NCBI GenBank assembly: GCA_028284075.1
Contig: JANQSL010000056.1
Span: 4,564 to 68,563, forward strand
Length of the DNA stretch: 64,000 bases
Source of the DNA: Candidatus Sumerlaeia bacterium
GTDB lineage: Bacteria; Sumerlaeota; Sumerlaeia; SLMS01; JAHLLQ01
Direction: 5' to 3'
Translations under genes and position numbers: made by a program
The notes under the pieces: generated by a model
Database searches by the model: none
What the model saw: the letters and a program-made list of their open reading frames with translations, nothing else
What the model was told of the DNA's origin: nothing
Shown: positions 1 to 64,000 of the stretch, piece after piece
How positions within the stretch are numbered: the first letter of the stretch is position 1
How the letters are laid out: each line of letters starts with the position of its first letter

Positions 1-486
1 GACTCCGACAGGAGTTGTGCTCTCCGGGATTGGAGGAAGTTTTTGTTCAGGAGTGGAAGGAAATCCCTGGTTTCCCGGCAATGTGGAACGCATTGCTTCG
101 TCCTGACTCATTCCGCGGGAGCCACTGATTCTGAGATGGCCTTCCTGCAGCTCCGAGCGATAACTCCTGGGCTTTCCCTCGTTTGCCGCCACTTTGTCAT
201 GCCGGTAGTGCTGATTCATGTTTTCGCGCGCACGCTCCCGTGAGGCTCGGCGTTTGGCTTTGCTTCGCATATGGTCGTATTCGTGACCGTACGGGCTGCT
301 GTAACTGCTGATGGAACCGTAGTTATTCGTAAAACGCGCTTCGCTCCAGCCGTCATCGATCCTCGCTTCTCGAAAGACCGGACCTCCGTAGCCAATGGAA
401 CCGTAGTCGTTGGCAGGCGCAGCGACCGCCAGAGCCGGCAATAGTGCGAGGATTGCTGCTTTCTCACGAAAGCTTCGTTTAGTCAT
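1..486 (-). CDS. Partial gene for a small secreted protein. The N-terminus lies in the window and the gene runs off the window start. Deduced N-terminus MTKRSFREKAAILALLPALAVAAPANDYGSIGYGG...
   Basis: Hand translation of the minus strand from an ATG near 486 gives a signal-peptide-like N-terminus and an open frame to position 1. It is absent from the ORF track because it has no in-window stop. It overlaps the stop of the upstream gene by about 8 nt. Confidence 0.3.
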   Translation of the reverse strand, partial: MTKRSFREKAAILALLPALAVAAPANDYGSIGYGGPVFREARIDDGWSEARFTNNYGSISSYSSPYGHEYDHMRSKAKRRASRERARENMNQHYRHDKVAANEGKPRSYRSELQEGHLRISGSRGMSQDEAMRSTLPGNQGFPSTPEQKLPPIPESTTPVGV

Positions 487-1237
487 TCGATCTCTCCCTG
501 CCAGCTACGATTGGAACCAGATCCACTTGCTCCGCGGAAGCGGGCGGTGAAAACCGAAAATGTTCTGTGGGATAGGATTGAGGAAAATCCACGCTTATAA
601 CTTCGAGGCGATACTGAGGTTCGCCCGGAAGTGATTTGTAGTCGATAACGAGTTTTTGCGGCAGCATCGTTCCATCAGTCCTGATCCAGAATTGAAAATC
701 CACACCTTCGTTTGAAAACGCAAGGTGGTGGCAATCATGTCCGCCGGTTGCATGTCTGCCAACGTATCTTCCGTCATCCGCATTGTTTAGAATTCGTGCC
801 GCCAGATCGTTGGAGGCCATATCAGCGGCTGGAAGGTGTACGCCCAGAATTTCCTCGGCGTGCTCAAGCATGCCGTCGATATCCGATTCGATTTCGATGC
901 TTCCCCAGACCTTCCTGTCCGGCAGAAGGATGAATGTGGTTGCTCCGTCATACCAGGCCTCCGTGTTTCTGAGGTCTCCGGTGGCTTTCACGCGAATTTG
1001 ATTCGGACGCTCGACTTCGACTGTTCGATGATGCTCGTATTGGATTTTCTGTCCGTTTTCATCAAGAACGTCGATCGTGTCACGAAGGGTAAAGCGAACT
1101 CTCTCATGAGCCGCCAGCCACTCAGACGCTTGCCTGATGATGTCTTCCGCCTCCCTTTCGACATCGGCCTCGACGGGTGTCATGATTCCAACTCCAATTG
1201 CGAGTAATGACGCTGCTGCAATGCGGGATCTTGCCAT
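479..1237 (-). CDS. Exported LolA-like periplasmic protein (DUF2092-like)
   Basis: ORF 479..1315. The likely start is the internal MARSRIAAASLLAIGVG signal peptide preceded by GAGGAG. Family call is by sequence pattern only. Confidence 0.55.
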   Translation of the reverse strand: MARSRIAAASLLAIGVGIMTPVEADVEREAEDIIRQASEWLAAHERVRFTLRDTIDVLDENGQKIQYEHHRTVEVERPNQIRVKATGDLRNTEAWYDGATTFILLPDRKVWGSIEIESDIDGMLEHAEEILGVHLPAADMASNDLAARILNNADDGRYVGRHATGGHDCHHLAFSNEGVDFQFWIRTDGTMLPQKLVIDYKSLPGEPQYRLEVISVDFPQSYPTEHFRFSPPASAEQVDLVPIVAGRERSND

Positions 1238-1262
1238 TTGGGTTCTCCTCAATTCGGGTTCC

Positions 1263-1862
1263 TCAGGTTTTGTCCGGAGATTCAAGCCCGGACTTCGTTG
1301 CGGAACCCGGGACAAGGTGGAGTTGAATGTAGTTGTAAATCAAACGTGACTTCTGATCGTTTCCGTATGTTCCAACACGAATCTCCAGACGTGTTGTGGA
1401 TGGTGTCAGCGCTTCAAGGCGAACGATAACGCTCTCGCTGTCACTGGTCCATGCTGATACCCGGCCTCCCAGCGAGTCATAGTTGCCGAGCGGAGTGCTG
1501 AAGTGCATTTGAGCGAAAGCTTCTCTTGTGGCGGTGAAGGCCTCTGCAACCGTGGCCTCTTCCGTTGCAACAAAGTCACCATCTGAAAACCAGCCTCTAA
1601 CTCCTGAAGTCACGGAGCCGACGCCACGTTTTCCGGTTTCCGCCGCATCTCCCGCCGCATCCACCACACCTTCACCGGCCTTGTAGGCCCCGTAACCCCC
1701 AAGCCCAAGCGCTGTGGCGCCAACCACGAAGCCACCAACAATTAATCCGCAGCCGGTAAGACACAGACAGGTGAACATCATCGTTGCATGACGGCCAATT
1801 CGTATCGCTGAAGAGAGAAGCTTGCCGCGCATAAGGCCGGTGTGATCCTTTATACTCATCAT
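1263..1862 (-). CDS. Putative lipoprotein or membrane-anchored protein (DUF3568-like)
   Basis: ORF 1263..1985. The internal start MMSIKD... is followed by an MMFTCLCLTGC lipobox-like motif and a Gly-rich hydrophobic segment. Confidence 0.5.
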   Translation of the reverse strand: MMSIKDHTGLMRGKLLSSAIRIGRHATMMFTCLCLTGCGLIVGGFVVGATALGLGGYGAYKAGEGVVDAAGDAAETGKRGVGSVTSGVRGWFSDGDFVATEEATVAEAFTATREAFAQMHFSTPLGNYDSLGGRVSAWTSDSESVIVRLEALTPSTTRLEIRVGTYGNDQKSRLIYNYIQLHLVPGSATKSGLESPDKT

Positions 1863-1902
1863 GCCGGATGTGTCGGGTGGCAGGGCTGGCTGGCAGCTGC
1901 CA

Positions 1903-2613
1903 TCAGTAACCGCCATCCGCTTGGCGTTCCCGTTCCAAACGCTCTCGCATGCGGCGGGCCCAAAGTTGATAGGCGTCCTTGACATCTCCCCATTGCTTCA
2001 GAGACCCACGGAGAGCTTTTGTGCCGGATCGCTCGTCTACACCCGCAAGCAGGCGTTCTCCGGTGACTGAATCCAGAAGCTCGGCCTCCGCCCTTGCTTT
2101 CCCGACGGCCGTTGATGTGTCCGCTGCAAGCTGAATGCCACTGGTGAGCAGTCTGGTCTGAGGAATCAGAGCCGTTGCGGCATCCAATACGACCTTTGAT
2201 CCGCGCGCTTCAGTGATAGCCGCCCGCAGCCTGAGAACCCCGGGGCCTGCTTCCCGCACGATGACATAGTCCTGGCTCAGCTCCTGAACGATGGCATCGT
2301 GAAAGCAGGCGGCGAGGGAGAGAGTTTCCTCCTTGTCAAGCTTCTCAAGTGCCGAATCCTCGGCAACAATGATCAGGATGGAATCGACAAGAACTTTGTC
2401 ATAAGCCGTAAAATCCACTTCCGGATTAACGTAAACGAGCTGGGCTTCGCCACTGCCACTTTCCTCAAAGATCGAATAGTCTTCGAAGAAGCCGGAAGTC
2501 TCAACAGACCGACCCTGACGTGTCGTGCTGCAGCCGCACAAAGCGATAGCGGAAAAAAAGGGAAAAACGACACGAAACAAAGCCAATAAATGGGTCTTGT
2601 CGGATGGGACCAT
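1903..2613 (-). CDS. DUF3313-like lipoprotein
   Basis: ORF 1903..2682. The internal start MVPSDKTHLLALFRVVFPFFSAIALCGC has a lipobox. Same strand as the two preceding exported-protein genes. Confidence 0.55.
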   Translation of the reverse strand: MVPSDKTHLLALFRVVFPFFSAIALCGCSTTRQGRSVETSGFFEDYSIFEESGSGEAQLVYVNPEVDFTAYDKVLVDSILIIVAEDSALEKLDKEETLSLAACFHDAIVQELSQDYVIVREAGPGVLRLRAAITEARGSKVVLDAATALIPQTRLLTSGIQLAADTSTAVGKARAEAELLDSVTGERLLAGVDERSGTKALRGSLKQWGDVKDAYQLWARRMRERLERERQADGGY

Positions 2614-2796
2614 GTCGTTTGGTTTCCTGACTGCATTGCTCTTGAGACAAATTTGCCGGAAATCAGCGGATCCCGCGCACATTCGGCAACGGCTTCACCG
2701 AATTGTCGTGGCGGAGTTTTTTGTTACAGCAACGCATCTTCAGCACTTGCCCCACAATTGCATTGAAGCATGATTGTATCAATATAAGTAGTCTCC

Positions 2797-3552
2797 ATGA
2801 TGAGAATGTCAAACAGAACCGGGATTGTGAAACTGGACGGCCTTGCCGGCCGGGCGGCGCAGAGGCTTGGCACCGTCGGGGATCGCTACTGGATCATGCT
2901 AATCCTCCTTTTCACGGTGATTCTTGCGGCGCCGTTTCTGAGTGGACTTGGCTTTAATTTCCTGCTGCTGTTCGCCCTGATTTCGACCGTTTCGAGCCTG
3001 GTGAGCGGAGACAGGAATCTGCATTTGATCCTGCGTGCTCTCTCCACCCCGCTGCTTCTGTTTTTTGTTCTGGCGTTTATTGCGCCGACGAAGACCGTCA
3101 GGCTGATGGAGACGGTTCCCCGGCTTGAGGTTTTCCTCTGGACCCTTGGGATTCTTTTGATTCTCGGCTGCGGGCTACTCATTCTCATCGCTCTTTTGCA
3201 CGTTCGTGAGATTACGCCTGCAGACATTGCAGGGGTGGCGAGCCTCTACCTGTTGATCGGATTTCTCTGGGCTCACTTTTACAGTATCCTGGAATACAGT
3301 GTGCCAGGGTCGTTTTCCATGCCCGACACGGCTGACCCTTTTGCAGGAGCCTGGACCGAGCGGGACTATAATGACAAACGGCTGCTATACTATAGTTTCA
3401 TCACCCTCCTTACAGTCGGATACGGTGATATTATTCCTCAAAACTCACTGGCATCCTCCCTCGCCGTCCTCGAAGCAGTGGTGGGTCAGTTGTTTATCGT
3501 GATCGTGGTGGCCACGATTCTCTCCAAGCGGCGGAAGCACAGTTTTGCGTGA
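2797..3552 (+). CDS. Potassium channel family protein (Ion_trans_2)
   Basis: A TVGYGD selectivity-filter motif, with hydrophobic helices before and after it. Confidence 0.8.
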   Translation: MMRMSNRTGIVKLDGLAGRAAQRLGTVGDRYWIMLILLFTVILAAPFLSGLGFNFLLLFALISTVSSLVSGDRNLHLILRALSTPLLLFFVLAFIAPTKTVRLMETVPRLEVFLWTLGILLILGCGLLILIALLHVREITPADIAGVASLYLLIGFLWAHFYSILEYSVPGSFSMPDTADPFAGAWTERDYNDKRLLYYSFITLLTVGYGDIIPQNSLASSLAVLEAVVGQLFIVIVVATILSKRRKHSFA

Positions 3553-3587
3553 TCTTGCGATTATCGACCCTTGCGGAGTTTTGCCAG

Positions 3588-4802
3588 ATGCATGAAATTC
3601 TTGTTAACGACAGACGGGTTCTCATTATCAGCATCATGGTGCTCGGACTCGGCGTCTGGCTCACCGGCAGAATTCCAACGCTCAGGAAATTCAATGTTCC
3701 GGCAGCTGTGACCGGCGGTTTGATTTGCAGCGTGGCCATGGCGCTTGTGCGATGGCTGCTCCAGGTCGAAATTGTTTTTTCAGCGGATCTTCGAAACCTG
3801 CTCCTTCTTGTCTTCTTCAGCACGATCGGCCTTTCCGCAAAGGCGAAACTCCTTCTCAATGGCGGAAAAACACTCGTTGTTCTTCTCGTTCTTGCTGTCA
3901 TCTTTCTTTTTGTACAAAACGCCTGTGGTGTATTTGTTGCCGGACTCTTTGGAGTTCACCCGGCTTTCGGTCTGATGGGAGGCAGCGTTTCCTTCGCGGG
4001 CGGACACGGGACTGCAATCAGTTATGGAGATGCTTTCGCCACGAGATTTGACTTGAAAGGAACGATGGAGGTCGGAATCGCCTGTGCAACAATGGGTCTT
4101 GTGGCAGGCGGAATTGTCGGGGGGCCTCTTTCCGAGAGACTGATAAGGATACATCGTCTTGCCGGAGATCGCGGTGCCGTTTCCTATTCTCCGGGAGCGG
4201 AGGACAGCGGGAAAAGCGTTCCCGTTACCATGGATGGTATGATCCTTGCCATCTTTCTGATCACTTTGTGTCTTGGAATCGGCGAGATTTTCGGCTTCTG
4301 GCTGAAGAAGTTTGGCATGACGGTTCCGTCTTTTCTACCGGCCCTCTTCGCGGGAATTCTGATTACCAATGGCATCGATCTCCTCAGGCTTCCCGTGTCC
4401 GATTCACAGGTTAATTCCGTGAGCCTTGTCAGTGACGTCAGTCTTCAGATCTTTCTCTCCATCAGTCTGATGAGCATGCAGCTATGGACAATCGCCAATT
4501 CCCTTCTGCCATTGACAGTTCTGATGCTTCTTCAAACATTCGCGATTACTTTCTTTGCGGCGAGATTGATCTTTCGCATCATGGGGAAGGACTATGACGC
4601 GGCAGTCATTAGTGCCGGATTCGTAGGTCTCGGTCTGGGAGCAACGCCCGTAGCCATCGCCAACATGAATGCGCTGACCAAGAAATATGGTGCTTCGCCC
4701 AAGGCTTTTCTGGTCGTCCCGCTTGTGGGCGCCTTTTTCATCGACATAGTCAACAACGGCATTGTTATCCCGGTCTTTCTTGGGCTGCCGTTCTTTAAGT
4801 AG
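3588..4802 (+). CDS. gltS: Sodium/glutamate symporter GltS
   Basis: A ~400 aa polytopic protein with a GltS-family pattern. The start MHEILVNDRRVLIIS was chosen inside ORF 3549..4802. Confidence 0.8.
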   Translation: MHEILVNDRRVLIISIMVLGLGVWLTGRIPTLRKFNVPAAVTGGLICSVAMALVRWLLQVEIVFSADLRNLLLLVFFSTIGLSAKAKLLLNGGKTLVVLLVLAVIFLFVQNACGVFVAGLFGVHPAFGLMGGSVSFAGGHGTAISYGDAFATRFDLKGTMEVGIACATMGLVAGGIVGGPLSERLIRIHRLAGDRGAVSYSPGAEDSGKSVPVTMDGMILAIFLITLCLGIGEIFGFWLKKFGMTVPSFLPALFAGILITNGIDLLRLPVSDSQVNSVSLVSDVSLQIFLSISLMSMQLWTIANSLLPLTVLMLLQTFAITFFAARLIFRIMGKDYDAAVISAGFVGLGLGATPVAIANMNALTKKYGASPKAFLVVPLVGAFFIDIVNNGIVIPVFLGLPFFK

Positions 4803-4856
4803 CCAGGGGATACGTGAACGTGTTCAAACAATTCAAATTCTTGAGGAGAACACCAC

Positions 4857-5756
4857 ATGCCCAACATTACTGAGGGACTCACAAGTCAGCAGAAACAGGT
4901 TCTCCGATTTCTGGCGGAAGCCCGAACCGTTCAGGCGGGCGATATTCTGTTCCAGGAAGGTCAGCCTGCCCAGGGTTGCTTTCAGGTTCTGGCGGGTGAG
5001 GTGGAAATCCTTGCAAAGGATAGTGACGACAAACCCTTTGTTGCAATAACTGCAGGTGATGGAGATCTGTTCGGTCTCGGAGGAGCCCTCGATACGGCGA
5101 TGCTTCGTCCGGTAACGGCGCGAGCCACGCGGATGACCTCTCTGCTGGAACTGCCCGTGAATCCCGTCAAAGTGTTTCGCGAATCCTTTGGACCGGCTCC
5201 CGCTTCACTTCTCCTTCACAATGTCGTGAAGGCTGTTTGTGAAACATTTTACCGGATGGTCGATTCATCGGTCAGGCTGCCGACGTTTCGGCAGAAGTCT
5301 TTTCCATCCGCAGCAGCATTTCAGGGTGAGTGGCTTGGAAAAATCGAAGCTGCCGTTCCGAAGGGTATCCTGCGCTCACTGTTTGGAGAGAGGACATGGG
5401 AAGCTGGCAAAGCAATCCTGCCACAGGGAACAATCAGCGATCATTTTTATTACATGGATGAGGGAACCGTTGAATGCATCAGAGTTATCAAGGGGATTCG
5501 CACCTCGATGGCAACTCTGAAAGCGCCCTCAACGTTCGGTCATCTCAGTTTCTTTTCCAATGCTCCCCAGCCTTTTGGAACGGTTGCTGTTACACCGGTC
5601 AAGGCACGGGGATGTTCGCGCCGGGATTTCGAATCCTTTCTTCGACAAAAGCCTGAGGCCGCCATTGAGCTTCTGGATGCGCTGGTCAATCTGCTTCTTT
5701 CCCGTATGGCCGGAGAAGAGAAACGTCTTTCGTCAATAGTAGCGAAAGAAGAATAG
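4857..5756 (+). CDS. Tandem cyclic-nucleotide-binding domain protein
   Basis: Two cNMP-binding modules: FGLGGAL...RPVTARAT and FGHLSFF...ARG. RBS GGAGAA upstream. Confidence 0.8.
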   Translation: MPNITEGLTSQQKQVLRFLAEARTVQAGDILFQEGQPAQGCFQVLAGEVEILAKDSDDKPFVAITAGDGDLFGLGGALDTAMLRPVTARATRMTSLLELPVNPVKVFRESFGPAPASLLLHNVVKAVCETFYRMVDSSVRLPTFRQKSFPSAAAFQGEWLGKIEAAVPKGILRSLFGERTWEAGKAILPQGTISDHFYYMDEGTVECIRVIKGIRTSMATLKAPSTFGHLSFFSNAPQPFGTVAVTPVKARGCSRRDFESFLRQKPEAAIELLDALVNLLLSRMAGEEKRLSSIVAKEE

Positions 5757-5931
5757 GAGGAGGACGGGTTGGATTTGTCTGTGAAAGGCGGACTGGAACC
5801 ATCGCGGCAAACGGGAGTTGACTCTGCCAGTTCCATTCCGCTTATATCATTGGCAAATCTGTAACGCCGCAGAAACGGAACCATTGTCTTTATTCCTGTT
5901 CCGTGGAATTCAACTCGCGGAGTTTATCAAA

Positions 5932-6615
5932 ATGCTGAAGCTGCCGTGCGTTTCGAGAGGATGTAGACCGGTGGGCGGGTTCACCTTGGTGGAACTACTG
6001 GTTGTCGTTGGAATTATCGGTATTCTTGCAGCCATTGCCGCTCCAAATTATCAGTCAGCCGTCGTGCGCTCGAAAGTGGCGCGTTTTCATGCAGACGGAA
6101 GAGCGGTCGAGTATGCAGTGGAATCATACAATGCGGAGTTTGGCTCTTATCCCGCTCCCGATCTTTATCCGGTCAACAGCGATTGCGACAACTGGGAAAA
6201 CCACCCTTCGGATCCTTACAGAGGCTATCTGACGCGCCGGCTCACCACCCCAACCACATATCTGTCAAAACTTCCTGTCGACGTTTTTCAGAACCAGACA
6301 GATGAAGGGAGCTGTTTCCCCGAACGCAAACGCCCACCCCTGTTTTCCAATGATCGCTTTAATCGCGACGTCTGGGGTACCGGGAGTCTCCGCGGAAACT
6401 ACACAAGCTGGAGCTGGGAAGCCCTGAAGCTTATAAATGTGTCTTTCGAACAGGGCGATAACCCGGCAGTCTGGATGGTGTTCAGTCCCGGCCCTGATCT
6501 TGACAGAGACACCGACATGACGGAGCCCGTTCATTACGATCCGACGAACGGGACTGTTTCGAGTGGTGATATCTATCGATACGGCCCGGGACTTGGTATC
6601 CCCGAGGACCGCTAG
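5932..6615 (+). CDS. Prepilin-type N-terminal cleavage/methylation domain protein (type II secretion / type IV pseudopilin-like)
   Basis: GFTLVELLVVVGIIGILAAIA is a class III signal peptide with G-1, F+1 and E+5. Start taken at MLKLPCVS inside ORF 5818..6615. Confidence 0.75.
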   Translation: MLKLPCVSRGCRPVGGFTLVELLVVVGIIGILAAIAAPNYQSAVVRSKVARFHADGRAVEYAVESYNAEFGSYPAPDLYPVNSDCDNWENHPSDPYRGYLTRRLTTPTTYLSKLPVDVFQNQTDEGSCFPERKRPPLFSNDRFNRDVWGTGSLRGNYTSWSWEALKLINVSFEQGDNPAVWMVFSPGPDLDRDTDMTEPVHYDPTNGTVSSGDIYRYGPGLGIPEDR

Positions 6616-6632
6616 GCACAGGAGCCTTTTTC

Positions 6633-7244
6633 ATGAAACAACTCAGGACGCATGTGATGCTGCTTTCCGTCGGCGGTATTCTCAACATCGCTCTCGGTCT
6701 TGCCATCCTCATCCTTCCACAGTTTCTCGGTCGGCAAACGCTGGCGGGTACAATTGAAACTCTCATGGCGGTGTTTTTGATTTCGACCGGGATCATTCAG
6801 GCCATTCATTTCGCGGCGGGTGGTGACAAGGATCTTCGAAGTTTCGAAATCGTTCATTCGATGGTGACACTGCTGGCCGGTATTACGATTCTTGTCGCGG
6901 CTCCGGACGGCAATCTGACCTGTACAACGATCGTTGCAACTTACTTTGGAATCAGCGCGGCTTTGCTTTTCGGAGCGGCGGTTCGCGTTCGAGGCAAATA
7001 CTACTTTCCTCATATTCTGGCCCATGGACTGTTAGCCGTGGTTCTTTCCGTTATGATCTGGGTCGTTGCCAGCGGCTTTTCCGGCCGGATGATCGCTTCA
7101 CTTATTGCCGTGCATTTTGTGGCTCGCGGAATTGTGAATTTTATGTGCGCCGAACGCGCTTTGATCGAGGCGGCCGAGGTTGCAACGGCTTCCGGTGCCG
7201 CAGCCGCTCCTGCCACGAGTGGGGCTGAGCCGGCAACAGGCTAG
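6633..7244 (+). CDS. HdeD/DUF308 family membrane protein
   Basis: A small protein of repeated hydrophobic helices with the family pattern GILNIALGLAILILPQF. Confidence 0.65.
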   Translation: MKQLRTHVMLLSVGGILNIALGLAILILPQFLGRQTLAGTIETLMAVFLISTGIIQAIHFAAGGDKDLRSFEIVHSMVTLLAGITILVAAPDGNLTCTTIVATYFGISAALLFGAAVRVRGKYYFPHILAHGLLAVVLSVMIWVVASGFSGRMIASLIAVHFVARGIVNFMCAERALIEAAEVATASGAAAAPATSGAEPATG

Positions 7245-7264
7245 AAATACCGGAGTCGATTCCG

Positions 7265-8617
7265 GTGAATTTGAGCAGGTTTTGGAATAAGGGATCTGTG
7301 CGCATGTTTCAAATGGGCGGTTTGAGAATGTCCTGGTTCAGTCAGCGGGTTCAGTTGGTGTCACTCCTGTACCTGGCGGTGGTATTGGTTGGATGTGGCG
7401 AATCCGAGCCTTCCGAAGAGACCGGTCCGCGTCCGGTCAAACTGCTGCAAGTTCAGCCGGTCGCGATGATGGTTGACAGAGAGTTTCCCGGCCGGGCGAA
7501 AGCTGTTCAGTCAGTTGACCTTTCCTTCAAGGTTTCCGGTCAGGTTACCAAACTGCTTTCGGAGGGAGTACGTGCCGCCGAAGGAGAGCTTCTCGCTGCC
7601 ATTGATCCAAGAGACTATCAAACAAGAGTTGAAGGAATTGAAGCGAATCTGGCTCAGGCCCAGGCCCAACTGACAGCCCTCAGGACCGGGGCTCGTCCTG
7701 AAGACGTGTCCCGTCTTAAATCCGCCGTCCGCGCCCGCGACGCGGAGTTCAACGAGGTTAGTGTTCGGAGACAGCGGAACAAACAACTCCTGGACGACGG
7801 AGTTGTTTCCCAGCAGGAGTACGATCAGGTGCAGGCAGAGTACGATGTTGCCGAATCCAATCTTTTGTCGGCAAAAGAAGACCTGGAGATCGGACTGAAG
7901 GGTGCCCGGGAGGAGGATATTCAGGCTCAGGAAGCGCTCATTCAGGGACTGGCGGCTCAACTCCGCGAAGCGAGCGACGCACTGGATGACACACAGCTTC
8001 ATGCCCCATTCGACGGAGAGGTGGCTGTGACCTATCCCGATAGTTTTGAGGAGGTGCAGGCGAACCAGCCCATCCTGAAGTTTCAGGACGTGTCACAGAT
8101 CAAGATCGACATCGATATCTCGGAACGGGACATGGCCACGGGAGCCTCGAGAGGAGCTTCAATTGAAGAGGTTGCGAAAGCCGTCAATGCGGTTGCGATT
8201 TTCACAGCCCTGCCGGGTCGTGAGTTCGCGGTTCAGGTAAAGTCGTTTGAGACAGAAGCGGATCCTCTCACTCAGACGTTCACCATCACACTTGTTATGA
8301 ACCAACCGGAGGGAGACCCGATTCGCCCCGGAATGAACGCCACCGTCAAGTCTCGAGCCAATCCGGCGGGACCCGACAATGAGGGGATATACATTCCTTC
8401 CGCCGCCATCTTCGCGGACTCTGATGGAACAAAGCTGGTCTGGATTGTTGAGGATGGAAAGGTGATGAAGCGGGCAATCGCCGGTGATGAAATTCTGGGG
8501 GGAAGCATGCACGTCACGGACGGGTTGCAGGCAAACGAGGTGATTGCCGTGTCGGCCGTTCAGACACTGGTAGAGGGCCAGAGGGTCCGTAAAATGACGG
8601 ATCTGAAGGAACTCTGA
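7265..8617 (+). CDS. RND efflux periplasmic adaptor subunit (membrane fusion protein)
   Basis: LVGCG lipobox, coiled-coil hairpin and beta-barrel pattern. Its stop overlaps the start of the RND pump gene. The true start may be 7304 or 7328. Confidence 0.9.
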   Translation: MNLSRFWNKGSVRMFQMGGLRMSWFSQRVQLVSLLYLAVVLVGCGESEPSEETGPRPVKLLQVQPVAMMVDREFPGRAKAVQSVDLSFKVSGQVTKLLSEGVRAAEGELLAAIDPRDYQTRVEGIEANLAQAQAQLTALRTGARPEDVSRLKSAVRARDAEFNEVSVRRQRNKQLLDDGVVSQQEYDQVQAEYDVAESNLLSAKEDLEIGLKGAREEDIQAQEALIQGLAAQLREASDALDDTQLHAPFDGEVAVTYPDSFEEVQANQPILKFQDVSQIKIDIDISERDMATGASRGASIEEVAKAVNAVAIFTALPGREFAVQVKSFETEADPLTQTFTITLVMNQPEGDPIRPGMNATVKSRANPAGPDNEGIYIPSAAIFADSDGTKLVWIVEDGKVMKRAIAGDEILGGSMHVTDGLQANEVIAVSAVQTLVEGQRVRKMTDLKEL

Positions 8618-11600
8618 TGGTTAACATTGCCGAGTTCTGCATTCGGCACAAACTCAGCACGCTGGTGCTTACGGCCGTGCTCGTCGTGGGCGGTCTGGTT
8701 GCCTATCAGGGCATGGGACGTCTGGAGGATCCCGAGTTCACGATCAAGGATGCTCTTGTCATCACGTCCTATCCGGGTGCCACCGCGGAGGAAGTGGAAC
8801 GAGAGGTCACGGACATTGTCGAGAAGGCTGTTCAGAAGCTCAGTCAGCTGGATGAGATTGAGTCGCGTTCCCAGCCGGGTCTGTCGACCATCACGGTCAC
8901 TATCAAGGATAAATACGACAAGACGACACTCCCTCAAGTCTGGGATGAGCTGAGGCGAAAAGTCAGCGATGCGGAAGGTGATTTGCCCCCGGGAGCCGGC
9001 ATGCCTTCCGTTATCGACGATTTTGGTGATGTTTTTGGGATTTTCTTTGCCGTTACGGGGGACGGGTACACTGTCAAGGAACTGGAGGACTACGCCGAGT
9101 TTTTGCAGCGTGAGTTGCTACTTGTTCAGGACGTTGCAAAAATCGATATCTTTGGAGCTCAACCGGAAGCCGTTTATATAGAACTTTTCCGCGAAAAGCT
9201 CAGCCAGTTCGGCCTTACGAAGGAGGACATTTACAAGGCGCTTTCTGACAAGAATCTCGTTGCCAATTCCGGCCGCTACAAAGTTGGCCGTGAATATATC
9301 GGACTTCGCCCAACCGGAGAATTCACTTCGGTTGAAGAGTTCGGTGAGCTTCTGATCACCGCCTACGGGGCGGAGGACGATGACCTTCGTCTCGTTTACC
9401 TGAAGGATGTCGCGCGGATTGCCAGGGAGTACGTCACTCCGCCGCAAACCATGCTTCGCATGGATGGGAAGCCTGCTGTCGGAATTGCAATTTCCACGGT
9501 CTCCGGCGGTAATGTCGTGGTGATGGGTGATGCCCTCCAGAAACGTCTTCAGGAACTGGAGACCATGCGTCCGGTCGGTATCGAGTTTCATCGGATTTCC
9601 ATTCAGTCCGAGGCGGTTACCGCAGCCATAAGTGGATTCGTTATCAGCCTTCTCGAAGCGGTTGTGATCGTTATTATCGTTCTCATGCTTTTTATGGGCC
9701 TGCGGTCCGGCATCCTGATTGGTGCCATCCTCTTTATCACGATCCTTGGCTCCTTCATTTTCATGAGTATGCAAGGGATTATGCTCGAGCGTATTTCCCT
9801 CGGTGCTTTGATCATTGCTCTGGGAATGCTGGTGGATAACGCCATTGTCGTAACCGATGGCATTCTGGTGCGGATCCAGAAGGGAGAGGAGCGTGTCAAG
9901 GCCGCCGCAGCCGTGGTTTCCCAAAACCAGATACCGCTGTTGGGCGCCACTGTCGTCGCTGTCACCGCATTCGCCGCAATCGGGACTTCTCAGGACAGCA
10001 CCGGCGAGTATTGTCGTTCATTGTTTCAGGTTATCATGATTTCCCTGCTGTTTAGCTGGGTGACGGCTGTCACCGTCACTCCCGTTCTTTGCGTCATGTT
10101 TCTTCGAGCGGATCCCGGCACCTCTCAGGAGGATCCTTACAACAAAGGGTTCTACGCAAAGTATAGAAGGTTTCTTGCCAAATGTCTGAAAATGAGATGG
10201 CCGGTATGCGTGTTGATGGTTGGCCTGCTTGTGGTTTCTCTTTTCGGTTTCAAGCAGGTGAAACAGAGTTTTTTCCCGAATTCCACGCGCCCCCAGTTCA
10301 TGATTGATTTCTGGATGCCCGAAGGGACTCACATCGAAGAAACGGCGGCGGAGGCGGCGACGGTGGAAGAGTATCTTCTTGGTGTCGAGGGCGTTGCGGG
10401 CATCACCACCGGTATCAACAAGGGACTTCCACGGTTTCTTCTGACTTACTCGCCGGAAAAGACAAATCCGGCCTATGCTTTTTTTCTCGTCTCCGTGGAT
10501 GACTACAAGCAGATCGATTCTCTGATGCAGGAGATTCAGACCGCACTGGAGACGGATTATCCTCACACGATTCCACAGGCATACAAGTTCATGCTGGGAC
10601 CGGGGGATGCTCAAAAGATTCAAATTCGCTTCATGGGGCCTGAAATCAGTGTCATCCGAGACCTTTCGGAACAGGCGACGGATATCATGCACGCGGACGG
10701 CGGTATGATCGGCATCACGACGGACGCCCGGACCATGATCAAGGATTACCGCCCGATCGTTTCCGAGGCCCAGGCACGTCGGAACGGTATCGACAGACCT
10801 GACATCGCGAAGGTCCTTCGAGAGTCCTGGGATGGAAGGCCTGTCGCTACATATCGTGAAGGCAACGAGCTTCTTTCGATCATTTCACGCGTTCCGGAAT
10901 CGGAGCGCGGAGATCTGCAGGATCTCGAGAACATGCAGATCCACAGCCCCGCTGCGGGAAAGATGATTCCCCTTCGTCAAATCGTTGCCGGCTTTGAAAC
11001 GGAATTTGTTGATTCGATCATTATGCGCAAAGATCGCACGCGGATGATTACGGCAAAGTGCAATCCACGCACAGGGCTTGCTTCCGAGGCTCTACAGCGC
11101 ATTCTCCCGCAGCTGCAGCAGATTGAAATTCCCGCCGGTTACAGAATGGAACTGGGAGGAGAGTATGAAGATTCATCCAGGGCGAAGGCAGCTCTCTTTG
11201 GCAAGGTCCCGCTCTTCCTTTTGATGATGGTGTTGATTGTCATTTTACTCTTCGATTCTCTCAGGAAACCACTCGTCATCTGGCTAACCGTTCCCCTGGC
11301 GGTTATTGGTGTGACTGTGGGTCTTCTCGGGACAAACCAGCCTTTCGGGTTTATGGCACTGCTCGGATTCATGAGCCTGACAGGCATGCTGATCAAGAAT
11401 GCGATCGTCCTGGTGGACGAAATCGGTATTCAAACGAACGGGGGACTGTCGGAATGGGATGCTGTTCTGACCGCAGGCGTGAGTCGCATGCGCCCCGTTC
11501 TCATGGCTGCTGCAACCACGGTTCTTGGGATGATTCCCCTGATTTTCGATGCATTCTTCGTCTCGATGGCAGTGACGATTATGGCAGGACTGACGTTCGC

Positions 11601-11760
11601 ATCAATTCTGACACTGGTTGTGGTACCTGTTCTCTACGTGATAATTTTCAAGATTCCCTCACCCCCTGATATGACGGCAGCCCCGGAGCCTGAGACTGCA
11701 TTGAGCGGTGAATCGCTCAAACCGCCGGCTTCAGAAGAAGCGGATGAGTCCGCGAATTAA
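8617..11760 (+). CDS. RND multidrug efflux permease (AcrB/HAE1 family)
   Basis: 1047 aa with 12 transmembrane segments and two large periplasmic loops. Classic AcrB N-terminus MVNIAEFCIRHKLSTLVL. Confidence 0.95.
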   Translation: MVNIAEFCIRHKLSTLVLTAVLVVGGLVAYQGMGRLEDPEFTIKDALVITSYPGATAEEVEREVTDIVEKAVQKLSQLDEIESRSQPGLSTITVTIKDKYDKTTLPQVWDELRRKVSDAEGDLPPGAGMPSVIDDFGDVFGIFFAVTGDGYTVKELEDYAEFLQRELLLVQDVAKIDIFGAQPEAVYIELFREKLSQFGLTKEDIYKALSDKNLVANSGRYKVGREYIGLRPTGEFTSVEEFGELLITAYGAEDDDLRLVYLKDVARIAREYVTPPQTMLRMDGKPAVGIAISTVSGGNVVVMGDALQKRLQELETMRPVGIEFHRISIQSEAVTAAISGFVISLLEAVVIVIIVLMLFMGLRSGILIGAILFITILGSFIFMSMQGIMLERISLGALIIALGMLVDNAIVVTDGILVRIQKGEERVKAAAAVVSQNQIPLLGATVVAVTAFAAIGTSQDSTGEYCRSLFQVIMISLLFSWVTAVTVTPVLCVMFLRADPGTSQEDPYNKGFYAKYRRFLAKCLKMRWPVCVLMVGLLVVSLFGFKQVKQSFFPNSTRPQFMIDFWMPEGTHIEETAAEAATVEEYLLGVEGVAGITTGINKGLPRFLLTYSPEKTNPAYAFFLVSVDDYKQIDSLMQEIQTALETDYPHTIPQAYKFMLGPGDAQKIQIRFMGPEISVIRDLSEQATDIMHADGGMIGITTDARTMIKDYRPIVSEAQARRNGIDRPDIAKVLRESWDGRPVATYREGNELLSIISRVPESERGDLQDLENMQIHSPAAGKMIPLRQIVAGFETEFVDSIIMRKDRTRMITAKCNPRTGLASEALQRILPQLQQIEIPAGYRMELGGEYEDSSRAKAALFGKVPLFLLMMVLIVILLFDSLRKPLVIWLTVPLAVIGVTVGLLGTNQPFGFMALLGFMSLTGMLIKNAIVLVDEIGIQTNGGLSEWDAVLTAGVSRMRPVLMAAATTVLGMIPLIFDAFFVSMAVTIMAGLTFASILTLVVVPVLYVIIFKIPSPPDMTAAPEPETALSGESLKPPASEEADESAN

Positions 11761-11791
11761 GTCCACACAACCGCCACTGGTAGCAGGAACC

Positions 11792-13102
11792 ATGATTGAT
11801 TCGCCCAGGACACTTGTTGTTCCCCTGTGTTTTTTCTGTGCACTACTCTTGGTGACAGGTTGTACAGGGCCTCGACTGATGAAGACGCCAAACCTCATTC
11901 GAGACGCGAAGAATGATCCCTTTGCGCAAGTACCAGAGCCGCTCAGGACCAGTGAAATCAGCGTTCTCTTTGCAACGGACCGGTTTCCGGAGCAGAAGAG
12001 TTCTAACTCCTCCGTTTCTTTTGGAGCGGACAGGTCTTCTCATTTGCACGTGGGTCGTTGCATTTTGACTGTTGGCGACGACCTCTCCTGGGAGGAACTC
12101 GTCGACGCCAGTGTAAGTGGCAGGCGGAGCCGGAAGCACCGCTTAAGTATTGGAGAACCGGATGTTGTTCTTCGGTACCCTGGAACATTTTGGCGGTCAG
12201 CGCGAATCGATGATCCATCACGGGACTATGAGCACTTTCTCCAACGCAGAGTTTCAACACGGGAGGAAGTGCATCGTTTGATCGACGAATGGCTTGATGT
12301 GACACAGGACAAGGAGGCGTTCATTTTTGTCCACGGCTATAACAACGATTTCAACGATGCGGTTCGGACGATCGGCAGTCTTTGGCATTTTCTAGGCCGC
12401 AAAGGTGTTCCAATTGCTTACACCTGGCCTGCGGGAGCAGGAGGGCTCACAGGGTATACCACGGATCGAGAGTCCGGGGAGTTTACGATCTTTCATCTCA
12501 AGATGTTCCTCGAAGATCTCGCGGCCCACCCTGATCTGGAGTGGATTCATATCCTGAGCCACAGCCGCGGGACGGATGTGACGGAGACCGCGTTGCGGGA
12601 GCTGGCCATCGCGGAGCGCGCCAAAGGCGTGGACCCCCGCCAGTCTCTCAAGATCCGAAATCTCATCCTTGCATCTCCGGACATCGATATGGAGGTCGCG
12701 TCTCAGAGGATCAGCAGCGAGCGCCTGCCGAAAGCTGTCCAGCGAACAACAATCTATCTCTCTCGAGCGGATCGCGCTCTCAAGTTGTCATCGTGGCTAC
12801 AGGGCAGTTGGTCCCGCCTGGGCCTCATGAACGTAGACACTTTTACGCCGGCTCAACTTCAGGCTCTGGCTTTTTTTCCCACCGTGGAGTTGATTGATAC
12901 CGATATCGAAACGGACCTTATCGGTCATGGCTACTTTTACAGCAACCCTTCCGTGAGTTCCGACGTCATTCTCATCCTTCGCGATGATCTTGGCCCCGGC
13001 GCGGAGAACGGAAGGCCACTTAAGCCTCTCGGAACAGGCCTTTGGCGCATTGAGGAAGGTTATCCAGGGGGGAAAGCCTCGCTGTTTGATCTGATTCGTT
13101 GA
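11792..13102 (+). CDS. Alpha/beta hydrolase, DUF900 family (lipoprotein)
   Basis: FVHGYNNDF and ILSHSRGTDV motifs. Lipobox LLVTGCTG at the chosen internal start MIDSPRTLVV. Confidence 0.7.
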   Translation: MIDSPRTLVVPLCFFCALLLVTGCTGPRLMKTPNLIRDAKNDPFAQVPEPLRTSEISVLFATDRFPEQKSSNSSVSFGADRSSHLHVGRCILTVGDDLSWEELVDASVSGRRSRKHRLSIGEPDVVLRYPGTFWRSARIDDPSRDYEHFLQRRVSTREEVHRLIDEWLDVTQDKEAFIFVHGYNNDFNDAVRTIGSLWHFLGRKGVPIAYTWPAGAGGLTGYTTDRESGEFTIFHLKMFLEDLAAHPDLEWIHILSHSRGTDVTETALRELAIAERAKGVDPRQSLKIRNLILASPDIDMEVASQRISSERLPKAVQRTTIYLSRADRALKLSSWLQGSWSRLGLMNVDTFTPAQLQALAFFPTVELIDTDIETDLIGHGYFYSNPSVSSDVILILRDDLGPGAENGRPLKPLGTGLWRIEEGYPGGKASLFDLIR

Positions 13103-13196
13103 AACGTAATTGGAACTCTTCCCGGTCTGCCGAGAGTCATTCAAGGACGTTTCCCGATGCTTTGTTCATTGCTTCCGTCATATTCACCGATTTGAC

Positions 13197-13535
13197 TTAA
13201 TCAAAAGGTTCGCTGATACTATAGATCTTCTTCCAGAGAACACAGTACTTATCGTCATTTAGCGTGAACAACGTCTCAGGCACCGCTGCGTTTTTTTTCC
13301 TGAGGTCGAGTTCGAAAGCCGTCAAGCGGCCGGATAACATCTTGTTCACCGAACCGGAGGATTTGCTCAGGAGGATTTCTTCGAAAGAACGCGATGCGCT
13401 CCGGATACTCTTGCACCGCATCGGCCATGGCAGCTCCGGAATCCATAAACCAGCGGTTGTAGTGGTCTTCCGTGACCGGAAACGCGTCAGAGTGTTTCTA
13501 CGCAAGGTGCCATCAGGGTAGGATAGCATACACAT
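13197..13535 (-). CDS. Hypothetical small protein, weakly supported
   Basis: The 3' part of ORF 13197..13706, which does not overlap glpF. No recognisable motifs and GC lower than the surroundings. Confidence 0.2.
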   Translation of the reverse strand: MCMLSYPDGTLRRNTLTRFRSRKTTTTAGLWIPELPWPMRCKSIRSASRSFEEILLSKSSGSVNKMLSGRLTAFELDLRKKNAAVPETLFTLNDDKYCVLWKKIYSISEPFD

Positions 13536-13621
13536 GCCGCTCCGGCCAGTTGTATGCGCTTTTTCATTCATGAATCTCCACTGGTTCCGGAGCCTTGCCT
13601 GGCTTTCCCGGTGCGCGTGAT

Positions 13622-14362
13622 TCAACCACCTGCGACAAGTTTGACTCCAGCCGCAAGCAGTCCTCCAATCAAGGGTCCGGCTACAGGTATCCATGCGTAT
13701 CCCCAATCACTTCCACCCTTGCCCGGAACCGGCAAGACCGCGTGGGCAATGCGAGGGCCAAGGTCGCGTGCCGGATTGATTGCGTACCCTGTGGGTCCTC
13801 CCAGGCCGAGACCGATCACAAAAACCAGCAAGCCGACCGGTATGGCGCCGACACTTCCAAGCCCAACAACTCCTACAGTACCCTCCAGACTTTCAAATGA
13901 CCCGGATGTAAAGTAAAGGCAAACAAGAACAAGTACGAATGTCCCTGTTGCTTCAGTCAGAAGGTTCCAGCCGGGCGACCGAATCGCTGGGGCTGTTGCG
14001 AACGTCGCCAGTTTTCCTGCGGAATCGTTGGTAGCCTGGTAATGTTTGTAGTAGGAAAGAAAAGCCAGTGTTGTCCCCGTAAAGGCCCCGGCAAGTTGTG
14101 AAACAATGTAGAGTGGAACCATGTGCCAATCGAAGACCCCTGCGGCCGCCAGTCCGATGGTAACTGCAGGATTCAGGTGTGCTCCGCTGTATTGGCCCAC
14201 GCACGCCACGGCCGCAAAGACGGCAAATCCCCATCCCGCCGTGATGACAATCCAGCCGCTGCCGTGGCCCTTTGTCTCTTTCAGCACCACATTCGCGACA
14301 ACACCGTTGCCAAGAAGGAGCAGAATGGCAGTGCCGATGAACTCAGCGACATAAACATTCAT
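13622..14362 (-). CDS. glpF: Aquaglyceroporin GlpF (MIP family)
   Basis: Two NPA boxes (HLNPAVT and NPARD). Start MNVYVAEFIGTA inside ORF 13622..14512. Confidence 0.9.
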   Translation of the reverse strand: MNVYVAEFIGTAILLLLGNGVVANVVLKETKGHGSGWIVITAGWGFAVFAAVACVGQYSGAHLNPAVTIGLAAAGVFDWHMVPLYIVSQLAGAFTGTTLAFLSYYKHYQATNDSAGKLATFATAPAIRSPGWNLLTEATGTFVLVLVCLYFTSGSFESLEGTVGVVGLGSVGAIPVGLLVFVIGLGLGGPTGYAINPARDLGPRIAHAVLPVPGKGGSDWGYAWIPVAGPLIGGLLAAGVKLVAGG

Positions 14363-14372
14363 GATGATTTCC

Positions 14373-15941
14373 CTATGGCTTATAGAGATATGAAGAAGCG
14401 ATTGCCGTGAATTCCCGCACTTCGCTCTTAATCCATCCGGAGTCACGGCCGAGTTCACTAGCCATGATTTCACCAACTCGAGGAGCGGCTTCAATCGCTG
14501 CCGCGGCATCAAAGAGAAGGGAACGAGTCCGCCGTGCCAGCATATCGTCCACTGTTCTTGCCATCTCCCGCCTGCAGGCCCACTGCACTTCCGTGCCTGT
14601 CAAAGACAGGCACGGATGAACCGGCTGGCTCATTGTTTTGTCTGCTTCCGCCAGGAGCTCGATCTCCGTTGCATCGGAACCGTAGAAGGCAAACTTTCCG
14701 AATCGTCCCGCGTTACGATGGTAACCATGAATCGGAAGACGTTTAGTCACACATTCACTCGGTTCGAGATCGGCCAGAGTAACAGCTTGATCCACAACAT
14801 CCTCTGCCATTTTCCGATATGTTGTCCATTTTCCGCCGGCGACAGTCATCAGTCCGGAGGCGGGATCGATAAGAATCGTATGGTCCCGTGACAGTGCCGC
14901 TGTATTCTCACCGTCGCCCAACTTTACAAGAGGACGGATGCCTGCAAAAACGCTGCGGACATCTCGTGCTCCTGCGGGTCGCGCAAGATATCGGTTCGCC
15001 GTTTCGAGAATAAACTCCACCTCTTCCTGCAGGGGACGTGGTTCGAGCTCCACTTCGTCCACGGGAGTGTCTGTTGTTCCAACCACCGTGACGTCATGCC
15101 ACGGAATCGCGAACATTACGCGGCCGTCGTCTGTATGCGGAACCATGATTGCCGAGTCACCCGACAGGAACGAACGATCCAGCACAATATGCACACCCTG
15201 GCTGGGTGCAATCATCGGCGAAGCGTCCGGCTTGTCCAGCCTGCGAACATCGTCAGCAAAGGGGCCCGTCGCGTTGACAACCACTTTGCCGGGAATACTT
15301 ATCTCATGGCCCGACTCGAAGTCCTTCGCAACCACTCCTTCCACCAACCCGGCATCGTCTTTCAGGAGTTCTGTGACCGTCGCGTAATTCAAGAGTGTCC
15401 CCCCCTGTTCGAAGGCGGTTGTCGCCAGGTTAATAGCGAGGCGTGCATCGTCAAACTGTCCATCGAAGTAGCGGGTGCCACCAAGAAGACCATCTGTTTT
15501 GATGGATGGAATTTCCTCAACCACACTGTCCCTCGAAACAATGGTCGACTTGCCGAATCCGTAGCGTCCTGCCAGCAGATCGTAAACCTTCAATCCGATA
15601 CCATAGAACGGGGATTCCCACCACACATAGCTCGGTACAATAAAGGCGACGTCTCGGACAAGGTGAGGTGCATTGCGCAGTAACAGGCCTCGCTCCTTCA
15701 GCGCCTCCATGACAAGCGACACATTGCCCTGCTGCAGGTAGCGAACGCCGCCATGGACCAGTTTTGTCGACCGGCTTGATGTGCCTTTGGCAAAATCCGA
15801 TTGTTCAAGCAGAAGCACATCGTAGCCACGGGACGCGGCATCCACTGCCGTCCCAAGTCCCGTCGCACCACCCCCCACAACAATAATGTCCCATGGCTCT
15901 TTGCGATCCGTGATGTTCGAGAGCATGTCATTGCGATTCAT
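14373..15941 (-). CDS. glpD: FAD-dependent glycerol-3-phosphate dehydrogenase (GlpD type)
   Basis: [22 protein letters not shown] dinucleotide-binding fold and ~520 aa length. Lies between glpK and glpF. Confidence 0.9.
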
Positions 15942-17437
15942 GAGGATCCTCCTGATTCCCAGTTTGCAGCCCGCTCAACAGCCTCATCCCATCGTGCTCG
16001 AAGTTGTCTTGCCTGGTTCTCGGGCATTTGAGGTTCAAAGCGCCGATCCATTCGCCAGTTTGTGGCAATTTCCTCCTCTGAGTTCCAGTAGCCAACCGCC
16101 AGCCCCGCCATATACGCAGCTCCCAGAGCAGTTGTTTCCAGAACCACGGGTCGTACCACGGGGATTCCGAGAATGTCCGATTGGAATTGCATCAGAAGGT
16201 CATTTGCCGCGGCTCCGCCATCGACACGCAGTTCCGATATGCCATCTCCCGCATCCTGCTCCATGACCGAAATCAGGTCGGCAACCTCATAGGCAATTCC
16301 TTCCAAAGCCGCCCGGGCGATGTGAGCATCTGTGGTACCACGGGTGATTCCCACGATTGCGCCGCGTGCATACGGATCCCAGTGGGGTGCTCCCAGTCCT
16401 GCCAGCGCCGGCACGAGATAGACACCGCCATTGTTCTTCACACTGCTCGCAAGTGCTTCCACATCCGCGGAATTGCGAATGATCTTCAAGCCGTCGCGCA
16501 GCCACTGGACAATGGCGCCTCCAACGAAGACGCTTCCCTCCAAAGCGTACGTTGTTTTGCCATTCCGCTCCCATGCAATGGTCGACAGGAGGTTGTGCTG
16601 CGAAACGTGCGCTTCCGCTCCCGTGTTCATGAGGAGAAAACAGCCCGTACCGTAAGTGTTCTTGGCCATACCCGGCTTAAAGCAGGTTTGTCCCATCGTG
16701 GCTCCCTGCTGATCCCCGATGATACCTGCAAGTGGAACCTTTTGCGTGGCGAGGCTCGTGGTTATTTCCCCGTATACCTCAGAACTGGGCCGGACGTCCG
16801 GCAGCATGCTCCGTGGAACGTTCAGGATTTTCAGGAGCTCTTCGTCCCACTCCTTTTTGTGAATGTTGAACAGGAGCGTGCGGGACGCGTTGCTTGCATC
16901 GGTGATGTGCAGTTTGCCACTGCTCAACTTGTTGGCAAGCCACGAGTCAACCGTACCAAACGCTAGTTCGCCCCGCTCGGCCTTCTTTCGCGCCCCAGCC
17001 ACGTTGTCCAGAATCCAGGCGATCTTTGTTCCGGAAAAATAGGCATCAAGAACAAGCCCCGTCCTTGTCCGAAATGTTTCCTCCAGCCCTTCAACGCGAA
17101 GACGGTCGCAAACCGGAGCTGTGCGACGATCCTGCCACACGATTGCATTGCAGATCGGATTACCGCTCTTGCGTTCCCAGACAATGGTGGTTTCCCGCTG
17201 GTTTGTGATGCCAACGGCGGCAATGTCTCGTGCGCGGATGTGGGCCCGCCCCAGCGCCTCCACCGCAACTCCAGCCTGTGTTGACCAGATCTCGTTGGGA
17301 TCATGCTCCACCCAGCCGGGTTGGGGGAAGAGTTGCTGGAACTCCTTTTGGGCGACCGAAATGATTCGCCCTTCACGATCAAAGATGATCGCCCGTGAAC
17401 TGGTCGTTCCCTGATCAAGGGCCATGACGTATGCCAT
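15938..17437 (-). CDS. glpK: Glycerol kinase
   Basis: [16 protein letters not shown] and [12 protein letters not shown]-family motifs. Its stop overlaps the glpD start by 4 nt. Confidence 0.95.
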
Positions 17438-18336
17438 GCTGACCTCCGGCTGTTTGGTTTGGGGACGTGATGAGTATCGAAAAACTCTTTTACCGTTGCT
17501 ATTCCCTCATACTCTCATCATGAGGGACAACCATGAAATGACGATCGGGTTACAACTTAATGCCTTTCAAACAGTTCTCTTAGGCGTCATTTCCATGTCT
17601 TGCTCAGGGTGATTCAGGTCTGGTGGTTAATCTCACACGAAGCGATGAGATCATACTCTCCGTCATCGTTTACTCATTGCATAAACCACGGCGACCTCAC
17701 CGGTTTATCGGCTGTGACCTTTGCATCCACCCGGGTTTTGTACCTCTCTCTTCTGTAGAGAGAAACGGTCAGGCATCTGTCAACAGACGGACCCGACGGC
17801 TCTGGTTATGAGACAGAAGGCTTCAAGGATACGTCGTCTTTATTGCCGTGATCGGAGGTTTTCTCTTTGGCCTTCGACAGCGGTGTCGATTCACGAGACC
17901 TGAGTGCGATTCAAGATGAGTTCGATTCGTCGAGTGCTGGAACAGGCTTTTCCATGGCATCCGTGCTGCTTGGGTGTACGGCTGCAGTTCTTCTTGCCGC
18001 AGGATCGCGAGCTTTCTGGTAGCCATGACATTTCTCGTTTTTCTCGCCACGGTTGGACTAACGGGAGTTCGCGGATTCTATGCCGCATAAACGCTCACGT
18101 CGATAGTCTTCGTTTGTTTATTGATTCCCAGGATAAAGGGAAGGTCATTGGGGGAGACATGGAAGATGAAGAGATGATAAGGCTTATGGTTCAGTAAATA
18201 GTCGCGATAGGGCTCCGTTCCTTTCGAACGAGTCCGTCTATGACGGGTACGCCGGAGTAAATTTGGAGCGAATCTCGACTTGTCACAGAGTGATAAGATG
18301 TTTTTTCTCGGGAAACGAAATGATTCATAACCACCG

Positions 18337-21192
18337 GTGTGCGGAGCGCGGACGTCCATGAGCAATGAAATTTTTCGAGAGTCAGGCGGAAACAGCGAGG
18401 TTCCGATCAACCTGCCTGACAACTCAATGAATTCGTATGACCCTGCTCATGCATCCCTTCAGGAGGAGCAGGGTAAAGAGTGGGAGAGTTTTGACGACCC
18501 GGTTCGCACCATCGATGAAAACCGAATCGATCAAGAATTACAAAGCAAGGAATGGAATCGTCCTCACATCGGGGAATCGGGTAAATTCAGTCTGCGCCGC
18601 ATCGTTGGAAAAGGGGGATTCGGTGAGGTACATGAAGCGCTACAGGGCAGTCTGAATCGTATTGTTGCAATCAAACGCCTGCGAAGGGATGTCCTTGCCC
18701 GAGCCCGTGAGGGAGGAGTGCGAATTACCGGGGGTCTTGTTCAGGAATTCGAACGGGAAGCAATCGTTTCAGCGAATCTTGAACACCCCAACATCATGCC
18801 CGTACACGAGCTTGGGACAGCAGAGGACGGAACACCTCTGATCGCGATGAAGTTCATCCGAGGCAACCCCTGGGACAAACAGATCGAGGAAGACTTTCCC
18901 CTTCTCAAGGTCGACGACTTCCTGGCGAAACACATTCCTATTCTCGTCGATGTTGCCCAGGCGGTGGCTTTTGCCCATTCGCGCGGAGTGACTCACCGTG
19001 ATCTGAAGCCCAGCCAGGTACTGGTTGGAAGCTTCGGTGAAGTAATTCTCACGGACTGGGGCCTGGCCGTCACCCACGATCCGAAAAGACTCAACCAGTT
19101 CGGGCAGGAGATCCCCGAGGATCTGATTCCCACTCTCGATACAACTCGCCATCCGGCGGGCACGCCGGCGTTCATGGCACCGGAGCAGGCATCGCTTCGT
19201 CCGGAGGGCATTGGTCCATGCACAGACGTCTACCTCCTGGGTGGAACCTTGTATTTTCTTTTGACTGGAAAACCCCCTCATAATTCCGAAGACAGTGCAA
19301 AGGCCTTCATGATGGCCGCTCTTGGGGAGGTGAAGCCTATTGAAACGGCCGCGGGTTTGAGACCCTGGCCCGAGCAACTTGGTGTCGTCGCGATGGAGGC
19401 TTTGGAGGCGGATATCGACAAGCGCACATCATCTGTTGAGTTGTTCATTTCGCAACTCAACGACTGGCTTACGGGCGCATCAGGCAAGCGCGAGTCTGAA
19501 AAACTGTGCCGCGATGCTTCGAGTCTTCTTCCGGATCTGAAGGACGAATATCGTGACTACGCAGCAGTTGCCATTCAGCTGAATCGCGCGGCGGCCCTCT
19601 GGCCGGACAACCCCGGTTTGCCTAGACTCAGAAACCACGTTCACGGTCGTTGGGCGGATCTCGCGCGCCGGTCCGGCGATTTCGCACTCTCCCGCATGCA
19701 GGCAGAGATGGTCTCCGACAAGGAGCGTCGGGAAGAGCTGACTAACGCCGTTGAGGCCTCCGAAAAGGAGAGGAAAGAAAAAGAGCATCAGCGCCGGAAG
19801 CTGGCATGGGCTGTGAGGGGATTACTTGCAGCCATCCTTGTTTTTGGCGGACTCTTTATCCTTCGTCTGCAGAAGCAGAGAGCGGCCACTGCTGCGGCGA
19901 TGAAGGAAGCGACCGCAGCAAGGGATGAAACGCAGGATTTAGCCTACTTCATGCTGAGCGACCTCGCTCAGTCTCTCGCTCCAATCGGTGATGCTGAACC
20001 GATGCGCCGTCTCGCATCACGAGTCATTGACTATTACGAGCAGTTGCCACTCGAGCGGCAAACTCCGGACGCACGATTCGAGCAAGGGCGGGCGAGGCAA
20101 GCCTTCGCACTGGCTCAAATTCAATTCGGTAATCTTGAGAGCGCGGTTCATGAACTTTCCAGGGTCGATGAGATTGCCAGGAACCTTGTACGAGAGGATC
20201 CGGTCAATGGTGACTATCTGACCCTGGCTCTCGATTCCGGAACGTATTCCACGGCAGTGGCGGCTTTCTCGGGGTCGTTTGTGAAACAACGCGGGCTGCT
20301 TGTCGAAACACTGGAACTGGCCTCCGGCTCTGTCCGGAGAGCCACCGGTCAGCCGGTGGAATTCACCGAGGGAGACGCAGGCCTGATTGAACAGGCTGAG
20401 TATGCATTTTCATGGGCGAATGCGCCGCAGGGATGGCGATATCGAACAGCCGCATTGACGAACTGGATCGGAGAGCTTTTGGAGCAGGAAGGGAAATACG
20501 GTCTGGCAAAAACGGCATACTCCACTGGTGAGCGAATGCACACGGCGCTGTATAGTGAAAGGCAAACCCCGAATTCTCAGCAGCGAATCCTCGAGAACAG
20601 ACTTGAGCAGGGACGAATTGAAGAACGGCGTGGAAACTATCGCGGGGCTTTGACGATCATTGCAAAAGCTGAATCCAGTGTTCTCGAATATCACGAAAAA
20701 GATCGCCTTGATGCACGATGGATTCGCGGGCTGGCGCTGACGCGTCGCTTCAAGTGCCGGGTCCTTGGGCGTATGAAGCAGTTTGGCGAGGCGATGATCG
20801 CCGCGAATCAATCGGTTGAGGCCTGCCGGGTTCTTCTCGATCGCGATGCCCGAAATGCAATCGTGCGCTACGACCTGAGCCTGGCGTTGCTGAACAGAGC
20901 TCTTGTTTTCCACAGCGCTGATGACATCTCAGAGGCGGAGGAAGACACGCGGGAAGCATACCGTCTCATGATTGAAGTGGCTGGTCCGGACCCGGAATAC
21001 AGGCCCTGGGCTCTTCATCTGACATCTTGTCGAAGAGTTTTCGACATGCTGTCACAGGAGATGATATCGAGTGGAGATCTTTCGGGTGGAGAGCGGCTTC
21101 GGGCTGAATTTCAACTCGATGACATGAAGCTCGACGTCTCCTCGGAAACATGGCTGCTCGATGGAGATTTTCTTTTCGGCAGCGTATACTGA
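18337..21192 (+). CDS. Serine/threonine protein kinase with a long C-terminal TPR-like/helical domain
   Basis: GKGGFGEV, AIKRL, HRDLKPSQVL, DWGLA and APE motifs, then one transmembrane helix and a helical repeat region. The track start at 18337 is GTG and the first ATG is at 18358. Confidence 0.85.
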   Translation: MCGARTSMSNEIFRESGGNSEVPINLPDNSMNSYDPAHASLQEEQGKEWESFDDPVRTIDENRIDQELQSKEWNRPHIGESGKFSLRRIVGKGGFGEVHEALQGSLNRIVAIKRLRRDVLARAREGGVRITGGLVQEFEREAIVSANLEHPNIMPVHELGTAEDGTPLIAMKFIRGNPWDKQIEEDFPLLKVDDFLAKHIPILVDVAQAVAFAHSRGVTHRDLKPSQVLVGSFGEVILTDWGLAVTHDPKRLNQFGQEIPEDLIPTLDTTRHPAGTPAFMAPEQASLRPEGIGPCTDVYLLGGTLYFLLTGKPPHNSEDSAKAFMMAALGEVKPIETAAGLRPWPEQLGVVAMEALEADIDKRTSSVELFISQLNDWLTGASGKRESEKLCRDASSLLPDLKDEYRDYAAVAIQLNRAAALWPDNPGLPRLRNHVHGRWADLARRSGDFALSRMQAEMVSDKERREELTNAVEASEKERKEKEHQRRKLAWAVRGLLAAILVFGGLFILRLQKQRAATAAAMKEATAARDETQDLAYFMLSDLAQSLAPIGDAEPMRRLASRVIDYYEQLPLERQTPDARFEQGRARQAFALAQIQFGNLESAVHELSRVDEIARNLVREDPVNGDYLTLALDSGTYSTAVAAFSGSFVKQRGLLVETLELASGSVRRATGQPVEFTEGDAGLIEQAEYAFSWANAPQGWRYRTAALTNWIGELLEQEGKYGLAKTAYSTGERMHTALYSERQTPNSQQRILENRLEQGRIEERRGNYRGALTIIAKAESSVLEYHEKDRLDARWIRGLALTRRFKCRVLGRMKQFGEAMIAANQSVEACRVLLDRDARNAIVRYDLSLALLNRALVFHSADDISEAEEDTREAYRLMIEVAGPDPEYRPWALHLTSCRRVFDMLSQEMISSGDLSGGERLRAEFQLDDMKLDVSSETWLLDGDFLFGSVY

Positions 21193-21279
21193 AAGCGGCT
21201 TCAAGCGATGAGTGTTTTCATGGAGGTGCTGTCTGTTCAAATCTCCGGATCGACCTCGCCTTTTTCCGTCACCTGTGCG

Positions 21280-21308
21280 TTGACCCTGCCTGCCAGCATC
21301 TGATAATC
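21280..21308 (+). promoter_or_regulatory. Sigma70-like promoter TTGACC-N17-ATAATC upstream of the Rrf2 gene
   Basis: Near-consensus -35 and -10 elements with 17 nt spacing about 22 nt upstream of the RBS AAGGATGG. An imperfect inverted repeat CTGCCAG...ATGGCAG overlaps the -10. Confidence 0.5.
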
Positions 21309-21330
21309 TTAAAACAAGGATGGCAGTCAA

Positions 21331-21753
21331 ATGATTCCCGTCACCGCTGAGTATGCTTTGCGCGCCGTTGTGTTTCTGATACAGAATCAGGATGAGTTCC
21401 ATGCTGCGTCAGCCATGAGTGAGCGAATCAGGGTTCCGGCAAGCTATCTCGTAAAGGTGCTGCAACAATTGACGCGCGCGGGTATCGTGCGCTCGCAGCG
21501 GGGTCCCGGTGGAGGGTATACTCTGGTAAAGAGTGCTGATCAAATTACAATCCACGATGTGTTCGAAGCGGTGGACTCTGTACCGGACCGAATCAAGTCC
21601 TGCCCCCTGGGCCTGAAGGGACACACGGAGCTTTGTGTTCTTCACAGGATGGTGGACAACGCCCTGCTTCAGATGGAAATTGCTTTTCGCACAACGAGCC
21701 TCCGCCAGCTTCTCGACACGGCGGACGAGATGGTTCCCTTGTGCGATCTCTAA
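21331..21753 (+). CDS. Rrf2 family transcriptional regulator (IscR/NsrR-like)
   Basis: N-terminal winged helix-turn-helix with the Rrf2 signature YALRAVVFL...GPGGGY. Cysteines lie in the C-terminal half. Confidence 0.9.
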   Translation: MIPVTAEYALRAVVFLIQNQDEFHAASAMSERIRVPASYLVKVLQQLTRAGIVRSQRGPGGGYTLVKSADQITIHDVFEAVDSVPDRIKSCPLGLKGHTELCVLHRMVDNALLQMEIAFRTTSLRQLLDTADEMVPLCDL

Positions 21754-23009
21754 GTGCCTGGCGGATCGCCGGTCGTGCCGCGGTCCGCCAGGACCGACAC
21801 CGCGATTTTCAGTATTAGTGTGTAAACCATCAAACCAAAAGCCCAGATGCCCACGGTGATCTTCCATTCCGTCACGCTGGGAAGATACTCCACAACTTCG
21901 TGCAACGTGCTCGGGATAAATCCGGGAACGATCAGTCCCATGCCTTTTTCGATCCAGATGCCCGCGAAGGTCATGAGGCAGGCTGCCGTGAGGAACGACC
22001 GGTTTCGGGTTGCCTGTGGAAGGAGAAACATTACCGCCGCGGCCACGTTGAGAAGTACGGCGCTCCAAATCCATGGAACCAGAGAGTTGTGTCCGTGAAG
22101 TCCGAAAAAGAGATAGCGCGCGGAGGCGGTATGAGAGCCGCCGCTGTAGAATTCGGTGAACAGCTCGCACAGCAGCAGGAAAATGTTGAGAAGGCACGTC
22201 ACGCGGATAATATTGAGAAGCGTACGACGAGCTCCCTCTCCGAAGCGGAGCCCGGCAAGTTTTTCAAGAACGTGAAAGGTGATGAGAATAAAGGCGGGAC
22301 CGGAGACAAAGGCCGAAGCGAGAAAGCGGGGTGCAAGCACGGCTGAGTTCCAGAGCGGCCTCCCGCCCAGTCCGCAATAAAGGAACGCCGTTATTGTGTG
22401 AATGGAGATGGCCCACACGATGGAAACGAACACGAAGGGTTTGTACCACGTCGGGTTTGGTTTCTGACGCAGGAACCGGATGTAGAGCAGGTACCCACAG
22501 ATATGCATGTTTAGAAGCAGGTAACCGTTCAGCACGATCACATCCCACGTGAGCATCGAAATGGGAAAGTTGAACCGGCCGATGAAAGGAAACAGGTGCC
22601 AGAAACGATCCGGACGGCCGAGATCAACCGTCACGAACAACAGACACACGATGATAGAGGCGATGGCAAGTAACTCGCCGACGATGGTCATGTCATGCAT
22701 GTCTTCATCGTGATAGAGATAGGCGGGAATGACCATCATGACGCCGCCCGCTGCAAGCCCCACGAAGAACGTGAAATTGGCAATGTACAGACCCCAGGAC
22801 ACGTGATCGGTCATGTTGGTGATCTGCATGCCGTTGGCGACCTGATTGGCCCAGGCATTCGCTCCCACAAGCGCGAGTGCGGTCAACAATGTCATCCATG
22901 CATAGAACAGCGGGCTTCCACTGGTGGCCTGACCGAACGAATGCAGCAGGAATCGCGGATAGCTCGTCACTTTGCGGGTGAAGCCGCCTTCATCGGCGAT
23001 GACGCTCAT
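21750..23009 (-). CDS. NrfD/PsrC-family integral membrane quinol-interacting subunit
   Basis: A ~420 aa polytopic membrane protein with NrfD-family pattern. Last gene of the cytochrome c / FeS / NrfD operon. Start MSVIADEGG. Confidence 0.85.
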   Translation of the reverse strand: MSVIADEGGFTRKVTSYPRFLLHSFGQATSGSPLFYAWMTLLTALALVGANAWANQVANGMQITNMTDHVSWGLYIANFTFFVGLAAGGVMMVIPAYLYHDEDMHDMTIVGELLAIASIIVCLLFVTVDLGRPDRFWHLFPFIGRFNFPISMLTWDVIVLNGYLLLNMHICGYLLYIRFLRQKPNPTWYKPFVFVSIVWAISIHTITAFLYCGLGGRPLWNSAVLAPRFLASAFVSGPAFILITFHVLEKLAGLRFGEGARRTLLNIIRVTCLLNIFLLLCELFTEFYSGGSHTASARYLFFGLHGHNSLVPWIWSAVLLNVAAAVMFLLPQATRNRSFLTAACLMTFAGIWIEKGMGLIVPGFIPSTLHEVVEYLPSVTEWKITVGIWAFGLMVYTLILKIAVSVLADRGTTGDPPGT

Positions 23010-23022
23010 TGTGGACTTTTTC

Positions 23023-23964
23023 CTATTCGTCGAAGAAATAGAAGAACTGAGGTTTGGTGCCAAGTTCCTCCTTCAATACAAAGACGCGCTTGTTTTCAAG
23101 GACCCAGCGAATTTCCGATTCCGGATCCAGAAGGTTGCCAAAGACCCGGGCCCCTGTCGGGCAGGCCTCAAGGCACGCCGGAAGCTTCCCCTTGCGCGTG
23201 CGATGCAGGCAGAACGTGCATTTCTCCATGACCCCTGCCGGCCGAACCCGGTTGCTCAAATATCCCTGATCAGGATTGATATCCTGACTGGGAATCTCCG
23301 GCTTCTTCCAGTTGAAGCGACGCGCATGGTATGGACAGGCTGCCTCACAGTAGCGGCAGCCAATGCACCAGTTGTAGTCAACCACGACGATGCCATCCTG
23401 TTCCTTCCATGTGGCCTCCACAGGGCAGACATGTACACAGGGCGGGTTTTCGCACTGCTGACACTGCACGGGCATGTAGAACTTGTCTTTTTGCGGAACC
23501 GGATGGTTGTAGTTGGCGTCCCCTTTCTCGAAATCGATGCCACCCTTCTCCATTTCAAACACGCGAATGTAGGACTGGTTCGTTTCGCGGTCATGATTGT
23601 TCTCGATATGACACGCCTCCGCGCACTTGCGACAGCCGATACAGATGCTGAGGTTGAGCGCGTACCCGAACTTCACTCCTTCCTTTGGGCGATAGTCGTT
23701 GATGGATACATCGACTCCATGGTCCTCGACGGCTTCCCGCTCCAGGCGTGCAAGGACTGTTTGGAGTTCGCCGGGTTTCAGTTCCTTGTAGTGTTTCTGG
23801 AGGAACTCGTCGACACTCATGTCGCTGGTCCACTCCGTGATGGGAGCGATGGCTTTCGCGAGGGCCGCCATTCCGAGCATCGCGGCACCACCCTTCAGTG
23901 CTGTGCGACGATCGAATCCGATCTTGCCGGAATCATGTTTGGGAGGCTTTGAATCTGTACTCAT
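23023..23964 (-). CDS. TAT-exported 4Fe-4S ferredoxin-type subunit (NrfC/PsrB-like)
   Basis: Twin-arginine motif DRRTALKGG and multiple CxxCxxCxxxCP clusters. Confidence 0.9.
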   Translation of the reverse strand: MSTDSKPPKHDSGKIGFDRRTALKGGAAMLGMAALAKAIAPITEWTSDMSVDEFLQKHYKELKPGELQTVLARLEREAVEDHGVDVSINDYRPKEGVKFGYALNLSICIGCRKCAEACHIENNHDRETNQSYIRVFEMEKGGIDFEKGDANYNHPVPQKDKFYMPVQCQQCENPPCVHVCPVEATWKEQDGIVVVDYNWCIGCRYCEAACPYHARRFNWKKPEIPSQDINPDQGYLSNRVRPAGVMEKCTFCLHRTRKGKLPACLEACPTGARVFGNLLDPESEIRWVLENKRVFVLKEELGTKPQFFYFFDE

Positions 23965-24608
23965 TCGCTATGTCTTTCGTTGTGATCCGAGGCATTTTGG
24001 GAGCGAATACTGATATGGCGATCTCTGGGCGGAGGAGCGGGGTACATCTGTGGAAAAGCCGGGCTGTGGGGATCGTGACACTGCACGCAGCTATTGCGTG
24101 TTCGCGGACCCAGAGTCGTGTCCCAGTATCCCGTCATGCCACCATGCGACCCGTTCTCATAGTCTCTCGCCTGAGGTCCGTGACATTGTGCGCAGAGCTG
24201 CATGGCATTCGCCCAGGGCGTGTGTGTGCCATCCGCGAGGCGGAGCTCTTCATTGTTGCCGGGATCGTGGCAGGACGCGCAAACCAGCTGTCCATGCTCG
24301 AAATTCAGGCCGAGGTGGAAGCTCTCCAGTTCCGCGGCGGATCGGACCGGGACGGCATTCGTTCGCGTTGCGTGGCATGTTGAGCAATCGGCCGTGACAG
24401 GTTCCCCGGATCCCGTCGTGAATCCCGTTTCAATAGCAGGCGAGGGACCCGGGCTGCGTGTATGAACAGGAAACCGCTGGATGGCTTCCTTTGGCTTATT
24501 CGCAGGCTCAGTACTCTGCTGGCTGGTCCCGATCGCTTGGGAGAGTACTCCCGTCAGCAGGCTAAGTGATACAATACCAGTAATCTGAAAAGCCGTCTTG
24601 CGCCTCAT
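23961..24608 (-). CDS. Tetrahaem c-type cytochrome (periplasmic)
   Basis: Signal peptide and four CxxCH motifs: CSTCH, CASCH, CAQCH and CVQCH. Overlaps the FeS gene by 4 nt. Confidence 0.85.
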   Translation of the reverse strand: MRRKTAFQITGIVSLSLLTGVLSQAIGTSQQSTEPANKPKEAIQRFPVHTRSPGPSPAIETGFTTGSGEPVTADCSTCHATRTNAVPVRSAAELESFHLGLNFEHGQLVCASCHDPGNNEELRLADGTHTPWANAMQLCAQCHGPQARDYENGSHGGMTGYWDTTLGPRTRNSCVQCHDPHSPAFPQMYPAPPPRDRHISIRSQNASDHNERHSE

Positions 24609-24670
24609 GAGGGCCTCTCCAGCGAGTTCGCAGATAACGGAAGAAGTGATGCTTCGGATGTATGAGAGAT

Positions 24671-24701
24671 ATCAAGACAAATTTATCCGATTTGTCTTGA
24701 T
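24671..24701. promoter_or_regulatory. Perfect 12-7-12 inverted repeat ATCAAGACAAAT-TTATCCG-ATTTGTCTTGAT in the divergent promoter region
   Basis: Read directly from the sequence. It lies between the cytochrome c operon start (24608, minus) and the napD start (24760, plus). Confidence 0.6.
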
Positions 24702-24759
24702 TCCGAGCGCTACGATCCCTAAATCACTCATCAACACTGTAAATGATGGAAGGTGTACG

Positions 24760-25026
24760 ATGCCTGTCAGCGGCTTGGTACTAACACTTTCGGCGAACGG
24801 GGGAACTGCGGCGGAGGCAATCTCGGCTCTCAAGGCACGTCCCGAAATCGAATGCGAGGCTCCGCGAGGCAACAAACTGCCCGTTGCCGTGGATACATTG
24901 GATCGCACGAAAGATCAGGCGCTTTGGCGTTGGATCAACGAGCTGCCGGGTGTTGATTTCATCGATGTTGTCTTTATCTCGTTTCCTGAAGACGAGGATT
25001 CCCCGGAAGTGGCGGAGGCCTGCTGA
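24760..25026 (+). CDS. napD: NapD chaperone for NapA (TorD-like)
   Basis: ~88 aa NapD-like sequence ending 1 nt into napA (TGATG). RBS GGAAGG. The upstream part of ORF 24598..25026 crosses the operator region and is not coding. Confidence 0.75.
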   Translation: MPVSGLVLTLSANGGTAAEAISALKARPEIECEAPRGNKLPVAVDTLDRTKDQALWRWINELPGVDFIDVVFISFPEDEDSPEVAEAC

Positions 25027-27473
25027 TGAAACGACGGGATTTTCTCAAGCGCAGCGCGATGGCGGCGGCGGTTGCCGCAGCGGGCCCGCTGCCCGGTCAG
25101 ACGACCGTGCCGGAGTATACGGAGTCTGCTGAAGGCGATACCGGGTTGGAGTGGGAAAAAGCACCCTGTCGGTTCTGTGGAACCGGGTGTCATGTCATGG
25201 TTGGTCGAGAGAACGGAAAGGTCCGCGCCATTGCCGGTGACAGGAAAGCTGACGTGAACAAGGGCCTGCTGTGCGTAAAGGGCTATCACGTCGGCATGAT
25301 CCTCTATGGTCAGGATCGTTTACGCTATCCAATGCTGCGGAAGAATGGCGAGATGACCCGGATTTCGTGGGACGAGGCGATCGACGTTATTGCCGATCGG
25401 GTGGAAGCTGATCCCGCGGCTTTTGCCATTTATGGCAGCGGACAATGGACAATTCCCGAAGGCTATGTTGCGCAGAAATTCATGAAAGGCGGTTTGGCAA
25501 ACAACCATATCGATCCCAACGCACGACTCTGCATGGCCTCCGCGGTGACCGGTTTCATCAGTACCTATGGCGTGGACGAACCGGCGGGATGCTATCAGGA
25601 TCTGGATGAGTGCGATGTACTGATTATGTGGGGGAACAATCCGGCGGAAATGCATCCGGTTCTCTTCTCGCGCGTCGTCGACCGGCGTTCCCGCGGCGAG
25701 GAGATCCTGATGATCGATATCGGGACACGCCGCACCCGGACCACCGATCATTGTCAGCACTATCTTGAGTTCAAACCCCATACGGATCTTGCCATCGCCA
25801 ACGGCATCGCTCATCTGCTGATTAAAAACGGAACCTGGGACAAAAAGTTCGTCGAGAATCACTGTAACTTCCGGGCGGACACCGAGAAGCCAACGCTTCT
25901 CGGCAGGGAGATTACGTTCGAAGAATACAAGAAACTGGTCGAGCCGTATACCCCGGAGTACGTCGAGAAAATCTCAGGTGTTCCAGCAGAAAAAATCCGC
26001 CTCCTTGGAGATCTGTTCGGACAGCGCGATATACGGATTTGCAGCCTTTGGTGCATGGGAATGAACCAGCACACACGAGGCACAGCGATTAACAACCTCG
26101 TACACGGCGTTCATCTCTTGAGCGGGCATTTTGGCCGCCCCGGTGATGCTCCGACGAGCCTGACAGGCCAGCCTTCGGCATGCGGAACGGTCCGGGAGGT
26201 CGGAACTCTCGCGCATGCACTTCCCGGGGGACGTGTCGTTGCAAACGCCGAGCACCGGGCGGAGACGGAAAAACTCTGGAATCTTCCGGAGGGCCGCGTG
26301 AATGCCAAACCCGGATATCACACGGTTCTCATGTGGGAGAAATTTTGCACTCCAACGGAGGAAGGCGGAGATATTGGAACGATCTGGGTTCAGGTCACCA
26401 ACCCGGGACAAACTCTTCCCAACCGCCACAAGTTGTTCGAAGCGAAAAGGGATCTGAAAGACAAGTTTCTCATTGTCTCCGAAGTTTATCCGACTGCCTC
26501 GACGGAACTGGCGGACCTGGTTCTCCCCGCAGCGCTTTGGGTCGAAAAAAACGGGGTCTACGGGAATTCGGAACGGCGAACACAACAATGGTTTAAGATG
26601 GTCGAGCCTCCCGGTGAAGCCCGCGACGACTGCTGGCAGACACTCGCCGTTGCGCGACGGCTTTACGAACGAGGCTTTGAGGCAATGAAGGGGAGAGATG
26701 GCCGATTCATTTTCGATATTCGCAACGAAGATGGAAGTGAGATTCCCTATTGGAAATGGGAGCACTACTATGACACGAACGTGGACAAGGCCCTGTTCGA
26801 GGAGTACCGGCAGTTCACACGTTTAAAGCACAAAGACCTCGCACCCTACGATGAGTACGTCAGGGCGCACGGATTACGCTGGCCTGTTGTTCAGCAGCAG
26901 GACGGAACCTGGCGCGAGACGAAGTTCCGGTTTTCGGAGTTCGATGATCCCTATGTTACAAAGGGTGCGGAATTTGAATTCTACCATTCAGTTACAAAGG
27001 ACGGGCGGGCGCTGATATGGTTCCGTCCTTACGAAGAACCTCCGGAGTCTCCTGACGATGAATTCCCAATGTGGCTCTCCACGGGTCGAGTTCTTGAGCA
27101 CTGGCATACCGGCACGATGACCATGCGTGTGCCACAGCTTCGCCGTGCCATGCCCGGCGCGTATGTGGAAATGAATCCAAAGGATGCGGCACGCCAGGGT
27201 ATTGTGAACGGCGAACGCATACTTGTCGAGACGCGCCGCGGCAGCATGGAATTGCCGGTTTGGGTCGAGGGCCGGGGACATCCTCCGGAGGGCACCGTCT
27301 TTATTCCGTTTTTCGATGAGACGCTGCTTGTGAATGATTTGACCCTTGAAGCCTACGATCCTTTCTCGAAACAGCCGGACTTCAAAAAGTGCGCGGTACG
27401 GGTTCGTCGTATACCCAATGAGCCTTATCAGGAAAAGGGTTTGGCTCCGGTGAATGCGAATGCGCCAGGTTGA
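25026..27473 (+). CDS. napA: Periplasmic nitrate reductase catalytic subunit NapA
   Basis: TAT signal RRDFLK, N-terminal CRFCGTGC [4Fe-4S] motif, Mo-ligand region NARLCMASAV, 815 aa. Confidence 0.95.
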   Translation: MKRRDFLKRSAMAAAVAAAGPLPGQTTVPEYTESAEGDTGLEWEKAPCRFCGTGCHVMVGRENGKVRAIAGDRKADVNKGLLCVKGYHVGMILYGQDRLRYPMLRKNGEMTRISWDEAIDVIADRVEADPAAFAIYGSGQWTIPEGYVAQKFMKGGLANNHIDPNARLCMASAVTGFISTYGVDEPAGCYQDLDECDVLIMWGNNPAEMHPVLFSRVVDRRSRGEEILMIDIGTRRTRTTDHCQHYLEFKPHTDLAIANGIAHLLIKNGTWDKKFVENHCNFRADTEKPTLLGREITFEEYKKLVEPYTPEYVEKISGVPAEKIRLLGDLFGQRDIRICSLWCMGMNQHTRGTAINNLVHGVHLLSGHFGRPGDAPTSLTGQPSACGTVREVGTLAHALPGGRVVANAEHRAETEKLWNLPEGRVNAKPGYHTVLMWEKFCTPTEEGGDIGTIWVQVTNPGQTLPNRHKLFEAKRDLKDKFLIVSEVYPTASTELADLVLPAALWVEKNGVYGNSERRTQQWFKMVEPPGEARDDCWQTLAVARRLYERGFEAMKGRDGRFIFDIRNEDGSEIPYWKWEHYYDTNVDKALFEEYRQFTRLKHKDLAPYDEYVRAHGLRWPVVQQQDGTWRETKFRFSEFDDPYVTKGAEFEFYHSVTKDGRALIWFRPYEEPPESPDDEFPMWLSTGRVLEHWHTGTMTMRVPQLRRAMPGAYVEMNPKDAARQGIVNGERILVETRRGSMELPVWVEGRGHPPEGTVFIPFFDETLLVNDLTLEAYDPFSKQPDFKKCAVRVRRIPNEPYQEKGLAPVNANAPG

Positions 27474-28275
27474 AACTTTTTCAGACCGAACGAAGGGTAG
27501 CCGCCTTGTATTCATCGGCGTTGCGTGTGTGCTTGCGGCGTCGCTGGTGGGGTATCTTGTTGGTTTGTCGCAGGAACCATACGTTACCGCACTTCCACGC
27601 ACGACAACGTCCTACGCTCCGTCCACTGTGATGTCGGCTGTCTCTTACAGTGATATGGATGTTATGTCTGCGGGACCGAACGCCGGTTGGAAGTCCGCCA
27701 CTGTTGCGGAGCTTGCAGGGGACTCGCCTCCGCCCCCCGTCTACGAGGATCAGGAGCAACTGCTGGCCTTGAAGAAGGCATCGCTCGCGGAGCGTGCGGA
27801 AAATCGGGCATTCAACGGTGCACCTCCCCTGGTTCCTCACCCCATCGACGGCTTGATGCTTGAATCGTGCATGGCATGCCATGGCGAAGGACTCGCTCTT
27901 GGCGAAGTGCGGGCTCCACGGATGAGCCATGAATACTACACCAACTGCGTTCAGTGCCACGCGCCTCTCGGCCAGCCTTTTCAGGAGGTGGGTTTGGACA
28001 CTCCGAGTGTTTTTGTGGGATTGCGGGCGCCGCTTGAGGGAGCAAGAGCCTGGGAGGGAGCGCCGCCAATCATTCCCCATGCCACATACATGCGAAACGA
28101 TTGCATGAGTTGTCATGGCCCCGCGGGTGCACCGGGTCTTCGCACGAGCCATCCGGAACGGCATAATTGCCAGCAGTGTCATGCACCTTCCGCGGAACTT
28201 GACCAGGCGTCCATCGGCGACTTTGACGAAAGCGGATTCATGAGCATATTCGACTCGCGGAACGCCGGAAATTGA
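27454..28275 (+). CDS. napB: Tetrahaem cytochrome made of two tandem NapB-like dihaem modules
   Basis: Two repeats of the NapB pattern: GAPPLVPH...CMACHG...CVQCHA, then GAPPIIPH...CMSCHG...CQQCHA. N-terminal signal anchor. Overlaps the napA 3' end. Confidence 0.8.
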   Translation: MRMRQVETFSDRTKGSRLVFIGVACVLAASLVGYLVGLSQEPYVTALPRTTTSYAPSTVMSAVSYSDMDVMSAGPNAGWKSATVAELAGDSPPPPVYEDQEQLLALKKASLAERAENRAFNGAPPLVPHPIDGLMLESCMACHGEGLALGEVRAPRMSHEYYTNCVQCHAPLGQPFQEVGLDTPSVFVGLRAPLEGARAWEGAPPIIPHATYMRNDCMSCHGPAGAPGLRTSHPERHNCQQCHAPSAELDQASIGDFDESGFMSIFDSRNAGN

Positions 28276-28823
28276 GTTCCGCGCGCACGATCTCGCGTCG
28301 AGGATTTGTAAAGCTCGGATTCCTCCGAACGGAAGCGTCACCGGAGCCTCAGGGTTCCAGGCGGCGGATTCCGGTTCACAGACCTCCGGGTGCTGTCAGC
28401 GAAGCGGAATTTCTTTCGGGCTGCACGAAGTGCGAGAAATGCATGGATGCGTGCCCACACGATGCCATCGTTCACGCTCCGATTCGATTCCGTGAAGCGG
28501 CGGGAACCCCCACAATCGATCCATCGAATTCTCCCTGCCGAATGTGTACCGACGCACCCTGCATTCCTGTCTGCCCCGAAGGTGTTCTGCTGCACGACCG
28601 TGGAATGAAAATGGGTGAAGCCCGAATTAATATCCTGAACTGCCTCGCGCATCAGGGAACGTTCTGTTCGACCTGTGTGGAGCAATGCCCTGTCGATGGC
28701 GCCATGAGGCTCGAAGACGGAAAACCGATCATTAACTCAACCGCCTGCACGGGATGCGGTGTGTGTCAGTACATGTGTCCCGCACCTGTGAATCCGCTGA
28801 TGATTCTTGCTCGCCAAACCTGA
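28272..28823 (+). CDS. NapG/NapF-type polyferredoxin (four 4Fe-4S motifs)
   Basis: RRGFVK twin-arginine-like N-terminus and four Cys clusters (CTKCEKCMDACP, CRMCTDAPCIPVCP, C..CSTCVEQCP, CTGCGVCQYMCP). Confidence 0.8.
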   Translation: MSSARTISRRGFVKLGFLRTEASPEPQGSRRRIPVHRPPGAVSEAEFLSGCTKCEKCMDACPHDAIVHAPIRFREAAGTPTIDPSNSPCRMCTDAPCIPVCPEGVLLHDRGMKMGEARINILNCLAHQGTFCSTCVEQCPVDGAMRLEDGKPIINSTACTGCGVCQYMCPAPVNPLMILARQT

Positions 28824-28835
28824 ACCGGAGTTCCC

Positions 28836-29150
28836 ATGGCAGACGATTCACAAAGCGATGCGATTTTGCCGGAACTGGGTGATTCGGTCCTGAGGGACAG
28901 GCAAATTCACGCATTGCTGGCCGACTACGAGAGAGAAGTCAATATTCACGGAGTCCTTCTCCGGCGCGGCGCACGGAATCACACAGATGGTTCGAGCGAT
29001 CTCTCCGCCCGTGAAGCGGTCCTCCGGTTGATGGAGGGAGAAGTCAGGGGAGTCCAAATTCGTTATCTATGGGAAGGCTGTGAGTGGTGGGACACGCTAA
29101 TGCAAACGCCGGAGGGCATCCGTCTCGTGCGGATTCGCCACGAAGTCTGA
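28836..29150 (+). CDS. Hypothetical protein (104 aa)
   Basis: A compact ORF between the napG-like gene and the secretin gene. No family recognised. Confidence 0.4.
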   Translation: MADDSQSDAILPELGDSVLRDRQIHALLADYEREVNIHGVLLRRGARNHTDGSSDLSAREAVLRLMEGEVRGVQIRYLWEGCEWWDTLMQTPEGIRLVRIRHEV

Positions 29151-29200
29151 CAGATTTTGAATTCAAGGCATTCAAATTCCAGCATCGAAAGGATTGTATC

Positions 29201-30697
29201 GTGAAAACAACTCTCAGCAAGACGGTTTCCACGATAGGTGTGGTCGCGTGGCTCGTTGCGGGTACATCGGAATCAGAAGCGCAGACGCAACCGGCGGTTG
29301 CGGCAAACAACCAGGACGAGGAAATCAACATCCACCGCACGGTGGATCAGGATGCGGAGTCCTTCGCGATTCTGCGGTCCGGCGACAAGAAGGAAATCAA
29401 TCGATACGTAACCCGCGTCTATAACCTCGATCATGCGAACCCGTACGAGATCCTTCCTTATCTCCGAACCGTCGCAGCCCTTGAAAAGGGCAGTGTTATT
29501 ACCGCTTGGAATCCTCAACCCGACGGAGCTCCTCTGAGCTGGATTCAGGTTAATGTGCCCGAGTTTCAGATTCCCTACATTGATCAAGCCGTAAAGGCGT
29601 ACGATGTGCCTGGATTTGCATCCATACCGGGCGACATCAAGTTCAGCTATCGAACCCGCTATCGCGATGCATCCGATATCGCAGCCCACATTCGATCGAC
29701 GACCCTGTCGCCGGATGGACTTATTCTCGCGGATTCGGACACAAACACGATCTATGTTCAGGACTCTCCCAGTGACTTCAAGCGTGTATTGTCTCAAATT
29801 CAGTTCTATGACATTCCAGTCCCACAGATCGACATCGAAGTCACAATCATCGAACTGACGAAAGTCGATCAGACGTCTCTTGGCCTTGACTGGGATGCCT
29901 GGAAGACCGCTCTGGCAGGAAGCGGTTCTCTCTCTGCCGACAACATTCGCTCTGACACCAATACCACCCCGCAGTTTGAATCATGGAGCAGTGCATGGGA
30001 AGGCATGATTTCGCTCGATGCGACAGCCGCCGCCCGATTCCTCAACTATCTCGTCGATACGGGAGACGCCGAGGTGATGGCGCGCACGACTCTGACTATT
30101 AGCAACGGAAAAACGGTGATTCTGGGCTCGGAAACCCAGGTTCCGGAGTACGAGTATCAGTATAGCTCCGCTATCCAGGCGTCCGAACTCAAGGAGGTCG
30201 CCGACGAGCGTCAGCTTCCAACCGCAGAGGGAATGACGCTGATCGTGCACCCGAACATCGCTCTCGATACCGCCCGGCTTGAAGTCGAACTGCTCACTGT
30301 TGCTCCCGTTGCCATCGGCAAGACGGGCGATCCGATCTACTCAACACAATCCTTGCTTTCCGACCTGACGCTTTCTCAGGAACAACTCTACAAAATCGGA
30401 GGCCTGCGACGGAAGGTGGAAGCAACGGAACGCAAGGGCTTACCGCTTCTTCGCGATGTTCCTTTTTTGAAGTATCTTTTCTCGAACGAGGCGACCATTC
30501 TCCGCGACACGGAACTCTATGTTTTCCTGAAACCCACCTGGACAGCACCCCTTGTTCCCGATCTTCAGGGTATGAAGATTGACAGCACCGTCAGTGCCGA
30601 TCACGTAACCGGCATTCTTGCGGCGAATCCCAACATTGCCATGAGTCTGACGGATGCGGAGCTGCTGCAGGAATACTTCGACGCTGAAGATGATTGA
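29201..30697 (+). CDS. Secretin (GspD/PilQ/CpaC superfamily outer-membrane channel)
   Basis: Signal peptide, secretin N domains and the conserved C-terminal secretin block GLPLLRDVPFLKYLFSNEATILRDTELYVFLKPT. GTG start at 29201 after the RBS AAAGGA avoids overlap with the upstream ORF. Confidence 0.85.
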   Translation: MKTTLSKTVSTIGVVAWLVAGTSESEAQTQPAVAANNQDEEINIHRTVDQDAESFAILRSGDKKEINRYVTRVYNLDHANPYEILPYLRTVAALEKGSVITAWNPQPDGAPLSWIQVNVPEFQIPYIDQAVKAYDVPGFASIPGDIKFSYRTRYRDASDIAAHIRSTTLSPDGLILADSDTNTIYVQDSPSDFKRVLSQIQFYDIPVPQIDIEVTIIELTKVDQTSLGLDWDAWKTALAGSGSLSADNIRSDTNTTPQFESWSSAWEGMISLDATAAARFLNYLVDTGDAEVMARTTLTISNGKTVILGSETQVPEYEYQYSSAIQASELKEVADERQLPTAEGMTLIVHPNIALDTARLEVELLTVAPVAIGKTGDPIYSTQSLLSDLTLSQEQLYKIGGLRRKVEATERKGLPLLRDVPFLKYLFSNEATILRDTELYVFLKPTWTAPLVPDLQGMKIDSTVSADHVTGILAANPNIAMSLTDAELLQEYFDAEDD

Positions 30698-30725
30698 ATA
30701 GCTCCACAAAGATTGAGAGTGTGTC

Positions 30726-31643
30726 ATGAAGGGCCGAGTTGTTTCCGTGAATATATCTGGAGGCGGCATCCCCAAGATGCCGGTTGATACGGTTGAGGTG
30801 CTCGCAACGCATTTACAAGGCGACGGCCGAAACCACGAGAAGCACAATCGAGAATGGCGTGCCGTCTCATTGCTCGATGTGGAACAACTCGGCCGATTTC
30901 AGCAACTCGGATTTGGAGTACGGCCGGGGAGTATGGGCGAGAACCTGACAATCGAAGGAATCGACTGCCGCGAGCTGATGCCAGGCGACATCGTTGACTT
31001 TGAAAACGGCGTTCGTCTGGAAATCACAGAGCCTCGAATTCCCTGCTACGTACTCGATGGCATACATCCGACCCTTAAGGAGCATTCCTGGGGAACATGC
31101 GGGACAATGGCTCGAATTGTTTCCGGTGGAACGATTATGGCAGGAGAGACGTTTCAATTCGTCGCCAATCGTTTCACGGAATCGGAATCGTGTTGGGAAC
31201 ACACAGGAGTGATTTTTGACCGGACGGGTTCAGCAGGGAGCGATATTGACGGTCTCAAGGGAGTGCTTGGAGAAGTTGTCATCAGAGTTGTTGTGGCTGA
31301 TCAATCCCTCAATATCAGCGCGCTTCGAGAAATTGATTCGCAAATCCTGTTTGTCACAATCGATCAGAACGAAGTCTCACCGTACCTGCTGCGTGTTCTA
31401 ATCGACAGATACGTTGATGGGTTACTCATGTTTCGCACGGAGGCGGGGCGAAAAATCACCCCGTCTCCGGCGATTCTGCCGTCTACTCTTCTCGGTTCGT
31501 TTCTGGAATGTATTCATGCAGCTGATTCGAAGGAATCGCTTCTGAAAACACTGAAGCCGTCCTGGGTCACTATTTCGAATCGTCTGGCTGACTTCGCTCA
31601 TGATGACCGGGCGGAGGAGAAGGCCGCAATTTCATCGCTTTGA
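30726..31643 (+). CDS. MOSC domain protein with a C-terminal extension of unknown function
   Basis: N-terminal MOSC beta-barrel pattern with the conserved Cys, in the segment RIPCYVLDG...GTMARIVSGG. Confidence 0.7.
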   Translation: MKGRVVSVNISGGGIPKMPVDTVEVLATHLQGDGRNHEKHNREWRAVSLLDVEQLGRFQQLGFGVRPGSMGENLTIEGIDCRELMPGDIVDFENGVRLEITEPRIPCYVLDGIHPTLKEHSWGTCGTMARIVSGGTIMAGETFQFVANRFTESESCWEHTGVIFDRTGSAGSDIDGLKGVLGEVVIRVVVADQSLNISALREIDSQILFVTIDQNEVSPYLLRVLIDRYVDGLLMFRTEAGRKITPSPAILPSTLLGSFLECIHAADSKESLLKTLKPSWVTISNRLADFAHDDRAEEKAAISSL

Positions 31644-31701
31644 GTTGAATTGTCAGTCTCTTCGACATTGTCTGTTCATTTTCCATCGTACGATGTCCCA
31701 A

Positions 31702-32079
<378 letters not shown>

Positions 32080-32144
32080 TTATTCATCCAGGCGCAGTAT
32101 CATCGAAACCCCTTCGGCGTTCAAGGAGGAGGCTCGAGGGATTA

Positions 32145-33005
32145 TCAGCGAGGTCCGCCCTTCAGCATCGATACGGCAACCCACCCGTAGGCCTTCAGGC
32201 ACGGCACAAGATGCGGCCACGCGCGATACTGCTTCCACCAGGTCCACTCCGCGTGCGCAGCCCGGCGGAACCCTCCGTACGTCCTGAGCAGGAACCGCCA
32301 TCGATTGCGATGGTACTTTGCAAGAAAGCCGGATGACCATGCCACCGTGGTCTGACTTTCATGATGGATCACAATCGACCTTGGAACGACGCGTACTTTC
32401 CATCCCGCCCTGCGTGCACGAACACAGAAATCAACTTCTTCGAAATAGATGGGCCAGTAGCCTGGATCCAGGGGTCCGATCTCGTGAATCACTGCACGCC
32501 GAATGGCAAGGGCTGCGCCTGTTGCATAGGGCACGTCCCGCGCCGGACCCGGATCCTGGTTCGGCCGTATTTTTTTCCCCCACGCGATATGTTGTGTCAG
32601 ACCGTTGCGTTCGATGATCCCACCGCAATGCTGAATCGTTTTCTTGTCGGGGTAGAGCAGAAGGCATCCCGCAACGCCTGTTTTCGGGCTGTTGCGAAAC
32701 TCCTCAAGCAGCTCTGCCAGCCAGTCGACGCGCGGTTCCGTGTCATCGTTCAGAAGAACCACCACATCACCCTTTGAACGCTCGATGCCAATGTTGTTGC
32801 CTCCTGCGAACCCGAGATTTCGCGGAGCGCAAACGAGTTGGACATCGGGGTGACTGTCACGAACGTACTCAGCGGTTCCATCGGATGAACCGTTGTCTAC
32901 AACGATGACCTCATCAGGAGCCGGATCGCTCTTCTTCAATGCATCAAGTGGCATCGCGATGCGATCGCGTCCATTCAGGCAGACGATGATGACGGATGTT
33001 TTCAT
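32145..33005 (-). CDS. Glycosyltransferase family 2
   Basis: VIIVCLNGRD...VVDNGSSDGT with DXD and QxxRW-like elements. Start MKTSVIIV. Confidence 0.85.
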   Translation of the reverse strand: MKTSVIIVCLNGRDRIAMPLDALKKSDPAPDEVIVVDNGSSDGTAEYVRDSHPDVQLVCAPRNLGFAGGNNIGIERSKGDVVVLLNDDTEPRVDWLAELLEEFRNSPKTGVAGCLLLYPDKKTIQHCGGIIERNGLTQHIAWGKKIRPNQDPGPARDVPYATGAALAIRRAVIHEIGPLDPGYWPIYFEEVDFCVRARRAGWKVRVVPRSIVIHHESQTTVAWSSGFLAKYHRNRWRFLLRTYGGFRRAAHAEWTWWKQYRAWPHLVPCLKAYGWVAVSMLKGGPR

Positions 33006-34174
33006 GATGCTGGAAAGGTTTGCCTCAGAGCCGGAATTAAGAAGTCTTTGATGGGCTCGAAAATGCTGAAGTCGTAATAGTCCTGGCGAAAAGGAAGGAG
33101 GGGTTGTGTCGTGAACCATTGCACCGAGGCGTTGAACTCACACAGGGCCCATAATACGAACAACACACGCCGCAGGCAAACATTGGGGATCAGAACCAGC
33201 ATTGGGGCAAGAGCCAGCCAATACCAGAACTGCACATGAGACCAGCTCTTCATGAGCAGCAGAAAAAGAAGCGCAGGCAGGCATGCGGCAAAGGCTCTTG
33301 AACGAAATGCGGCAAGAATCACCAGACTCAGAATCATCCATGAAGAAAATTGCTGCCAGAGCTTCGCCGGCAGGTAGGTTCCCGTCAGGTAGATATTCAT
33401 GAAGTTCCAGTGAAACGGATTCAGGCGCATGGGTGCACTGAAGCCGGCGACCTGGGCAACAGCGGGATAGAAAACCAGCGCCAGAGCGGTCAGGAGGCAG
33501 CCAGTTGCAAACCCGCCGAACGCCATGCCCGCTTCACGATACCGCTTGTCTTTATCAACGCTCGTAACGGCCATCACAAAGAATGGCAGAAGCACAACTG
33601 CCGTGAGCTTTGTTTGGATTGCCAGAGCCAGCAAACCACAGCCTGCGGCAATATTCCTCCGGACGGCCAGAATTGCCAGCAGAGCAAACATTGACTGAAG
33701 ACCTTCAAACTGACCTTCTCCCGATGCCCACCACAATGAAACCGGCGCGCACCAGTAAATCAGGCCGCACCACTTATCCTTCGTCAGGCGGTAAATAAGC
33801 CAGGCGTTGACCGCTTCCACAGCTGTGAGCGCCAGCTTTCCAACGAACACCGACGAGTGGATCAGCGAGATCAGTGCAAAAAACAGAAACGCGGCAGGCG
33901 GGTAGTTGTATGGGTTCTCCGACCAGGCAATCCACTCCAGGCCGGACCACTCATCAAGGGAGTGTCCCGCAAATCCGGGCCCTTCCATCCAGAAGCCCGC
34001 GCCGTAAGCAAGGTTTCGGACAATGTCACCGGTGTTGACTGGAGCCTGGGTTGCAAGGGCAACGCGCAGAGCGAATACCACAGGCACGACGACCGTAATT
34101 GCCAACAAATCCCAGCGGCGCGGCGGGGAAGACTGGTCTTTAGTTGGCGGATTTTCAGCGTGCTGGGTCGTCAT
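33002..34174 (-). CDS. GT-C type membrane glycosyltransferase (DUF2029/GT87-like)
   Basis: A ~390 aa polytopic protein with a GT-C/DUF2029-like pattern. Translationally coupled to the downstream GT2 gene by an ATGA overlap. Confidence 0.65.
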   Translation of the reverse strand: MTTQHAENPPTKDQSSPPRRWDLLAITVVVPVVFALRVALATQAPVNTGDIVRNLAYGAGFWMEGPGFAGHSLDEWSGLEWIAWSENPYNYPPAAFLFFALISLIHSSVFVGKLALTAVEAVNAWLIYRLTKDKWCGLIYWCAPVSLWWASGEGQFEGLQSMFALLAILAVRRNIAAGCGLLALAIQTKLTAVVLLPFFVMAVTSVDKDKRYREAGMAFGGFATGCLLTALALVFYPAVAQVAGFSAPMRLNPFHWNFMNIYLTGTYLPAKLWQQFSSWMILSLVILAAFRSRAFAACLPALLFLLLMKSWSHVQFWYWLALAPMLVLIPNVCLRRVLFVLWALCEFNASVQWFTTQPLLPFRQDYYDFSIFEPIKDFLIPALRQTFPAS

Positions 34175-34225
34175 CGGCCCGACGGTCCCGGCAAGGACGA
34201 CGGAACGGCGAGCGAAAAATCGCTC

Positions 34226-34942
34226 TTATTGCGCCTCAGCGGATTCCCGCTGCAACTCTCGCAGAATCCTTCTGCGACGAACGTCCAGAACGGTTTCAAA
34301 GATTCCAAGAGCAATAATGAGGTATCCGGCAAATTCTCCCGTTTCCTCGATCACACGCTTGTAGCTGCGATCATAGTCGTCACCCATGATTGCTTCCAGG
34401 AAATCCGAATGCCCAACGAGTTGAGCGAACGGAACGGCAACAATTGCCCCGGCCCACAGTACTCCAAAAGATCGTCCGCTGCAGAACGCTTTGAACTCGG
34501 ACAACAGGGTTGATTTGTCCTTCCAAACCATGATGACCGATACCAACAGAGCGGCCACCGCCGGGCCCTGCCATCCGACAAGTGGAATCACAAGGTCGAG
34601 CCATCGATCCAATTCCCTGATTAATGCAATCAGGGTCAATCCTGACAGAAGGAGAAGAAGGGGAGAGCCGGACCGGACTTTGCCAGCTCCAAAAGCAATG
34701 ATGGAGGCGATGGCAAGAATGGTGAGTTGCAGATTCTCAACGACAGCGCCCTCTCTAAAATCCGAGATGTCACCGGGGGCGGCAAATCGCGGCAGGAGTG
34801 CAAGAACCAGAAAAAACAGCGCTGTGTAGCAAAAAAAACGTGGCACCGCGGTGAGCCAGTGCTCACCGGGAAGCATCACGTCACGATCTACGGAGGAGAC
34901 ACCAAGTACCGGTCTGGTTCTCGTGGCAGTCGCTTCGGGCAT
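34226..34942 (-). CDS. Hypothetical integral membrane protein
   Basis: Five or six predicted transmembrane helices. First gene of the minus-strand trio. Confidence 0.5.
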   Translation of the reverse strand: MPEATATRTRPVLGVSSVDRDVMLPGEHWLTAVPRFFCYTALFFLVLALLPRFAAPGDISDFREGAVVENLQLTILAIASIIAFGAGKVRSGSPLLLLLSGLTLIALIRELDRWLDLVIPLVGWQGPAVAALLVSVIMVWKDKSTLLSEFKAFCSGRSFGVLWAGAIVAVPFAQLVGHSDFLEAIMGDDYDRSYKRVIEETGEFAGYLIIALGIFETVLDVRRRRILRELQRESAEAQ

Positions 34943-35154
34943 ATGAATTCCATGCTCGGATTTTTTATTCTACCTCAGAAATCCTGTGAAGTTCGCAGTC
35001 CGGGACGCAAGCCTCTGTTTGACTCCCTCTCGGGCTCGATATTGGGCAAGTTATTGTGTATTTGGTATATATCTTTCTTTTTTTGTCATTGACCTGAGTC
35101 GCCTGAAGTTAGGACACAAATAGGAGTCTTCCGACAAACTACGGAGCCGGGGCC

Positions 35155-35469
35155 ATGACGAAGGCCGAAGTCGCAAATCTGCTGATGGAAAAGACCGGTC
35201 TGGGCCGGAATGAATCCTACGAAGCCGTTGAGATTTTCCTCGATGGGGTGAAGCGCGCTCTTCTTGAGGGCGAGAAGGTATCACTTGTCGGCTTTGGAAC
35301 TTTTCTGGTGAAGACCAAGAAGGCGCGCAACGGCCGCAACCCACGCACCGGTGAGCAGATCTTCATCGAGGAAAAGAACGTTGTAATCTTCAAGCCCGGC
35401 AAGGCTTTCCGCGACCTCGTCAACGATGGTCAGGCCATCCCCGGCGATGATCAGGACGACGACGAGTAA
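35155..35469 (+). CDS. HU family DNA-binding protein with an acidic C-terminal tail
   Basis: HU signature GFGTF...RNPRTGE, ending in DDQDDDE. RBS GGAG. Confidence 0.9.
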   Translation: MTKAEVANLLMEKTGLGRNESYEAVEIFLDGVKRALLEGEKVSLVGFGTFLVKTKKARNGRNPRTGEQIFIEEKNVVIFKPGKAFRDLVNDGQAIPGDDQDDDE

Positions 35470-36322
35470 GCATTCTGTGGCAGGCGTTTCTCAGGCTCAA
35501 AAATCCCGCAAATCAAGCAGCCGAAAGCGTCCGACAATCCGCCCCGAGAAGGAATTCTCCTCGACCTGCGGGGACCTTGTTGTTGGCGGAGTGGACGAGG
35601 CTGGCAGAGGGCCGCTGGCGGGGCCCGTTGTAGCCGCCTGCGTCGTCTGGAGTTTCGAAAAGAGGAGACCTCCGGGCCTCGGTGACTCCAAACAATTGAG
35701 CCCGGCAACCAGAGAGCGTCTTTTTGGAGCCATTCAGCGCTCAGCCCTTTCATGGGGGCTCGGGCTCAGCCATGCCGACGAAATCGACCTGATCAATATA
35801 CTTGAGGCCACTCGTCTCGCCTCCGCGCGGGCCGTGGAAGAGGCCTCCAGGCGGCTCCCGGGAGGTCTGAGAATCAGGGCACTGGTCACAGACGCCCTGG
35901 ATATTCCCGTCCTTGGAATTCCCATTCACCCGATCATCAAAGGTGACCAGAAATCCGCTTCCATTGCCGCGGCCTCAATTCTCGCCAAGGTAACCCGGGA
36001 TCGCCTGATGGACGGATGGCACAAAGAATTTCCAGAGTACGGGTGGGACCGGAACCGGGGATATCCGACCAAGGACCATTATTGCGCCCTTCGCCGCCAC
36101 GGCCCGACAATATTGCACCGGATGTCTTTCAGCGGAGTGGGCTTCTTCAGCGATGCTCCCCGGCGATCTCCATCACACGCCCACTTTTCCATGATGATCG
36201 AGAAAAGTTCAGGTCATCCCGGGGCCATTCGAGCGATTTTTGACGAAATCGAACAATATGGGTCGCAAATCCCCCCACGGGACAGGGATGACTTGCTCCA
36301 ACTCCTGAGCAAACACGGATAA
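35447..36322 (+). CDS. rnhB: Ribonuclease HII with basic N-terminal and C-terminal extensions
   Basis: VVGGVDEAGRGPLAGPVVAACVV active-site region. The start is uncertain: ATG at 35447 overlaps HU, and GTG at 35477 is the alternative. Confidence 0.85.
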   Translation: MIRTTTSKHSVAGVSQAQKSRKSSSRKRPTIRPEKEFSSTCGDLVVGGVDEAGRGPLAGPVVAACVVWSFEKRRPPGLGDSKQLSPATRERLFGAIQRSALSWGLGLSHADEIDLINILEATRLASARAVEEASRRLPGGLRIRALVTDALDIPVLGIPIHPIIKGDQKSASIAAASILAKVTRDRLMDGWHKEFPEYGWDRNRGYPTKDHYCALRRHGPTILHRMSFSGVGFFSDAPRRSPSHAHFSMMIEKSSGHPGAIRAIFDEIEQYGSQIPPRDRDDLLQLLSKHG

Positions 36323-36375
36323 ACCGGCGGCAGGCTATTGAATTTGAGAAAAAAATCACAAACTTTCCTCTTGAG

Positions 36376-36702
36376 TTGGCAACAGGGTGTGCCTACACAC
36401 GCGCCGAAATTTGGCAGGGGTTTTTGCCTCGGGCCGCTTTCCAAGCCCCCGACAAGGGGTGTGTGCGTTTGAGTGACAGCCGCTGGAAATCGCGGGGTCA
36501 GTCCCTCAGGCGACAGAGTCTGGCGCTGACGATCCCCACAATGTACGTCGGGGGACCTCTTGGCGGAGGTTTTGTTGGCTGGTGGCTTGGAGCAAAGGCC
36601 GGATATCCCTCTGCCGGTTTCAGCATCGGTTTTGTTCTCGGGTTGGCGGCAGCCATTCTGGAAACGAAACGCCTCCTCAGAGTCCTTGCAAGGGACGACT
36701 GA
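36376..36702 (+). CDS. AtpZ/AtpI-like small membrane protein (ATPase_gene1 family)
   Basis: GGPLGGGFVGWWLG...GFSIGFVLGLAAAI pattern immediately upstream of atpI. The true start is probably internal. Confidence 0.5.
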   Translation: MATGCAYTRAEIWQGFLPRAAFQAPDKGCVRLSDSRWKSRGQSLRRQSLALTIPTMYVGGPLGGGFVGWWLGAKAGYPSAGFSIGFVLGLAAAILETKRLLRVLARDD

Positions 36703-36729
36703 TCGAGAGCCCCCCGGAGTTCCCACGCG

Positions 36730-37167
36730 TTGGACGCGAACCGAACACTGCGCTGGATCTATATCAAGACCCTCGCGGCAAGTGCTCTTGTCGCATTGGT
36801 CGTTGCCCTGCGGATTCAGTTTCTCTGGGGAGCTTCTTTTGCCGTCGGTGCCCTCATCGGTACACTCAATTGGTTTATTCTCGGGATGCTTCTTGTGTCA
36901 CTGACACGCAAGAAGCCCGCTGCGGCACTCGGCTGGCTTGGCGGGAAGCTGTTGTTGCTGGCTACAATGTTCGTCGCGATTCTGCCGGCGGTCATTGTCG
37001 AGATCGGTGCGTTTCTGTTGGGTTTTCACATGTTCCTGCTGATGGCCGTGATCGAGGCTGGCGGCTGTGTATTGCAGAACTACCTTGCCCGAACCGCTTC
37101 GGAAACGAAGCGCCCCCTGCCAAAAAGCCTCAAAGAACTCGTAACCGGGAAGGCCGCGGATGCCTGA
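36730..37167 (+). CDS. atpI: ATP synthase protein I (AtpI)
   Basis: A small four-helix membrane protein directly upstream of atpB, overlapping its start. Confidence 0.6.
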   Translation: MDANRTLRWIYIKTLAASALVALVVALRIQFLWGASFAVGALIGTLNWFILGMLLVSLTRKKPAAALGWLGGKLLLLATMFVAILPAVIVEIGAFLLGFHMFLLMAVIEAGGCVLQNYLARTASETKRPLPKSLKELVTGKAADA

Positions 37168-38248
37168 AGCGAGAAGCATCGACGAACTGATCATTCTTGC
37201 CGACGCCGATCTTGAGCACGCGGCGAACGAGGCATTCATGGTGGCCGCCGCCGAGACCGATCACGGTCACGGAGACAGTGCACACGATGCCGTCACACAC
37301 GCCGGCCATGAGGGTGGAGATGACGGTGATGGTCACTATGGCAGGCCGATAACACATCCGCCGGAACTTCCTCACTTCATTCAATTGGCGTTTCAAGCGA
37401 AGCACGGCCACGACTACGGGACGGAAGAGCAGGCGGAGAATGGCGAGTTGTCCTTTCTCCAGGTTTTGCATGGCGGACCTCTCAACAAACCGGTTCCCTT
37501 TGTCGATTACGCTCCTTGGGAAAACAATGTCTTCGCCGCCATCGGCGCCATGTTTCTCATCTTCATCGTCTGGGTTGCCACCCGCCCCTTTCGCACTCGC
37601 AGCAAAGCCGATCTGATTCGCAACCCAACGCGCCTTCAACTTGGAATGGAGAATCTGATTTCGGCAACGGATGAATTCGTAAAGGGAATTCTGGGCGAGG
37701 AGAACGGCCGCCGCTACCTGCCCTTCATTGCCTCTCTCTTCTTTCTGATTCTGACACTGAATCTGATGGGTATTATTCCCTTCATGAAGGCGCCCACATC
37801 ATCATTGCTCATTACCGGCAGCCTCGCTCTTGCAACCTTTGTCTACTACTTTTATATCTCACTGACGAGGCTTGGGCCGATCGAGCTCCTGAAGCACCTC
37901 TGCGGCAGTCCAACGACTGTCGTTCAGTGGTGCCTTGCCCCGTTGATGCTTATCATCGAGTGCATCTCGTTTTTCATCGCCAAGCCGCTCAGTCTTGCCC
38001 TGCGTCTTTTCGGCAACATTCTCGGCAAGGACATTCTGCTGGGTGTGATGCTTGGACTGGGACTCATGATTTCAGGCGGGCTTCTCAAGGGAGTCGGAGG
38101 ATACATCGGTGTCCCTCTGACCTTTCCCTTCTACTTTCTGGCACTTCTTCTCTCGGCCATCCAGGCGCTGGTTTTTGCGCTGCTGTCGGCCATCTACATC
38201 CTGATGGTGCTTCCGCACGATCACGAGCACGAAGAGGGGCACCATTGA
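37160..38248 (+). CDS. atpB: F0F1 ATP synthase subunit a, with a His/Asp-rich N-terminal extension
   Basis: Conserved subunit-a core LRLFGNILGKD with the essential Arg. Residues 1-110 are His- and acid-rich. An alternative start is at 37238. Confidence 0.9.
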   Translation: MPEARSIDELIILADADLEHAANEAFMVAAAETDHGHGDSAHDAVTHAGHEGGDDGDGHYGRPITHPPELPHFIQLAFQAKHGHDYGTEEQAENGELSFLQVLHGGPLNKPVPFVDYAPWENNVFAAIGAMFLIFIVWVATRPFRTRSKADLIRNPTRLQLGMENLISATDEFVKGILGEENGRRYLPFIASLFFLILTLNLMGIIPFMKAPTSSLLITGSLALATFVYYFYISLTRLGPIELLKHLCGSPTTVVQWCLAPLMLIIECISFFIAKPLSLALRLFGNILGKDILLGVMLGLGLMISGGLLKGVGGYIGVPLTFPFYFLALLLSAIQALVFALLSAIYILMVLPHDHEHEEGHH

Positions 38249-38324
38249 TCCGTTCGACGGATCGCATTCTCACACGGGTTCAATCGGCAAACGCCGCGAT
38301 TGATAGAACCAAATTGACCGGAGG

Positions 38325-38570
38325 TTGACAATGGACGTCACCACAGCTCTCGGAATTTCCTACCCGATCGGCCTTGGCCTTGCAGCCGTAGGCGCGGGTA
38401 TCGGACTCGGCCGTGCCGTCGGCCAGGCAATGGAAGCCATGGGCCGCCAGCCCGAAGCGATCAACAAAATCCAGATCGCGATGATCATCGGTGCGGCCTT
38501 CATCGAGGCTCTTGCGATTTACGCGCTGGTGTCGCCGTTCCTTGCAAAGGCATCGGGCATTTTCGGTTAA
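38325..38570 (+). CDS. atpE: F0F1 ATP synthase subunit c
   Basis: Two-helix proteolipid with a GxGxGxG motif and the conserved carboxylate ([12 protein letters not shown]). Confidence 0.9.
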
Positions 38571-38673
38571 GACCTGCCCGTAGTCTCGGTGGCCGCGTTC
38601 GAATGGCGTGCCGCCCGTATTGTCTGCCAACCTTCGGGATTTCGATCCCGTTGATTGCGAAAGGAATGACGAC

Positions 38674-39192
38674 ATGAATTCCATGCTTCTTGCCGGAGCC
38701 TCCGCAGGATCGACCATTGCCGGCCAGGTGATCACCACGGTCATCACCTTCCTTGCCGTCCTGTGGGTTCTGAAGGCGTTTGCTCTCAAGCCCATCCTTG
38801 AGCTTCTGGATGAGCGCAAGAACACCGTTTCCAACGAGTTCAAGGAACTTGATCGCAAGATCACGGAAGCGGACTCGCGCCTCAAGGAGTACGAGGAGAA
38901 GCTGAAGCACATCGATGAAGAAGCTCGTGAGCGCCACAACCAGGCGGTCGACGAGGGGCGCCGAATGGCGGCTGAACTCATCGAGAAGGCTCGCTCGGAG
39001 TCGGAAGACATTACCGAGAAGGCTCGTCAGTCGATGCGCCACGAACTGGAGGCGGCTCGCATCGAGCTTCGCCGTGAGGTCGTGGAAATGACACTGGCGG
39101 CCACGGGCAAGCTGCTTGAGGCGAGCATGAACGACGAGCGGCAGCGCCAGCTTGTTGACTCCTTCATCAGTGATTTGGAGAAGCGTGCATGA
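38674..39192 (+). CDS. atpF: F0F1 ATP synthase subunit b
   Basis: One N-terminal transmembrane helix followed by a long charged coiled coil. Start MNSMLLAG with RBS AAAGGAA. Confidence 0.85.
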   Translation: MNSMLLAGASAGSTIAGQVITTVITFLAVLWVLKAFALKPILELLDERKNTVSNEFKELDRKITEADSRLKEYEEKLKHIDEEARERHNQAVDEGRRMAAELIEKARSESEDITEKARQSMRHELEAARIELRREVVEMTLAATGKLLEASMNDERQRQLVDSFISDLEKRA

Positions 39193-39740
39193 ACGTCGAC
39201 GTTCAAGCGGCGAAGGTATACGGCGAGGCGCTCTTCAGCGCCGCGAGGGATCAGGGCATTGTTCCGGCGATTCGCGAAGAGACAGCCGTCCTTGCTGAAG
39301 CCACCGCTGCTGTTCCCCGTTTCCGGACGTTGATGGAGGCACCGCACATCCCCACGGATGACAAGGTCACCATCATCGAGCGGGTTATCGGGGATCGCAT
39401 GCAGCCTTTACTGAAAAACTTCATTCTGCTCCTTTTGCGCCGAAACCGGGTGGAAGTTTACCGCAGCGCTCTGGACGAGTTTAATCGTCTGGCGGACAAG
39501 GACCTTGGTATTTCCCGTGCATCGCTGACCAGTGCGCGGGCGCTGGACGACGAAGAAAAGACCCGTTTGCAGTCCGCTCTTGAGCGGCAAACAGGGTTGA
39601 AACTGACCCTGGACCACAAAGTGGACCCCGTGCTCATCGGCGGACTTGTCTTTGAGTGCGGTGATCTGATGATCGACAACAGTCTGAAAACCCAGCTTTC
39701 CCGGCTGGGAGACAAGCTGATGGCCGCTCGGGTGATCTGA
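39189..39740 (+). CDS. atpH: F0F1 ATP synthase subunit delta
   Basis: OSCP/delta family pattern. ATGA overlap with atpF. Confidence 0.9.
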   Translation: MNVDVQAAKVYGEALFSAARDQGIVPAIREETAVLAEATAAVPRFRTLMEAPHIPTDDKVTIIERVIGDRMQPLLKNFILLLLRRNRVEVYRSALDEFNRLADKDLGISRASLTSARALDDEEKTRLQSALERQTGLKLTLDHKVDPVLIGGLVFECGDLMIDNSLKTQLSRLGDKLMAARVI

Positions 39741-39791
39741 TTCCCGGCGGGAACCCCCGGACGGCGGAGCTGTCCGAACATCGTACGGAGT

Positions 39792-41309
39792 GTGGCAATG
39801 GCCTTACGCGCTGACGAAATTGCGTCCGTTCTCAAATCCGAGCTTGAGAGCTTTGATCGTTCTCTGGAAGTGGAGAATGTCGGAAAAGTTCTGCGGGTCG
39901 GTGATAATATCGCCACCGTTTATGGCCTTGAGAAGGCCATGATGGGCGAGCTGCTGGAGTTTCCCCACGGAATCAGGGGCATGGTGTTGAACCTTGAAGA
40001 AAACTCCGTTGGTGTTGCTCTGTTCGGCTCCGACGCGCAGATCAAAGAAGGGGATGTCGTTCGCGGCACGGGACAAATCGCCTCGGTTCCGGCCGGCGAA
40101 GCCCTTGTTGGCCGTGTTGTCGACGCTCTGGGCAACCCTATCGACGGCAAAGGGCCCATTCCGGCGAAGGAAACCCGCCGCATCGAAATCAAGGCACCGG
40201 GCGTTCTTGCACGCAAGTCCGTACACGAACCCCTGATGACGGGCCTGAAGGCCATCGACTCCATGATTCCCATCGGCCGCGGTCAGCGCGAGTTGATCAT
40301 CGGCGATCGCCAGACCGGCAAGACCACCGTCGCCATCGATACGATCATCAACCAGAAGGGCCAGGGTGTTTACTGCTTCTATATAGCGATTGGCCAGAAG
40401 CAGTCCTCCGTCGCCGCCGTCGTCGAAACGCTCGAGAAGCACGGAGCCATGGAGTACACCACAGTTGTCTCCGCCTCCGCGGACGATCCGGCCTCCATGC
40501 AGTTCATCGCGCCGTACACCGGCGTGACCATGGCGGAGTACTTCCGCGACTCGTCTCGCCACGCTCTTTGCATCTATGATGACCTGTCCAAGCAGGCCGC
40601 CGCTTATCGTACACTTTCTTTGCTTCTGCGTCGCCCTCCGGGCCGCGAGGCATATCCCGGTGACGTCTTCTATCTCCACTCCCGCCTGCTTGAGCGTGCG
40701 GCAAAATTAAGCGACGATCTTGGCGCCGGTTCATTAACAGCTCTCCCCATCATTGAGACTCAGGCGGGCGACGTATCAGCTTACATTCCAACGAACGTGA
40801 TTTCAATTACTGACGGCCAGATTTACCTGGAGCCGGACCTGTTCTACAAGGGTGTGCGTCCTGCCATCAACGTTGGTCTGTCTGTGTCCCGTGTGGGCGG
40901 TTCGGCACAGACGAAGGCGATGAAGAAAGTCGGTGGCAAGCTTCGCCTGGAACTCGCTCAGTTCCGCGAACTGGAAGCCTTTGCCAAGTTCGGCTCTGAT
41001 CTGGACAAAGCCACACAGCAGTCTCTGACGCGCGGTGCACGCCTCGTCGAGATTCTGAAACAGGGTCAGAACGTACCGATGTCACTTTCAAGGCAGGTCG
41101 TGCAGATTTTTGCCGGCACCAACGGCTATTGCGACAAGGTGGATGCCGAGAAGACACAGGCATACACAACCGGGCTGCTGGCCTTCATCGAGGAAAAGTA
41201 TGCAGATGTGCTGCACACCATCGATGAGCAGAAGGTGCTCGATGACGCGACCACCGAGAAGCTCCACAAGGCGTGCAAGGAATACCTCGACGAGTTCAAC
41301 AAGGACTAA
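39792..41309 (+). CDS. atpA: F0F1 ATP synthase subunit alpha
   Basis: P-loop GDRQTGKT and alpha-subunit signature. 505 aa. Confidence 0.97.
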
Positions 41310-41332
41310 GCGACCCGCTACGGAACTGATTC

Positions 41333-42211
41333 ATGGCCAAGGGCATCAAAGAGCTTCGTCTTCGCGTTCGTTCCATCAAGGGAACGAAGAAGATCACACG
41401 CGCCATGGAGATGGTCTCGGCGGCCAAGCTTCGCCGCGCGCAACAGGAGATGAACGCAGCGCGACCCTTTACACGAAAACTGCAGGTTCTTCTTGGCCGT
41501 CTGGCGCTTAGCCCCACGGCGCAGGAGCACCCGTTGTTTGAGTTGCGCGAGGAGGAAAACCTTCCTTCTCTCCTGCTGTTTGTGACCTCTGATCGCGGTC
41601 TCTGCGGAGCCTACAACGCGAATCTGATCAAAGCCGCTGAGCGCTATATGAGAGAGCATCCCGACGCATTGATGTACTGTGTCGGTCGAAAGGGTTTTGA
41701 ATACTTCCGCAAGCGCGTTCCCCAGCGCATCATCGGCCAGACGCTGGATTTGAATACGAAGCTTGACGGTGAAACCACGGATCAGGTCGGGAACCTGCTC
41801 CTCGAGCAGTTCAACGGCCGTAAGGTGGGGGAGATCAACATCATTTCCGCGGAGTTTGTCTCCGCGTCGACCAACCGCCCTCAGACGCAACGCTACCTGC
41901 CACTTGAGGCAAAAGCGTTCGGCCTTTCCAGCGAGGAGGCGGACAAGCCGATTGACTATCTGTTGGAGCCGTCGCCGGAGCGGGTTTTCGATGCACTGTT
42001 GCCGACCTATCTCCGCAACGTCATCTATCTGACCCTCGCGGAAGCCTTCACCAGCGAGCATTCATCGCGAATGCTTGCCATGAACGCGGCGACGAAGAAC
42101 TGCGACGAACTTGCGGAAAGCCTGACACTGCAGATGAACAAGGCCCGTCAGGCGGCCATCACCACGGAAATTATTGAAATCGTCAGTGGCGCTGCGGCGC
42201 TCGAAGGCTGA
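41333..42211 (+). CDS. atpG: F0F1 ATP synthase subunit gamma
   Basis: MAKGIKELRLRVRSIKGTKKITRAMEMVSAAKLRRAQ N-terminus and the conserved C-terminal helix. Confidence 0.95.
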   Translation: MAKGIKELRLRVRSIKGTKKITRAMEMVSAAKLRRAQQEMNAARPFTRKLQVLLGRLALSPTAQEHPLFELREEENLPSLLLFVTSDRGLCGAYNANLIKAAERYMREHPDALMYCVGRKGFEYFRKRVPQRIIGQTLDLNTKLDGETTDQVGNLLLEQFNGRKVGEINIISAEFVSASTNRPQTQRYLPLEAKAFGLSSEEADKPIDYLLEPSPERVFDALLPTYLRNVIYLTLAEAFTSEHSSRMLAMNAATKNCDELAESLTLQMNKARQAAITTEIIEIVSGAAALEG

Positions 42212-42227
42212 CGGAGATGAACTGTAA

Positions 42228-43703
<1,476 letters not shown>

Positions 43704-43724
43704 GGGATCGGGACTGACTGAACA

Positions 43725-44030
43725 ATGGCTGATTTCCGGCTTCAGATTGTTACTTCACAGCACACGGTCTTTGATGAGAACGTGACGGCGCTGACGCTGC
43801 CCGGCGAGGACGGTTACTTTGGTGTGCTTGCCAACCACGCACCCATTGTTTCCGTGCTCAAGACAGGCAAAGTCACCATCCGCCGCGGTGCCAGAGAAGA
43901 CGAAGTGGAGATCAGCAAGGGTTTCCTTGAGATGTCCAATAACGTTGCCACACTGCTCGCAGAGGAACTGCACGGTATGGAGGGTGTATCGGGAGCCGAG
44001 CTCGGGCAGCGGGATGGCGACGACGAGTAA
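43725..44030 (+). CDS. atpC: F0F1 ATP synthase subunit epsilon
   Basis: Epsilon beta-sandwich plus helical tail pattern. Last gene of the atp operon. Confidence 0.9.
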   Translation: MADFRLQIVTSQHTVFDENVTALTLPGEDGYFGVLANHAPIVSVLKTGKVTIRRGAREDEVEISKGFLEMSNNVATLLAEELHGMEGVSGAELGQRDGDDE

Positions 44031-44062
44031 ATACCTTCCGGATCGCTCGCTCATGAAATTTG

Positions 44063-44089
44063 CCCCGGTTGAAGAACCGGGGTTTTTTT
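44063..44089 (+). terminator. Rho-independent terminator of the atp operon (CCCCGGTT-GAAG-AACCGGGG followed by TTTTTTT)
   Basis: A perfect 8 bp GC-rich stem with a 4 nt loop and a 7-T tract, 33 nt after the atpC stop. It may also terminate the convergent GT2 gene. Confidence 0.8.
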
Positions 44090-44098
44090 GATGTCCAT

Positions 44099-45310
44099 TC
44101 AGTCTTCACCGGAGCGGATTGTTTTCCAGGTTACGAAGGTCGTTCCTCGTAAAACATTGATCAAGGCGAAGAGGCTCGCCGCATTGATTACGCAAAAGAA
44201 GTAGATCGTGGAGACCGGCCTGTATCGACGAATCGACTCCGAAAAGTGACCGGCAAGCGCGGCACTGTAAAAAGCGATTTGTCCCGACAAGAGAAGGTTT
44301 ATCGTCATCGAGCCTGCCGAAGTCAGCAGGACGTGAGACGTGCTCGCAACGAACAACAGAATCATGAATACTGGTGCAAGCCATCGCAGGTATTTGTGTG
44401 AAATCACTTCAAAAGCGAAGAACGGCCGGCGAATCCAGTCTCGCCACATCCGCGACATGGTATAAATGGCCGTTGTGATGATGCGCCGCTTCCATCGGAA
44501 CTCCTGCTCGAAGCTTTCCGGCGGGCTCTCATACCCGAAGGCCCGTGGCTCGTATACTGTTGGCTTGTTTTGATTAAACAGAATACCGCAGGGAATCGAC
44601 AGGTCGTCCAGAAGATCCGTTGGCCGGATTGTATATTCGTTGCGTCGAATCATGTAGATGGACCCATTCGTGCCGATGAGTGAATGAACCCTGCTCTCGG
44701 CTTTTTTGAGAGCACTTTCAATACGCCAATAAAGTCCTTCGCCCTGTCCCGCCTCCGACTTGCCATCGGTATGATAACGCAGCTGTCCGCAGACTGCTCC
44801 GACACGAGAGTCTGTGAGCTTTCGCGCCAGAAACTTCAGGGCCTGTGGATCATACATCGTGTTTGCATCGGAAAAACAGATGAAATGACCGCGGCACCGT
44901 GGTGCGGCGGTGTTCAGTGCACTCATCTTTCCGGTATTCCTCTCGATTGCGATCAGCCGAACCCGAGGATCTTCAAAAGAGCTTACAATCTCATTCGTCC
45001 GGTCCTGAGACCCATCGGATACCACCACGATTTCGAGCTTTCCCGGATTCCAGTCCAGCTTGAGCGAGTTATCAATCTTGTCCGCAATAACGGCTTCTTC
45101 ATTGTAAGCGGCGATGAGAAGGGAAACCGTTCGTCCTGAAGGATCGGATGTCCGAAAGCGGCGCGGAGACAGTTTTGCCAGCACAGCCATAACAAGCGGA
45201 TAGCCTGCATAGTGGTAAAGAATGGCACCCAGCGACAGCCAGACAAGGGAGGTGAGGACGATCATGCGTGGCTCAGAGAAACAGGATGCTGCGATGAAAA
45301 CAACCCGCAC
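44099..45310 (-). CDS. Membrane-anchored glycosyltransferase family 2 (cellulose-synthase-like fold)
   Basis: LLIAAYNEE...VVVSDGSQD...FSDAN...FRWKRR (QxxRW-like) with flanking transmembrane helices. Confidence 0.85.
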   Translation of the reverse strand: MRVVFIAASCFSEPRMIVLTSLVWLSLGAILYHYAGYPLVMAVLAKLSPRRFRTSDPSGRTVSLLIAAYNEEAVIADKIDNSLKLDWNPGKLEIVVVSDGSQDRTNEIVSSFEDPRVRLIAIERNTGKMSALNTAAPRCRGHFICFSDANTMYDPQALKFLARKLTDSRVGAVCGQLRYHTDGKSEAGQGEGLYWRIESALKKAESRVHSLIGTNGSIYMIRRNEYTIRPTDLLDDLSIPCGILFNQNKPTVYEPRAFGYESPPESFEQEFRWKRRIITTAIYTMSRMWRDWIRRPFFAFEVISHKYLRWLAPVFMILLFVASTSHVLLTSAGSMTINLLLSGQIAFYSAALAGHFSESIRRYRPVSTIYFFCVINAASLFALINVLRGTTFVTWKTIRSGED

Positions 45311-45581
45311 CCCGGGGTTGGCAACCGTGAATCATCCTGCCGTTCGGTTCGGTTCGGCAGCGTCTTCGGAGCTCGATCTTGCAACGTGGCGCCACGAAAC
45401 GCGGCCTCATCCTGGTCGAGGCGGAAATGCGATGTATCCCTTCAGACATGCCGTTTGTGGAGCGGCCGTGCCCCGGTCTCTCGAGGATGATTTCAATTGA
45501 CGCGTGCTTCTTCACTCCGGTGTGTGACCGCTCGCGCCGGTCTTTCGACGCCCCGGGGATTTTCCAGATTACGCTTCGTAA

Positions 45582-46643
45582 ATGAGGATCGTTTTGACCG
45601 TGAAATGTGCGCAGGCAGGTTACGGATACTGGGGCAGAAACCTGATGCGGTGTTTCTCATCCGCACGAAACTGTGAATTGACCGTTTGCTGTGAGCCCGA
45701 AACGAATCTTCATGATCAAATACGAAGCCAATATCCAAACGTACGGAACATCGACATCAATCTGGAAACCACGCTGGAGCGGCCTGAAATCGAAGCCGTT
45801 ATTCTCGCCACACCGGCTGCCCTTCATCATCAACAGGTGAAATGCTGCCTGGAGGCGGGAAAACACGTTTTTGTCGAGAAACCCCTGGCGACGTCCACGA
45901 AGCAGTGTGAAGAGCTTGTGAGTCTTGCTGACGGCAAGGGCTTGACACTGATGGTTGGTCATACGTTTTTGTACAACGACGCCGTTCGATGGATAAAAAA
46001 CTTCATTGATCAGGGAGAGCTCGGAAACGTTCAGTACATCTACTTTCAGCGACTTGCGCTTGGACGTGTCCGCAAGGATGTGAACGTGCTCTGGAACCTG
46101 GCTCCGCACGATGTGTCGATCGCATTGTATTGGCTTGGTGAGTTTCCCCGCGAGGTTCTCTCGACCGGCCAGGATTTCCTTCAGAGTGGAATCGATGACA
46201 TTTCCTTTCTTAACATGAAATTCCCCAGTGGAAGATTCGTTCAGGTTCACGTTAGCTGGCTCGACCCGAGCAAAACAAGAAAAGCCGTTGTTGTGGGCAG
46301 TCGTAAAATGCTGGTTTACGATGATTGCTCGCCCGATCAGAAAATCACCGTCTACGACAAGGGATTTGATGTCGATGGCAAGCCTCAGGACATCGGTTCG
46401 CGCCCCTTTGACAGCTTCGGTGACTTTTCGCTCATCCAGCGCGTTGGCGACATCTCGATACCCAGAATCTCATTTCGCGAGCCACTCCAGGTCGAAGCGC
46501 AGCATTTCGTGGACAGTGTTACGACCGGCGGGAAACCACTGAGTGACGGGAGGTCCGGAGCTGGCGTCGTTGCCGTGCTTGAGGCCGCGAGCGATTCCCG
46601 GAGGAGGAAAGCAGCTGTCGAGTTGTCTTCCCTCAGTCTATGA
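45582..46643 (+). CDS. Gfo/Idh/MocA family NAD(P)-dependent oxidoreductase (WbpB-like sugar 3-dehydrogenase candidate)
   Basis: N-terminal Rossmann fold (AGYGYWG) and a conserved EKP motif (VFVEKPLA). Followed by acetyltransferase and aminotransferase genes. Confidence 0.85.
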   Translation: MRIVLTVKCAQAGYGYWGRNLMRCFSSARNCELTVCCEPETNLHDQIRSQYPNVRNIDINLETTLERPEIEAVILATPAALHHQQVKCCLEAGKHVFVEKPLATSTKQCEELVSLADGKGLTLMVGHTFLYNDAVRWIKNFIDQGELGNVQYIYFQRLALGRVRKDVNVLWNLAPHDVSIALYWLGEFPREVLSTGQDFLQSGIDDISFLNMKFPSGRFVQVHVSWLDPSKTRKAVVVGSRKMLVYDDCSPDQKITVYDKGFDVDGKPQDIGSRPFDSFGDFSLIQRVGDISIPRISFREPLQVEAQHFVDSVTTGGKPLSDGRSGAGVVAVLEAASDSRRRKAAVELSSLSL

Positions 46644-47293
46644 ATGCTCCTCCCTTTTCCACTATTCACCCGAATGTTCATCTCGGAGAGAACTGCAGAC
46701 TGGACAGCCACGTCGTCCTTGGGACTCCTCCGGACCGGAGCGAGCCGGGGGAGCATGCACTTCGAATAGGAAGGGACTCAATAATCCGAAGCCATACCAT
46801 CATCTATGCAGGGAATCGGATCGGACATGGCTTTGTTACGGGTCACTATGTGTTTATCAGGGAAGACAATACGATCGGAAACGATGTTTCCATCGGGACT
46901 CACACTGTTATCGAACATCACGTAACCATCGGTAACGGCGTTCGGCTTCATTCACAGGTCTTTGTGCCGGAATTCTCGGTTTTGGAAGAGGGCTGCTGGA
47001 TCGGGCCCAATGTGGTTCTGACCAACGCTCCTTATCCGAAGGCTCCGCGCGTGAAAGAATTCCTGAATGGACCTTGTATTTGCCGTTCAGCGGTTGTCGG
47101 AGCAAATGCCACCCTTCTTCCCGGAGTCGTTATTGGCGAAGGGGCGCTTGTTGGGGCGGGAAGCGTGGTTACCTGCAACGTGGCTCCCCTGACCGTGGTT
47201 GCAGGGAATCCCGCCCGGAAAATCAAGGATGTGGCGGACCTGAAACACCCTGACGGTGACAAAGCGTATCACCACGAGGCGTTCAATGTCTGA
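46640..47293 (+). CDS. Hexapeptide-repeat (left-handed beta-helix) sugar N-acetyltransferase (WbpD/WlbB-like)
   Basis: Repeated [LIV]G-x4 hexapeptide motifs throughout. ATGA overlap with the upstream gene. Confidence 0.85.
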   Translation: MNAPPFSTIHPNVHLGENCRLDSHVVLGTPPDRSEPGEHALRIGRDSIIRSHTIIYAGNRIGHGFVTGHYVFIREDNTIGNDVSIGTHTVIEHHVTIGNGVRLHSQVFVPEFSVLEEGCWIGPNVVLTNAPYPKAPRVKEFLNGPCICRSAVVGANATLLPGVVIGEGALVGAGSVVTCNVAPLTVVAGNPARKIKDVADLKHPDGDKAYHHEAFNV

Positions 47294-48395
47294 CATGCCA
47301 ATTCCGCTCGTCGATCTCAAGGCTCAGCTGCGTGGCATACGCACTGAGATCGATTCCGCAATATCGGAAACTCTCGATCAAACAGCCTTTATCATGGGCG
47401 ATCGCGTCAGAAGGTTCGAGCGTGAATTCGCCAAGTATTGCGGGACATCTCATGGAGTTGGCGCAAGTTCGGGAACAACCGCACTCCACCTCGCGCTTGT
47501 TGCTGCAGGAGTTGGCCCGGGCGACGAGGTTATCACCGTATCACACACGTTTATTGCAACTGCAGAGGCCATTCTTCATTGCGGGGCGATTCCCGTTCTT
47601 GTGGATGTCGATCCTGAAACCTATACCATGGATCCGCAACGTCTTGAAGAAGTACTCACTTCGGCAACGAAGGCGATCATTCCGGTACATCTCTACGGTC
47701 AGTGCGCGGACATGACCGCCATCAGTGCCTTTGCAAGTACTCACGGCCTGAAGGTTATCGAGGATGCGGCTCAGGCTCATGGCGCAATGTGGGAAGGAAA
47801 GATGGCGGGGGCGATTGGCGAGGCAGGCTGCTTCAGCTTTTTCCCTGGCAAGAATCTGGGCGCCGCAGGAGACGGAGGGGCGGTTGTCACCAATAACGAT
47901 CAGATGGCGGAGCGAATGAGTTCGCTGGCAAACCACGGACGCCAGACAAAGTACCTTCACGATGTGTTGGGGTTCAACTACCGCCTCGATGCCCTCCAGG
48001 CCGCCGTGCTCAGTGTCAAACTCAGGTATCTTGACGATTGGACTGATCGTCGTCGGGGGGCCGCGAAGCGGTACAACGAATTGCTGCGGGATCTGCCGGT
48101 GGAGTTGCCGGTCGAGCGCGACAGACACGTCTACCACCTCTATGTTATACAATGCGATCGCAGGGATGAACTGCTCGCATTGATGAAGTCTCGAAACATT
48201 TTCGCGGGAATTCATTATCCGATTCCACTGCACAAGCAGCCGTGCTTTCTTTCAGGCGAGGCTGTCCGCAGCGGACCGATGCCGGTGACAGAGAGAGTGG
48301 CGGATCGGATTGTTTCTCTTCCACTGTTTCCGGAGATAACCTCCGAACAACAGGAGCGCGTGACTGAATCGATTCACGATTTCTTTCGTGCGTGA
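47256..48395 (+). CDS. DegT/DnrJ/EryC1/StrS family PLP-dependent aminotransferase (WbpE-like)
   Basis: Family pattern including the lysine-containing segment FSFFPGKNLGAAGDGG. The likely start is MSDMPIPLVDL near 47286. Confidence 0.9.
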   Translation: MTKRITTRRSMSDMPIPLVDLKAQLRGIRTEIDSAISETLDQTAFIMGDRVRRFEREFAKYCGTSHGVGASSGTTALHLALVAAGVGPGDEVITVSHTFIATAEAILHCGAIPVLVDVDPETYTMDPQRLEEVLTSATKAIIPVHLYGQCADMTAISAFASTHGLKVIEDAAQAHGAMWEGKMAGAIGEAGCFSFFPGKNLGAAGDGGAVVTNNDQMAERMSSLANHGRQTKYLHDVLGFNYRLDALQAAVLSVKLRYLDDWTDRRRGAAKRYNELLRDLPVELPVERDRHVYHLYVIQCDRRDELLALMKSRNIFAGIHYPIPLHKQPCFLSGEAVRSGPMPVTERVADRIVSLPLFPEITSEQQERVTESIHDFFRA

Positions 48396-48464
48396 CAGAG
48401 ATAAATGCAGGCAGATGTCTTCGCCTCTTTGCAACAATCAATCAGGCGATCCGGGGAACAAGCC

Positions 48465-49424
48465 ATGTCCGTTGAAAACAAAAAGATACTTGTAACCGGA
48501 GGAGCCGGTTTCATTGGCAGTCATATTGCGGATGAAGCTCTTCGCCGGGGAGCGTCCCGCGTTGTTATTCTGGATAATTTTGTAAACGGTAAGCAGCAAA
48601 ACATTGCTCACCTCGCTGGCGATTCACGCATAACCATCGAGTCCGGCGATGTACGGGACTTTGACACGGTTCGGCCTCTCGTTCAGCAGGCTGATATCGT
48701 TTTTCATGAAGCTGCCTCAAAGCTCGTGGTCTCTCGCACAAGGCCGAGAATTGACCTGGAAACGAACATTGTAGGCACCTTCAATGTTTTGGAGGCGGCA
48801 AAGGATGGAGGACAGCTTGTCGTCCATGCTTCGACCGGATCCGTTCTTGGCAGCAGCGAAGGGGAAATGCACGAGGACCATCCGCAGAATCCGACCACAC
48901 TCTACGGAATCAGCAAGGGTTGCGGTGAGCGCTACTGTCGGTTTTATGCCGCGGAGTTCGGAGTTCGAGTCGCCATGCTCCGTTATTTCCATGTCTTTGG
49001 GCCGCGACAGGATTACTCCGGAGAAGCAGGCGTTGTAAGTATTTTTCTTGGCCGTGTCCTGCGAGGTTTGCCTCCGGTTGTGTTTGGTACCGGAGAACAG
49101 ATCCGTTGTTTCACCTGGGTTCTCGATGATGTGGCGGCCAACTTCCTGCTCCTTGATAGGATTGAGGGCGACGAGTGCCTGGGCCAGGTTCATAACGTCG
49201 CATCACGGACACGCATCAGTGTTCTTGATCTGGCGAACACCATTATCGAACGGTTCGGACCGAAAGGGCTTGAAGTCGAGTTCGGTCCTCCACGGCCGGG
49301 AGAAAATCTTCGTCCCGTCCCGAACACGGAGAGGATTGAGAGACTCGGATTCAAGGAGTCCGTTTCCTTTTCCGAGGGACTTGAGGCAACCTGCGAGTGG
49401 GTAAAAAAGGATCTCGGTTTGTGA
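48465..49424 (+). CDS. NAD-dependent epimerase/dehydratase (short-chain dehydrogenase/reductase family)
   Basis: TGGAGFIGSH Rossmann fold and a YxxxK motif (YGISK). Start MSVENKKILV inside ORF 48405..49424. Confidence 0.9.
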   Translation: MSVENKKILVTGGAGFIGSHIADEALRRGASRVVILDNFVNGKQQNIAHLAGDSRITIESGDVRDFDTVRPLVQQADIVFHEAASKLVVSRTRPRIDLETNIVGTFNVLEAAKDGGQLVVHASTGSVLGSSEGEMHEDHPQNPTTLYGISKGCGERYCRFYAAEFGVRVAMLRYFHVFGPRQDYSGEAGVVSIFLGRVLRGLPPVVFGTGEQIRCFTWVLDDVAANFLLLDRIEGDECLGQVHNVASRTRISVLDLANTIIERFGPKGLEVEFGPPRPGENLRPVPNTERIERLGFKESVSFSEGLEATCEWVKKDLGL

Positions 49425-49635
49425 ACAGGTATTTGTGCTGATCAGGAACGTGTCATAAGACAGCCGATCCATTTCGTGACTTCTTCGCAGCAATGGACAG
49501 CCACCGAAAGATCACCCTGTGGTCGGCAATCGCTGACTCGGAATCCGGTGAATCGCCTTGCCCGAGTGGCCTTGAAGGGATAACCGACATCCCATTGCAT
49601 GCTCGCCTCTTCGCGGATGATTTTCCATCAAGTCC

Positions 49636-50592
49636 ATGACAAAGTCCTGTACACAATATTCCGCGGTTGTTCCGGTTTACAATGAACTGGATTCATTGAA
49701 TCAACTCCTCGACGAACTGCGGCGGGAGCTTGGCAAGCTGGAAGAGCCCTATGAGATGATCTTTGTCGACGATGGTTCCTCCGACGGCTCTTCAGAGGTA
49801 CTGGACCGTTTTGCCAATGAGTACCCTGAAGTCAGGGTTGTTCATTTTGGCAGGAATTCCGGCAAAAGCGCTGCTTATACAGCGGGTTTCGAGGCATCGA
49901 AGGGCCGGATTCTTCTGACTCTCGATGCCGATCTGCAGGACGATCCCCGTGAGATTCCGCGCATGCTCAAAGCCCTTTCCCGCAATCGTGATCTCGTGAT
50001 TGGCTGGAAGCGCAATCGCATGCAAAATGAGCTGCTCAAGAAGATACCGTCTTTTCTCTACAACCGGCTCAAGGGATTGTTGTTTGGTCTTCGTTTGCAT
50101 GACTCGAACTGTGGTTTTCGTGCCATGAAGCGTGAGGTTGCCATGAACCTTCGCTTGAAGGGCGACCGGTATCGGTTTATTCCGGAACTCTCCCATCTTG
50201 AAGGCTTTCGTGTATGTGAGATTCCAGTGAACCATCGCGCTCGTCTTCACGGCACCAGCAAATACGGACCGGGACGTTTTGTAAGTGGTCTGTTAGACCT
50301 TCTAACGGTACGTTTTTTGAGCGGATATGGCACAAAACCTCTGCATTTCTTTGGGTGGCTGGGGTTTCTGTGTTTTGGCATTGGTTCACTGCTGGAGTTC
50401 TATGTGCTGATTCGTAAACTTGGAGGCTCACTCTTCCAGACGCATGTTGGCGCCATGATCATGGGTGTTTTCTTTCTCGTGGTGGGAGTTCAGTTCCTCG
50501 CAATCGGCTTGCTGGCGGAAATGATCAGCGACGCCGGGGAGTCCCACCCCGTTCATCGTGAGCGTGCAAAAGGTGAGCGGCGTGGAAGGTAG
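49636..50592 (+). CDS. GT2 polyprenyl-phosphate glycosyltransferase (ArnC/GtrB/DPM1-like) with C-terminal transmembrane helices
   Basis: VVPVYNE...FVDDGSSDGS...LDADLQDDP motifs and two C-terminal transmembrane segments. Confidence 0.85.
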   Translation: MTKSCTQYSAVVPVYNELDSLNQLLDELRRELGKLEEPYEMIFVDDGSSDGSSEVLDRFANEYPEVRVVHFGRNSGKSAAYTAGFEASKGRILLTLDADLQDDPREIPRMLKALSRNRDLVIGWKRNRMQNELLKKIPSFLYNRLKGLLFGLRLHDSNCGFRAMKREVAMNLRLKGDRYRFIPELSHLEGFRVCEIPVNHRARLHGTSKYGPGRFVSGLLDLLTVRFLSGYGTKPLHFFGWLGFLCFGIGSLLEFYVLIRKLGGSLFQTHVGAMIMGVFFLVVGVQFLAIGLLAEMISDAGESHPVHRERAKGERRGR

Positions 50593-51211
50593 AACCATCC
50601 AGGATGGGCCTCAGACGACCAACCGGTTGAAGTTCCAGACGAAGAACCCCGTCGTGATTCACATGCTCGAAGGATTCTTTTCCGCCCTGCGGAAAGAGCT
50701 TTTGCACTTCAGGCCGGCAACTGTCCTGGATGCCGGTTGTGGTGAAGCGGAAACCATTGAACGTCTCCGCGACGTTATGCCTCCGCTTGTGGAGGGCGTT
50801 GATATCCGTGCCGACTGCATTGCCTTTGCAGAAAACCGTTTTCCGCAGTTTCGGTTTCAGGAGGGCAGTGTTTACGAGCTGCCCTTTGACGACCGGTCCT
50901 TTGATCTTGTTATGTGTTGTGAAGTGCTGGAGCATCTCGACTCCCCCGGCGAGGCACTGCGTGAGTTGTGCCGTGTCGCGCGCAAGGGGCTTTTGCTCAG
51001 CGTTCCCCACGAGCCCTGGTTTCGTCTCGGCAGTCTGGCGCGTGGTCGATACCTGAGAACATTCGGCAATCATCCTGAGCACGTGCAGCATTGGAACCTC
51101 ACCACCTTCAATCGGCTTGTGAAAGGTATTTCACCCGGAGCACGCGTGAAGAGTGCTTTTCCCTGGATGATTGCAAGTGTGCCCCTGGGGTTGAGCGGGA
51201 GAAAACTCTAG
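50558..51211 (+). CDS. Class I SAM-dependent methyltransferase
   Basis: Motif I VLDAGCGEAE and the post-motifs DLVMCCEVLEHL. The start may be the internal M at 50663, because the first 35 codons overlap the upstream gene. Confidence 0.7.
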   Translation: MSVQKVSGVEGRTIQDGPQTTNRLKFQTKNPVVIHMLEGFFSALRKELLHFRPATVLDAGCGEAETIERLRDVMPPLVEGVDIRADCIAFAENRFPQFRFQEGSVYELPFDDRSFDLVMCCEVLEHLDSPGEALRELCRVARKGLLLSVPHEPWFRLGSLARGRYLRTFGNHPEHVQHWNLTTFNRLVKGISPGARVKSAFPWMIASVPLGLSGRKL

Positions 51212-51214
51212 GCC

Positions 51215-51640
51215 ATGAGATTCGAGAGGTTCAGTAAATACTCAGTTGTTTCCGGTATCAGCTTCGGCATGAATTTCGGACTTACGGCGGCGCTTTGTCA
51301 GTTGATGGCTCTTCCCGAGGAGACGGCTTTCGCGATCGCTCTCGCATCCGTCTTTACCATGAATTTTCTGTTTATGCGCCACTGGGTATATGACGATCGT
51401 CTTTCCACGACCGACGGCATTCGACAATTTCGCTTCTGCATTATCGTGAGCTGCTTCTTCAGAATGGCGGAATGGCTCTCCTTCGTCCTGCTGAACTGGT
51501 TGTTGGTTCTGCACTATCTTGTCATCTTGACCATTGTGACAAGTGGGTCATTCACAATAAAGTTCTTTGTATACGATCGGCTGGTCTTTGCCTCCGGGAA
51601 CACGGCGGCGGGGGACAAGAGGCTGGAGTCAAATACGTAA
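51215..51640 (+). CDS. GtrA family membrane protein
   Basis: A small four-helix protein with GtrA-like pattern. Adjacent to the GtrB-like GT2 gene. Confidence 0.75.
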   Translation: MRFERFSKYSVVSGISFGMNFGLTAALCQLMALPEETAFAIALASVFTMNFLFMRHWVYDDRLSTTDGIRQFRFCIIVSCFFRMAEWLSFVLLNWLLVLHYLVILTIVTSGSFTIKFFVYDRLVFASGNTAAGDKRLESNT

Positions 51641-51708
51641 GAAACTGGCTTTGCCGCGTGGCGATCGGTGGATCGCCGCCCGGAAATTGAACACGGAGAT
51701 GAGCAAAT

Positions 51709-52419
51709 ATGAAACACTCTGAACTCAGACGGGAGGTTTGTTTGCTCAATCGGCGCATAGTCGACTCCGGCCTTTCAATGCTGACATGGGGGAATGCGAG
51801 CATTGTCGATCGAGCGTCAGGCTGTTTCGGAATCAAACCGAGCGGTGTTGCCTATGATGATCTCACTGAAGACTCCATCGTCGTGCTGTCAATTGAGACA
51901 GGGGATAAAATCGAGGGCCCACTGAGACCCTCCTCAGATACACCTACGCATCTGGAGCTTTATCGCTCGATTCCCGGACTTGGAGCCATTGTGCATACGC
52001 ATTCTCCCTGGGCGACCATCTGGGCTCAGGCTCGGATGGAGATACCGTGCTTTGGCACAACCCACGCCGATCATTTTTTTGGCCCCATTCCCGTGACACG
52101 CGAGATGCACCCCGATGAAATCAGGAACGACTATGAGCACAATACAGGCCGCGTGATTATTGAGAAATTCTCCAGTGACGGAATCAATCCACTGGAGGTT
52201 CCCGCCGTTTTGGTGGCTTCCCACGGCCCATTCGTATGGGGTAAAAATGGGAACGAGGCGCTCGACAATGCGGTGGTGCTTGAACAGGTGGCAAAGATGG
52301 CCTTGCAAACCGGCAGATTGAACCCTGATGCGGGGCCACTCAGTGAAGCTTTGCTTTCGAAGCATTTTTTGCGCAAACACGGCAAGTCAGCGTACTACGG
52401 CCAGCCCGACGAGCAATAG
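51709..52419 (+). CDS. Class II aldolase/adducin family protein (L-ribulose-5-phosphate 4-epimerase AraD-like)
   Basis: AraD/FucA-like pattern including the HTHSPWAT metal-binding region. 236 aa. Confidence 0.8.
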   Translation: MKHSELRREVCLLNRRIVDSGLSMLTWGNASIVDRASGCFGIKPSGVAYDDLTEDSIVVLSIETGDKIEGPLRPSSDTPTHLELYRSIPGLGAIVHTHSPWATIWAQARMEIPCFGTTHADHFFGPIPVTREMHPDEIRNDYEHNTGRVIIEKFSSDGINPLEVPAVLVASHGPFVWGKNGNEALDNAVVLEQVAKMALQTGRLNPDAGPLSEALLSKHFLRKHGKSAYYGQPDEQ

Positions 52420-52550
52420 CTCGCTCCCCGATTCGTTTCTGATACCGGAGAGCTCTCATCCGCCAGAGCCTGTTCCCTCTTGTCACCCGGGACGGACAGC
52501 TCCCAGTCTCCGCGGGCTTCGCTTCATTCTGCTGTTCGTGAGGATTTGAA

Positions 52551-53273
52551 ATGCCCCCGCGGAAAAAGGTTCGGCTCAGCATTGTCCTGCCATGTTACAA
52601 CGAGGCACGTGGAATACGACGACTGCTGGATCAGTATAAGGAAGCCGGAAAAGGAATTCGCTTTGAACTGATCCTTGTGGACAATGGATCCACCGACGAC
52701 ACTCAGTCCGTTCTGCAGGACCTTCTTCCCGAGTATCCGTTTGCCCGTTGTGTGAGAATTGTTCAGAACCAGGGTTATGGACACGGGATTTTTACAGGAC
52801 TCTCAGAGGCAAGAGGAGATATTCTCGCCTGGTCTCATGCTGATCTGCAGACTCATCCGAAGGACGTCTTTCGATCTTTGAGGAAATTCAGAAAGTGCGG
52901 TTGTCCCGCAAGGCTTGTTGTTAAGGGGCAAAGATACGGGAGAGCTCCGGGAGAATGGATTATCAGTCGCGGAATGGAAATCGTTGCGATGGTTCTTCTG
53001 AGGCGTTTTATCGGTGAAATCAATGCACAGCCAAAGCTGTTTCGAAGAGAGTTGATGGACGAGCTTGAGGATCCTCCTGTCGATTTTAATTTTGATGTTT
53101 ATGTTCTGTACAAGGCTCTTCAGAGCGGTTGGAGGATATCATCCATACCGGTACGTTTTCCGCCTCGCGAGTACGGTGAAAGCAACTGGTCGGCGACCTG
53201 GAAATCGAAGCTTCGGACCATCACAAAAAGCATTCGTTTCATGGCTCGGCTCGGAGGAGGCGGTGTCAATTGA
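52551..53273 (+). CDS. Glycosyltransferase family 2
   Basis: LSIVLPCYNEA...LVDNGSTDDT...HADLQ motifs. Confidence 0.85.
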   Translation: MPPRKKVRLSIVLPCYNEARGIRRLLDQYKEAGKGIRFELILVDNGSTDDTQSVLQDLLPEYPFARCVRIVQNQGYGHGIFTGLSEARGDILAWSHADLQTHPKDVFRSLRKFRKCGCPARLVVKGQRYGRAPGEWIISRGMEIVAMVLLRRFIGEINAQPKLFRRELMDELEDPPVDFNFDVYVLYKALQSGWRISSIPVRFPPREYGESNWSATWKSKLRTITKSIRFMARLGGGGVN

Positions 53274-53899
53274 CCTGGTGGTTTTTCGCTCTTCAACCTG
53301 AGCAGAGTCTTTACGACAGAGTTTCCCGGCTCAAGGAACAGGCGGCCCTTCAATGCGGACCACAGCTTTATCTCACGGACCCTCCCCATACCACGGTGTA
53401 TCTTGCCTGCTATGAAGCGGCTGAGAGAGTTCATGAGGCCATGTCAGGTTTCTCCGAGTCACGTCCCGGTCCTCCAGAGTGCAGGATCACCGGATGGCAT
53501 GTTTTTCAATCTGACCCTCTCACGGGGAACGATACCCTTGTTTGCAGGTTGAGCGAGGATTGCACGAACTCTCTTCGGCTTTTCCAAAAGAACCTGGTGG
53601 AGGCGGCGGCTCCGCTCAGAAGTATAGCCGGAACGGCACAGCGCTATGCAGCCCGTCTTGAAAAGCTGACTCAGCCTGAGCGTGCGAACATCGACCATTA
53701 TGGATTTCCGTTTGTCGGAGATGTCTGGCAGCCTCACATAACAATCGCTTCCTTCGTTCCAGCGGATCTGGTCCGGTGTTTTCCCGTTCTTGAGGACGGT
53801 TGTCCGACTGGCGGCTACACCTACAGTACTCTGGTGCTTTATCGACTCAGGGACGGTGTCCCTGTCGTGGAGAGAACCCTCGCTCTGGAGCCATCCTAG
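53270..53899 (+). CDS. 2H phosphoesterase superfamily protein (LigT/2',3'-cyclic phosphodiesterase-like)
   Basis: Two H-x-T/S-x motifs (PHTTVY and PHITIAS), with a LigT-like N-terminus and length. Confidence 0.6.
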   Translation: MTWWFFALQPEQSLYDRVSRLKEQAALQCGPQLYLTDPPHTTVYLACYEAAERVHEAMSGFSESRPGPPECRITGWHVFQSDPLTGNDTLVCRLSEDCTNSLRLFQKNLVEAAAPLRSIAGTAQRYAARLEKLTQPERANIDHYGFPFVGDVWQPHITIASFVPADLVRCFPVLEDGCPTGGYTYSTLVLYRLRDGVPVVERTLALEPS

Positions 53900-53952
53900 T
53901 GCGCTTTTCCACCCGAGCACGGACTCTTTTTCGTCCTGCAACAACTGTTTCC

Positions 53953-55062
53953 ATGCTTGCCAGCCTGGTAAGCGGGAAGAGGCGGGCCCCGCTTGGCATC
54001 CAGTTGCGACGCATTATCGCCTGGTTGTCCTGGCGGTACAGATACCTTGTCGGATTTACTGTCATCGGTTTTCTGTCGATTGCTCTGGAGGTGTTTCTCT
54101 GGATGAAGGTTTGGCCGGATACCTGGTCGCAGGATCTCGGCATGTCAGTGGCGTTTATGGTGGGCCTTGCCGCGGCATTCTATGGAAATGCAAAACTGAA
54201 CTTTCGTGTCTCCCGTCGGTTCTGGTGGTATTCCTTCGGAATATTCACGCTGATTTCCTTCTTCAGCCTGGCGCTCCAGCTTGGAATCATGCACAATTTG
54301 GAAGACGTTTCGTGGGGTACTTTTCCTCTCTCGCGATTCGCCGTCTCCGGATCGCTTTTCCTGTTCATCTACTATCTTCACAGCCGATTTGCTTTCCGCC
54401 GATCAATGAAAAACCTCGGAATTGCAGTCTATGTCGAGCCTGACTGCAAGGTGTCGGATATCTATTCAAGCGTTGGTGATCAGTGTGACCATATTCACAT
54501 AGATCTGGTCGATCACACATTTCGGGAGGATGCCGTGGTCGATCTGAAGGTTTTACGGAAAGCGAAACAAACCTGGCCCTGGCATCCTTTCTGTGCTCAT
54601 CTCATGACTCGCCACCCGGTTCGGTGGATTCGGAAAATGTGGAAGCACGTTGATCTGTTCCTCATTCACCTTGGCATCGAAGATGATCCGATGGAAGCGA
54701 TCGCGGTCTGCCGTTCCAAAAACAGGCTCGTCGGTATCGTGTGGAACTCCGGACAGAAGATTGGCGACATGCTTCCCTATCTGCCTCACGTAGACGTCGT
54801 GATGGTTCTTGGAATTGAGAAGCCCGGTTATTCCGGCCAGCCTGTTCTTCCACAGGCTTATCACTATGCCACACTTCTCTTTGAGCTGGCGAATCGATAT
54901 GGTTTCGAACTGGCATTCGACGGAGGAGTGAACCGCAAGACGATCCATCAGATTCCGGCAAACATCATTACCTCGTCCTCAGCCGTACTCCAAAGCGAGA
55001 ACCCGATCTTCTCAATCTACGAACTTGTCTCCGGTGGCGGGCGGCATGACAGCAAACACTGA
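53953..55062 (+). CDS. Fusion protein: N-terminal GtrA-like four-helix membrane domain plus C-terminal ribulose-phosphate 3-epimerase (RPE) family TIM-barrel domain
   Basis: C-terminal RPE signature HIDLVD...HLMTRHP...VDVVMVLGIEKPGYSGQ...FDGGVN. The N-terminal ~150 aa is GtrA-like. Start MLASLVSG inside ORF 53800..55062. Confidence 0.7.
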   Translation: MLASLVSGKRRAPLGIQLRRIIAWLSWRYRYLVGFTVIGFLSIALEVFLWMKVWPDTWSQDLGMSVAFMVGLAAAFYGNAKLNFRVSRRFWWYSFGIFTLISFFSLALQLGIMHNLEDVSWGTFPLSRFAVSGSLFLFIYYLHSRFAFRRSMKNLGIAVYVEPDCKVSDIYSSVGDQCDHIHIDLVDHTFREDAVVDLKVLRKAKQTWPWHPFCAHLMTRHPVRWIRKMWKHVDLFLIHLGIEDDPMEAIAVCRSKNRLVGIVWNSGQKIGDMLPYLPHVDVVMVLGIEKPGYSGQPVLPQAYHYATLLFELANRYGFELAFDGGVNRKTIHQIPANIITSSSAVLQSENPIFSIYELVSGGGRHDSKH

Positions 55063-56566
55063 CATCAAGTCTCTCATTCGCGAGGCAATCTGGACGGTTG
55101 GAAAGACACATGACGAAATTGTGTCCGTCACTTTGGTGGGAAGCTTTACCTCCGGAGAAGGCCTTGATGGAATATCCGACATCGATACCATCGTTATTGT
55201 GGACTCGTTGAGCAAGCGTTCATTCGACCTCATTTGTGAGTCCTTCCGGCAGCGGGTTTCCCCCGTCGTCGAACAGGCGGGGTACAGTCTTCGCATCAAC
55301 CCGACACTCGGGCCTCTAAAGTTTAACGATGCGCGAACTGCAGTTCTTCATTTGATGTTCTACACACGGGAAACACACCGAAGGCATGTGATTTCCAGCC
55401 CGTTCACCTGTCTCGACTGGCAAAATTCGCCAATCTTTATCAAGGAATCACTGAGGAGTGTTTATCCCGCCTGGAGGCTTCAGCCAAGACACTTTCTGGG
55501 AGCGAGGCGAAGCCCGAAGGAATACCTCGGAGACTTCCTGAAGAGCCGAATCGGCTATCGGAAATATGAGTTTGATCAGAATGGGCACAGCGAGGTGCTG
55601 TGCTATCAGGAGATGAGCACACGCGATCGCCACGAATTCGCCTATCACATCATGAAGTTTTTGATGTCGAATCTGTGCAAGCTGGTTCAGCGAATGGACG
55701 AGGCACCCTGTTCCGAGGATCTGCCACAAGAGTACTTCAGGAGTTTTCCAGCAGGTGAAAGAGAGTTTACCCGACTCTTCAGACTTTTGGAAAGCAAAAA
55801 ACACTCACTTGATTTTGAAGAACCGGTCATTCGACTCGACGAAATCGTCATTTCGTTTGTCGAGGAATTTCAAAGGCAGTTCGAGCAGGAATTTGTAACG
55901 GATTCAACTGTGCATCTTGCAGTTCGGCACGCCCCGACCTCAATGAATCTATTGCCGTCCGGCGGGGTTGTTTTTCAGGGATGTCGCTCCAATCCATCCA
56001 TCCTGCCACCCGACCCGGCGGCTCTCGAGGCACTCGCGGAGAGTCTTTCCGGGCACAAAATAGAGAAAGCGATTTGCTCGCCGCTCGCCCGTGCCATGGA
56101 AACCATTGATGCAGTCTCAAGGTTTCTGGACTTCGAGATGGTGAAGCACGTTGATCAGAGGCTGACCGAGATGGACTATGGTGATCTGGACGGCAGCCGG
56201 CTTGAGACGGCAAAAGCAATGTGCCCCGGGCTTTTTGCTGCCTGGGGTCGTGGGGAGGATCCTCCCTTTCCGGGAGGTGAGTGCTCTCTCGATGTCAGTC
56301 GGCGTGTTTTACCCTGCATTGAGGAACACTTGCATGCCGCCGCTCCGGCCGGCGTACTGGTTACACACAACGTTGTTTTGCGTGTATTGACGGGCCAGAG
56401 TCTGGGAGTTCCGATGTCGGACTGGTACAGGATCAAAATCCCTCACCTTGAGCCCTTGCGTATTGTGTCGACCAAACGTTTCGGAATCTTTGTGGATCTC
56501 GATTCCAACCAGGAATCAGACATGTTCTCCGGCTTTGCTTCTCCCGGGGGAGGAGTTGAGCGCTAA
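55046..56566 (+). CDS. Fusion protein: polymerase-beta-like nucleotidyltransferase domain plus C-terminal histidine phosphatase (phosphoglycerate-mutase-like) domain
   Basis: N-terminal GSFTSGEGLDGISDIDTIVIV (GS...DxD) motif. C-terminal RHAPT...LVTHNVVLRV with histidine-phosphatase branch-1 pattern. Confidence 0.7.
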   Translation: MTANTDIKSLIREAIWTVGKTHDEIVSVTLVGSFTSGEGLDGISDIDTIVIVDSLSKRSFDLICESFRQRVSPVVEQAGYSLRINPTLGPLKFNDARTAVLHLMFYTRETHRRHVISSPFTCLDWQNSPIFIKESLRSVYPAWRLQPRHFLGARRSPKEYLGDFLKSRIGYRKYEFDQNGHSEVLCYQEMSTRDRHEFAYHIMKFLMSNLCKLVQRMDEAPCSEDLPQEYFRSFPAGEREFTRLFRLLESKKHSLDFEEPVIRLDEIVISFVEEFQRQFEQEFVTDSTVHLAVRHAPTSMNLLPSGGVVFQGCRSNPSILPPDPAALEALAESLSGHKIEKAICSPLARAMETIDAVSRFLDFEMVKHVDQRLTEMDYGDLDGSRLETAKAMCPGLFAAWGRGEDPPFPGGECSLDVSRRVLPCIEEHLHAAAPAGVLVTHNVVLRVLTGQSLGVPMSDWYRIKIPHLEPLRIVSTKRFGIFVDLDSNQESDMFSGFASPGGGVER

Positions 56567-57339
56567 TGGAATATCAGATTGTCGTACCGATGGCGGGCGA
56601 AGGACAAAGATTCCGAGATGCCGGCTTCAGCGTTCCCAAGCCTTTGATCCCCGTGGGAAATGTTCCCATGGTTGTTCGAGTCATAAGAGACCTGCCCGCG
56701 GCATGTCGTGTGATTTTTCTTGCGAGAAGCGCACATCTTGAAAATTACCCTCTTGAGGAGGAGCTTAAAAGAGAGGTGCCTGACGCCGTTGTTGTCCCCG
56801 TTAGGGAACTGACTGAAGGGCAGGCCTGCACAGTACGCCTCGCAGCTGACTCACTTCTGTCGGACTGTCCCGTTATCGTTGCGGCATGCGACAACACACA
56901 TCTCTACAATCTCGAACTGCATGACCGACTGATGGCGCCCGGTGGTCCGGAGTGTCTTGTCTGGACCTATCGAAACGATTCTCGCGTTCTGCCCAATCCG
57001 AACCAGTTTGGGTGGGTCGTTGAGGAAGACGGTGATGTCATCCGTGTTTCCTGTAAGGAGCCTGTTTCAAGGAGACCGATAGCGGATCATGCCTTGAGCG
57101 GTTTTTTCACATTTCGGAGTCCGGCAATCATGATCGAGGGGATCGATGCTCTTGTGAGAAGCGATGAGCGCATCAACGGCGAATTCTACATGGATGTTGT
57201 GCCGAATCTTCTCATTGCCCAAGGGCACAGAGTAAGCGTCTTTGAAGTGGAGAAATATGTCGGATGGGGAACCCCGCAGGACTTAAGGGACTACAACCTG
57301 TGGGCTGAATACTTTGGCCGGACGGAGTCGGGTGGATAG
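56566..57339 (+). CDS. Sugar/polyol-phosphate cytidylyltransferase-like nucleotidyltransferase (IspD/TarI/LicC-like)
   Basis: N-terminal VVPMAGEGQRF...VPKPLIPV matches the IspD/TarI-type signature. Coupled start (ATGG) with the upstream gene. Confidence 0.7.
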   Translation: MEYQIVVPMAGEGQRFRDAGFSVPKPLIPVGNVPMVVRVIRDLPAACRVIFLARSAHLENYPLEEELKREVPDAVVVPVRELTEGQACTVRLAADSLLSDCPVIVAACDNTHLYNLELHDRLMAPGGPECLVWTYRNDSRVLPNPNQFGWVVEEDGDVIRVSCKEPVSRRPIADHALSGFFTFRSPAIMIEGIDALVRSDERINGEFYMDVVPNLLIAQGHRVSVFEVEKYVGWGTPQDLRDYNLWAEYFGRTESGG

Positions 57340-57389
57340 AATTCCCCCCGTCTGGACAAGCCGATTCCGATCAGACAGGAACAATCAGG

Positions 57390-58109
57390 ATGCTCTTCGA
57401 AATCGCCAAAAACAGTTTTTTTCTGCAGAATGCCGTCGTCAATATTGTAACAGGCATACATCCCTCCATCATGCATAATCTGGGCAAGATGGAAATCATC
57501 AAGAAAGCCCTGTTTCACTGTGAACTTGAAGACATCCAGGGGAGTTATTTTGAGTTTGGAGTGTTCGAGGGAACGTCACTTCTTGCGGCGGTCAAGGCGC
57601 ATGGCGCCATCAAGTCGAAGATCAGGCGTCGATTTTATGGATTCGACTCCTTCGACGAGGGTTTCAAGTACTTTCAGGAGGATGATAATCACCCCTTCTT
57701 CAAGGAAGGCGACTTCACAAGCTCATTCAAGAGAGTCAAAAAACGGCTCTCTCGTTACCACAACATCAAGTTGATCAAAGGCTACTTTGAGAAAACGGTG
57801 AAAGGCCGGCCTCGGGAGGAAATCTGTGGCTCTGACAGATGTGCTGTCTTGTTCATTGACTGTGACCTGAAGGGTCCCGCCGCCATCGCCCTCGAATTCG
57901 CACGCCCACTCCTGCAGAAGGGCAGTGTGATCATTCTTGACGATTACTGGGCTTACCGCGGCTCGATGAAAAAGGGGACTGCTGGAGCACTCGAGGAGTT
58001 TCTGGGTGAGCACGGCGGGATTGAGGTTCGCCGGTATCACGACTATGGATACGGTGGTGCTTCCTTTATCGTCACCGCCTGTCCTGAGAACGAGGAGAAA
58101 GCCTCGTGA
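57390..58109 (+). CDS. TylF/MycF/NovP-family O-methyltransferase-like protein
   Basis: EFGVFEGTSL (SAM motif I) and FIDCDL...IILDDY pattern. GC is lower than the upstream genes. Confidence 0.65.
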   Translation: MLFEIAKNSFFLQNAVVNIVTGIHPSIMHNLGKMEIIKKALFHCELEDIQGSYFEFGVFEGTSLLAAVKAHGAIKSKIRRRFYGFDSFDEGFKYFQEDDNHPFFKEGDFTSSFKRVKKRLSRYHNIKLIKGYFEKTVKGRPREEICGSDRCAVLFIDCDLKGPAAIALEFARPLLQKGSVIILDDYWAYRGSMKKGTAGALEEFLGEHGGIEVRRYHDYGYGGASFIVTACPENEEKAS

Positions 58110-58708
58110 AGTATATCGTTCATCGCGTCAATGATCCGGACCGGCTCGAGTCGCTGGACCCCTCCATGGGAGTTGAAATCGACCTGAGAGACAAGGGAGG
58201 GCGGTTGATTATGGAGCACGACCCTTTCTCTGACGGCCCCGACTTCGATGGATATCTTGCCCGCTATCGCCACGACACGATGATCTTGAACATCAAGAGC
58301 GAGGCGATCGAATGGCGGGTTCTGGAGGAGATTCAAAAAGCCGGAACAGTTCGCGACTACTTCTTTCTGGACAGCAGCTTTCCCATGATCATGAAGCTCG
58401 TCGCAAAGGGCGAAAGAAGAGTGGCCGTACGCTTCAGCGAACGTGAGCCCATCGAATATGCGCTGGCATTGGCCGGGAAAATTGACTGGGTCTGGGTGGA
58501 TTGCTTTACCCGGTTGCCTCTCGACGGGACATCCTATCCTCAGCTCAAGAAGCACTTCAAGATCTGTATCGTTTCGCCGGAACTTCAGGCCCACTCTCTG
58601 GATCGGATACCTGAGTTCGCACAGATCCTTGCCGAGATGCCGGTCGACGCCATCTGTACAAAGCGGCCGGAGCTCTGGGACGCGGCTCTGAACGGAAAAA
58701 CACAGTAA
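58106..58708 (+). CDS. Glycerophosphodiester phosphodiesterase (GDPD/PI-PLC-like) family protein
   Basis: N-terminal HR...E.D catalytic pattern (IVHRVNDPDRLES...EIDLRDKGGRLIMEHD). ATGA overlap with the upstream gene. Confidence 0.55.
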   Translation: MKYIVHRVNDPDRLESLDPSMGVEIDLRDKGGRLIMEHDPFSDGPDFDGYLARYRHDTMILNIKSEAIEWRVLEEIQKAGTVRDYFFLDSSFPMIMKLVAKGERRVAVRFSEREPIEYALALAGKIDWVWVDCFTRLPLDGTSYPQLKKHFKICIVSPELQAHSLDRIPEFAQILAEMPVDAICTKRPELWDAALNGKTQ

Positions 58709-58737
58709 GTTCATGCGGCCATGGAATCAGGAGTAAC

Positions 58738-60420
58738 GTGATGGGACGCATCGTGGCAATTCTTCAAGCCTGCTACCGCTTTGTATCCCCTCGCCTGGCC
58801 ATTGTCAGCCTCATGGCTGCGACTCTGCTGGCCTTTCTGTTTCACGTCGGTTTTCGAATCAACTACAACACTGCCCACATCGATCGCTATCACCAGGATG
58901 AGGCCCATACCATCTACTGGGGGATAACATACATCAAGGATGGGAAAATTCCGGCTTTCAGAGCTCTCGAAACGAGCCGATGGATTGCACGGAGCGCCTA
59001 CCCTCTCGCTCTTGTCTATATGAATCAGAGGATGGGCGGCAATGTCTGGACCGATACATGGAATTACCCCGGACACCGATACATTCTTGCACGTTATATT
59101 CCTCAGCCGGACATGGCCGACCCGAACCTTCGTGACTTCTTCTATGCAATGAGATTGTGTTACGTTCTTCTGACGTTTGCCAGCTTCCTTCCCCTGTTCT
59201 GGATGGCCTATCGTTACGGCTATCATCTTGTTCCCTGGGGTATGGCTGTTTGTCTCGGTCTCAACATACCGACAATCAACGAACAGTCCATCTTCTACAT
59301 CGAACCGTCCATGATCATCTTTATCAACCTGATGATCGCTTATTTCCTGTATTGCCTTTCGAAGGAGCGGTTTTCTCTCGGATTTTCCATCGTTTACGGA
59401 ATTGCCGGGGCGGCAATGGTATGTACAAAACCATCAACCGTCTTTTATCTCTGCCTTCCTGTCATCAGTGTTTTCAACTTCTGGAAGCATCATTCGGACA
59501 AAGAGCGGACGCTTCAGATCTGTATTGGCATATTGGTTTTTGCCGCAGCGTTTTATTGCATCAATATCCCCGCATGGCAGAACAACATCATGCGAAACAT
59601 GTTGATTCACGATGTAACATCAAATTTCTGGAACTACAGTACTCTTGGCAACGTGGAGCCCGGGCGTCCTCATTTTCTCAGGGTCTACCCTCTTCTCGCA
59701 GGCCTCTTTGGATTGGGAGTGTTTATGTTCTTCCCTGTCGTTATAGGGGGCCTTGTGACAGGAAAACGTGTGGATCGCATAATCCTCTCGGTTCTGTTGG
59801 GAATTTGCATGATCTCGATTCTCGCCCTGATCAAGCAGCGTTTTTTTTCCATCAGAAACTACGTGCCTTATTTTCCATCACTCGTTTTCGTTGTTTTCAC
59901 CGCGCTTTCAATTATCGCACGATGGAGTCTTTCGCAAGCCGACGCATCGAGAAAATGGCTTGGTCTTGGGACAGTTGGTCTTTTTATTGTCATGTGTCTC
60001 TTTGGAATTTTCCGACAGTCTGGCGGCAGTGTTTCCGCATTCGCGCGTCAGATTCACCCGGACCCGGAAGATGGACTTGTTGAGCGTTGTCGTGTTATTG
60101 GGACGCTTGACGGCAACCTTGGTTTTTTCGTCGTTGGTGCTGACCGGGCTCGAAAAGACGAGCTCAGTCAGCACATCGACTTTGTGGAACTGGAGGATGT
60201 TCCTCCGTTCCTTTCAAAGCAGTCATTTCCTGAGTACATTAAAGAAACCGCTGCAACCCTGGCAGGCCGGAACGGTGTTCTTGTCAAAAGGACCGGCAAT
60301 AATTTTCAGCTGACAAACTATCTCCTGCCCAGGCTGTACAGCAAAAACGAACAGTTTGGAGCTTACTACCTCTTCTACAGTCCCCGTGTTCTCGAAAACG
60401 AAGCTGCGCAAGAGCAATAA
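58738..60420 (+). CDS. Polytopic membrane protein, putative GT-C fold lipid-linked-sugar glycosyltransferase (ArnT/PMT-like)
   Basis: 560 aa with more than 10 transmembrane helices and aromatic-rich periplasmic loops. Sits in a cluster with a polyprenyl-P GT2 and GtrA genes. Confidence 0.55.
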   Translation: MMGRIVAILQACYRFVSPRLAIVSLMAATLLAFLFHVGFRINYNTAHIDRYHQDEAHTIYWGITYIKDGKIPAFRALETSRWIARSAYPLALVYMNQRMGGNVWTDTWNYPGHRYILARYIPQPDMADPNLRDFFYAMRLCYVLLTFASFLPLFWMAYRYGYHLVPWGMAVCLGLNIPTINEQSIFYIEPSMIIFINLMIAYFLYCLSKERFSLGFSIVYGIAGAAMVCTKPSTVFYLCLPVISVFNFWKHHSDKERTLQICIGILVFAAAFYCINIPAWQNNIMRNMLIHDVTSNFWNYSTLGNVEPGRPHFLRVYPLLAGLFGLGVFMFFPVVIGGLVTGKRVDRIILSVLLGICMISILALIKQRFFSIRNYVPYFPSLVFVVFTALSIIARWSLSQADASRKWLGLGTVGLFIVMCLFGIFRQSGGSVSAFARQIHPDPEDGLVERCRVIGTLDGNLGFFVVGADRARKDELSQHIDFVELEDVPPFLSKQSFPEYIKETAATLAGRNGVLVKRTGNNFQLTNYLLPRLYSKNEQFGAYYLFYSPRVLENEAAQEQ

Positions 60421-60462
60421 GCGCTTTCTTAACCGGAACGGACCGGAAGACGAACACCGCTT

Positions 60463-61350
60463 CTAGGTTTCCTTCTCTTCAGGCCTTTTGAGAAGCATGG
60501 CAAAATAGGCGGCCGTACGGGCGAGGATAATTCTAAACTCCAGGTAAGTGGCAAGCACGTACAGTCCTGGCGGAAAATACCTTGGGATCCATATCGGACA
60601 ACCTGCAAACACGGCCCAGCTTCGAAGAAGATAGCGCAGGCGTCCGTAACCAAGCCGGGGAGCGATTTGAATGCCCACGCGAGCGCTGGTGAGAAGTCTT
60701 TGCAGAGCGGGCTTGTATGTTGTCTGAAAACGATGGATGACGCTGACAGATGGGTCGTAATAAATCTCACCACCTTGTGCGCGCAGTCGCGCGCTGAACT
60801 CCCAGTCCTCGCATGCGCGGAGCGATTCTTCTACAAACCCGCCAAGTTGCAGAAACAGGGATCGCTCGATTAAAACGGACATCATCGTGACAGACTTGAC
60901 CCGCTTCGGATGATCTCCGAAAATAATCCGATGCCGAAAGTAAAGGTACGTCTCGATTGCATTGCTGAATCCATGTGATTGGACTCCCCCCGCCGTCACA
61001 TCGCAGCCGCCGCGATGGTGAGCGGCGAGCATGCCGGAAATCCAGTCGGCGGGAACTGTACAATCATCATCGATAAAGAGAATGTAACGCCCTCTGGCCT
61101 TGCCCACTCCACGGTTTCTCGTGGGGCCTGGAGCACCACACTTGACCTCAACGATTTGAACACGATCAGAATACTTCGAGAGGATTTCAGCCGTCGAATC
61201 CGTCGAACTGTCATTGACAAATACAACTTCATAATCATCGAAGTTCTGGCCAAGAATGGATACGATGCTCTCCTCGAGGACGTCGGCGCGATTGTGCGTT
61301 GGAATAACAACGCTAACCAACGGGCTTGAATTCGCCACCGGTGTTTCCAT
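60463..61350 (-). CDS. Glycosyltransferase family 2
   Basis: VSVVIPTHNRA...VFVNDSSTDST...FIDDDC motifs. Confidence 0.85.
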   Translation of the reverse strand: METPVANSSPLVSVVIPTHNRADVLEESIVSILGQNFDDYEVVFVNDSSTDSTAEILSKYSDRVQIVEVKCGAPGPTRNRGVGKARGRYILFIDDDCTVPADWISGMLAAHHRGGCDVTAGGVQSHGFSNAIETYLYFRHRIIFGDHPKRVKSVTMMSVLIERSLFLQLGGFVEESLRACEDWEFSARLRAQGGEIYYDPSVSVIHRFQTTYKPALQRLLTSARVGIQIAPRLGYGRLRYLLRSWAVFAGCPIWIPRYFPPGLYVLATYLEFRIILARTAAYFAMLLKRPEEKET

Positions 61351-61511
61351 GCAGAGTTTCCAGAAAGGAGCGGTTTTCCAGGTGTGGTTGGAATGAAATT
61401 GTCTTCGACCCCACTACTCTCCATGGCGCGTGAGAGGTCAAGCCTTGCGGCCGTCAATAGGGGTTGACTAACCTCCGCCTGTCATATGCACATCACTCAT
61501 GTGAGGTTTTT

Positions 61512-61925
61512 ATGCGATCCTTTGCCTTTCTTGCTGTTACGCTTCTTCTCATCTCATCCTGCCGCACCGCGAACGGACCGGGCCCGGTCGCTGAATCATC
61601 AGTTGACGAGGGCATGTTGCGAATCAGTTGGCGCCTTCAGTCCCAGGAAGATGTCTACGGCTTCGACGTGTACCGAGGTGACAGCGAGGACGGCCCCTTC
61701 GAGCGCGTGACACCACAGCCGGTGCCAGGCCATGATACAACCGCCGTTCCTCAGCAGTACGAGTTTTATGATACAGGACTCGAGGTGGGCAGGACCTATC
61801 ACTACTATGTAGAGGAAATCACTTATAGCGGAGGGAGAGACACGATCACACCGGTTGTTTCCGCGTCGGCAAAACTCCGGCAACACTACCTCGACAAGGG
61901 GTATGAGGTGCCTTCTGCAGAGTAG
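61512..61925 (+). CDS. Small lipoprotein
   Basis: MRSFAFLAVTLLLISSCR lipobox start inside ORF 61464..61925. Confidence 0.5.
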   Translation: MRSFAFLAVTLLLISSCRTANGPGPVAESSVDEGMLRISWRLQSQEDVYGFDVYRGDSEDGPFERVTPQPVPGHDTTAVPQQYEFYDTGLEVGRTYHYYVEEITYSGGRDTITPVVSASAKLRQHYLDKGYEVPSAE

Positions 61926-61941
61926 TCAGGATAAAGATTTT

Positions 61942-64000
61942 ATGAAGAAGCAGGCAAGTTGGCGGACAGCACTGAGTGTTTTTTTTCTCCTCATGGCGGT
62001 TGCGGCAAGAGCAGGCGATATTGCCTGGTTGACAGTCACGGAAAGTGGAATCCATCGCGTTACCGCTCATGATCTTGCCCGTATTGGCATTAACCTCCGT
62101 GATATGGATCATTCGCGGCTCGCTCTGCGAACAGAAGGGAAGCCGGTTCCTCTCTACATTGGTTTTGCCGTTGGCGACGAAGGCGGCGAATCCCCGATCA
62201 TCGAATTTTATGGAGAGCCGTTGAGTGATGGGTACAATACCAGCAACTTCTACTCTGACCAACGGGTCTATGTCCTTTACTTAAGCGATGATTTTTCCGA
62301 ATCGCTCCGATTTACCGAAACCGTGGCGCCGGATGTGGACCCGGAGGGGCCGGCACCCTTAATACGTCGGCACAGATGGGAAGTGTCTTACTTCACTCCT
62401 TTCTTCCAGCTCGTTGATGCGGCCCCGACGGATTACTTTTTCTCGCGCCAGCTTGACCTGCTGGACAAGCCTTGGGGAAACGAATTGAATCTGGAGGATT
62501 ATGTCCTGCCGGACTTTTCCCGTAACGCAGGTGCCGTGACTCTGCGAATGAAGCTGTTCGGTCGAACCACCCTGGGCCTCAATCCCGATCATCAGGTCGC
62601 GATTGGTATCAACGACAGAATCGTTGATACACTGACTTTCGACGGAAATCGATCATGGCTCTACGAGAATTCGGAAATTGATCCGGATGCTTTCGGCGAC
62701 GGCCCGTTTTCCCTTCGTGTTTTTATCCCCGAAGAGAGTGAGATTGACGATTTCATCAAACGTGAGTTTGATACGGTTTTCCTCGATTGGATCGAGTTTG
62801 ATTATTCCTCGGCAGGGGAGATCACTGATGGCCGTTATGAGGCCTTCGCATCGCCTTCCGTTTCAGGTTCCATCTCTTCCGAGTTGATACTCCGATCCAG
62901 CGATGCAGCTCCCGAGCGACTTTATGATGTTGGTACCGGTCGGGTTTATGACCTGACTGACTCGCTCGGAGCAAATGTCTTCGTTACTCCGGAGTCTCAC
63001 TTCGTTGCCGCCACTGGTGAAGCGGCAGGAAAGCCTGTCGTGAAAACCGCTTCCGGCGTTTCTGACCTCGTTGCGGCGGCAGCCGGTTCCGAACTGTTGG
63101 TTATTGCTTACTCCGACTTCATGGCTCAGTGCAGGCGATTGGAGGAACACAAGGAGCGGATCGGAATCTCCACCACAGTGGTCACCGTCGATGACGTCTA
63201 CAATGCCTTCAATCACGGCCACAAGGATGTGATCGCCATTCGCCGCTTCGTTGAGAAACTTGACGATTCACCGGCATCCCTCACTCGATACCTGCTTCTT
63301 GTCGGAGGCGGAACCAAGGATCCCAGGAACAGGCAGTTCAAGGACTCGGGAGACTTCATTCCCGTTCCCTATTTCCGCACACCACATTCCCCTCCCTATG
63401 CATGGGACCGGTGGTATGTCCGGAACGACGATGACAAGACGTTTCGACTCTCAATGGGCCGCTTGCCGGTTTCATCCACCCGGGAGTTGGAAGGAGTCAT
63501 AGACAAGATTATTGCAACGGACCTTGCGGTCCTGGAAAATCAAATGCAGGGAGACTCGCTTCTGATTGCGAGCGTTGAAAAGAATCTCCAGTATCAACTC
63601 GACAGAGCGGCCGAAACCCTCACCGGACTTTACCCCGAAGCCGAAACCCGGCGCGTCTATGTGGTCGATGAACAGGACGAGCTGGAGGAGTATCTTCCAT
63701 CCGTTCTTGATGGATTCAATCGCGGTAAACAATATGTTGTTTTCGCGGGCCACGGAGGAACGCGTGGATGGGGAACAGGGCCGGTGGGCAGGCGTCCGAA
63801 ACGGCAGATGCTTGATCTGCAGGGTATTGATGAACTCGCTGCCAACGACAGATTTCCAGTCGTGCTGGCTGGAACATGCTATACATCAATATTCGATAGT
63901 CCGGAAGATATCGAGGTGATCGGACCCAAACTGCTCCTGACACCCGGCAAAGGCGCGGCCGCCGTCGTGGCACCGACTTATCGTTTGTCTCTCTCCGGAG
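61942..64000 (+). CDS. Peptidase C25 (gingipain-like, clan CD) family protein; partial, running off the window end
   Basis: Hand translation from the ATG at 61942 shows a signal peptide (MKKQASWRTALSVFFLLMAVAARA) and an open frame to 64000. Candidate catalytic dyad VFAGHGG...LAGTCYT of the caspase/gingipain type. Absent from the ORF track because it has no in-window stop. Confidence 0.55.
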   Translation, partial: MKKQASWRTALSVFFLLMAVAARAGDIAWLTVTESGIHRVTAHDLARIGINLRDMDHSRLALRTEGKPVPLYIGFAVGDEGGESPIIEFYGEPLSDGYNTSNFYSDQRVYVLYLSDDFSESLRFTETVAPDVDPEGPAPLIRRHRWEVSYFTPFFQLVDAAPTDYFFSRQLDLLDKPWGNELNLEDYVLPDFSRNAGAVTLRMKLFGRTTLGLNPDHQVAIGINDRIVDTLTFDGNRSWLYENSEIDPDAFGDGPFSLRVFIPEESEIDDFIKREFDTVFLDWIEFDYSSAGEITDGRYEAFASPSVSGSISSELILRSSDAAPERLYDVGTGRVYDLTDSLGANVFVTPESHFVAATGEAAGKPVVKTASGVSDLVAAAAGSELLVIAYSDFMAQCRRLEEHKERIGISTTVVTVDDVYNAFNHGHKDVIAIRRFVEKLDDSPASLTRYLLLVGGGTKDPRNRQFKDSGDFIPVPYFRTPHSPPYAWDRWYVRNDDDKTFRLSMGRLPVSSTRELEGVIDKIIATDLAVLENQMQGDSLLIASVEKNLQYQLDRAAETLTGLYPEAETRRVYVVDEQDELEEYLPSVLDGFNRGKQYVVFAGHGGTRGWGTGPVGRRPKRQMLDLQGIDELAANDRFPVVLAGTCYTSIFDSPEDIEVIGPKLLLTPGKGAAAVVAPTYRLSLSG

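Follow-up and report, generated by a model that had tools for sequence, protein, structure and literature searches.

A periplasmic nitrate reductase locus without NapC or NapGH, paired with a putative three-subunit quinol:cytochrome c oxidoreductase

Gene content of the nap operon and the divergent module

The window analyzed here, 64,000 nucleotides of a Candidatus Sumerlaeia bacterium contig (JANQSL010000056.1), contains two divergent operons. The plus strand carries napD, napA, a tandem four-haem napB, a napF-like gene and a conserved gene denoted orfX; divergently, the minus strand encodes a four-haem cytochrome c, a Tat-exported 4x[4Fe-4S] protein and an NrfD-family protein with about 10 helices. 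The nap genes through the ferredoxin, the three-gene module and an Rrf2 regulator gene beside it lie where the original prediction, made from the sequence alone, had placed them, and for the divergent operon both the gene identities and the cofactor motifs agree with it. The end of the locus, which had been set at position 28823, has to be moved, because the nap operon continues for one more gene.

The product of napD (24760–25026, plus strand; 88 aa), the chaperone for the NapA Tat signal peptide, was identified by gene position and by a weak Pfam NapD match that is sub-threshold (E = 0.035) yet full-length (residues 3–72 on profile positions 3–71 of 76). The gene at the same position matches Pfam NapD in one related locus (L003) and does so weakly in three others (L001, L086 and L088); tblastn matches to napD, with 28–47% identity, were found in most related loci. 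NapA (25026–27473, plus strand; 815 aa), the catalytic Mo-bisMGD/[4Fe-4S] subunit, contains the three Pfam domains Molybdop_Fe4S4, Molybdopterin and Molydop_binding, a Tat signal (KRRDFLK), and the motifs CRFCGTGC and NARLCMASA, the latter with the presumed Mo-ligand cysteine. Its best PDB relative is 3ML1_A (E = 4e-215), followed by 2NYA_A and 1OGY_A. The protein passes the NapA model NF010055 (905.6, cutoff 904) but not the stricter TIGR01706 (872.7, cutoff 930.55), suggesting that it is a NapA of a divergent lineage.

The next gene (27454–28275, plus strand; 273 aa) encodes a variant NapB, here named NapB2, in which two dihaem NapB modules are joined in one chain. It matches Pfam NapB over two stretches (53 bits, cutoff 25.1) and contains four CxxCH motifs; its halves share 48% identity over 54 residues (E = 7e-14), and each has the motif APP(L/I)(V/I)PH...CMxCH...CxQCHAP. 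An N-terminal hydrophobic segment could be an anchor or a signal; it is present in 47 of the 53 orthologues, all of which have four haem motifs (53/53), and NapB2 is probably anchored in the membrane. Apart from NapB2 and the tetrahaem protein of the module, the window has no multi-haem ORF. Downstream lies a gene for a cytoplasmic 4x[4Fe-4S] ferredoxin with 16 cysteines (28272–28823, plus strand; 183 aa), which had been described as NapG/F-like. The NapF half of that description holds: the protein scores below the cutoffs of both NapG (NF007012, 101.9, cutoff 269) and NapF (TIGR00402, 68.2, cutoff 102.2), and its RRGF motif precedes a charged stretch that is not hydrophobic, as in E. coli NapF. 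The lack of a hydrophobic Tat h-region after this motif argues against a NapG-like protein. The ferredoxin gene has a tblastn match in 36 of 64 related loci, and its product is probably, by analogy, a NapA maturation factor rather than a part of a quinol dehydrogenase. The last gene of the operon, orfX (28836–29150, plus strand), encodes a 104-aa protein without a signal peptide; 46 related loci have a tblastn match to it (26–59% identity), located at the 3' end of their nap operon. Searches with this protein yielded no Pfam family at E ≤ 10 and no PDB sequence match; its AlphaFold2 model (pLDDT 78) shows an alpha/beta fold, for which Foldseek found nothing in the PDB below E = 0.09.

The absence of NapC and NapH from the locus, as originally predicted, is borne out. 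The E. coli NapC and NapH sequences used as tblastn probes were checked against NCBIfam models (463 bits on NF007906 for NapC; 471 bits for NapH), and neither produced a match at E < 0.01 in the 64-kb window. Among 83 related loci, a NapC/NirT-like gene is present within 10 kb in one; the NapH probe touches the ferredoxin part of the NapF-like genes in related loci and nothing more.

The divergent operon starts with the gene for a periplasmic tetrahaem cytochrome c (23961–24608, minus strand; 215 aa), which has an N-terminal hydrophobic segment and exactly four CxxCH motifs (residues 75, 110, 139 and 174), a number that is invariant among the orthologues (60/60). Its Pfam matches to c3/c7/NrfB-like cytochromes are weak (NrfB-like, E = 0.003), and no DsrJ match was obtained in NCBIfam and Pfam profile searches. 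The stop of this gene overlaps by 4 nt the start of the gene for the Tat-exported periplasmic 4x[4Fe-4S] subunit, a DsrO/PsrB/NrfC-like protein (23023–23964, minus strand; 313 aa; PF13247, E = 7e-22) with the twin-arginine motif DRRTALKGG and 16 cysteines in four cluster motifs; 57 of 63 orthologues have an RR motif. Its score with the NCBIfam DsrO model (196) is just under the cutoff of 200, and among PDB sequences it is closest to PsrB (2VPW_B, 5e-39) and to the FeS domain at the C terminus of ActB (6BTM_B, 9e-34).

The third gene (21750–23009, minus strand; 419 aa) encodes an integral membrane subunit of the NrfD/PsrC family (PF03916, E = 2e-38; 133.5 bits, cutoff 25.8), with about 10 transmembrane segments by hydropathy and about 10 long helices in the AlphaFold2 model (pTM 0.79). 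Among the NCBIfam models, it passes DsrP (NF045798, 434, cutoff 350); the other scores are 53 for QrcD, 40 for HybB, 35 for NrfD and 29 for TtrC. The top four Foldseek PDB matches of the model are all ActC chains (6BTM_C, 8K9E_C, 6F0K_C and 6LOD_C; E = 4e-10 to 1e-8, TM 0.67–0.72), the best being 6BTM_C (E = 4e-10, TM 0.72), and ActC is also the best PDB match by sequence (phmmer, 6F0K_C, 8e-11). The membrane subunit is DsrP-like in sequence and ActC-like in fold.

The Rrf2-family transcriptional regulator that had been assigned beside the module is confirmed: its gene (21331–21753, plus strand; 140 aa; PF02082, E = 4e-28) is convergent with the NrfD-like gene, the two sharing 4 nt. The protein passes the superfamily model only (TIGR00738, 103.5, cutoff 73.3); assignment as an NsrR, IscR or RirA equivalog was rejected, with scores below the cutoffs (NsrR 48 vs 182; IscR 62 vs 208). 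It carries CPLGLKGHTELCVLH, with two cysteines and a histidine in place of a full set of three cysteine cluster ligands; many module-linked Rrf2 proteins elsewhere contain the three-Cys motif CPFGPxWCGxxxPCPLH. Of the 64 loci in the clade described below, 22 have an Rrf2 gene, and in many of these a three-Cys Rrf2 directly follows the NrfD-like gene. A perfect 12-bp inverted repeat, ATCAAGACAAAT-N7-ATTTGTCTTGAT (24671–24701), lies in the center of the 151-bp intergenic region between the divergent operons; in the whole window, there is one occurrence of the pattern CAAGANNAA-N(4-12)-TTNNTCTTG, where 0.01 would be expected. Fourteen related loci carry an 11-6-11 palindrome, TCAAGAATAAA-N6-TTTATTCTTGA, that is related to that of the window but differs from it in both sequence and spacing; it lies each time less than 600 bp from the 5' end of the cytochrome gene (0 matches in shuffles of 1.49 Mb). 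The Rrf2 protein is a candidate regulator of the divergent promoter region, and the palindrome is a candidate shared operator, probably for this protein, the link being correlative. If bound by the flanking Rrf2 regulator at this position in the common promoter region, the palindrome would allow both operons to be switched together.

Association of the module with nap across three phyla

In a neighbor-joining tree of the NrfD-like proteins, the window protein belongs to a clade of 64 loci, with at least 61% identity, that spans Planctomycetota, Verrucomicrobiota and Myxococcota (hereafter, the Nap clade). In 61 of these loci, the module adjoins a NapA (60–75% identity) and a tandem NapB; the other three, without a visible nap, are contigs of 3.2–6.4 kb, too short to show it. 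Co-occurrence with nap, proposed in the original prediction as the test of its reading, is accordingly observed in 61 of 61 informative Nap-clade loci. When further loci were seeded with the tandem NapB instead, 4 of 4, including Crateriforma conspicua and Planctomycetes bacterium K23_9 (cultured), had the same divergent layout, which is also present in Polystyrenella longa.

The relative orientation of the module and nap varies among the 61 loci: 53 are divergent, 7 are co-directional with nap downstream of the module, and in 1 nap is upstream. The HSP gaps in the co-directional loci with nap downstream are about 35–460 bp, and some of the eight loci in which all genes point the same way have gaps of no more than 35–80 bp. 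Adjacency that is kept through three gene arrangements argues for selection on the linkage, and the pairing of the module with nap is not, on this evidence, a matter of chance.

In the sister clade, an HAO-family octahaem cytochrome is encoded directly downstream of the NrfD gene in 14 of 14 loci, and one also lies beside the module in locus L058. Such a cytochrome was not found in any Nap-clade locus. Association of the module with another reductase, which had been named beforehand as evidence against the link to nap, is thus confined to the sister clade, and each of the two clades appears to be tied to one periplasmic reductase.

Relationship to known quinol-interacting complexes

The module had been likened to NrfBCD, PsrBC and alternative complex III (ACIII), a comparison that is right in kind; the closer relationships are with DsrOP by sequence and with ActC by fold. 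The E. coli NrfABCD system, in which NrfB, NrfC and NrfD supply electrons to the nitrite reductase NrfA, is built on the same plan: a membrane protein of the NrfD family that carries no haem and interacts with quinol, a 4x[4Fe-4S] protein exported by Tat, a small cytochrome c with several haems and, as acceptor, a soluble N-oxide reductase in the periplasm. The proteins, however, belong to a different family (35 bits with the NrfD equivalog, cutoff 348; 129 with NrfC, cutoff 378), the cytochrome has four haems compared with five in NrfB, and the acceptor would be NapAB2 rather than NrfA, no gene for which was found in the 64-kb window.

Like ACIII (ActABCDEF), the module would be a quinol:cytochrome c oxidoreductase assembled from multihaem, FeS and NrfD-like subunits, and ActC, described as the subunit of ACIII that oxidizes quinol, is the nearest relative of the membrane subunit by structure and by PDB sequence. 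The FeS subunit can be aligned only with residues 771–944 of 6BTM_B, the FeS part at the C terminus of ActB. With its three genes, the module lacks the molybdopterin-like ActB1 domain, ActD, ActE, ActF and the second NrfD-like subunit; it has four haems where ActA has five, and is linked to nap instead of an oxidase. By sequence, the membrane and FeS subunits resemble DsrP and DsrO of DsrMKJOP, respectively. No DsrM (dihaem b), DsrK (CCG-domain FeS protein) or trihaem DsrJ was found among the window ORFs around the locus or in seven related loci with 10-kb flanks.

A tetrahaem cytochrome is likewise encoded with FeS and NrfD subunits in the "DsrOhPh-tetrahaem" locus of cable bacteria and beta/gammaproteobacteria, which was separated from the true Dsr complex and suggested to transfer electrons from quinol to the periplasm, with no link to Nap stated (PMC13047784, 2026). 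The gene order there is FeS-NrfD-cytochrome, in contrast to cytochrome-FeS-NrfD here, and representatives with the former order are 35–37% identical to the window protein. Octahaem-linked FeS/NrfD modules include MccACD/SirACD and the HAO-linked four-gene locus of Thermosulfurimonas dismutans, for which a function in nitrite reduction was suggested (PMC5276818). The sister clade displays exactly this pairing (cytochrome-FeS-NrfD, then the HAO-family octahaem cytochrome); in the clade of the window, NapAB2 takes the place of the octahaem enzyme.

Nap systems of the canonical type, which use NapC (such as E. coli napFDAGHBC and Paracoccus napEDABC) or NapGH (such as Wolinella napAGHBFLD), have NapA, NapD, a NapF-like protein and NapB in common with the window locus. 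The latter differs in the absence of NapC, NapG and NapH, in the tandem duplication of NapB (four haems and probably a membrane anchor) and in the presence of the conserved orfX.

Proposed electron path to Nap and alternative readings

The clade-wide adjacency to nap supports the original proposal that the divergent operon supplies the quinol dehydrogenase missing from this Nap. We assign a probability of roughly 70% to a NapC- and NapGH-independent Nap that receives its electrons from a three-subunit quinol:cytochrome c oxidoreductase dedicated to it. Menaquinol would be oxidized at the haem-free NrfD-like subunit, the proposed site of this reaction. The Tat-exported periplasmic subunit would then relay the electrons over its four [4Fe-4S] clusters to the tetrahaem cytochrome c, from which they would reach the four haems of the probably membrane-anchored tandem NapB and finally the [4Fe-4S] cluster and Mo-bisMGD of NapA, where nitrate would be reduced to nitrite. 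By analogy with E. coli, the maturation and export of NapA would be served in the cytoplasm by NapD and the NapF-like ferredoxin, with orfX as an additional conserved cytoplasmic factor. A second donor encoded elsewhere in these genomes, such as NapC, NapGH, CymA or NrfH, may also exist. A less specific supply of NapB2 via cytochrome c is likewise conceivable: many Planctomycetota encode ACIII (75% of the species in PMC8076601), and Nap of Campylobacter jejuni receives electrons from a cytochrome bc-type complex (PMC6195509).

The module might instead be a general quinol:periplasmic-cytochrome c oxidoreductase, a small ACIII of sorts, that feeds a cytochrome pool shared by Nap, octahaem reductases, oxidases and others, in which case the adjacency to nap would reflect co-regulation within an anaerobic respiration island. 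We consider this unlikely, although several observations point in its direction. Paralogous modules adjoin other acceptors, namely, the HAO-family octahaem cytochrome and, elsewhere, 6–7-haem cytochromes with porin-like proteins; two loci of the sister clade (L059 and L083) have a single module that adjoins both the octahaem cytochrome and nap, so that strict one-to-one dedication of module to reductase is not universal. The similarity of the fold to ActC is compatible with such a role, and the DsrOhPh-tetrahaem locus was interpreted along similar lines (PMC13047784). Against this general reading stand the clean match between clade and partner (nap in all informative Nap-clade loci and the octahaem cytochrome in none, with the octahaem cytochrome in the sister clade), the persistence of the nap linkage over three arrangements and three phyla, and the absence of any other recurrent acceptor gene from the Nap-clade flanks.

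The direction of electron flow, from quinol to NapA, is assumed in the dedicated-module reading. NrfD-family complexes work both ways, and relatives such as Qrc and the Hmc-type complexes reduce quinone rather than oxidize quinol; QrcD and QrcC are the second-best NCBIfam matches. A module running in reverse, from a periplasmic donor via the tetrahaem cytochrome to menaquinone, would leave NapAB2 to be fed by a soluble cytochrome c or by ACIII, which most planctomycetes encode (PMC8076601). This appears improbable: the recurrent neighbor of the module is a reductase, with no recurrent periplasmic dehydrogenase, such as a hydrogenase or formate dehydrogenase, found next to it; the octahaem partner of the sister clade likewise comes from a reductive family, its best solved relative being 4QO5, a nitrite/hydroxylamine reductase; and the nearest fold, ActC, belongs to a quinol-oxidizing complex.

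Finally, that the FeS and NrfD genes are DsrO and DsrP of a DsrMKJOP complex, or part of another sulfur module (polysulfide or tetrathionate reductase) unrelated to Nap, is highly improbable: the scores with the DsrP and DsrO models and the labels of homologues in public records (DsrP or polysulfide reductase NrfD) favor it, but the DsrP cutoff is exceeded in the HAO-linked sister clade as well (418 bits), indicating that the model is not Dsr-specific, the cytochrome has four haems and no match to the DsrJ model, the cultured carriers are aerobic heterotrophic planctomycetes and are not known as sulfate reducers or sulfur oxidizers, and the gene tables of the seven loci with 10-kb flanks contain, besides no DsrM or DsrK, no PsrA/TtrA-domain gene, the molybdoenzymes there being NapA itself and one unrelated enzyme in L001.

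The module would amount to a pared-down relative of both alternative complex III and DsrJOP. No published description of a system combining it with Nap was found, and all related genomes that were examined, from three phyla, show the pairing with nap, so that the module very probably represents a third, apparently undescribed wiring of Nap to the quinone pool.

Gene content of the nap locus and of the divergent module

The locus consists of two divergent, tightly packed operons in which, according to the ORF listing and profile searches, neighboring start and stop codons overlap or almost touch. The minus-strand operon (hereafter, the module) encodes a 215 aa cytochrome c with four CxxCH motifs and a hydrophobic N-terminal segment (23961–24608), a 313 aa FeS protein in which a twin-arginine motif is accompanied by 16 cysteines that form four cluster motifs (23023–23964), and a 419 aa NrfD-family membrane protein (21750–23009). 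The plus-strand operon encompasses napD (24760–25026), napA (25026–27473), a gene for a 273 aa NapB with four haem motifs (NapB2, 27454–28275), a gene for a 183 aa NapF/G-like ferredoxin (28272–28823) and, directly after it, orfX (104 aa, 28836–29150). An Rrf2 regulator gene (21331–21753, plus strand) is convergent with the NrfD gene. The napD, napA, tandem NapB, divergent triad and Rrf2 gene of the original prediction were all recovered by ORF and profile searches, but the nap operon does not end at 28823, as had been proposed, because orfX lies beyond that coordinate. Directly upstream of the Rrf2 gene, a 951 aa Ser/Thr protein kinase-like protein is encoded (18337–21192, plus strand), with a kinase Pfam match and a C-terminal region of long helical repeats.

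Judged by sequence, the napA product is a genuine NapA (905.6 against a cutoff of 904 for NF010055; best solved relative, Cupriavidus NapA 3ML1_A, 4e-215), and its score below the stricter TIGR01706 cutoff points to a divergent NapA lineage; by the same kind of evidence, NapB2 is a real internal duplication, with halves that are 48% identical (E 7e-14) and each contain the motif APPxxPH...CMxCH...CxQCHAP. The Pfam match of napD is weak (E 0.035), and the gene occupies the position of the genes with Pfam NapD matches in other loci. The ferredoxin, originally described as napG/F-like, is better described as NapF-like: it scores under both the NapG and the NapF cutoffs, and its RRGF motif is followed by a charged rather than a hydrophobic stretch, a pattern that we take to resemble the cytoplasmic E. 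coli NapF; assignment to NapG was rejected given the lack of an export signal and the score under the cutoff. For orfX, matches at the 3' end of the nap operon were detected in 46 related loci (26–59% identity); searches for a Pfam family, a PDB sequence relative and a signal peptide found none, and the AlphaFold2 (AF2) model (pLDDT 78, beta-alpha-beta-alpha-beta3) produced no significant match in a fold search. Farther downstream are MOSC-domain and secretin-family genes (30726–31643 and 29084–30697, respectively, both on the plus strand), which were rejected as parts of the system; no counterpart of the MOSC protein was found in related loci, so that it is probably unrelated to nap.

The wiring of Nap to the quinone pool is described in a 2021 review as having two options, NapC and/or NapGH (PMC8139620). 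The predicted lack of NapC and NapH was upheld: E. coli NapC and NapH probes, validated on the NCBIfam NapC and NapH models (463 and 471 bits), produced no tblastn match in the 64 kb window, which contains no multi-haem ORFs other than those of NapB2 and the tetrahaem protein. Within 10 kb, a NapC/NirT-like gene is present in only 1 of 83 related loci. Neither NapC nor NapGH is encoded in the locus in many of the PVC and myxobacterial genomes that metagenome surveys score as napAB-positive, and the module is a concrete, testable candidate for the electron donor in such cases.

Linkage of the module and nap in related genomes

Thousands of close homologs of the NrfD-like protein, about 70% identical, are found in Planctomycetota and Verrucomicrobiota, and the same divergent nap/module layout was present in three of the three contexts inspected (Polystyrenella longa, a 7.4-Mb genome and a 4.7-Mb MAG). 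A search with one genome per GTDB species yielded at least 597 relatives, of which the best 80 were taken with 10-kb flanks; the window proteins were placed in each locus by tblastn and the NrfD-like proteins were used to construct a neighbor-joining tree. For these best 80 of at least 597, the tree splits into two clades. The clade around the window protein (the Nap clade) comprises 64 loci, with at least 61% identity to the window protein, and carries labels that include Phycisphaerae, Pirellulaceae, Planctomycetaceae, Opitutales, Limisphaerales and Verrucomicrobiaceae as well as Myxococcaceae, Polyangiaceae and Archangium. Within this sample of the best 80, a NapA of 60–75% identity adjoins the module in 61 of the 64 Nap-clade loci, and the three without it are on contigs of only 3.2, 3.6 and 6.4 kb; each of the 60 scorable cytochromes contains exactly four haem motifs; the 53 scorable NapB proteins likewise all have four, and 47 of them an N-terminal hydrophobic segment; and nap and the module are divergent in 53 loci and co-directional in 8. 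In seven of these eight, nap follows the NrfD gene, with HSP gaps from ~35–80 bp to a few hundred bp; in the remaining one (L033), it precedes the module. In the reverse direction, a metagenome-contig scan with the tandem NapB as the single query returned one locus only (L084), and co-occurrence was therefore assessed by a protein search and four context look-ups: the same divergent module accompanied tandem-NapB homologs on long contigs in 4 of 4 cases, two of them in the cultured Crateriforma conspicua (SJPZ01) and Planctomycetes bacterium K23_9 (CP036526). The co-occurrence of module and nap suggested in the original prediction is thus observed from both sides.

Several neighborhoods deserve mention in their own right. 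One locus with a PVC/Myxococcota-type module and nap operon (L055, CAYHRZ010000146.1) is labeled “uncultured Klebsiella sp.,” probably a binning or labeling error. In P. longa (CP036281; L001, 1–3540), a second molybdoenzyme gene (760 aa) adjoins the nap locus, and upstream of it is a gene for a 581 aa fusion of a 4Fe-4S domain with a DmsC/NrfD-like membrane domain; this pair resembles the Lacipirellula parvula operon in which a NapA gene adjoins an FeS-NrfD fusion (PMC6995999). In the 7.4-Mb genome (CP087563; L002, 1–3359), genes for a NorB-type nitric oxide reductase, Rrf2 (47% identical to the window Rrf2) and NnrS adjoin the nap locus, an arrangement suggestive of an island for N-oxide respiration or the response to NO.

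The sister clade (53–58% identity, within the same best 80 of at least 597) retains the cytochrome-FeS-NrfD triad and mostly lacks nap. In one of its sub-clades, a gene for an octahaem cytochrome c of ~490 aa is directly downstream of the NrfD gene in 14 of 14 loci (sister-clade loci span L058–L083, L089 and L090; an example is L074, 8242–12754). This protein matches Pfam PF13447; among solved structures, its closest relative is 4QO5_A (2e-46), the Ignicoccus octahaem nitrite/hydroxylamine reductase, followed by HAO-like proteins. Co-occurrence of the module with another reductase, a point raised in the original prediction, is accordingly seen in the sister clade and, within the 10-kb flanks among the best 80 of at least 597 relatives, in none of the 64 Nap-clade loci. 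An HAO-linked NrfD locus has been reported in Thermosulfurimonas (PMC5276818). Further sister-clade members adjoin 6–7-haem cytochromes and porin-like proteins, and in L058 the module is co-directional with genes for a divergent NapA (47% identity) and an ordinary dihaem NapB, with an octahaem cytochrome nearby. An exhaustive HMMER search for distant relatives (298 clusters at E ≤ 1e-30) produced representatives at 48% and 33% identity with the order cytochrome-FeS-NrfD-octahaem, and others at 37% and 35% identity with the order FeS-NrfD-cytochrome.

Given these clade-specific neighbors, the family can be described as a set of modules each genetically tied to one periplasmic partner, and, as far as gene neighborhoods tell, the clade that includes the window protein is specific to Nap. 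The principal rival is a general mini-ACIII (alternative complex III) that feeds several acceptors; it fits the modular family and two sister-clade loci, L059 (cytochrome-FeS-NrfD-octahaem-napD-napA-napB) and L083, where a single module is accompanied by an octahaem cytochrome as well as by nap, but leaves unexplained why clades and partners correspond so cleanly. Alternatively, the module might run in reverse, as a quinone reductase, but a recurring periplasmic dehydrogenase partner is lacking.

Rrf2 genes and a candidate operator

The two divergent start codons are separated by 151 bp, and almost exactly at the midpoint of this region is a perfect 12-bp inverted repeat, ATCAAGACAAAT-N7-ATTTGTCTTGAT (24671–24701); a loose form of this palindrome occurs once in the window against an expectation of 0.01. 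A related 11-6-11 palindrome, TCAAGAATAAA-N6-TTTATTCTTGA, is present in 14 related loci, always at most 600 bp from the 5' end of the cytochrome gene, and was found zero times in shuffles of the 1.49 Mb searched. In most of these 14 loci, a gene for a three-cysteine Rrf2 (CPFGPxWCGxxxPCPLH) directly follows the NrfD gene. Such a gene is the fourth of the module operon in many loci (L012, L014, L019–L021, L024, L028, L031, L035, L040 and L053), starting ~44–160 bp past the NrfD-like gene, and several of these loci possess the 11-6-11 palindrome in the divergent promoter region. The window Rrf2 represents a different subtype, with CPLGLKGHTELCVLH as its motif, and the window palindrome is a variant; altogether, Rrf2 genes were detected in 22 of the 64 Nap-clade loci among the best 80 of at least 597 relatives. 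The simplest, correlative reading is that the palindrome is a shared candidate operator bound by the Rrf2 protein. A sigma-70 promoter and terminator scan of 21000–29600 gave 9 promoter-like sites against 4.1 expected, with a convincingly placed site only upstream of the Rrf2 gene.

Affinities of the module and the proposed electron path

The module was placed relative to the DsrP, QrcD and PsrC families from HMM scores, a fold search and a published tree. Among NCBIfam models, the NrfD-like subunit scores 434 bits with DsrP (cutoff 350) versus 53 with QrcD, 40 with HybB, 35 with NrfD and 29 with TtrC, and the FeS subunit falls slightly under the DsrO cutoff (196 vs 200). Because no DsrM, DsrK or DsrJ genes were found near the module, either in the window or in the seven annotated loci, because the cytochrome is a four-haem protein that does not match DsrJ, and because an HAO-linked paralog passes the same DsrP cutoff (418 bits), the DsrP name reflects family resemblance, not function; this gene context contradicts a genuine role in Dsr or sulfur metabolism. 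Identification of the module as a true DsrOP, NrfCD or PsrBC was rejected by membership tests. The closest solved chain by sequence is ActC (6F0K_C, 8e-11), with no Dsr complex structure among the PDB sequence-search matches, and the AF2 model (pTM 0.79) best matches ActC as well (6BTM_C, E 4e-10, TM 0.72), followed by three more ActC chains and then ActF chains; for the FeS subunit, the best matches are PsrB (5e-39) and the FeS domain at the C-terminus of ActB. This placement agrees with the published tree, in which DsrP groups with ActC and ActF (PMC8076601). A “DsrOhPh-tetrahaem” locus of Desulfobulbales and beta/gammaproteobacteria was kept apart from the true Dsr complex in a 2026 paper on cable bacteria, with its role left open (PMC13047784); its order is FeS-NrfD-cytochrome, like that of the distant representatives at 37% and 35% identity, in contrast to cytochrome-FeS-NrfD in the window. 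The split between Nap-linked and HAO-octahaem-linked modules offers a functional reading for at least part of this “DsrOP homologue plus tetrahaem” family.

In the proposed path, menaquinol would be oxidized at the NrfD-like subunit, and electrons would then travel along the four clusters of the FeS subunit in the periplasm, reach the tetrahaem cytochrome and from there, via NapB2, NapA, following the logic of NrfD-NrfC-NrfB-NrfA and, in ACIII, of ActC-ActB-ActA. The strongly hydrophobic N-terminus of NapB2, without an obvious cleavage site, suggests that NapA and NapB2 are held at the membrane beside the module. By analogy with their E. coli counterparts, NapD and the NapF-like protein would help NapA to mature and to be exported. 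Taken together, the module may constitute a third class of Nap electron input, beside NapC and NapGH, and the standard nitrate route (for respiration or electron dissipation) in Planctomycetota, Verrucomicrobiota and Myxococcota, with the NapB2 anchor and orfX docking NapA in a membrane-bound supercomplex; we consider this full reading tentative, with a probability of little more than one in four. ACIII clusters near nap or nar have been reported in planctomycete MAGs (PMC10732223). A full-text literature search found no report in which a Nap locus is accompanied by such a module, although an earlier one is possible; the nearest published cases are these ACIII clusters, the Lacipirellula fusion operon, the Thermosulfurimonas locus and the cable-bacteria locus. 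The building blocks, Nap and the NrfD/FeS/cytochrome module, are familiar, whereas their combination is conserved and widespread and appears to be unrecognized.

The consequences concern both annotation and the bioenergetics of periplasmic nitrate reduction. The DsrP model NF045798 is passed by Nap-linked and HAO-linked proteins alike (window 21750–23009 and the homologs P0023, P0051, P0095 and P0103), and homologs are named [quoted passage not shown] or “polysulfide reductase” in public records. Such names probably reflect systematic mis-annotation across PVC and Myxococcota genomes and can lead to MAGs of Planctomycetota and Verrucomicrobiota being wrongly credited with sulfur cycling. Cultured carriers, namely, P. 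longa, C. conspicua and Rhodopirellula spp., open the proposal to experiment. The system also bears on whether periplasmic nitrate reduction conserves energy directly. Proton (ion) translocation has been proposed for ActC/DsrP-type NrfD subunits (PMC8076601); if the NrfD-like subunit translocates protons, periplasmic nitrate reduction through this module would be directly energy-conserving, unlike NapC-dependent Nap.

Follow-up and report, generated by a model that had tools for sequence, protein, structure and literature searches.

Rrf2 operators and the control of nitrate respiration

Full operators of Rrf2-family regulators are characterized by an 11-3-11 inverted repeat (PMC5015018). Three Rrf2-DNA complexes, those of NsrR, IscR, and RsrR, have been solved: the central 7 bp receive no base-specific contacts, the recognition helix reads approximately positions ±4 to ±8, and the wings read the minor groove at approximately ±9 to ±11 (PMC9338935). 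There is precedent for such a regulator acting on the operons of interest here, as Escherichia coli NsrR controls nap and nrf (PMC8139620).

The control of nitrate respiration has been studied thoroughly in Proteobacteria, where it involves FNR, NarXL/QP, and NsrR. For Planctomycetota and Verrucomicrobiota, two phyla that are plentiful in soil and water and whose nap/cytochrome c-NrfCD arrangement lacks NapC, our literature searches found nothing on this regulation.

A perfect palindrome between two divergent operons

In the 64-kb stretch of DNA analyzed here (the window), positions 24671 to 24701 read ATCAAGACAAAT-TTATCCG-ATTTGTCTTGAT, a perfect 12-7-12 palindrome whose 24 arm positions are all complementary (24/24), exactly as the sequence-only reading had described it. 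The left arm, ATCAAGACAAAT (24671 to 24682), is a proposed half-operator that resembles the half-site wTCAAGAAtAAA of related loci (see below); the right arm, ATTTGTCTTGAT (24690 to 24701), is proposed as the second half-operator, and the asymmetric 7-bp centre TTATCCG (24683 to 24689) places the dyad centre at T24686 (strand is not applicable to these three features). The palindrome cannot be extended outward or inward, as T24670/T24702 and T24683/G24689 are unpaired. An inverted-repeat search of the window also returned it, with 100% complementarity. Written as an outer-arm pattern, the site is ATCAAGAC-N15-GTCTTGAT.

The palindrome exists and is non-random. We randomized the window 300 times (Markov-1) and counted perfect inverted repeats whose arms are 12 nt long and whose spacer is 0 to 20: 0.12 such repeats are expected per 64 kb (at least one occurred in 9% of the randomizations), and the expectation for the 151-bp intergenic gap alone is about 3e-4. 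We observed two perfect repeats of this class in the window, the second of which, at 14590 to 14616, lies within a coding region. The identical 31 bp are present in an independent Logan assembly contig (L001), so the palindrome is not an assembly artefact. No second copy was found in the 64-kb window, the next-best full-length match being 17/24, and half-sites with ≤2 mismatches occur there at chance level (6 found versus 6.2 expected); thus, the palindrome is a single-copy element and not a dispersed repeat. The sequence-only reading had proposed a search for further half-site copies as a check, and this search revealed none beyond chance in the window and no copies scattered through coding regions.

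The palindrome lies in the middle of a 151-bp intergenic region that separates napDAB-F, on the plus strand, from a tetrahaem cytochrome c/NrfC/NrfD module on the minus strand. Measured from its dyad centre at 24686, the flanking start codons lie at distances of 74 and 78 bp (napD, 24760, plus strand; cytochrome c, 24608, minus strand). This agrees with the divergent gap of about 150 bp between nap and a quinol module reported earlier, and Pfam confirmed the gene map. On the plus strand, the first gene of the nap operon encodes a NapD-like chaperone of 88 amino acids (24760 to 25026), assigned by its position and by tblastn matches at 60+ loci; it is also called as a gene in L001, and a Pfam search with it gave no match. 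It is followed by napA, encoding the catalytic subunit of periplasmic nitrate reductase (25026 to 27473; Pfam Molybdop_Fe4S4, Molybdopterin, and Molydop_binding), and by genes for a NapB-like cytochrome c with four CXXCH motifs (27454 to 28275; Pfam NapB) and a NapF/NapG-like 4Fe-4S ferredoxin (28272 to 28823; Pfam Fer4 families). On the minus strand, the divergent quinol-dehydrogenase module begins with the tetrahaem cytochrome c gene (23961 to 24608; Pfam Paired_CXXCH_1) and continues with genes for an NrfC-like 4Fe-4S subunit (23023 to 23964; Pfam Fer4_11 and related families) and an NrfD-like membrane quinol-oxidizing subunit (21750 to 23063; Pfam NrfD). Convergent with nrfD, on the plus strand, lies the candidate binder of the palindrome, a gene for an Rrf2-family regulator of 140 amino acids (21331 to 21753; Pfam Rrf2, 4e-28).

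The geometry of the site fits that of an Rrf2 operator by analogy with the solved complexes: it has an odd length and an asymmetric 7-bp centre, and its symmetry starts at exactly ±4. As with Rrf2 operators generally, it is a dyad in the range of about 23 to 31 bp with a central region of about 7 bp, and its presumed target promoters have an Rrf2 regulator gene in their genomic neighborhood.

A related palindrome in nap loci of other phyla

For comparison, we took the best 80 nap/cytochrome c-nrfCD loci from GTDB species genomes. They come mainly from Verrucomicrobiota and Planctomycetota, with some from Myxococcota and Methylomirabilota, and nap adjoins cytochrome c-nrfC-nrfD in nearly all of them. 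Motif discovery, in which regions upstream of the cytochrome c gene were scanned for likeness to the window palindrome, revealed a family of 30-bp AT-rich palindromes, such as ATCAAGAATAAAAGAATGATTATTCTTGAT and TTCAAGAATTAAAGGCCTTTAATTCTTGAT, whose consensus is TCAAGAAtAAA-N4-TTTaTTCTTGA, i.e., TCAAGA-N16-TCTTGA. With ≤1 mismatch, TCAAGA-N16-TCTTGA occurs in 20 of the 80 loci, in every case 56 to 210 bp upstream of the cytochrome c start, while shuffled controls for the hexamer pair give about 5 matches per 1 Mb with five spacings combined. The intergenic DNA around the motif is almost unconserved, the only other signal lying about 17 bp outside each arm, at the inferred −10 boxes. Such cross-locus conservation is phylogenetic footprinting evidence for a functional DNA site. 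In literature searches, we found no earlier account for PVC bacteria of TCAAGA-N16-TCTTGA or of an Rrf2 protein controlling nap or NrfD.

The window palindrome resembles this motif in several respects: it is also found in the napD/cytochrome c gap, it shares the terminal hexamers TCAAGA/TCTTGA and an AT-rich interior, it overlaps two back-to-back putative −35 boxes, and an Rrf2 gene is linked to it. It differs in that its hexamers are N17 rather than N16 apart, it has GAC instead of GAA at half-site positions 6 to 8, and its symmetry is perfect. Among motif matches in nap/cytochrome c gaps, N16 spacing was found in 20 and N17 in the window only; the half-sites score 12 to 13 bits in the window versus 13 to 21 bits in the N16 loci.

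Our search for closer relatives brought the comparison no nearer to the exact site. The tetrahaem cytochrome c has 442 homologues, the best with 58% identity, and the databases searched held no relative with >58% cytochrome c or >54% Rrf2 identity that might show exact-site conservation. In the closest cytochrome c relatives (52 to 57% identity; L212, L214, and L215) we found a different, GC-rich palindrome or none; the closest relatives that lack an Rrf2 gene after nrfD also lack the palindrome. The comparison of orthologous intergenic regions proposed earlier showed an element conserved as a motif class in related genomes.

A metagenome scan for TCAAGACAA-N10-12-TTGTCTTGA yielded at least 120 matches, in unrelated contexts and spread evenly over the three spacings (39/40/42 among the matches listed); no nap locus was found among the listed arm matches. 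One recurrent metagenome family, ATCAAGACAAAT-TGTATACA-ATTTGTCTTGAT, has arms identical to those of the window and is located inside the queF coding sequence (..YQDKLYTICLE..), and we therefore consider it a coincidence.

These results bear on whether the palindrome could be a structural or mobile element, such as a leader RNA hairpin, a terminator, a cruciform, or a REP/MITE-like repeat. As RNA, it would form a 13-bp hairpin of −14.4 kcal/mol (z = −3.8). Yet it sits between divergent start codons, where a terminator would have no transcript to end, and it lacks a T-run after it; Rfam gave no match above noise, the element is single copy in the window, and the listed metagenome matches to its arms are spread evenly over spacings and fall in unrelated contexts. 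The promoter evidence would place the palindrome upstream of both start sites in the window, as it does the corresponding arms in related loci. In the related loci, the arm sequence itself is conserved, with TCAAGA/TCTTGA near-invariant and no upkeep by compensatory changes, which argues for a DNA site and not a stem. We therefore regard a structural or mobile element as very improbable.

Arms of the palindrome as putative −35 boxes

In related sites, the outer arm reads TTGAwT. Towards cytochrome c, 14 of the 20 sites have TAnnnT 16 to 18 bp downstream of it (mostly 17); towards nap, TAnnnT likewise lies 16 to 18 bp after TTGAwT in 14 of 20. At random positions the TAnnnT background is 1.1%. 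Because of this excess on both sides, we conclude from sequence comparison that the palindrome in relatives spans the predicted −35 boxes of two back-to-back σ70-type promoters.

By analogy with the related sites, the window would have a putative nap −35 box, TTGATT (24697 to 24702, plus strand), that overlaps the right arm, and an inferred −10 box, TAAATC (24720 to 24725, plus strand), 17 bp after it, which is weak and lacks the final T. The putative cytochrome c/NrfCD −35 box, TTGATA (24670 to 24675, minus strand), overlaps the left arm, and the hexamer 17 bp downstream of it, GCATCA, is a poor −10. Neither TAAATC nor GCATCA fits TAnnnT, and both are weaker than their counterparts in relatives, GCATCA especially; the putative cytochrome c/NrfCD promoter is the least certain part of the assignment in the window.

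The symmetry might be thought to reflect promoters only, i.e., two strong back-to-back σ70 promoters with extended −35 boxes (tcTTGAwt) and shared AT-rich UP-like elements, with no dedicated regulator. The sequence tcTTGAca is the classical extended −35 consensus, and UP elements are A/T-rich, as is the interior of the palindrome; moreover, the arms coincide with −35 hexamers, and most of the related loci have a −10-like box 17 bp from them. Promoters do not, however, require the fixed N16 distance between the hexamers that is seen in 20 loci from different orders, and 43 of the 46 loci without a linked clade-1 Rrf2 gene (see below) need promoters yet lack this arrangement. In the window, perfect symmetry runs 4 to 5 positions past the extended −35 and breaks sharply at the 7-bp centre. 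For these reasons, promoters alone seem an improbable explanation.

We also considered activation by an oxygen-sensing FNR-like protein, with the TTGAT pentamers of the arms forming part of outward-facing FNR/CRP-type boxes (TTGAT-N4-ATCAA). One such box, TTGATATCTCTCAT (24662 to 24675, minus strand), has 2 mismatches to this consensus, and the one on the other side has 3; given the TTGAT of the arm, the probability of a match of at least this quality is about 0.1 on each side, which is chance level. The outward halves are unconserved in related loci, where conserved symmetry lies between the arms instead, and the pentamers are everted 21 bp apart, a distance that an FNR dimer could not span. 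An FNR-type site is accordingly highly unlikely. Other scans agree with the sequence-only reading, which had set aside FNR, NarL 7-2-7, and NsrR 11-1-11 sites: consensus scans of the gap gave nothing beyond chance, including those for CRP and IscR (type-1 sites among them); NarL/NarP sites (TACYYMT-N2-AKRRGTA) had no match with up to 4 mismatches at 24600 to 24770; and the canonical 11-1-11 NsrR box had none in the gap even with up to 8 mismatches.

With a related palindrome in the same place in about 20 distantly related nap loci, overlapping both −35 boxes, the earlier proposal of a dimeric transcription-factor operator serving both operons gains support, and we consider it very probable that the palindrome is a transcription-factor site.

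Two clades of Rrf2 regulators at nap loci

Rrf2 genes were sought with a hidden Markov model built from the window regulator, with length limits and domain coordinates applied. They were found in 32 related loci and, together with the gene in the window, form two clades. Clade 1 proteins carry an IscR-like Cys3His motif, CPFGx3CGx4CPLH, and their genes immediately follow nrfD in the same orientation. The window protein belongs to clade 2, whose members share CPLGLxxHxxLCPLH, a PLC at the C terminus, and a Glu at position 7, the last two also conserved; clade-2 genes occur in at least five different arrangements around the nap locus. Proteins of both clades fall short of the NCBIfam equivalog scores for NsrR, IscR, RirA, CymR, and HypR. 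For the window protein, only the Rrf2 superfamily model passes in NCBIfam; NsrR model NF008240 gives 48.3 bits against a cutoff of 182.

Of the 21 clade-1 loci, 17 have the N16 motif, compared with 3 of the 46 other loci (Fisher P = 1.6e-9). Opitutales, Phycisphaerae, Gemmatales, and Pirellulales are all represented among the clade-1 loci, and within single orders the presence of the motif follows the presence of the gene; in addition, where the recognition helix of a clade-1 member diverges (LQRPF..), so does the site. This co-occurrence, the tracking within orders, and the joint divergence of helix and site together tie the conserved N16 motif to a linked Rrf2 protein. A motif-agnostic test, which compared palindrome strength upstream of the cytochrome c gene between loci with and without Rrf2, found no difference (P = 0.3 to 0.8); since GC-rich hairpins are common in other loci, only the motif-specific test is informative. 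We consider it likely that the binder of the window palindrome is an Rrf2-family protein.

Which Rrf2 protein this might be is less straightforward. The regulator in the window is of clade 2 and lies convergent after nrfD, whereas those of the relatives with the N16 motif are of clade 1 and cotranscribed after nrfD. Its nearest homologues (50 to 54% identity) have as neighbors flavohaemoglobin (hmp); qNor (norB) with nnrS and hemerythrins; or a cupin gene with a haem-copper oxidase-like gene, a neighborhood that is a classic NO-stress regulon. Gaps next to the hmp/norB-linked homologues carry ATTCTRCAC-N6-GTGYAGAAT. In Pirellulales, the nap-linked clade-2 genes have just upstream of them a palindrome of their own, TGTAGAC-N6-GTCTACA, in the same divergent gap. 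Both of these known or inferred clade-2 operators are absent from the window, and its palindrome resembles neither. The nap-linked clade-2 protein closest to the window regulator (L029; 50% identity) has in the same place a degenerate CwAGAT-N14-ATCTwG dyad, weaker than that of the window, over a TTGTAT-N17-TATGCT promoter; another clade-2 locus (L015) has the left half-site TTCAAGACAAGG. Because clade 2 has been attached to the locus repeatedly, with Pirellulales having a palindrome of their own, the combination of a local Rrf2 gene and a palindrome at the nap/cytochrome c promoters appears to have arisen more than once.

As recognition helix, the relatives have PRRYAHK or PHEYLLK, whereas the window protein has PASYLVK, which is similar to the SPSYLAK of RsrR; this difference would allow the window regulator a DNA specificity other than that of its relatives. 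The wing motif Lx3Gx6Gx2GGx2L is intact in the window protein, as is the Arg that precedes its first Gly, and the protein's cysteine pattern is C-X10-C plus a C-terminal Cys. No copy of the palindrome was found upstream of the Rrf2 gene in the window that would indicate autoregulation.

The chief competitor to the adjacent regulator is one encoded elsewhere, either a clade-1-type Rrf2 protein or an unrelated factor, with the adjacent clade-2 protein controlling NO-detoxification genes instead. The palindrome is unlike clade-2 operators but shares with the clade-1 motif its ends, an AT-rich interior, and a location over the −35 boxes; three loci (L055, L081, and L082) have the motif with no Rrf2 gene within 7 kb; and the clade-2 relatives are linked to hmp and norB. 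Against this, the 64-kb window encodes no second Rrf2 gene, and thus none of clade 1, clade-2 genes are attached to the nap locus in many lineages, and the window site departs from the clade-1 motif by 1 bp in spacing and by GAC in place of GAA. We judge a regulator encoded elsewhere to be unlikely, though it is the strongest of the alternatives. The suggestion of the sequence-only reading that the adjacent Rrf2 protein may be the binder holds up: the motif does co-occur with a linked Rrf2 gene, but the window protein belongs to the other clade and its site is 1 bp off in spacing, and its binding is inferred.

Proposed mechanism and significance

We propose that a homodimeric, winged-helix Rrf2-family repressor with an Fe-S cluster, for which the protein encoded at 21331 to 21753 is the likeliest candidate, would occupy the palindrome. 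Each 12-bp arm would serve as one half-site, with the 7-bp asymmetric centre as the uncontacted Rrf2 core. The outer arm ends, TTGATT and TTGATA, would double as the −35 boxes of the two back-to-back promoters; because of this double use, one bound dimer could block RNA polymerase at both. The napDAB-F operon and the cytochrome c-NrfC-NrfD quinol dehydrogenase would then be shut off together, until NO or a redox change led to loss or modification of the regulator's cluster, release of the DNA, and expression of both operons. Repression of this type would operate as it does with NsrR or RsrR. At roughly 55%, we consider it more likely than not that the adjacent clade-2 Rrf2 protein binds the palindrome and, depending on NO or the redox state, represses the two promoters; the identity of the binder, repression as its mode of action, and the signal sensed (NO or redox) are all inferred for the window.

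More tentatively, and with the odds against it, we suggest that two unrelated, uncharacterized Rrf2 subfamilies were independently recruited to the same promoter pair in Planctomycetota and Verrucomicrobiota, and that the one in the window evolved to read the operator of the other in a form one base wider. The two subfamilies in question are the IscR-like Cys3His type and the type with Cys-X10-Cys and a C-terminal Cys, the latter related to RsrR and to the hmp/norB-linked NO sensors. If true, one Fe-S sensor would here have captured, in nature, the operator of its paralogue.

An Rrf2 repressor acting over −35 boxes is a conventional mechanism, here proposed for a little-studied bacterial group. 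Were the adjacent Rrf2 protein to act as proposed, the palindrome would be an easily testable operator, the cross-phylum motif TCAAGAAtAAA-N4-TTTaTTCTTGA could be used for regulon annotation, and the linked Rrf2 proteins would be candidates for the Fe-S sensors that decide when Planctomycetota and Verrucomicrobiota reduce nitrate.

Comparison with known Rrf2 systems

Like the window site, NsrR operators (the E. coli 11-1-11 site AAxATGCATTT-N-AAATGCATxTT and the 23-bp S. coelicolor hmpA1 site) are dyads at promoters of nitrogen-oxide genes. They are sites of an Fe-S Rrf2 repressor, whereas the binder in the window is a candidate for that role. Both have AAGA..TCTT-like outer ends, an A/T-rich interior, and a 7-bp centre, which is uncontacted in the NsrR complex. 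They differ in that the window site matches 12 of the 20 specified positions, in the 11-3-11 frame only; the cysteine pattern of NsrR is C-X5/6-C-X5-C and that of the window protein C-X10-C plus a C-terminal Cys. The window site does not belong among the canonical NsrR boxes.

Among solved structures, the nearest to the window regulator is that of RsrR from Streptomyces venezuelae (6HSD/6Y45, E = 3e-11), whose recognition helix reads SYLAK where that of the window protein reads SYLVK. The RsrR class-1 operator, compared with the window site by frame and not by motif sequence, likewise has an odd length, an 11-3-11 frame, and a place at a divergent promoter (PMC5015018). RsrR differs in sensing redox state through a [2Fe-2S] cluster with Cys/Glu/His ligands and in having actinomycete NAD(P)H and glutamine genes as targets.

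The arrangement proposed for the window, with a single Rrf2 operator in a short divergent gap through which both units are repressed, has its parallel in nsrR-hmpA of Vibrio vulnificus (PMC8175989). There, the site is centered at +8.5 of hmpA and the regulator gene is itself one of the two genes repressed; in the window, the site lies over two putative −35 boxes, and the regulator gene is located 3 kb away with its own promoter.

Palindromes associated with clade-2 Rrf2 genes

The closest homologues of the window's Rrf2 protein (in loci L088, L089, and L090) are encoded by genes divergent from hmp, from qNor, or from a cupin/haem-copper oxidase-like gene; nnrS and hemerythrin genes lie alongside qNor in the qNor-divergent case. 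A 9-6-9 palindrome, ATTCTRCAC-N6-GTGYAGAAT, is conserved in the gaps beside these homologues, sometimes in two copies (L088, 6919-6982; L089, about 6910-6985; L090, about 6940-6975), and we consider it a candidate NO-regulon operator for the window's Rrf2 clade in Planctomycetota. In Pirellulales, rrf2 leads an rrf2-cytochrome c-nrfCD operon divergent from napD, and the equivalent promoter carries a different palindrome, TGTAGAC-N6-GTCTACA, upstream of rrf2 (L071, about 6105-6125; L076, about 5915-5935; also L086, L043, and L040).

The nap/cytochrome c intergenic region

An asymmetric TATCC centre preceded by CAAGAyAAA recurs in the nap/cytochrome c gap of four unrelated lineages: TATCC lies at 24684-24688 in the window, in reverse orientation relative to the genes, and the element is found at about 6882 in L015, at about 6845 in L029, and in L033, L047, and L060. 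The centres of the clade-1 sites (TCAAGA-N16-TCTTGA) are likewise nonsymmetric, reading AAAGAnC, GATC, or TACC. The loci with the closest relatives of the window's cytochrome c, L212 and L214, are Verrucomicrobiota-like, have a MOSC gene, and lack an Rrf2 gene after nrfD; their equivalent gap holds a GC-rich palindrome, TTATTGCCG..CGGCAAGAAA, with its AT-rich parts outermost (L212, 1440-1475; L214, 1000-1040).

A 142-amino-acid ORF with a TTG start (24598-25026; ..YQDKFIRFVLI..) spans the window's palindrome, but we rejected it as an over-extended napD, whose true start is the ATG at 24760 according to the gene call in L001, an independent contig with the identical palindrome.

Other palindromes and stems

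A second perfect inverted repeat in the window, TCCGTGCCTGTC-N3-GACAGGCACGGA (14590-14616), is located upstream of a GlpF-like gene, in the 3' portion of a minus-strand ORF resembling glycerol-3-phosphate dehydrogenase (14373-15941). The queF coding sequence (..NQYQDKLYTICLEIP..) likewise contains a perfect palindrome, with 12-nt arms identical to those in the nap/cytochrome c gap of the window and the spacer TGTATACA, at 4137-4166 of L114 and in nine more metagenome contigs (L105, L118, L122, L146, L155, L161, L195, L207, and L208). Its conservation follows from that of the encoded protein, a warning that a long, perfect palindrome may be no more than a coincidence of coding. Elsewhere in the window, a GC-rich stem (..GCCCCGGTT-N4-AACCGGGGTTTTTTT) followed by TTTTTTT at 44052-44093 looks like an intrinsic terminator.

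Gene content of nap and Rrf2 loci

Small cupin genes were seen at two loci, one (AraC_binding/Cupin_2) between nrfC and nrfD (L003, 7634-7975) and a similar one divergent from a clade-2 Rrf2 gene (L088, 6495-6878). The window's NapB-like protein (27454-28275) has 273 amino acids and four CXXCH motifs, a long form about twice as large as classical dihaem NapB. It is shared by nearly all of the 80 related loci, which moreover have no napC, in whose stead a cytochrome c-NrfC-NrfD module is used.

Follow-up and report, generated by a model that had tools for sequence, protein, structure and literature searches.

A tandem tetrahaem NapB and the widespread nap gene cluster that it defines

By its sequence, the gene at positions 27454-28275 (forward strand) of our window, namely the whole 64-kb stretch of DNA analysed here, encodes a tandem NapB-NapB protein with four haem sites that occupies the position of napB. 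This tetrahaem cytochrome c of 273 aa is a real and conserved NapB carrier defining a widespread nap gene cluster, which is absent from a 2026 review wherein Nap systems are described, as is usual, as comprising four types of operon and a NapB with two haems (PMC13223375). The cluster with the double NapB constitutes a fifth, phylogenetically broad Nap architecture, which differs in its NapB, apparently membrane-anchored and carrying four haems (sometimes six), and in its presumed quinol dehydrogenase, of NrfCD type instead of NapC or NapGH.

Two NapB units in a single chain

The reading frame of the double NapB starts 20 nt before the end of napA (25026-27473, forward strand) and encodes, in this order, an N-terminal transmembrane (TM) helix, a linker some 70 aa in length and two NapB units. 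Unit 1 (residues 114-173; 27793-27972, forward strand) contains PPLVPH (124-129, including H129), CMACH (139-143), H159 and CVQCH (165-169); unit 2 (residues 194-247; 28033-28194, same strand) contains PPIIPH (204-209, including H209), CMSCH (217-221), H233 and CQQCH (239-243). The two NapB signatures and four haem sites that a sequence-only reading of this DNA had reported are therefore present, with four CxxCH motifs, two copies of PP[LI][VI]PH and, as detailed below, a NapB match for either half. Could such a protein be an artefact of assembly or annotation, in which a frameshift or an overlooked stop codon has joined two adjacent napB genes? The frame is unbroken from start to end, a public contig that is independent of this one encodes an identical protein, 79 of the 80 homologues aligned possess the same four-haem architecture and the family comprises 536 clusters at 50% identity (E <= 1e-30). 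These findings refute the artefact, the probability of which we consider negligible.

The similarity between the two repeats by far exceeds what chance would give: half 1 and half 2 share 48% identity over 54 aa (BLASTP, E 1e-14) and, when compared profile to profile, match with 99.5% probability (hhalign, E 6e-23). The whole protein matches the NapB family of Pfam (PF03892) in two stretches, with 53 bits and E 4.9e-14. When scanned singly, the halves score 34.3 (half 1) and 32.4 bits (half 2), both passing the gathering score of 25.1 bits, and NapB is the top family for each half by about four orders of magnitude. The alignment of each half to NapB gave a concordant result, since unit 1 matches the profile of canonical NapB with 98.0% probability (E 2.5e-13) and unit 2 with 97.3% (E 2e-11) in hhalign, with alignments that cover the two haem motifs as well as the two distal His, the canonical profile being phylogenetically narrow because it was obtained from a search with E. 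coli NapB and contains Enterobacterales only. The predicted ligands align with H68, C82xxCH86, H103 and C122xxCH126 of E. coli NapB. A phmmer search of PDB sequences with the whole protein returned only weak NapB matches (E 9e-4 to 0.015) plus entry 6r2q; such a single-sequence search is too weak and profiles were used instead. The chain matched in 6r2q is a multihaem protein that has been deposited as cystathionine beta-synthase.

Canonical NapB, as represented by the proteins of E. coli, Cereibacter sphaeroides (1OGY_B), Cupriavidus necator (3ML1_B) and Haemophilus influenzae (1JNI), is a soluble periplasmic protein made as a precursor of about 150 aa, with two haems and a cleaved signal peptide. 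Each half of the double NapB resembles it in presenting, in the same order, the distal His of PPxxPH, a CxxCH, a second distal His (within S/T-H) and CxQCH, and the gene likewise adjoins a napA of the NapAB heterodimer class. The differences lie in the presence of two cores per chain with four haems in 273 aa, in the absence from each core of a loop of about 13 residues that separates the distal His from the second CxxCH, as well as of part of the loop preceding the first CxxCH, and in a conserved TM helix with GxxxG that, with the linker of about 70 residues, stands in place of the cleaved signal peptide. Given its length, its four haem sites and this conserved helix, we place the protein in the NapB superfamily as an architectural variant.

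The presence of a tetrahaem cytochrome in a nap cluster without dihaem NapB is shared with the Desulfovibrio-type napCMADGH clusters, and NapM is indeed a small periplasmic tetrahaem cytochrome of nap clusters that lack napB (PMC5317091, PMC5276818). Were our protein of this type, it would be a free periplasmic shuttle and not a NapB, which we judge very improbable. Both halves are NapB by profile, and no other multihaem family of Pfam or NCBIfam scores above NapB for the second half, the one for which the sequence-only reading had envisaged NapM or another multihaem family as the alternative. Moreover, NapM precedes napA in napCMADGH and napMADGH, whereas the double NapB gene comes after napA; its companions NapG and NapH are absent here; and the NapA of the window is of the heterodimeric class, not of the short monomeric class of D. 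desulfuricans. The separation from NapM, as the latter has been described, is one of gene position, companion genes (no napC, napG or napH) and NapA class.

Distribution of the family and its gene cluster

Double NapB proteins are encoded in at least 568 species genomes, belonging to Planctomycetota, Verrucomicrobiota, Myxococcota and other taxa; the closest genome match of the protein in the window is 49% identical and derives from a MAG of Candidatus Hydrogenedentes. Cultivable organisms are among the carriers, for instance Sorangium cellulosum So ce56, Roseiconus nitratireducens JC645, Crateriforma conspicua and Pirellulaceae SH501. Exactly four CxxCH motifs, spaced by about 26/52/22, are present in 79 of the 80 aligned homologues, the remaining one having six. 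The conservation of the haem ligands turned out to be complete: the four CxxCH as well as H129, H159, H209 and H233, hence all eight predicted axial His, are invariant in the 80 homologues, and every haem is predicted to have bis-His ligation. In searches of the literature on tetrahaem NapB, NapB in Planctomycetes and NapB with NrfC/NrfD, we found no description of a double NapB. Several members are named 'diheme cytochrome c precursor' in the source databases, a label that bears upon annotation.

In evolutionary terms, each unit 1 is nearest to another unit 1 and each unit 2 to another unit 2 across the family. The halves are thus orthologous, which indicates that the tandem duplication is ancient and happened once. 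It would have involved a trimmed NapB core of about 55 residues, formed by PPxxPH, CxxCH, distal His and CxxCH, and would have produced the four-haem protein. Unit 2 is better conserved (mean H2-H2 identity of 65% vs 53% for H1-H1) and nearer to canonical NapB (39% vs 31% for unit 1), on which grounds we weakly favour unit 2 as the half that would dock on NapA.

The gene for the double NapB adjoins napA in all 80 related loci. In the window, napA encodes the catalytic subunit with Mo-bisMGD and [4Fe-4S], of 815 aa including a Tat signal, which shares 43% identity with its E. coli counterpart and scores 905.6 bits against the NCBIfam model of NapA (NF010055, cut-off 904). Its top PDB matches are the heterodimeric proteins 3ML1_A, 2NYA_A and 1OGY_A (720-688 bits), the monomeric NapA of D. 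desulfuricans scoring lower (574 bits); judging from these matches, it belongs to the heterodimeric NapAB class. The interface Tyr equivalent to Tyr58 (PMC13223375) is kept as Y87, and E47 is replaced by D76. The class of NapA and the conserved interface Tyr have been counted in favour of the double NapB being the partner of NapA.

On the reverse strand, just upstream of the cluster and divergently from napA, lies a module of three genes. The first encodes a tetrahaem cytochrome c of 215 aa (23961-24608) with an N-terminal hydrophobic segment, four CxxCH and Pfam matches to Paired_CXXCH_1, Cytochrome_C7 and c3_2; a homologue is found in 67/80 loci and retains four CxxCH in 50 of the 53 that are full-length. 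Apart from this cytochrome and the double NapB, the window encodes no multihaem protein. The second gene (23023-23964) encodes a NrfC/DsrO-like periplasmic Fe-S protein of ferredoxin type, with the twin-arginine signal DRRTALKG, a match to Pfam Fer4_11 (E 6.6e-22) and 196.1 bits against NCBIfam DsrO (cut-off 200), QrcC, TtrB and NrfC matching too; proteins 57-80% identical to it occur in 64/80 loci, 48 of these 64 with the RR motif. The third gene (21750-23063) encodes an integral membrane, quinone-interacting subunit of 437 aa, NrfD/DsrP-like (Pfam NrfD, E 1.7e-38; NCBIfam DsrP, 434.3 bits with a cut-off of 350), which has counterparts 61-77% identical in 62/80 loci. The window therefore contains a complete NrfD-type module, with membrane subunit, Tat-exported poly-ferredoxin and multihaem cytochrome encoded together. 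The score of the membrane subunit is that of a DsrP equivalog, and the module could hence deliver its electrons to some other acceptor. It is found in 54 of the 55 loci where 4 kb or more precede napA, and is divergent in 63/67 loci; at the exception, L054, napA and the double NapB are accompanied by no module within 7 kb.

The combination of a multihaem cytochrome, a Tat-exported poly-ferredoxin and a NrfD-family membrane protein is common to the NrfBCD system of E. coli, DsrJOP and the modules of ACIII type, from which the divergent module differs in being syntenic with Nap and not with NrfA or Dsr. Its cytochrome has four haems, whereas NrfB has five and DsrJ three. By analogy, the module would feed a periplasmic reductase as NrfDCB feeds NrfA. 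Two of the related loci, L028 and L008, correspond to the MAGs OFTM8 and OFTM33, respectively. In these same MAGs, a paper on an Oslofjord tunnel has reported such a cluster beside nap, although NapB was not analysed (PMC10732223).

A proposed route of electrons to NapA

How do electrons reach this NapA, when the usual electron donor to NapB is NapC? The window lacks both napC and napH, as do the 80 related loci without exception, so that the co-occurrence of double NapB genes with the lack of napC and napH, which the sequence-only reading had suggested surveying, is general within this set. An E. coli NapC query matched only L060 and L067, and did not match the double NapB. The NapC-like ORFs in these two loci were rejected as napC: they consist of a tetrahaem ORF of about 190 aa lying beside a pentahaem nrfA-like ORF, that is, a nrfHA pair. 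The same reading had surmised that the duplicated NapB might substitute for the missing NapC/NapH. The absence stands, but the substitute role is improbable, since the quinol dehydrogenase is much more plausibly the module of cytochrome, NrfC and NrfD, which adjoins the cluster in nearly every locus with sufficient flank. Both this module and the conserved TM anchor had escaped the sequence-only reading.

That the anchored double NapB might itself be the quinol dehydrogenase, drawing electrons directly from the quinol pool like NapC, NrfH and CymA, is a reading to which we give little credence. The resemblance is one of topology, with one N-terminal TM helix and four c-type haems facing the periplasm (in a protein of about 270 vs 200 aa), and the local absence of napC and napH, together with the module missing at L054, would also suit this reading. 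However, the double NapB has no homology with the NapC/NirT family, showing no match to it in Pfam and 18 bits with NCBIfam NrfH (cut-off 134.2), and it retains NapB-type bis-His ligands for all four haems. In the family, the first CxxCH lies 97-128 residues past GxxxG, over a poorly conserved linker that would probably leave no haem at the membrane surface. A dedicated NrfD-type quinone module, furthermore, adjoins it in 54/55 loci. Unlike NapC, NrfH and CymA, then, the double NapB is most likely fed by another complex and not by quinol.

The predicted TM helix is encoded at 27505-27567 (forward strand), corresponding to residues 18-38 approximately; it is preceded by R17 and ends in G33-x-x-x-G37. 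All 80 homologues have GxxxG inside a hydrophobic N-terminal segment, with G33 and G37 invariant, and the AF2 model shows a helix spanning residues 9-39, in which the block pLDDT reaches 97. Signal peptides normally have no invariant residues, and the N-terminal helix is probably an uncleaved signal anchor. In the protein of the window, G37-L-S39 forms a possible site for signal peptidase, and the anchoring of this particular member is uncertain.

If the signal were instead a cleaved Sec signal, the double NapB would be a soluble tetrahaem protein fed by general periplasmic carriers or by bc1/ACIII, with the module serving some other process or being merely co-regulated. We regard this as rather unlikely, because the two glycines do not vary among the 80 sequences, which come from several phyla, unlike in normal signal peptides, and most members of the family have R, Q or D at position 39, which would be residue -1 of a cleavage site. 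The cleavage of the signal peptide of canonical NapB, the G-L-S motif at 37-39 in the protein of the window and the scoring of the NrfD-like subunit as DsrP are in line with a soluble carrier, as is the Nap of Campylobacter jejuni, which is reportedly coupled to the menaquinol-cytochrome c reductase, Qcr (PMC6195509). Yet in nearly all loci, whatever the phylum, the module is syntenic with napA and the double NapB, and the divergent transcription units share their promoter region.

The reading that we prefer, with reasonable though not strong confidence, is that the double NapB functions as the redox partner of NapA in a Nap type not listed so far, anchored to the membrane and combined with a module that replaces NapC/NapGH. 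Most likely, the four-haem NapB wires this module to NapA. Electrons from menaquinol would enter the NrfD/DsrP-like subunit, move to the Tat-exported NrfC/DsrO-like protein and then to the tetrahaem cytochrome of 215 aa, from which they would pass along the four NapB haems to the [4Fe-4S] cluster of NapA, Mo-bisMGD and finally nitrate. The adjacent module would thus take the place of NapC/NapGH, the GxxxG helix would hold the double NapB at the cytoplasmic membrane, and the additional NapB unit, together with the anchor, may serve to lengthen and position the haem wire between the membrane complex and NapA.

A further step would be that the GxxxG anchor docks NapA permanently onto the NrfD-type quinol dehydrogenase, forming an electrogenic or ion-translocating supercomplex of NrfD, NrfC, cytochrome c4, NapB2 and NapA; this we consider speculative and on balance improbable. 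NrfD-family complexes have elsewhere been proposed to be electrogenic or ion-translocating, and periplasmic nitrate reduction driven by NapC is classically regarded as non-energy-conserving. An entry of NrfD type could render Nap respiration energy-conserving in abundant environmental phyla and, if the supercomplex were real, periplasmic nitrate reduction would conserve energy in Planctomycetota, Verrucomicrobiota and Myxococcota. For metagenomic inference, pipelines seeking napC or napGH would score these Nap systems as incomplete.

Accessory genes and the divergent promoter region

Upstream of napA, a gene for a protein of 88 aa (24760-25026, forward strand), called with the same length on the public contig, shows a weak but full-length match to Pfam NapD (E 0.035, 14.6 bits where the cut-off is 28, covering positions 3-71 of the 76 in the profile). 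Its homologues lie directly upstream of napA in 47/80 loci, and we tentatively consider it to be napD; a longer version of the ORF, from 24598, is probably not used. Downstream of the double NapB, a gene at 28272-28823 (forward strand) encodes a poly-ferredoxin of 183 aa with Fer4 domains, which scores 101.9 bits for NCBIfam NapG and 68.2 bits for NapF, both under the respective cut-offs. Its RRGFVKLG motif is not accompanied by any hydrophobic region, for which reason the protein is probably cytoplasmic and NapF-like. Such a NapF/NapG-like gene occurs in 38 of the 69 loci having a downstream flank. Next comes orf104 (28836-29150, forward strand), encoding a small protein devoid of signal peptide and Cys motifs, without matches in Pfam or NCBIfam and with just three proteins retrieved in a homologue search; it is kept directly downstream in 53 of the same 69 loci, with the motif RG[VL]QIRY..W.DT...R[LI]VRI. 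The 64-kb window contains no tRNA genes.

The module is flanked by a gene for an Rrf2-family regulator, NsrR/IscR-like (21331-21753, forward strand; Pfam Rrf2, E 4.3e-28), which is found in the flank of 32/80 loci. The divergent promoter region contains a perfect 12-7-12 palindrome, ATCAAGACAAAT-n7-ATTTGTCTTGAT, at 24671-24701, a candidate operator. At the equal intergenic position, 12 related loci have a site of the form (A/T)TCAAGA-N15-19-TCTTGA(T/A), and ten of these 12 also have an Rrf2 gene.

Two NapB cores in one protein

The gene following napA (25026-27473, + strand) is an uninterrupted ORF of 273 aa (27454-28275, + strand) and overlaps the 3' end of napA by 20 nt. Its product carries the NapB signature twice, as PPLVPH at residues 124-129 and PPIIPH at 204-209, and has four CxxCH motifs as well (first residues 139, 165, 217 and 239). 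The two halves are 48% identical over 54 residues (E 1e-14), and their profiles, built from 80 homologues, match each other with 99.5% probability (E 6e-23), a repeat far beyond chance which bears out the tandem arrangement proposed in the sequence-only reading. There is no frameshift separating two genes: the frame is continuous, and in 79 of the 80 aligned proteins the number of CxxCH is exactly four and their spacing nearly constant.

Both halves are recognizable as NapB. The whole protein matches Pfam NapB (PF03892) in two stretches at 53 bits, and the halves scanned apart reach 34.3 bits (half 1) and 32.4 bits (half 2) against a gathering score of 25.1, with the next-best Pfam family trailing by about four orders of magnitude in each; NapB is thus the best Pfam family for the second half too. 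A canonical NapB profile, narrow because its alignment (with reference proteins from the E. coli K-12 nap operon) holds Enterobacterales only, matches half 1 with 98.0% probability (E 2.5e-13) and half 2 with 97.3% (E 2e-11), in each case over approximately residues 59-134 of E. coli NapB, a stretch that includes the two haem motifs and the two distal histidines. In the joint alignment, H129 of unit 1 and H209 of unit 2 correspond to E. coli H68, C139xxCH and C217xxCH to C82xxCH, H159 and H233 to H103, and C165xxCH and C239xxCH to C122xxCH; these ligand residues, the four distal histidines among them, are invariant across the 80 homologues. Since both haems are bis-His in NapB structures, the aligned ligands predict four low-spin bis-His haems in the double NapB.

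By profile, ligands and gene position, the protein belongs to the NapB superfamily; a Foldseek search was negative. Each unit is a trimmed core without the loop of about 13 residues that precedes the second haem motif in canonical NapB, and we class the protein as a NapB variant because it fails the canonical definition of a small soluble dihaem cytochrome. A 2026 review of Nap (PMC13223375) treats NapB as dihaem, and NapM alone has been described as a tetrahaem cytochrome of nap clusters, which in its case have napC and/or napGH but no napB (PMC5317091, PMC5276818). We found no description of a tetrahaem or anchored NapB in the literature, which is weak evidence given the thin coverage of subscription journals.

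The N-terminal helix

A feature that the sequence-only reading did not mention is a hydrophobic N-terminal segment, present in all 80 homologues, preceded by a conserved Arg and ending in G-[FY]-[FL]-V-G with both Gly invariant. In the AF2 model residues 9-39 form a helix (block pLDDT up to 97). At the would-be -1 position of a signal-peptidase site most family members have R, Q or D, and invariant residues are unusual within a signal peptide; from these points we infer that the segment stays uncleaved as a signal anchor, and its GxxxG face would pack on another helix in the membrane. Cleavage at G37-L-S39 could still occur in the window protein, and a soluble, signal-cleaved double NapB receiving electrons from other donors is a serious alternative, to which we give about one chance in five. 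The first haem motif lies 97-128 residues past GxxxG, after a variable linker with a conserved Y65/GPN..W motif.

Gene neighbourhood and a proposed electron path

The nap genes begin with a napD-like gene (24760-25026, + strand; a weak but full-length Pfam NapD match, E 0.035, annotated with 88 aa on the public contig). NapA scores 905.6 bits with the NCBIfam model and is 43% identical to the E. coli protein. Its best PDB matches are the C. necator, E. coli and C. sphaeroides enzymes (720-688 bits), the monomeric D. desulfuricans NapA ranking below these heterodimeric ones (574 bits); it is of the heterodimeric class. Tyr58, conserved in heterodimeric Nap (PMC13223375), has its equivalent in Y87, while Asp occupies the E47 position. 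Directly after the double napB come a NapF/G-like ferredoxin (28272-28823, + strand) and a small conserved ORF, orf104 (28836-29150, + strand), encoding a cytoplasmic protein of 104 aa with the motif RG[VL]QIRY..W.DT...R[LI]VRI and no Pfam or NCBIfam match. In 53 of 69 loci it follows the nap genes directly, and it is an uncharacterized accessory gene specific to the cluster, possibly for a maturation factor. Just downstream of the cluster are a type II/III secretin (29084-30697, + strand) and a protein with a MOSC domain (30726-31643, + strand), a domain related to molybdenum cofactor.

Divergent from the nap genes, on the - strand, runs a module of three: a tetrahaem cytochrome c of 215 aa (23961-24608), an NrfC/DsrO-like Fe-S protein with a Tat signal (23023-23964; DsrO model 196 bits, cut-off 200) and an NrfD/DsrP-like membrane protein (21750-23063; Pfam NrfD E 1.7e-38). 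The latter exceeds the curated cut-off of the NCBIfam DsrP equivalog model (434 vs 350 bits), and Nap-linked NrfD proteins are therefore likely to be annotated automatically as DsrP of sulfate reduction; no dsr genes were present among the ORFs examined. No ORF in the 64-kb window other than those of the module cytochrome and the double NapB has at least two CxxCH.

We surveyed 80 related loci with flanks of up to 10 kb, and in all of them napA adjoins the double napB. The module is complete in 54 of the 55 loci having at least 4 kb upstream of napA, and it runs divergently in 63 of 67 cases, usually at a distance of 0.4-0.9 kb from napA. An E. coli NapH query found no match in these loci or the window, and NapC gave two weak matches (loci L060 and L067). 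We rejected these as napC: they are tetrahaem ORFs of about 190 aa beside pentahaem ORFs of 480-580 aa, nrfH-nrfA-like pairs (L060 8114-10548, L067 1750-3803) a few kb from the double-NapB cluster, which suggests nitrate-to-ammonium respiration islands in these genomes. Double-NapB clusters hence lack local napC and napGH, which answers the survey that the sequence-only reading called for; a candidate quinol dehydrogenase is not missing, since the NrfCD-type module is present. The four nap operon types of the 2026 review are napEDABC, napDAGHB, napCMADGH and napAGHBFLD (PMC13223375). A multihaem cytochrome/4Fe-4S/NrfD cluster was reported beside nap in two Phycisphaerales MAGs from the Oslofjord tunnel (PMC10732223), our loci L028 and L008, in a study that did not analyse NapB, and a planctomycete species description gives NapA with an Fe-S/NrfD-like partner.

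The best-supported path would run from menaquinol through the NrfD-like subunit, the NrfC-like protein and the tetrahaem cytochrome to the four haems of the anchored NapB, and thence via the [4Fe-4S] cluster of NapA to its Mo centre and nitrate. It resembles the E. coli system in which NrfDCB feeds NrfA. Could the double NapB itself replace NapC, acting as quinol oxidase, as the sequence-only reading suggested? One locus, L054 of an Aureliella MAG, has no NrfCD-type module in the 7 kb upstream, and there this keeps some probability; overall it is unlikely because the protein has no homology to the NapC/NirT family, a long linker separates its helix from the first haem and the module is almost always present. 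The functional part of the sequence-only reading thus needs revision: most likely the double NapB extends and anchors the wire, and the substitute for NapC/NapGH is the module and not NapB. The same L054 (6979-10968) has a napA with an N-terminal (HE)n repeat extension, a double NapB of 306 aa and an orf104 homologue forming the C-terminal part of a 290-aa ORF.

Beyond the NrfD/DsrP-like gene lies a gene for an Rrf2-family regulator (21331-21753). Between napD and the gene of the module cytochrome, the divergent promoter region of 150 bp contains a perfect 12-7-12 palindrome, ATCAAGACAAAT-n7-ATTTGTCTTGAT (24671-24701), and (A/T)TCAAGA-N15-19-TCTTGA(T/A) recurs in 12 related loci, at the corresponding place between the genes (e.g., L056 at 7135 and L067 at 7091). 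An Rrf2 gene is found in 10 of these 12, vs 32 of 80 loci overall, and we regard the palindrome as a candidate operator for this Rrf2 (NsrR-like) regulator.

Family spread and duplication history

The double NapB is neither an artefact nor rare. A word-indexed protein search returned 734 relatives, a Gemmatimonadetes member among those listed, with nearly all of the best 120 measuring 250-290 aa; in the source databases they carry names such as 'cytochrome c-type protein NapB', 'nitrate reductase cytochrome c-type subunit' and 'diheme cytochrome c precursor'. When 1.84 billion representative proteins were scanned in full with an HMM, 536 clusters (50% identity) had E <= 1e-30. Scanning one genome per species found relatives in at least 568 genomes, among them Planctomycetota (Pirellulales, Planctomycetales, Gemmatales, Phycisphaerales), Verrucomicrobiota, Myxococcota, with the complete Sorangium cellulosum So ce56 genome, and Candidatus Hydrogenedentes, a MAG of which is the nearest genome match among those listed (49% identical).

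Each unit 1 is closest to another protein's unit 1 and each unit 2 to another unit 2, which indicates that a single duplication preceded the radiation of the family. Within the family, unit 2 shows the higher conservation (mean identity 65% vs 53% for unit 1), and it is closer to canonical NapB (39% vs 31%), and for these reasons we lean weakly towards unit 2 as the one docking on NapA. Two homologues from public metagenomes, P0077 (336 aa) and P0247 (345 aa), are triple forms with three units of PPxIPH plus two CxxCH, six haem sites and the same GxxxG anchor, so that some lineages have gained a third copy of the NapB core.

Follow-up and report, generated by a model that had tools for sequence, protein, structure and literature searches.

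The window analysed here is a 64,000 bp stretch of DNA from a Candidatus Sumerlaeia bacterium, and all of the genes described below lie on its forward strand. The gene of interest is an open reading frame that could begin at a TTG (55025) or an ATG (55046) and ends at 56566. As homologue alignments start at the ATG, position 55046 is the likely start, giving a product of 506 aa. The N-terminal part (aa 1-286; 55046 to 55903) is predicted to consist of a Pol-beta-type nucleotidyltransferase core and a helical lobe in an AadA-like fold, and the C-terminal part (aa 288-506; 55907 to 56566) is a branch-1 histidine phosphatase.

Immediately upstream is a gene for a GtrA-like transmembrane domain fused to a ribulose-phosphate 3-epimerase (RPE)-like TIM barrel (53800 to 55062; Pfam GtrA_DPMS_TM and Ribul_P_3_epim). 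Its true start is probably an ATG near 53953, and its stop overlaps the start of the fusion gene. Motifs for RPE metal binding and catalysis (H233, D235, H267, M269, PGxSGQ and D374GG) are conserved in 63 relatives. The original prediction placed the fusion gene between this RPE fusion, which is indeed present, and an IspD-like gene. However, the downstream gene (56566 to 57339), the start of which overlaps the fusion gene stop, scores better as a sugar-1-phosphate nucleotidylyltransferase of the RmlA/GlmU/MurU type (Pfam NTP_transf_3 and NTP_transferase; NCBIfam rmlA_long and Arch_glmU), with a conserved AGxGxR...PKP signature.

Further upstream are genes for a DUF1045-like 2H phosphoesterase (53270 to 53899; Pfam 2_5_RNA_ligase2 and DUF1045, the latter a weak match of 28.8 bits), a small soluble GT2 glycosyltransferase (52551 to 53273; Pfam Glycos_transf_2) and an L-ribulose-5-phosphate 4-epimerase, AraD (51709 to 52419; NCBIfam NF006047, 320 bits, above the subfamily cutoff of 257). 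The 2H protein carries both HxT motifs (H40xT42 and H156xT158), and H40, T42 and H156 are conserved among relatives. The GT2, for which no transmembrane segment was predicted, is a candidate ArnC/PpgS-like polyprenyl-phosphate glycosyltransferase, and its NCBIfam scores (ArnC 52.5 bits, PpgS 28.5 bits) are far under the equivalog cutoffs. Conserved residues in AraD are N29, K43, S45, G46, S75, D77, H96, H98, D121, H172 and Y230. Judged from their sequences, the partner enzymes look catalytically competent.

An orphan protein of 200 aa (58106 to 58708) has no sequence match in Pfam, NCBIfam or PDB. Database clusters of its family number at least 7,798; the 120 listed all lack a Pfam domain and go by no name other than 'hypothetical'. 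Residues H6, N9, E24, D26, R28, H38, K64, E69, R109, S111, E114, W128, W130 and D132 are invariant. Three further genes appear to be accessory. A polytopic membrane protein with at least 9 predicted transmembrane segments (58738 to 60420) is a GT-C-like candidate for the final transferase, with a weak NCBIfam WsfD match (23.6 bits, cutoff 80); its sequence is lineage-specific and not conserved at other loci, which bear different large polytopic proteins. A TylF-type O-methyltransferase gene (57390 to 58109; Pfam TylF) adjoins the module at only 4 of 80 loci. A stand-alone small GtrA-family membrane protein (51215 to 51640; Pfam GtrA_DPMS_TM), possibly a flippase or accessory protein, had no tblastn match in the 80 loci and is not conserved with the module.

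The two-domain fusion is a genuine and widely conserved protein, as had been proposed. Both domains are recognised by Pfam, and 260 full-length relatives share 41-48% identity with it. Carriers of full-length relatives include SAR11, Actinomarina, Planctomycetota, Verrucomicrobiota, Bacteroidota and Gemmatimonadota as well as DPANN archaea. The fusion occurs at 80 genomic loci, some of them in complete genomes such as that of Limnoglobus roseus PX52, and its AlphaFold model has a pLDDT of 92 and a pTM of 0.89. An assembly artefact, which the original prediction had allowed for, is ruled out by these relatives, loci and model. The active-site residues of both domains are unchanged across 77 bacterial and archaeal sequences. 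At present, the family is labelled 'histidine phosphatase family protein'.

The N-terminal domain matches Pfam NTP_transf_2 (PF01909) at aa 21-61 with 24.2 bits (gathering score 21, E 4.6e-5). The minimal nucleotidyltransferase motif that had been noted is present, but the spacing is x11 rather than x9: G32-S33 and D45-I-D47 form GS-x11-DxD, which is invariant among relatives. This arrangement fits the Pol-beta family pattern hG[GS]-x9-13-Dh[DE]h, and the profile score is likewise above the cutoff. Beyond the motif, S27, N85, K92, H102, H114, SPFTC (118-122), D124, W125, R154, R155, E197, H201, K212 and K252 are invariant. An AF2 model of aa 1-288 alone (pLDDT 91.4) was compared with PDB using Foldseek, and the leading matches are AadA/ANT(3'')(9)/AAD(9) (4cs6, 5lpa, 7uy4 and 6sxj). 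The modelled fold is nearest to these aminoglycoside adenylyltransferases, including ANT(9), although the matches are remote (E 2.5e-4 to 1e-3, TM 0.4-0.54, 9-14% identity). An hhalign alignment, which spans only residues 23-67 (a 44-column motif region), sets GS..SDID on the AadA motif, pairing S33 with S36 and D45/D47 with D47/D49. The helical lobe resembles AadA at the fold level only, and DUF4111 (PF13427), the second part of the AadA architecture, gave no Pfam match at E≤1. In both the alignment and the AF2 model, the strands at 81-85 and 98-107 include no invariant Asp or Glu, and a Glu is absent from the strand position expected for AadA Glu-87, with the invariant N85 or H102 as candidate counterparts. 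As no equivalent of Glu-87 is evident, the nucleophile might be a phosphate instead of a hydroxyl, or the chemistry may differ.

The C-terminal domain belongs to branch 1 of the histidine phosphatases by profile, catalytic residues and fold. Pfam His_Phos_1 (PF00300) matches aa 293-468 with 96.4 bits (gathering score 21.7, E 2.2e-27), and the catalytic set R294-H295-A296 ... R349 ... E375 ... H441 is complete. The RHA...H signature had been predicted with the conservation of the catalytic histidine left to be checked, and H295, together with R294, R349, E375 and H441, is retained in 76 of 76 relatives. Profile searches of PDB returned PspA, PhoE, CobC and GpgP, Foldseek matched all four at E ~1e-12 and TMt 0.7-0.8, and cofactor-dependent mutases and PFK-2/FBPase-2 were also among the PDB matches. 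Equivalog scores are all far under their cutoffs (e.g. 69.6 bits against 162.9 for CobC).

Synteny was counted in the 47 loci that have 6 kb or more of flanking sequence on each side. The nucleotidylyltransferase gene is present in all 47, GtrA-RPE in 46, the orphan and the GT2 in 42 each, the 2H gene in 41 and AraD in 33 (it was not within 10 kb in the other 14), with all six partners together in 28. The genes are nearly all on the same strand, and outside Planctomycetota the common order is AraD, GtrA-RPE, NTase-HisPhos, 2H, nucleotidylyltransferase, GT2, orphan. These seven genes constitute a conserved, uncharacterised module. The fusion protein is also found joined directly to its partners: to 2H at either end (2H-NTase-HisPhos and NTase-HisPhos-2H), to the RPE partner in DPANN archaea and others (GtrA-RPE-NTase-HisPhos and GtrA-GtrA-RPE-NTase-HisPhos, where GtrA_DPMS_TM reaches 112.8 bits) and to the nucleotidylyltransferase (NTase-HisPhos-NTP_transf_3, in P0314 and P0317). 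Partners are fused to one another as 2H-GT2 (L033) and NTP_transf-GT2 (L042). The original prediction called for co-occurrence with the gene it had named a cytidylyltransferase, and this is what was found; it argued for a role in phospho-sugar transfer, and a role in phospho-sugar metabolism is strongly backed by this co-occurrence, by the near-constant RPE fusion and by the direct fusions. No UbiA-type phosphoribosyltransferase and no HAD or PAP2 phosphoribose phosphatase was found among the genes at 44-61 kb of the window, nor were such domains found in ten recurrent ORF families scanned from related loci.

The reading that we favour, at a probability near the even mark, is that the fusion protein is a bifunctional cytoplasmic enzyme and the hub of a membrane-associated module supplying an activated pentose with which glycans outside the cytoplasm are decorated. 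We infer both the substrates and the sequence of steps given here, a sequence that the usual gene order outside Planctomycetota parallels. AraD and the RPE-like domain would convert central D-xylulose/ribulose-5-phosphate to an L-series pentulose-5-phosphate. In AadA, the sugar substrate lies in the cleft between the nucleotidyltransferase and helical domains, and one of its hydroxyls attacks the alpha-phosphate of ATP (PMC6065190). The AadA-like domain may likewise move an NMP from an NTP to a hydroxyl of the sugar intermediate, as AadA does with the streptomycin sugar hydroxyl. The 2H enzyme would then turn the phosphodiester into an anomeric sugar phosphate, with a vicinal cyclic phosphate as intermediate. 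PhnN is a ribose-1,5-bisphosphate kinase. DUF1045-type 2H genes adjoin phnN in C-P lyase operons (PMC3266647), in line with ring opening of a pentose 1,2-cyclic phosphate by a 2H enzyme.

The histidine phosphatase domain would strip the 5-phosphate; in the lipid-linked pentofuranose pathways known so far, this group is as a rule taken off by a phosphatase of its own (PMC11127046). The domain may work downstream of the 2H enzyme to give an aldopentofuranose-1-phosphate, or first, with O5 then free for furanose ring closure by a ketopentose, and it could equally act on the NDP-sugar or on a lipid-linked intermediate. No aldose-ketose isomerase was identified in the module, and in the aldopentose variant this activity would have to come from the orphan protein or from the RPE-like domain. 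The RmlA-like enzyme would form an NDP-pentose, the GT2, with the GtrA/DPMS-type membrane domain, would place the pentose on polyprenyl phosphate, and the GT-C-type membrane protein would pass it to a surface glycan. For the GT2 and GT-C these are candidate roles, drawn from matches under curated cutoffs. A more specific proposal, put forward tentatively and in itself rather unlikely, is that the nucleotidyltransferase, 2H enzyme and histidine phosphatase together achieve a kinase-free and mutase-free anomeric phosphorylation of a pentofuranose or ketopentofuranose (for example L-xylulose or L-ribulose). NMP transfer to a sugar hydroxyl would be followed by transesterification to the vicinal cyclic phosphate, which would be opened regiospecifically to leave the anomeric phosphate, and by loss of the 5-phosphate, amounting to a PRPP-independent route to NDP- and polyprenyl-phosphate-linked pentoses. 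Such a route might also account for the activation of ketopentoses for glycan synthesis.

Other assignments of the two domains were weighed against this one. LicD and fukutin fall within the same broad class of nucleotidyltransferase folds and rely on a DxD motif, and the original prediction had included a LicD/fukutin-type phosphotransferase. The N-terminal domain would then transfer pentitol or pentose phosphate to a glycan from a CDP donor supplied by the neighbouring cytidylyltransferase, with the phosphatase trimming the phosphate afterwards. The adjacent nucleotidylyltransferase gene at 47/47 loci is compatible with this, but that enzyme is RmlA/GlmU-like and the module includes no pentitol-forming reductase. 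Moreover, LicD gave no Pfam match at E≤1, no LicD, FKTN or FKRP structure is among the top 50 Foldseek PDB matches of the N-terminal domain, where ANT enzymes lead, and the canonical GS...DxD NTP-binding motif lines up with its AadA counterpart, leaving such a phosphotransferase quite improbable. The original prediction had named homology to antibiotic nucleotidyltransferases without LicD-like features as a refuting outcome, and on that criterion the result counts against a LicD-like mechanism, remote though the resemblance to ANT enzymes is. A histidine phosphatase domain that works instead as a phosphomutase, converting the 5-phosphate to the 1-phosphate via a bisphosphate in the manner of dPGM while the nucleotidyltransferase and 2H enzyme only make or prime the bisphosphate cofactor, would supply the sugar-1-phosphate that the downstream enzyme requires, and the His_Phos_1 superfamily does include the cofactor-dependent mutases seen among the PDB matches. 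The best family and structure matches are nevertheless phosphatases (CobC, PspA, PhoE and GpgP), we know of no pentose mutase in the superfamily, and a stoichiometric fusion to the nucleotidyltransferase is hard to reconcile with a priming role; this is unlikely.

Regulatory enzymes that carry opposing activities on a single chain are known, and a pairing in which the nucleotidyltransferase makes a phosphorylated or nucleotidylated effector or modification controlling the pathway and the phosphatase removes it would have precedents in PFK-2/FBPase-2 and GlnD. PFK-2/FBPase-2, which appears among the matches, shares the C-terminal histidine phosphatase layout. Fusions to RPE, 2H and the nucleotidylyltransferase, together with strict operon membership, argue for a stoichiometric pathway step instead, and no sensor or regulatory domains were detected by Pfam in the module, so that a regulator of this kind seems very improbable. 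The least credible case, to which we give hardly any weight, is an ANT-type antibiotic resistance enzyme, or an anti-phage or CD-NTase-like signalling enzyme, present in a glycan cluster by chance; a nucleotide-signalling or defence role had earlier been left standing. While ANT(3'')(9)/ANT(9) are the top structural matches, identity to them is low and DUF4111 gave no match, and CdnD, CdnE and HalB are weaker matches still (for CdnD/CdnE, TM 0.2-0.27 and prob 0.2-0.8). PADLOC gives nothing for the fusion or its neighbours, which are all sugar-metabolism genes, there were no matches in plasmid, phage or viral-contig collections, and the glycan-module setting is kept in 47/47 loci across phyla that include DPANN archaea.

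If the chemistry of the favoured pathway is as proposed, it would be a new way to activate pentoses, possibly including ketopentoses, whose activation has to our knowledge not been described. Two large unannotated families, those of the fusion protein and of the 200-aa orphan, would gain a function as well. The carriers of the module (SAR11, Planctomycetota, Bacteroidota, Verrucomicrobiota and DPANN archaea), which would then be the users of the route, include some of the most abundant aquatic microbes as well as host-dependent archaea, so the surface sugar may matter for recognition by phages and grazers and for marine dissolved organic matter.

AadA/ANT(3'')(9), with the architecture NTP_transf_2 plus DUF4111 (PMC6065190), and ANT(9) share with the fusion the two lobes, a Pol-beta nucleotidyltransferase core and a helical domain, and the aligned GS...SDID. 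Of the AadA catalytic base, Glu-87, and drug-binding residues (Trp-112, Asp-182, Trp-173 and Asp-178), the former is not evidently conserved, and the fusion differs further in its added histidine phosphatase, in giving no DUF4111 match, in its chromosomal glycan operon setting and in having no plasmid homologues. CobC (alpha-ribazole-5'-phosphate phosphatase), GpgP (Rv2419c), PspA and PhoE have the same RH...R...E...H set and fold, CobC taking the terminal phosphate off the 5'-position of a ribosyl group and GpgP off a glycoside, whereas the phosphatase of the fusion is always joined to a nucleotidyltransferase. 6-Phosphofructo-2-kinase/fructose-2,6-bisphosphatase likewise has two activities on one chain, with the histidine phosphatase at the C-terminus, and handles a furanose with anomeric and terminal phosphates, but its N-terminal domain is a P-loop kinase and it is regulatory, not a member of a biosynthetic operon. 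CPDase opens ribose 1,2-cyclic phosphate to the 1-phosphate. The module 2H protein has both HxT motifs of such cyclic phosphodiesterases (CPDase on ADP-ribose 1'',2''-cyclic phosphate and the C-P lyase DUF1045 proteins), in a glycan-synthesis setting instead of phosphonate catabolism or tRNA splicing.

As in GtrA/GtrB/GtrC, ArnC/ArnT and DPMS with a GtrA-type transmembrane region, there is a GT2 candidate, a polytopic transferase candidate and a GtrA/DPMS-type domain, with GtrA-family components in the window at 53800-55062 and 51215-51640. In the module, however, the GtrA-like domain shares a chain with an RPE-like enzyme and, in archaea, with the nucleotidyltransferase-phosphatase too, the GT2 lacks its own transmembrane segment, and the donor sugar would come from a dedicated upstream pathway. 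PRPP and a UbiA-type transferase are where the known lipid-linked pentose routes begin, those of mycobacterial arabinan and the Citrobacter-type side-chain systems among them. The module would follow the same logic as the decaprenyl-phospho-arabinose pathway of mycobacteria and the PPPRS-PRP/MATE flippase/GT136 systems (Kelly et al. 2024, PMC11127046), from a cytoplasmic pentose phosphate to a polyprenyl-phosphate-pentose, with a dedicated 5-phosphate phosphatase, auxiliary epimerases that diversify the sugar, and a flippase-like protein and a GT-C for the last steps. It differs from these PRPP-dependent systems in that its epimerases, AraD and RPE, act on ketose phosphates and its phosphatase is His_Phos_1, not HAD or PAP2, and its nucleotidyltransferase and 2H enzymes have no counterpart there. 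In place of PRPP and UbiA machinery, AraD/RPE, an AadA-like nucleotidyltransferase, 2H and a histidine phosphatase would feed a classical step from NDP-sugar to polyprenyl phosphate, the route implied by the RmlA-like enzyme and the ArnC-like GT2.

The ORF at 55046-56566 (+) is a real gene. In the predicted 506 aa protein, residues 21-61 match Pfam NTP_transf_2 with 24.2 bits, barely over the gathering score, and residues 293-468 match His_Phos_1 with 96.4 bits. An upstream TTG at 55025 would add 7 codons; homologues begin at the ATG. The nucleotidyltransferase (NTase) motif, G32-S33-x11-D45-x-D47, includes the GS and DxD elements of the original prediction, but they are separated by 11 residues rather than 9. 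The phosphatase motif is R294-H295-A296. In NCBIfam the C-terminal half comes closest to phosphatases, namely CobC alpha-ribazole phosphatase, PspA and an RNase H/acid phosphatase, with all scores far under the equivalog cutoffs. Database searches found 260 full-length relatives sharing 41-48% identity with the protein, whose public names go no further than 'histidine phosphatase family protein', 'PhoE' or similar. When one genome per species was scanned, 80 loci carrying relatives were found, in Planctomycetota, Verrucomicrobiota, Bacteroidota, SAR11/Pelagibacterales, Actinomarina, Gemmatimonadota, Neomarinimicrobiota, one gammaproteobacterium, and the archaeal Woese-, Nano- and Pacearchaeota. 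With this many relatives and loci, the fusion is not an assembly artefact.

Residue conservation was assessed in 77 proteins from the 80 loci, with tblastn identity to the window protein down to 26%. In the NTase half, S27, G32, S33, D45, D47, N85, G89, P90, K92, H102, M104 and Y106 are invariant, as are H114, S118-P-F-T-C122, D124, W125, R154, R155, E197, H201, N209, K212 and K252. Invariant phosphatase residues are R294, H295, T298, R349, E375, H441 and R446, and the catalytic histidine is thus conserved. Both halves are predicted to be catalytic, and AlphaFold models the whole chain with confidence (pLDDT 92, pTM 0.89).

The genomic context was the most informative result. Each neighbour in the window was compared with the 80 loci using tblastn, and counts were made in the 47 loci that extend 6 kb or more to each side. 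A nucleotidylyltransferase gene at 56566-57339 (+), whose start codon and the fusion gene's stop codon overlap, is present in all 47, confirming co-occurrence of the two. A GtrA-RPE fusion gene (53800-55062, +) was found in 46 loci, an orphan gene for a 200 aa protein (58106-58708, +) and a small GT2 gene (52551-53273) in 42 each, a 2H phosphoesterase gene (53270-53899) in 41 and araD (51709-52419) in 33; 28 of the 47 contain all six. The partners are nearly all on the same strand as the NTase-phosphatase gene, and the usual order outside Planctomycetota is AraD, GtrA-RPE, NTase-phosphatase, 2H, nucleotidylyltransferase, GT2 and orphan. Across the 80 loci, genes for a GFO/MocA oxidoreductase, hexapeptide acyltransferase, DegT aminotransferase, 4,6-dehydratase-type epimerase, SAM methyltransferase, TylF methyltransferase and a 560 aa membrane protein are not conserved with the fusion gene.

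In the window, GFO/MocA oxidoreductase, hexapeptide acyltransferase, DegT aminotransferase and NAD epimerase/dehydratase genes lie in a row at 45582-49424 (+), a set typical for an N-acylated amino sugar, in the same cluster as the module. The glycan cluster directly follows genes for ATP synthase subunits a, alpha, gamma and beta (37160-43703, +), which are themselves preceded by a secretin gene (29084-30697, +), indicating a chromosomal cluster outside any obvious island. The GC content is ~0.51-0.55 in the glycan cluster and 0.58 in the ATP synthase region. Two of the other loci include additional genes. A bacterial locus (L055) has an extra CPDase-family (PF07823) 2H protein within the module at 9870-10397 (+), besides the usual 2H gene, and a Woesearchaeota locus (L066) has a B12-binding radical SAM gene at 7297-8796 (-) among the module genes, from an ORF family found in 4 loci.

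The module parts are also tied together by gene fusions. The 2H domain is joined to the N-terminus of the NTase-phosphatase in four relatives (P0036, P0095, P0106 and P0310) and at loci L018, L020, L022 and L026, and to its C-terminus in P0353 and P0383 and at L060, L070, L074 and L075. GtrA-RPE is fused to it in DPANN archaea (L037-L039, L042-L044, L046, L058 and L066; P0319 and P0393), with two GtrA domains and RPE in P0321, P0323 and P0329. In P0314 and P0317 the fusion partner is an NTP_transf_3 nucleotidylyltransferase. Further fusions join 2H to GT2 (L033) and the nucleotidylyltransferase to GT2 (L042).

The sequences of the partner proteins suggest that they are active. AraD exceeds the cutoff of NCBIfam NF006047 (320 bits against 257) and retains N29, K43, S45, G46, S75, D77, H96, H98, D121, H172 and Y230, which we take to be the phosphate-binding, zinc-binding and acid/base residues of Escherichia coli AraD, offset by one. 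The product of 53800-55062 joins a GtrA/DPMS-type transmembrane domain to an RPE-like barrel that is divergent (65 bits) with all catalytic motifs intact, retaining H233, D235, H267, M269, PGxSGQ and D374-G-G, presumably the RPE metal and catalytic motifs. This architecture is kept in 63 relatives, some with two GtrA domains. The TTG start listed for this gene is probably too far upstream, as homology starts near residue 57-75 and there is an ATG at about 53953. Both HxT motifs are present in the 2H protein, which matches DUF1045. The product of 56566-57339 has an AGxGxR...PKP signature and best matches RmlA-long, archaeal GlmU and MurU, all sugar-1-phosphate enzymes; it scores better as a sugar-1-phosphate nucleotidylyltransferase of this type than as the 'IspD-like' protein it was previously called. 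GT2 is closest to the polyprenyl-phosphate glycosyltransferases ArnC and PpgS, with no transmembrane segment predicted. For the 560 aa protein (58738-60420, +), nine or more transmembrane segments are predicted, and its sole match, to WsfD (GT-C-like), is weak; related loci bear different large polytopic proteins with no Pfam match (e.g. L012:6819-8648, L073:6417-8099 and L014:15362-17353).

Searches of Pfam, NCBIfam and PDB sequences gave no match to the orphan protein. It belongs to a very large family, with 7,798 or more clusters at 90% identity; the 120 listed are all named simply 'hypothetical' and lack Pfam domains. Residues H6, N9, E24, D26, R28, H38, K64, E69, R109, S111, E114, W128, W130 and D132 are invariant. 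A small TIM-barrel enzyme is suggested by eight hydrophobic, strand-like segments with a polar residue after each. The motif HRxN...E.D.R...HD raised the idea of a GDPD/PI-PLC-like phosphodiesterase, a guess left unsupported by a Pfam scan of 27 family members (no match), a PDB profile search (no match at E<=10) and hhalign against E. coli GlpQ (no signal).

The N-terminal NTase domain appears to be an isolated family by sequence. With residues 1-288 as the query, phmmer retrieved just 244 proteins from 1.84 billion cluster representatives. By their lengths and match positions, the 150 listed look like members of this fusion family, and ten were checked against Pfam; a profile search of PDB sequences matched only the phosphatase half. 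Outside relatives of the domain were absent from the matches listed in both searches. Foldseek with the full-length model returned only histidine phosphatases, so residues 1-288 were modelled (pLDDT 91.4) and searched separately. The best PDB matches are the aminoglycoside adenylyltransferases AAD(9), ANT(3'')(9) and AadA (E 2.5e-4 to 1e-3, probability 1.0, TM 0.4-0.54, 9-14% identity), followed by far weaker matches to CdnD/CdnE, HalB, FAM46 and MNT. With hhalign against an unverified aadA1 sequence, VTLVGSFTSGEGLDGISDIDTIVIV pairs with VHLYGSAVDG-GLKPHSDIDLLVTV, placing S33, D45 and D47 on AadA Ser-36, Asp-47 and Asp-49. In AadA, ATP and two Mg ions are bound by these residues together with Glu-87, which also acts as the base on the attacking sugar hydroxyl, and the drug site is a cleft between the NTase and helical domains (PMC6065190). 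The domain shares this two-lobed layout but has no DUF4111 match and no obvious acidic equivalent of Glu-87, with N85 and H102 invariant on the relevant strands. It is therefore predicted to work like an ANT-type small-molecule nucleotidyltransferase while falling outside the ANT family.

These comparisons point away from the LicD-type phosphotransferase first proposed, as Pfam gives no LicD match at E<=1 and no LicD, fukutin or FKRP entry is among the best 50 Foldseek PDB matches of the N-terminal model; that reading is disfavoured. The likeness to ANT enzymes could instead suggest antibiotic resistance or defence, and a role in defence or nucleotide signalling had been entertained, but the glycan-module context speaks against this. 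PADLOC found no match for the protein or its neighbours, plasmid and viral-contig collections contained no match to it, and phage matches are restricted to the phosphatase part; a defence or mobile-element origin was rejected on these grounds. For the C-terminal domain, a phosphomutase role and a PFK-2/FBPase-2-like regulatory role are less likely readings, as both fit the fusion pattern less well.

The module may lead from central pentulose-5-phosphates via an NDP-sugar and a polyprenyl-phosphate-sugar to a surface glycan. AraD would convert D-xylulose-5-P to L-ribulose-5-P. As the RPE-like enzyme is dedicated and divergent, a non-central substrate makes most sense, and it could convert, for example, L-ribulose-5-P to L-xylulose-5-P. 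An RmlA-like enzyme would require an anomeric sugar phosphate, and among the conserved parts only the NTase, 2H and phosphatase domains and the orphan protein are candidates for making one. The AadA-like domain may attach NMP at a hydroxyl of the sugar, the 2H enzyme may convert the diester to a vicinal cyclic phosphate and then the anomeric phosphate, and the histidine phosphatase may remove the 5-phosphate. These steps have precedents. Enzymes of the 2H type form as well as open cyclic phosphates, and plant and yeast CPDase converts ADP-ribose 1'',2''-cyclic phosphate to the 1''-phosphate. Of the C-P lyase operons containing DUF1045 genes, 86% have them next to phnN (PMC3266647). In known lipid-linked pentofuranose pathways, a dedicated phosphatase always takes off a 5-phosphate (PMC11127046).

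Two orders of reaction can be envisaged. In one, an aldopentofuranose-5-P would gain the 1-phosphate and then shed the 5-phosphate, needing an isomerase, perhaps the orphan protein. In the other, the phosphatase would act first, freeing O5 so that the ketopentose closes to a furanose, and the hemiketal hydroxyl would be nucleotidylated. The latter would require no isomerase and make the two fused domains consecutive steps, in agreement with the gene order and fusion partners. We know of no described activation route for ketopentose residues. Bacterial glycans do contain them, as xylulose (PMC8707391).

No description of the protein architecture or the module was found in the literature. Neither the fusion nor the upstream enzymology has been characterised previously, and there is a minority chance that the module chemistry is new in kind. 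Each of the folds is already known, and the downstream logic of NDP-sugar, polyprenyl-phosphate sugar and GT-C is that of a known kind of system.
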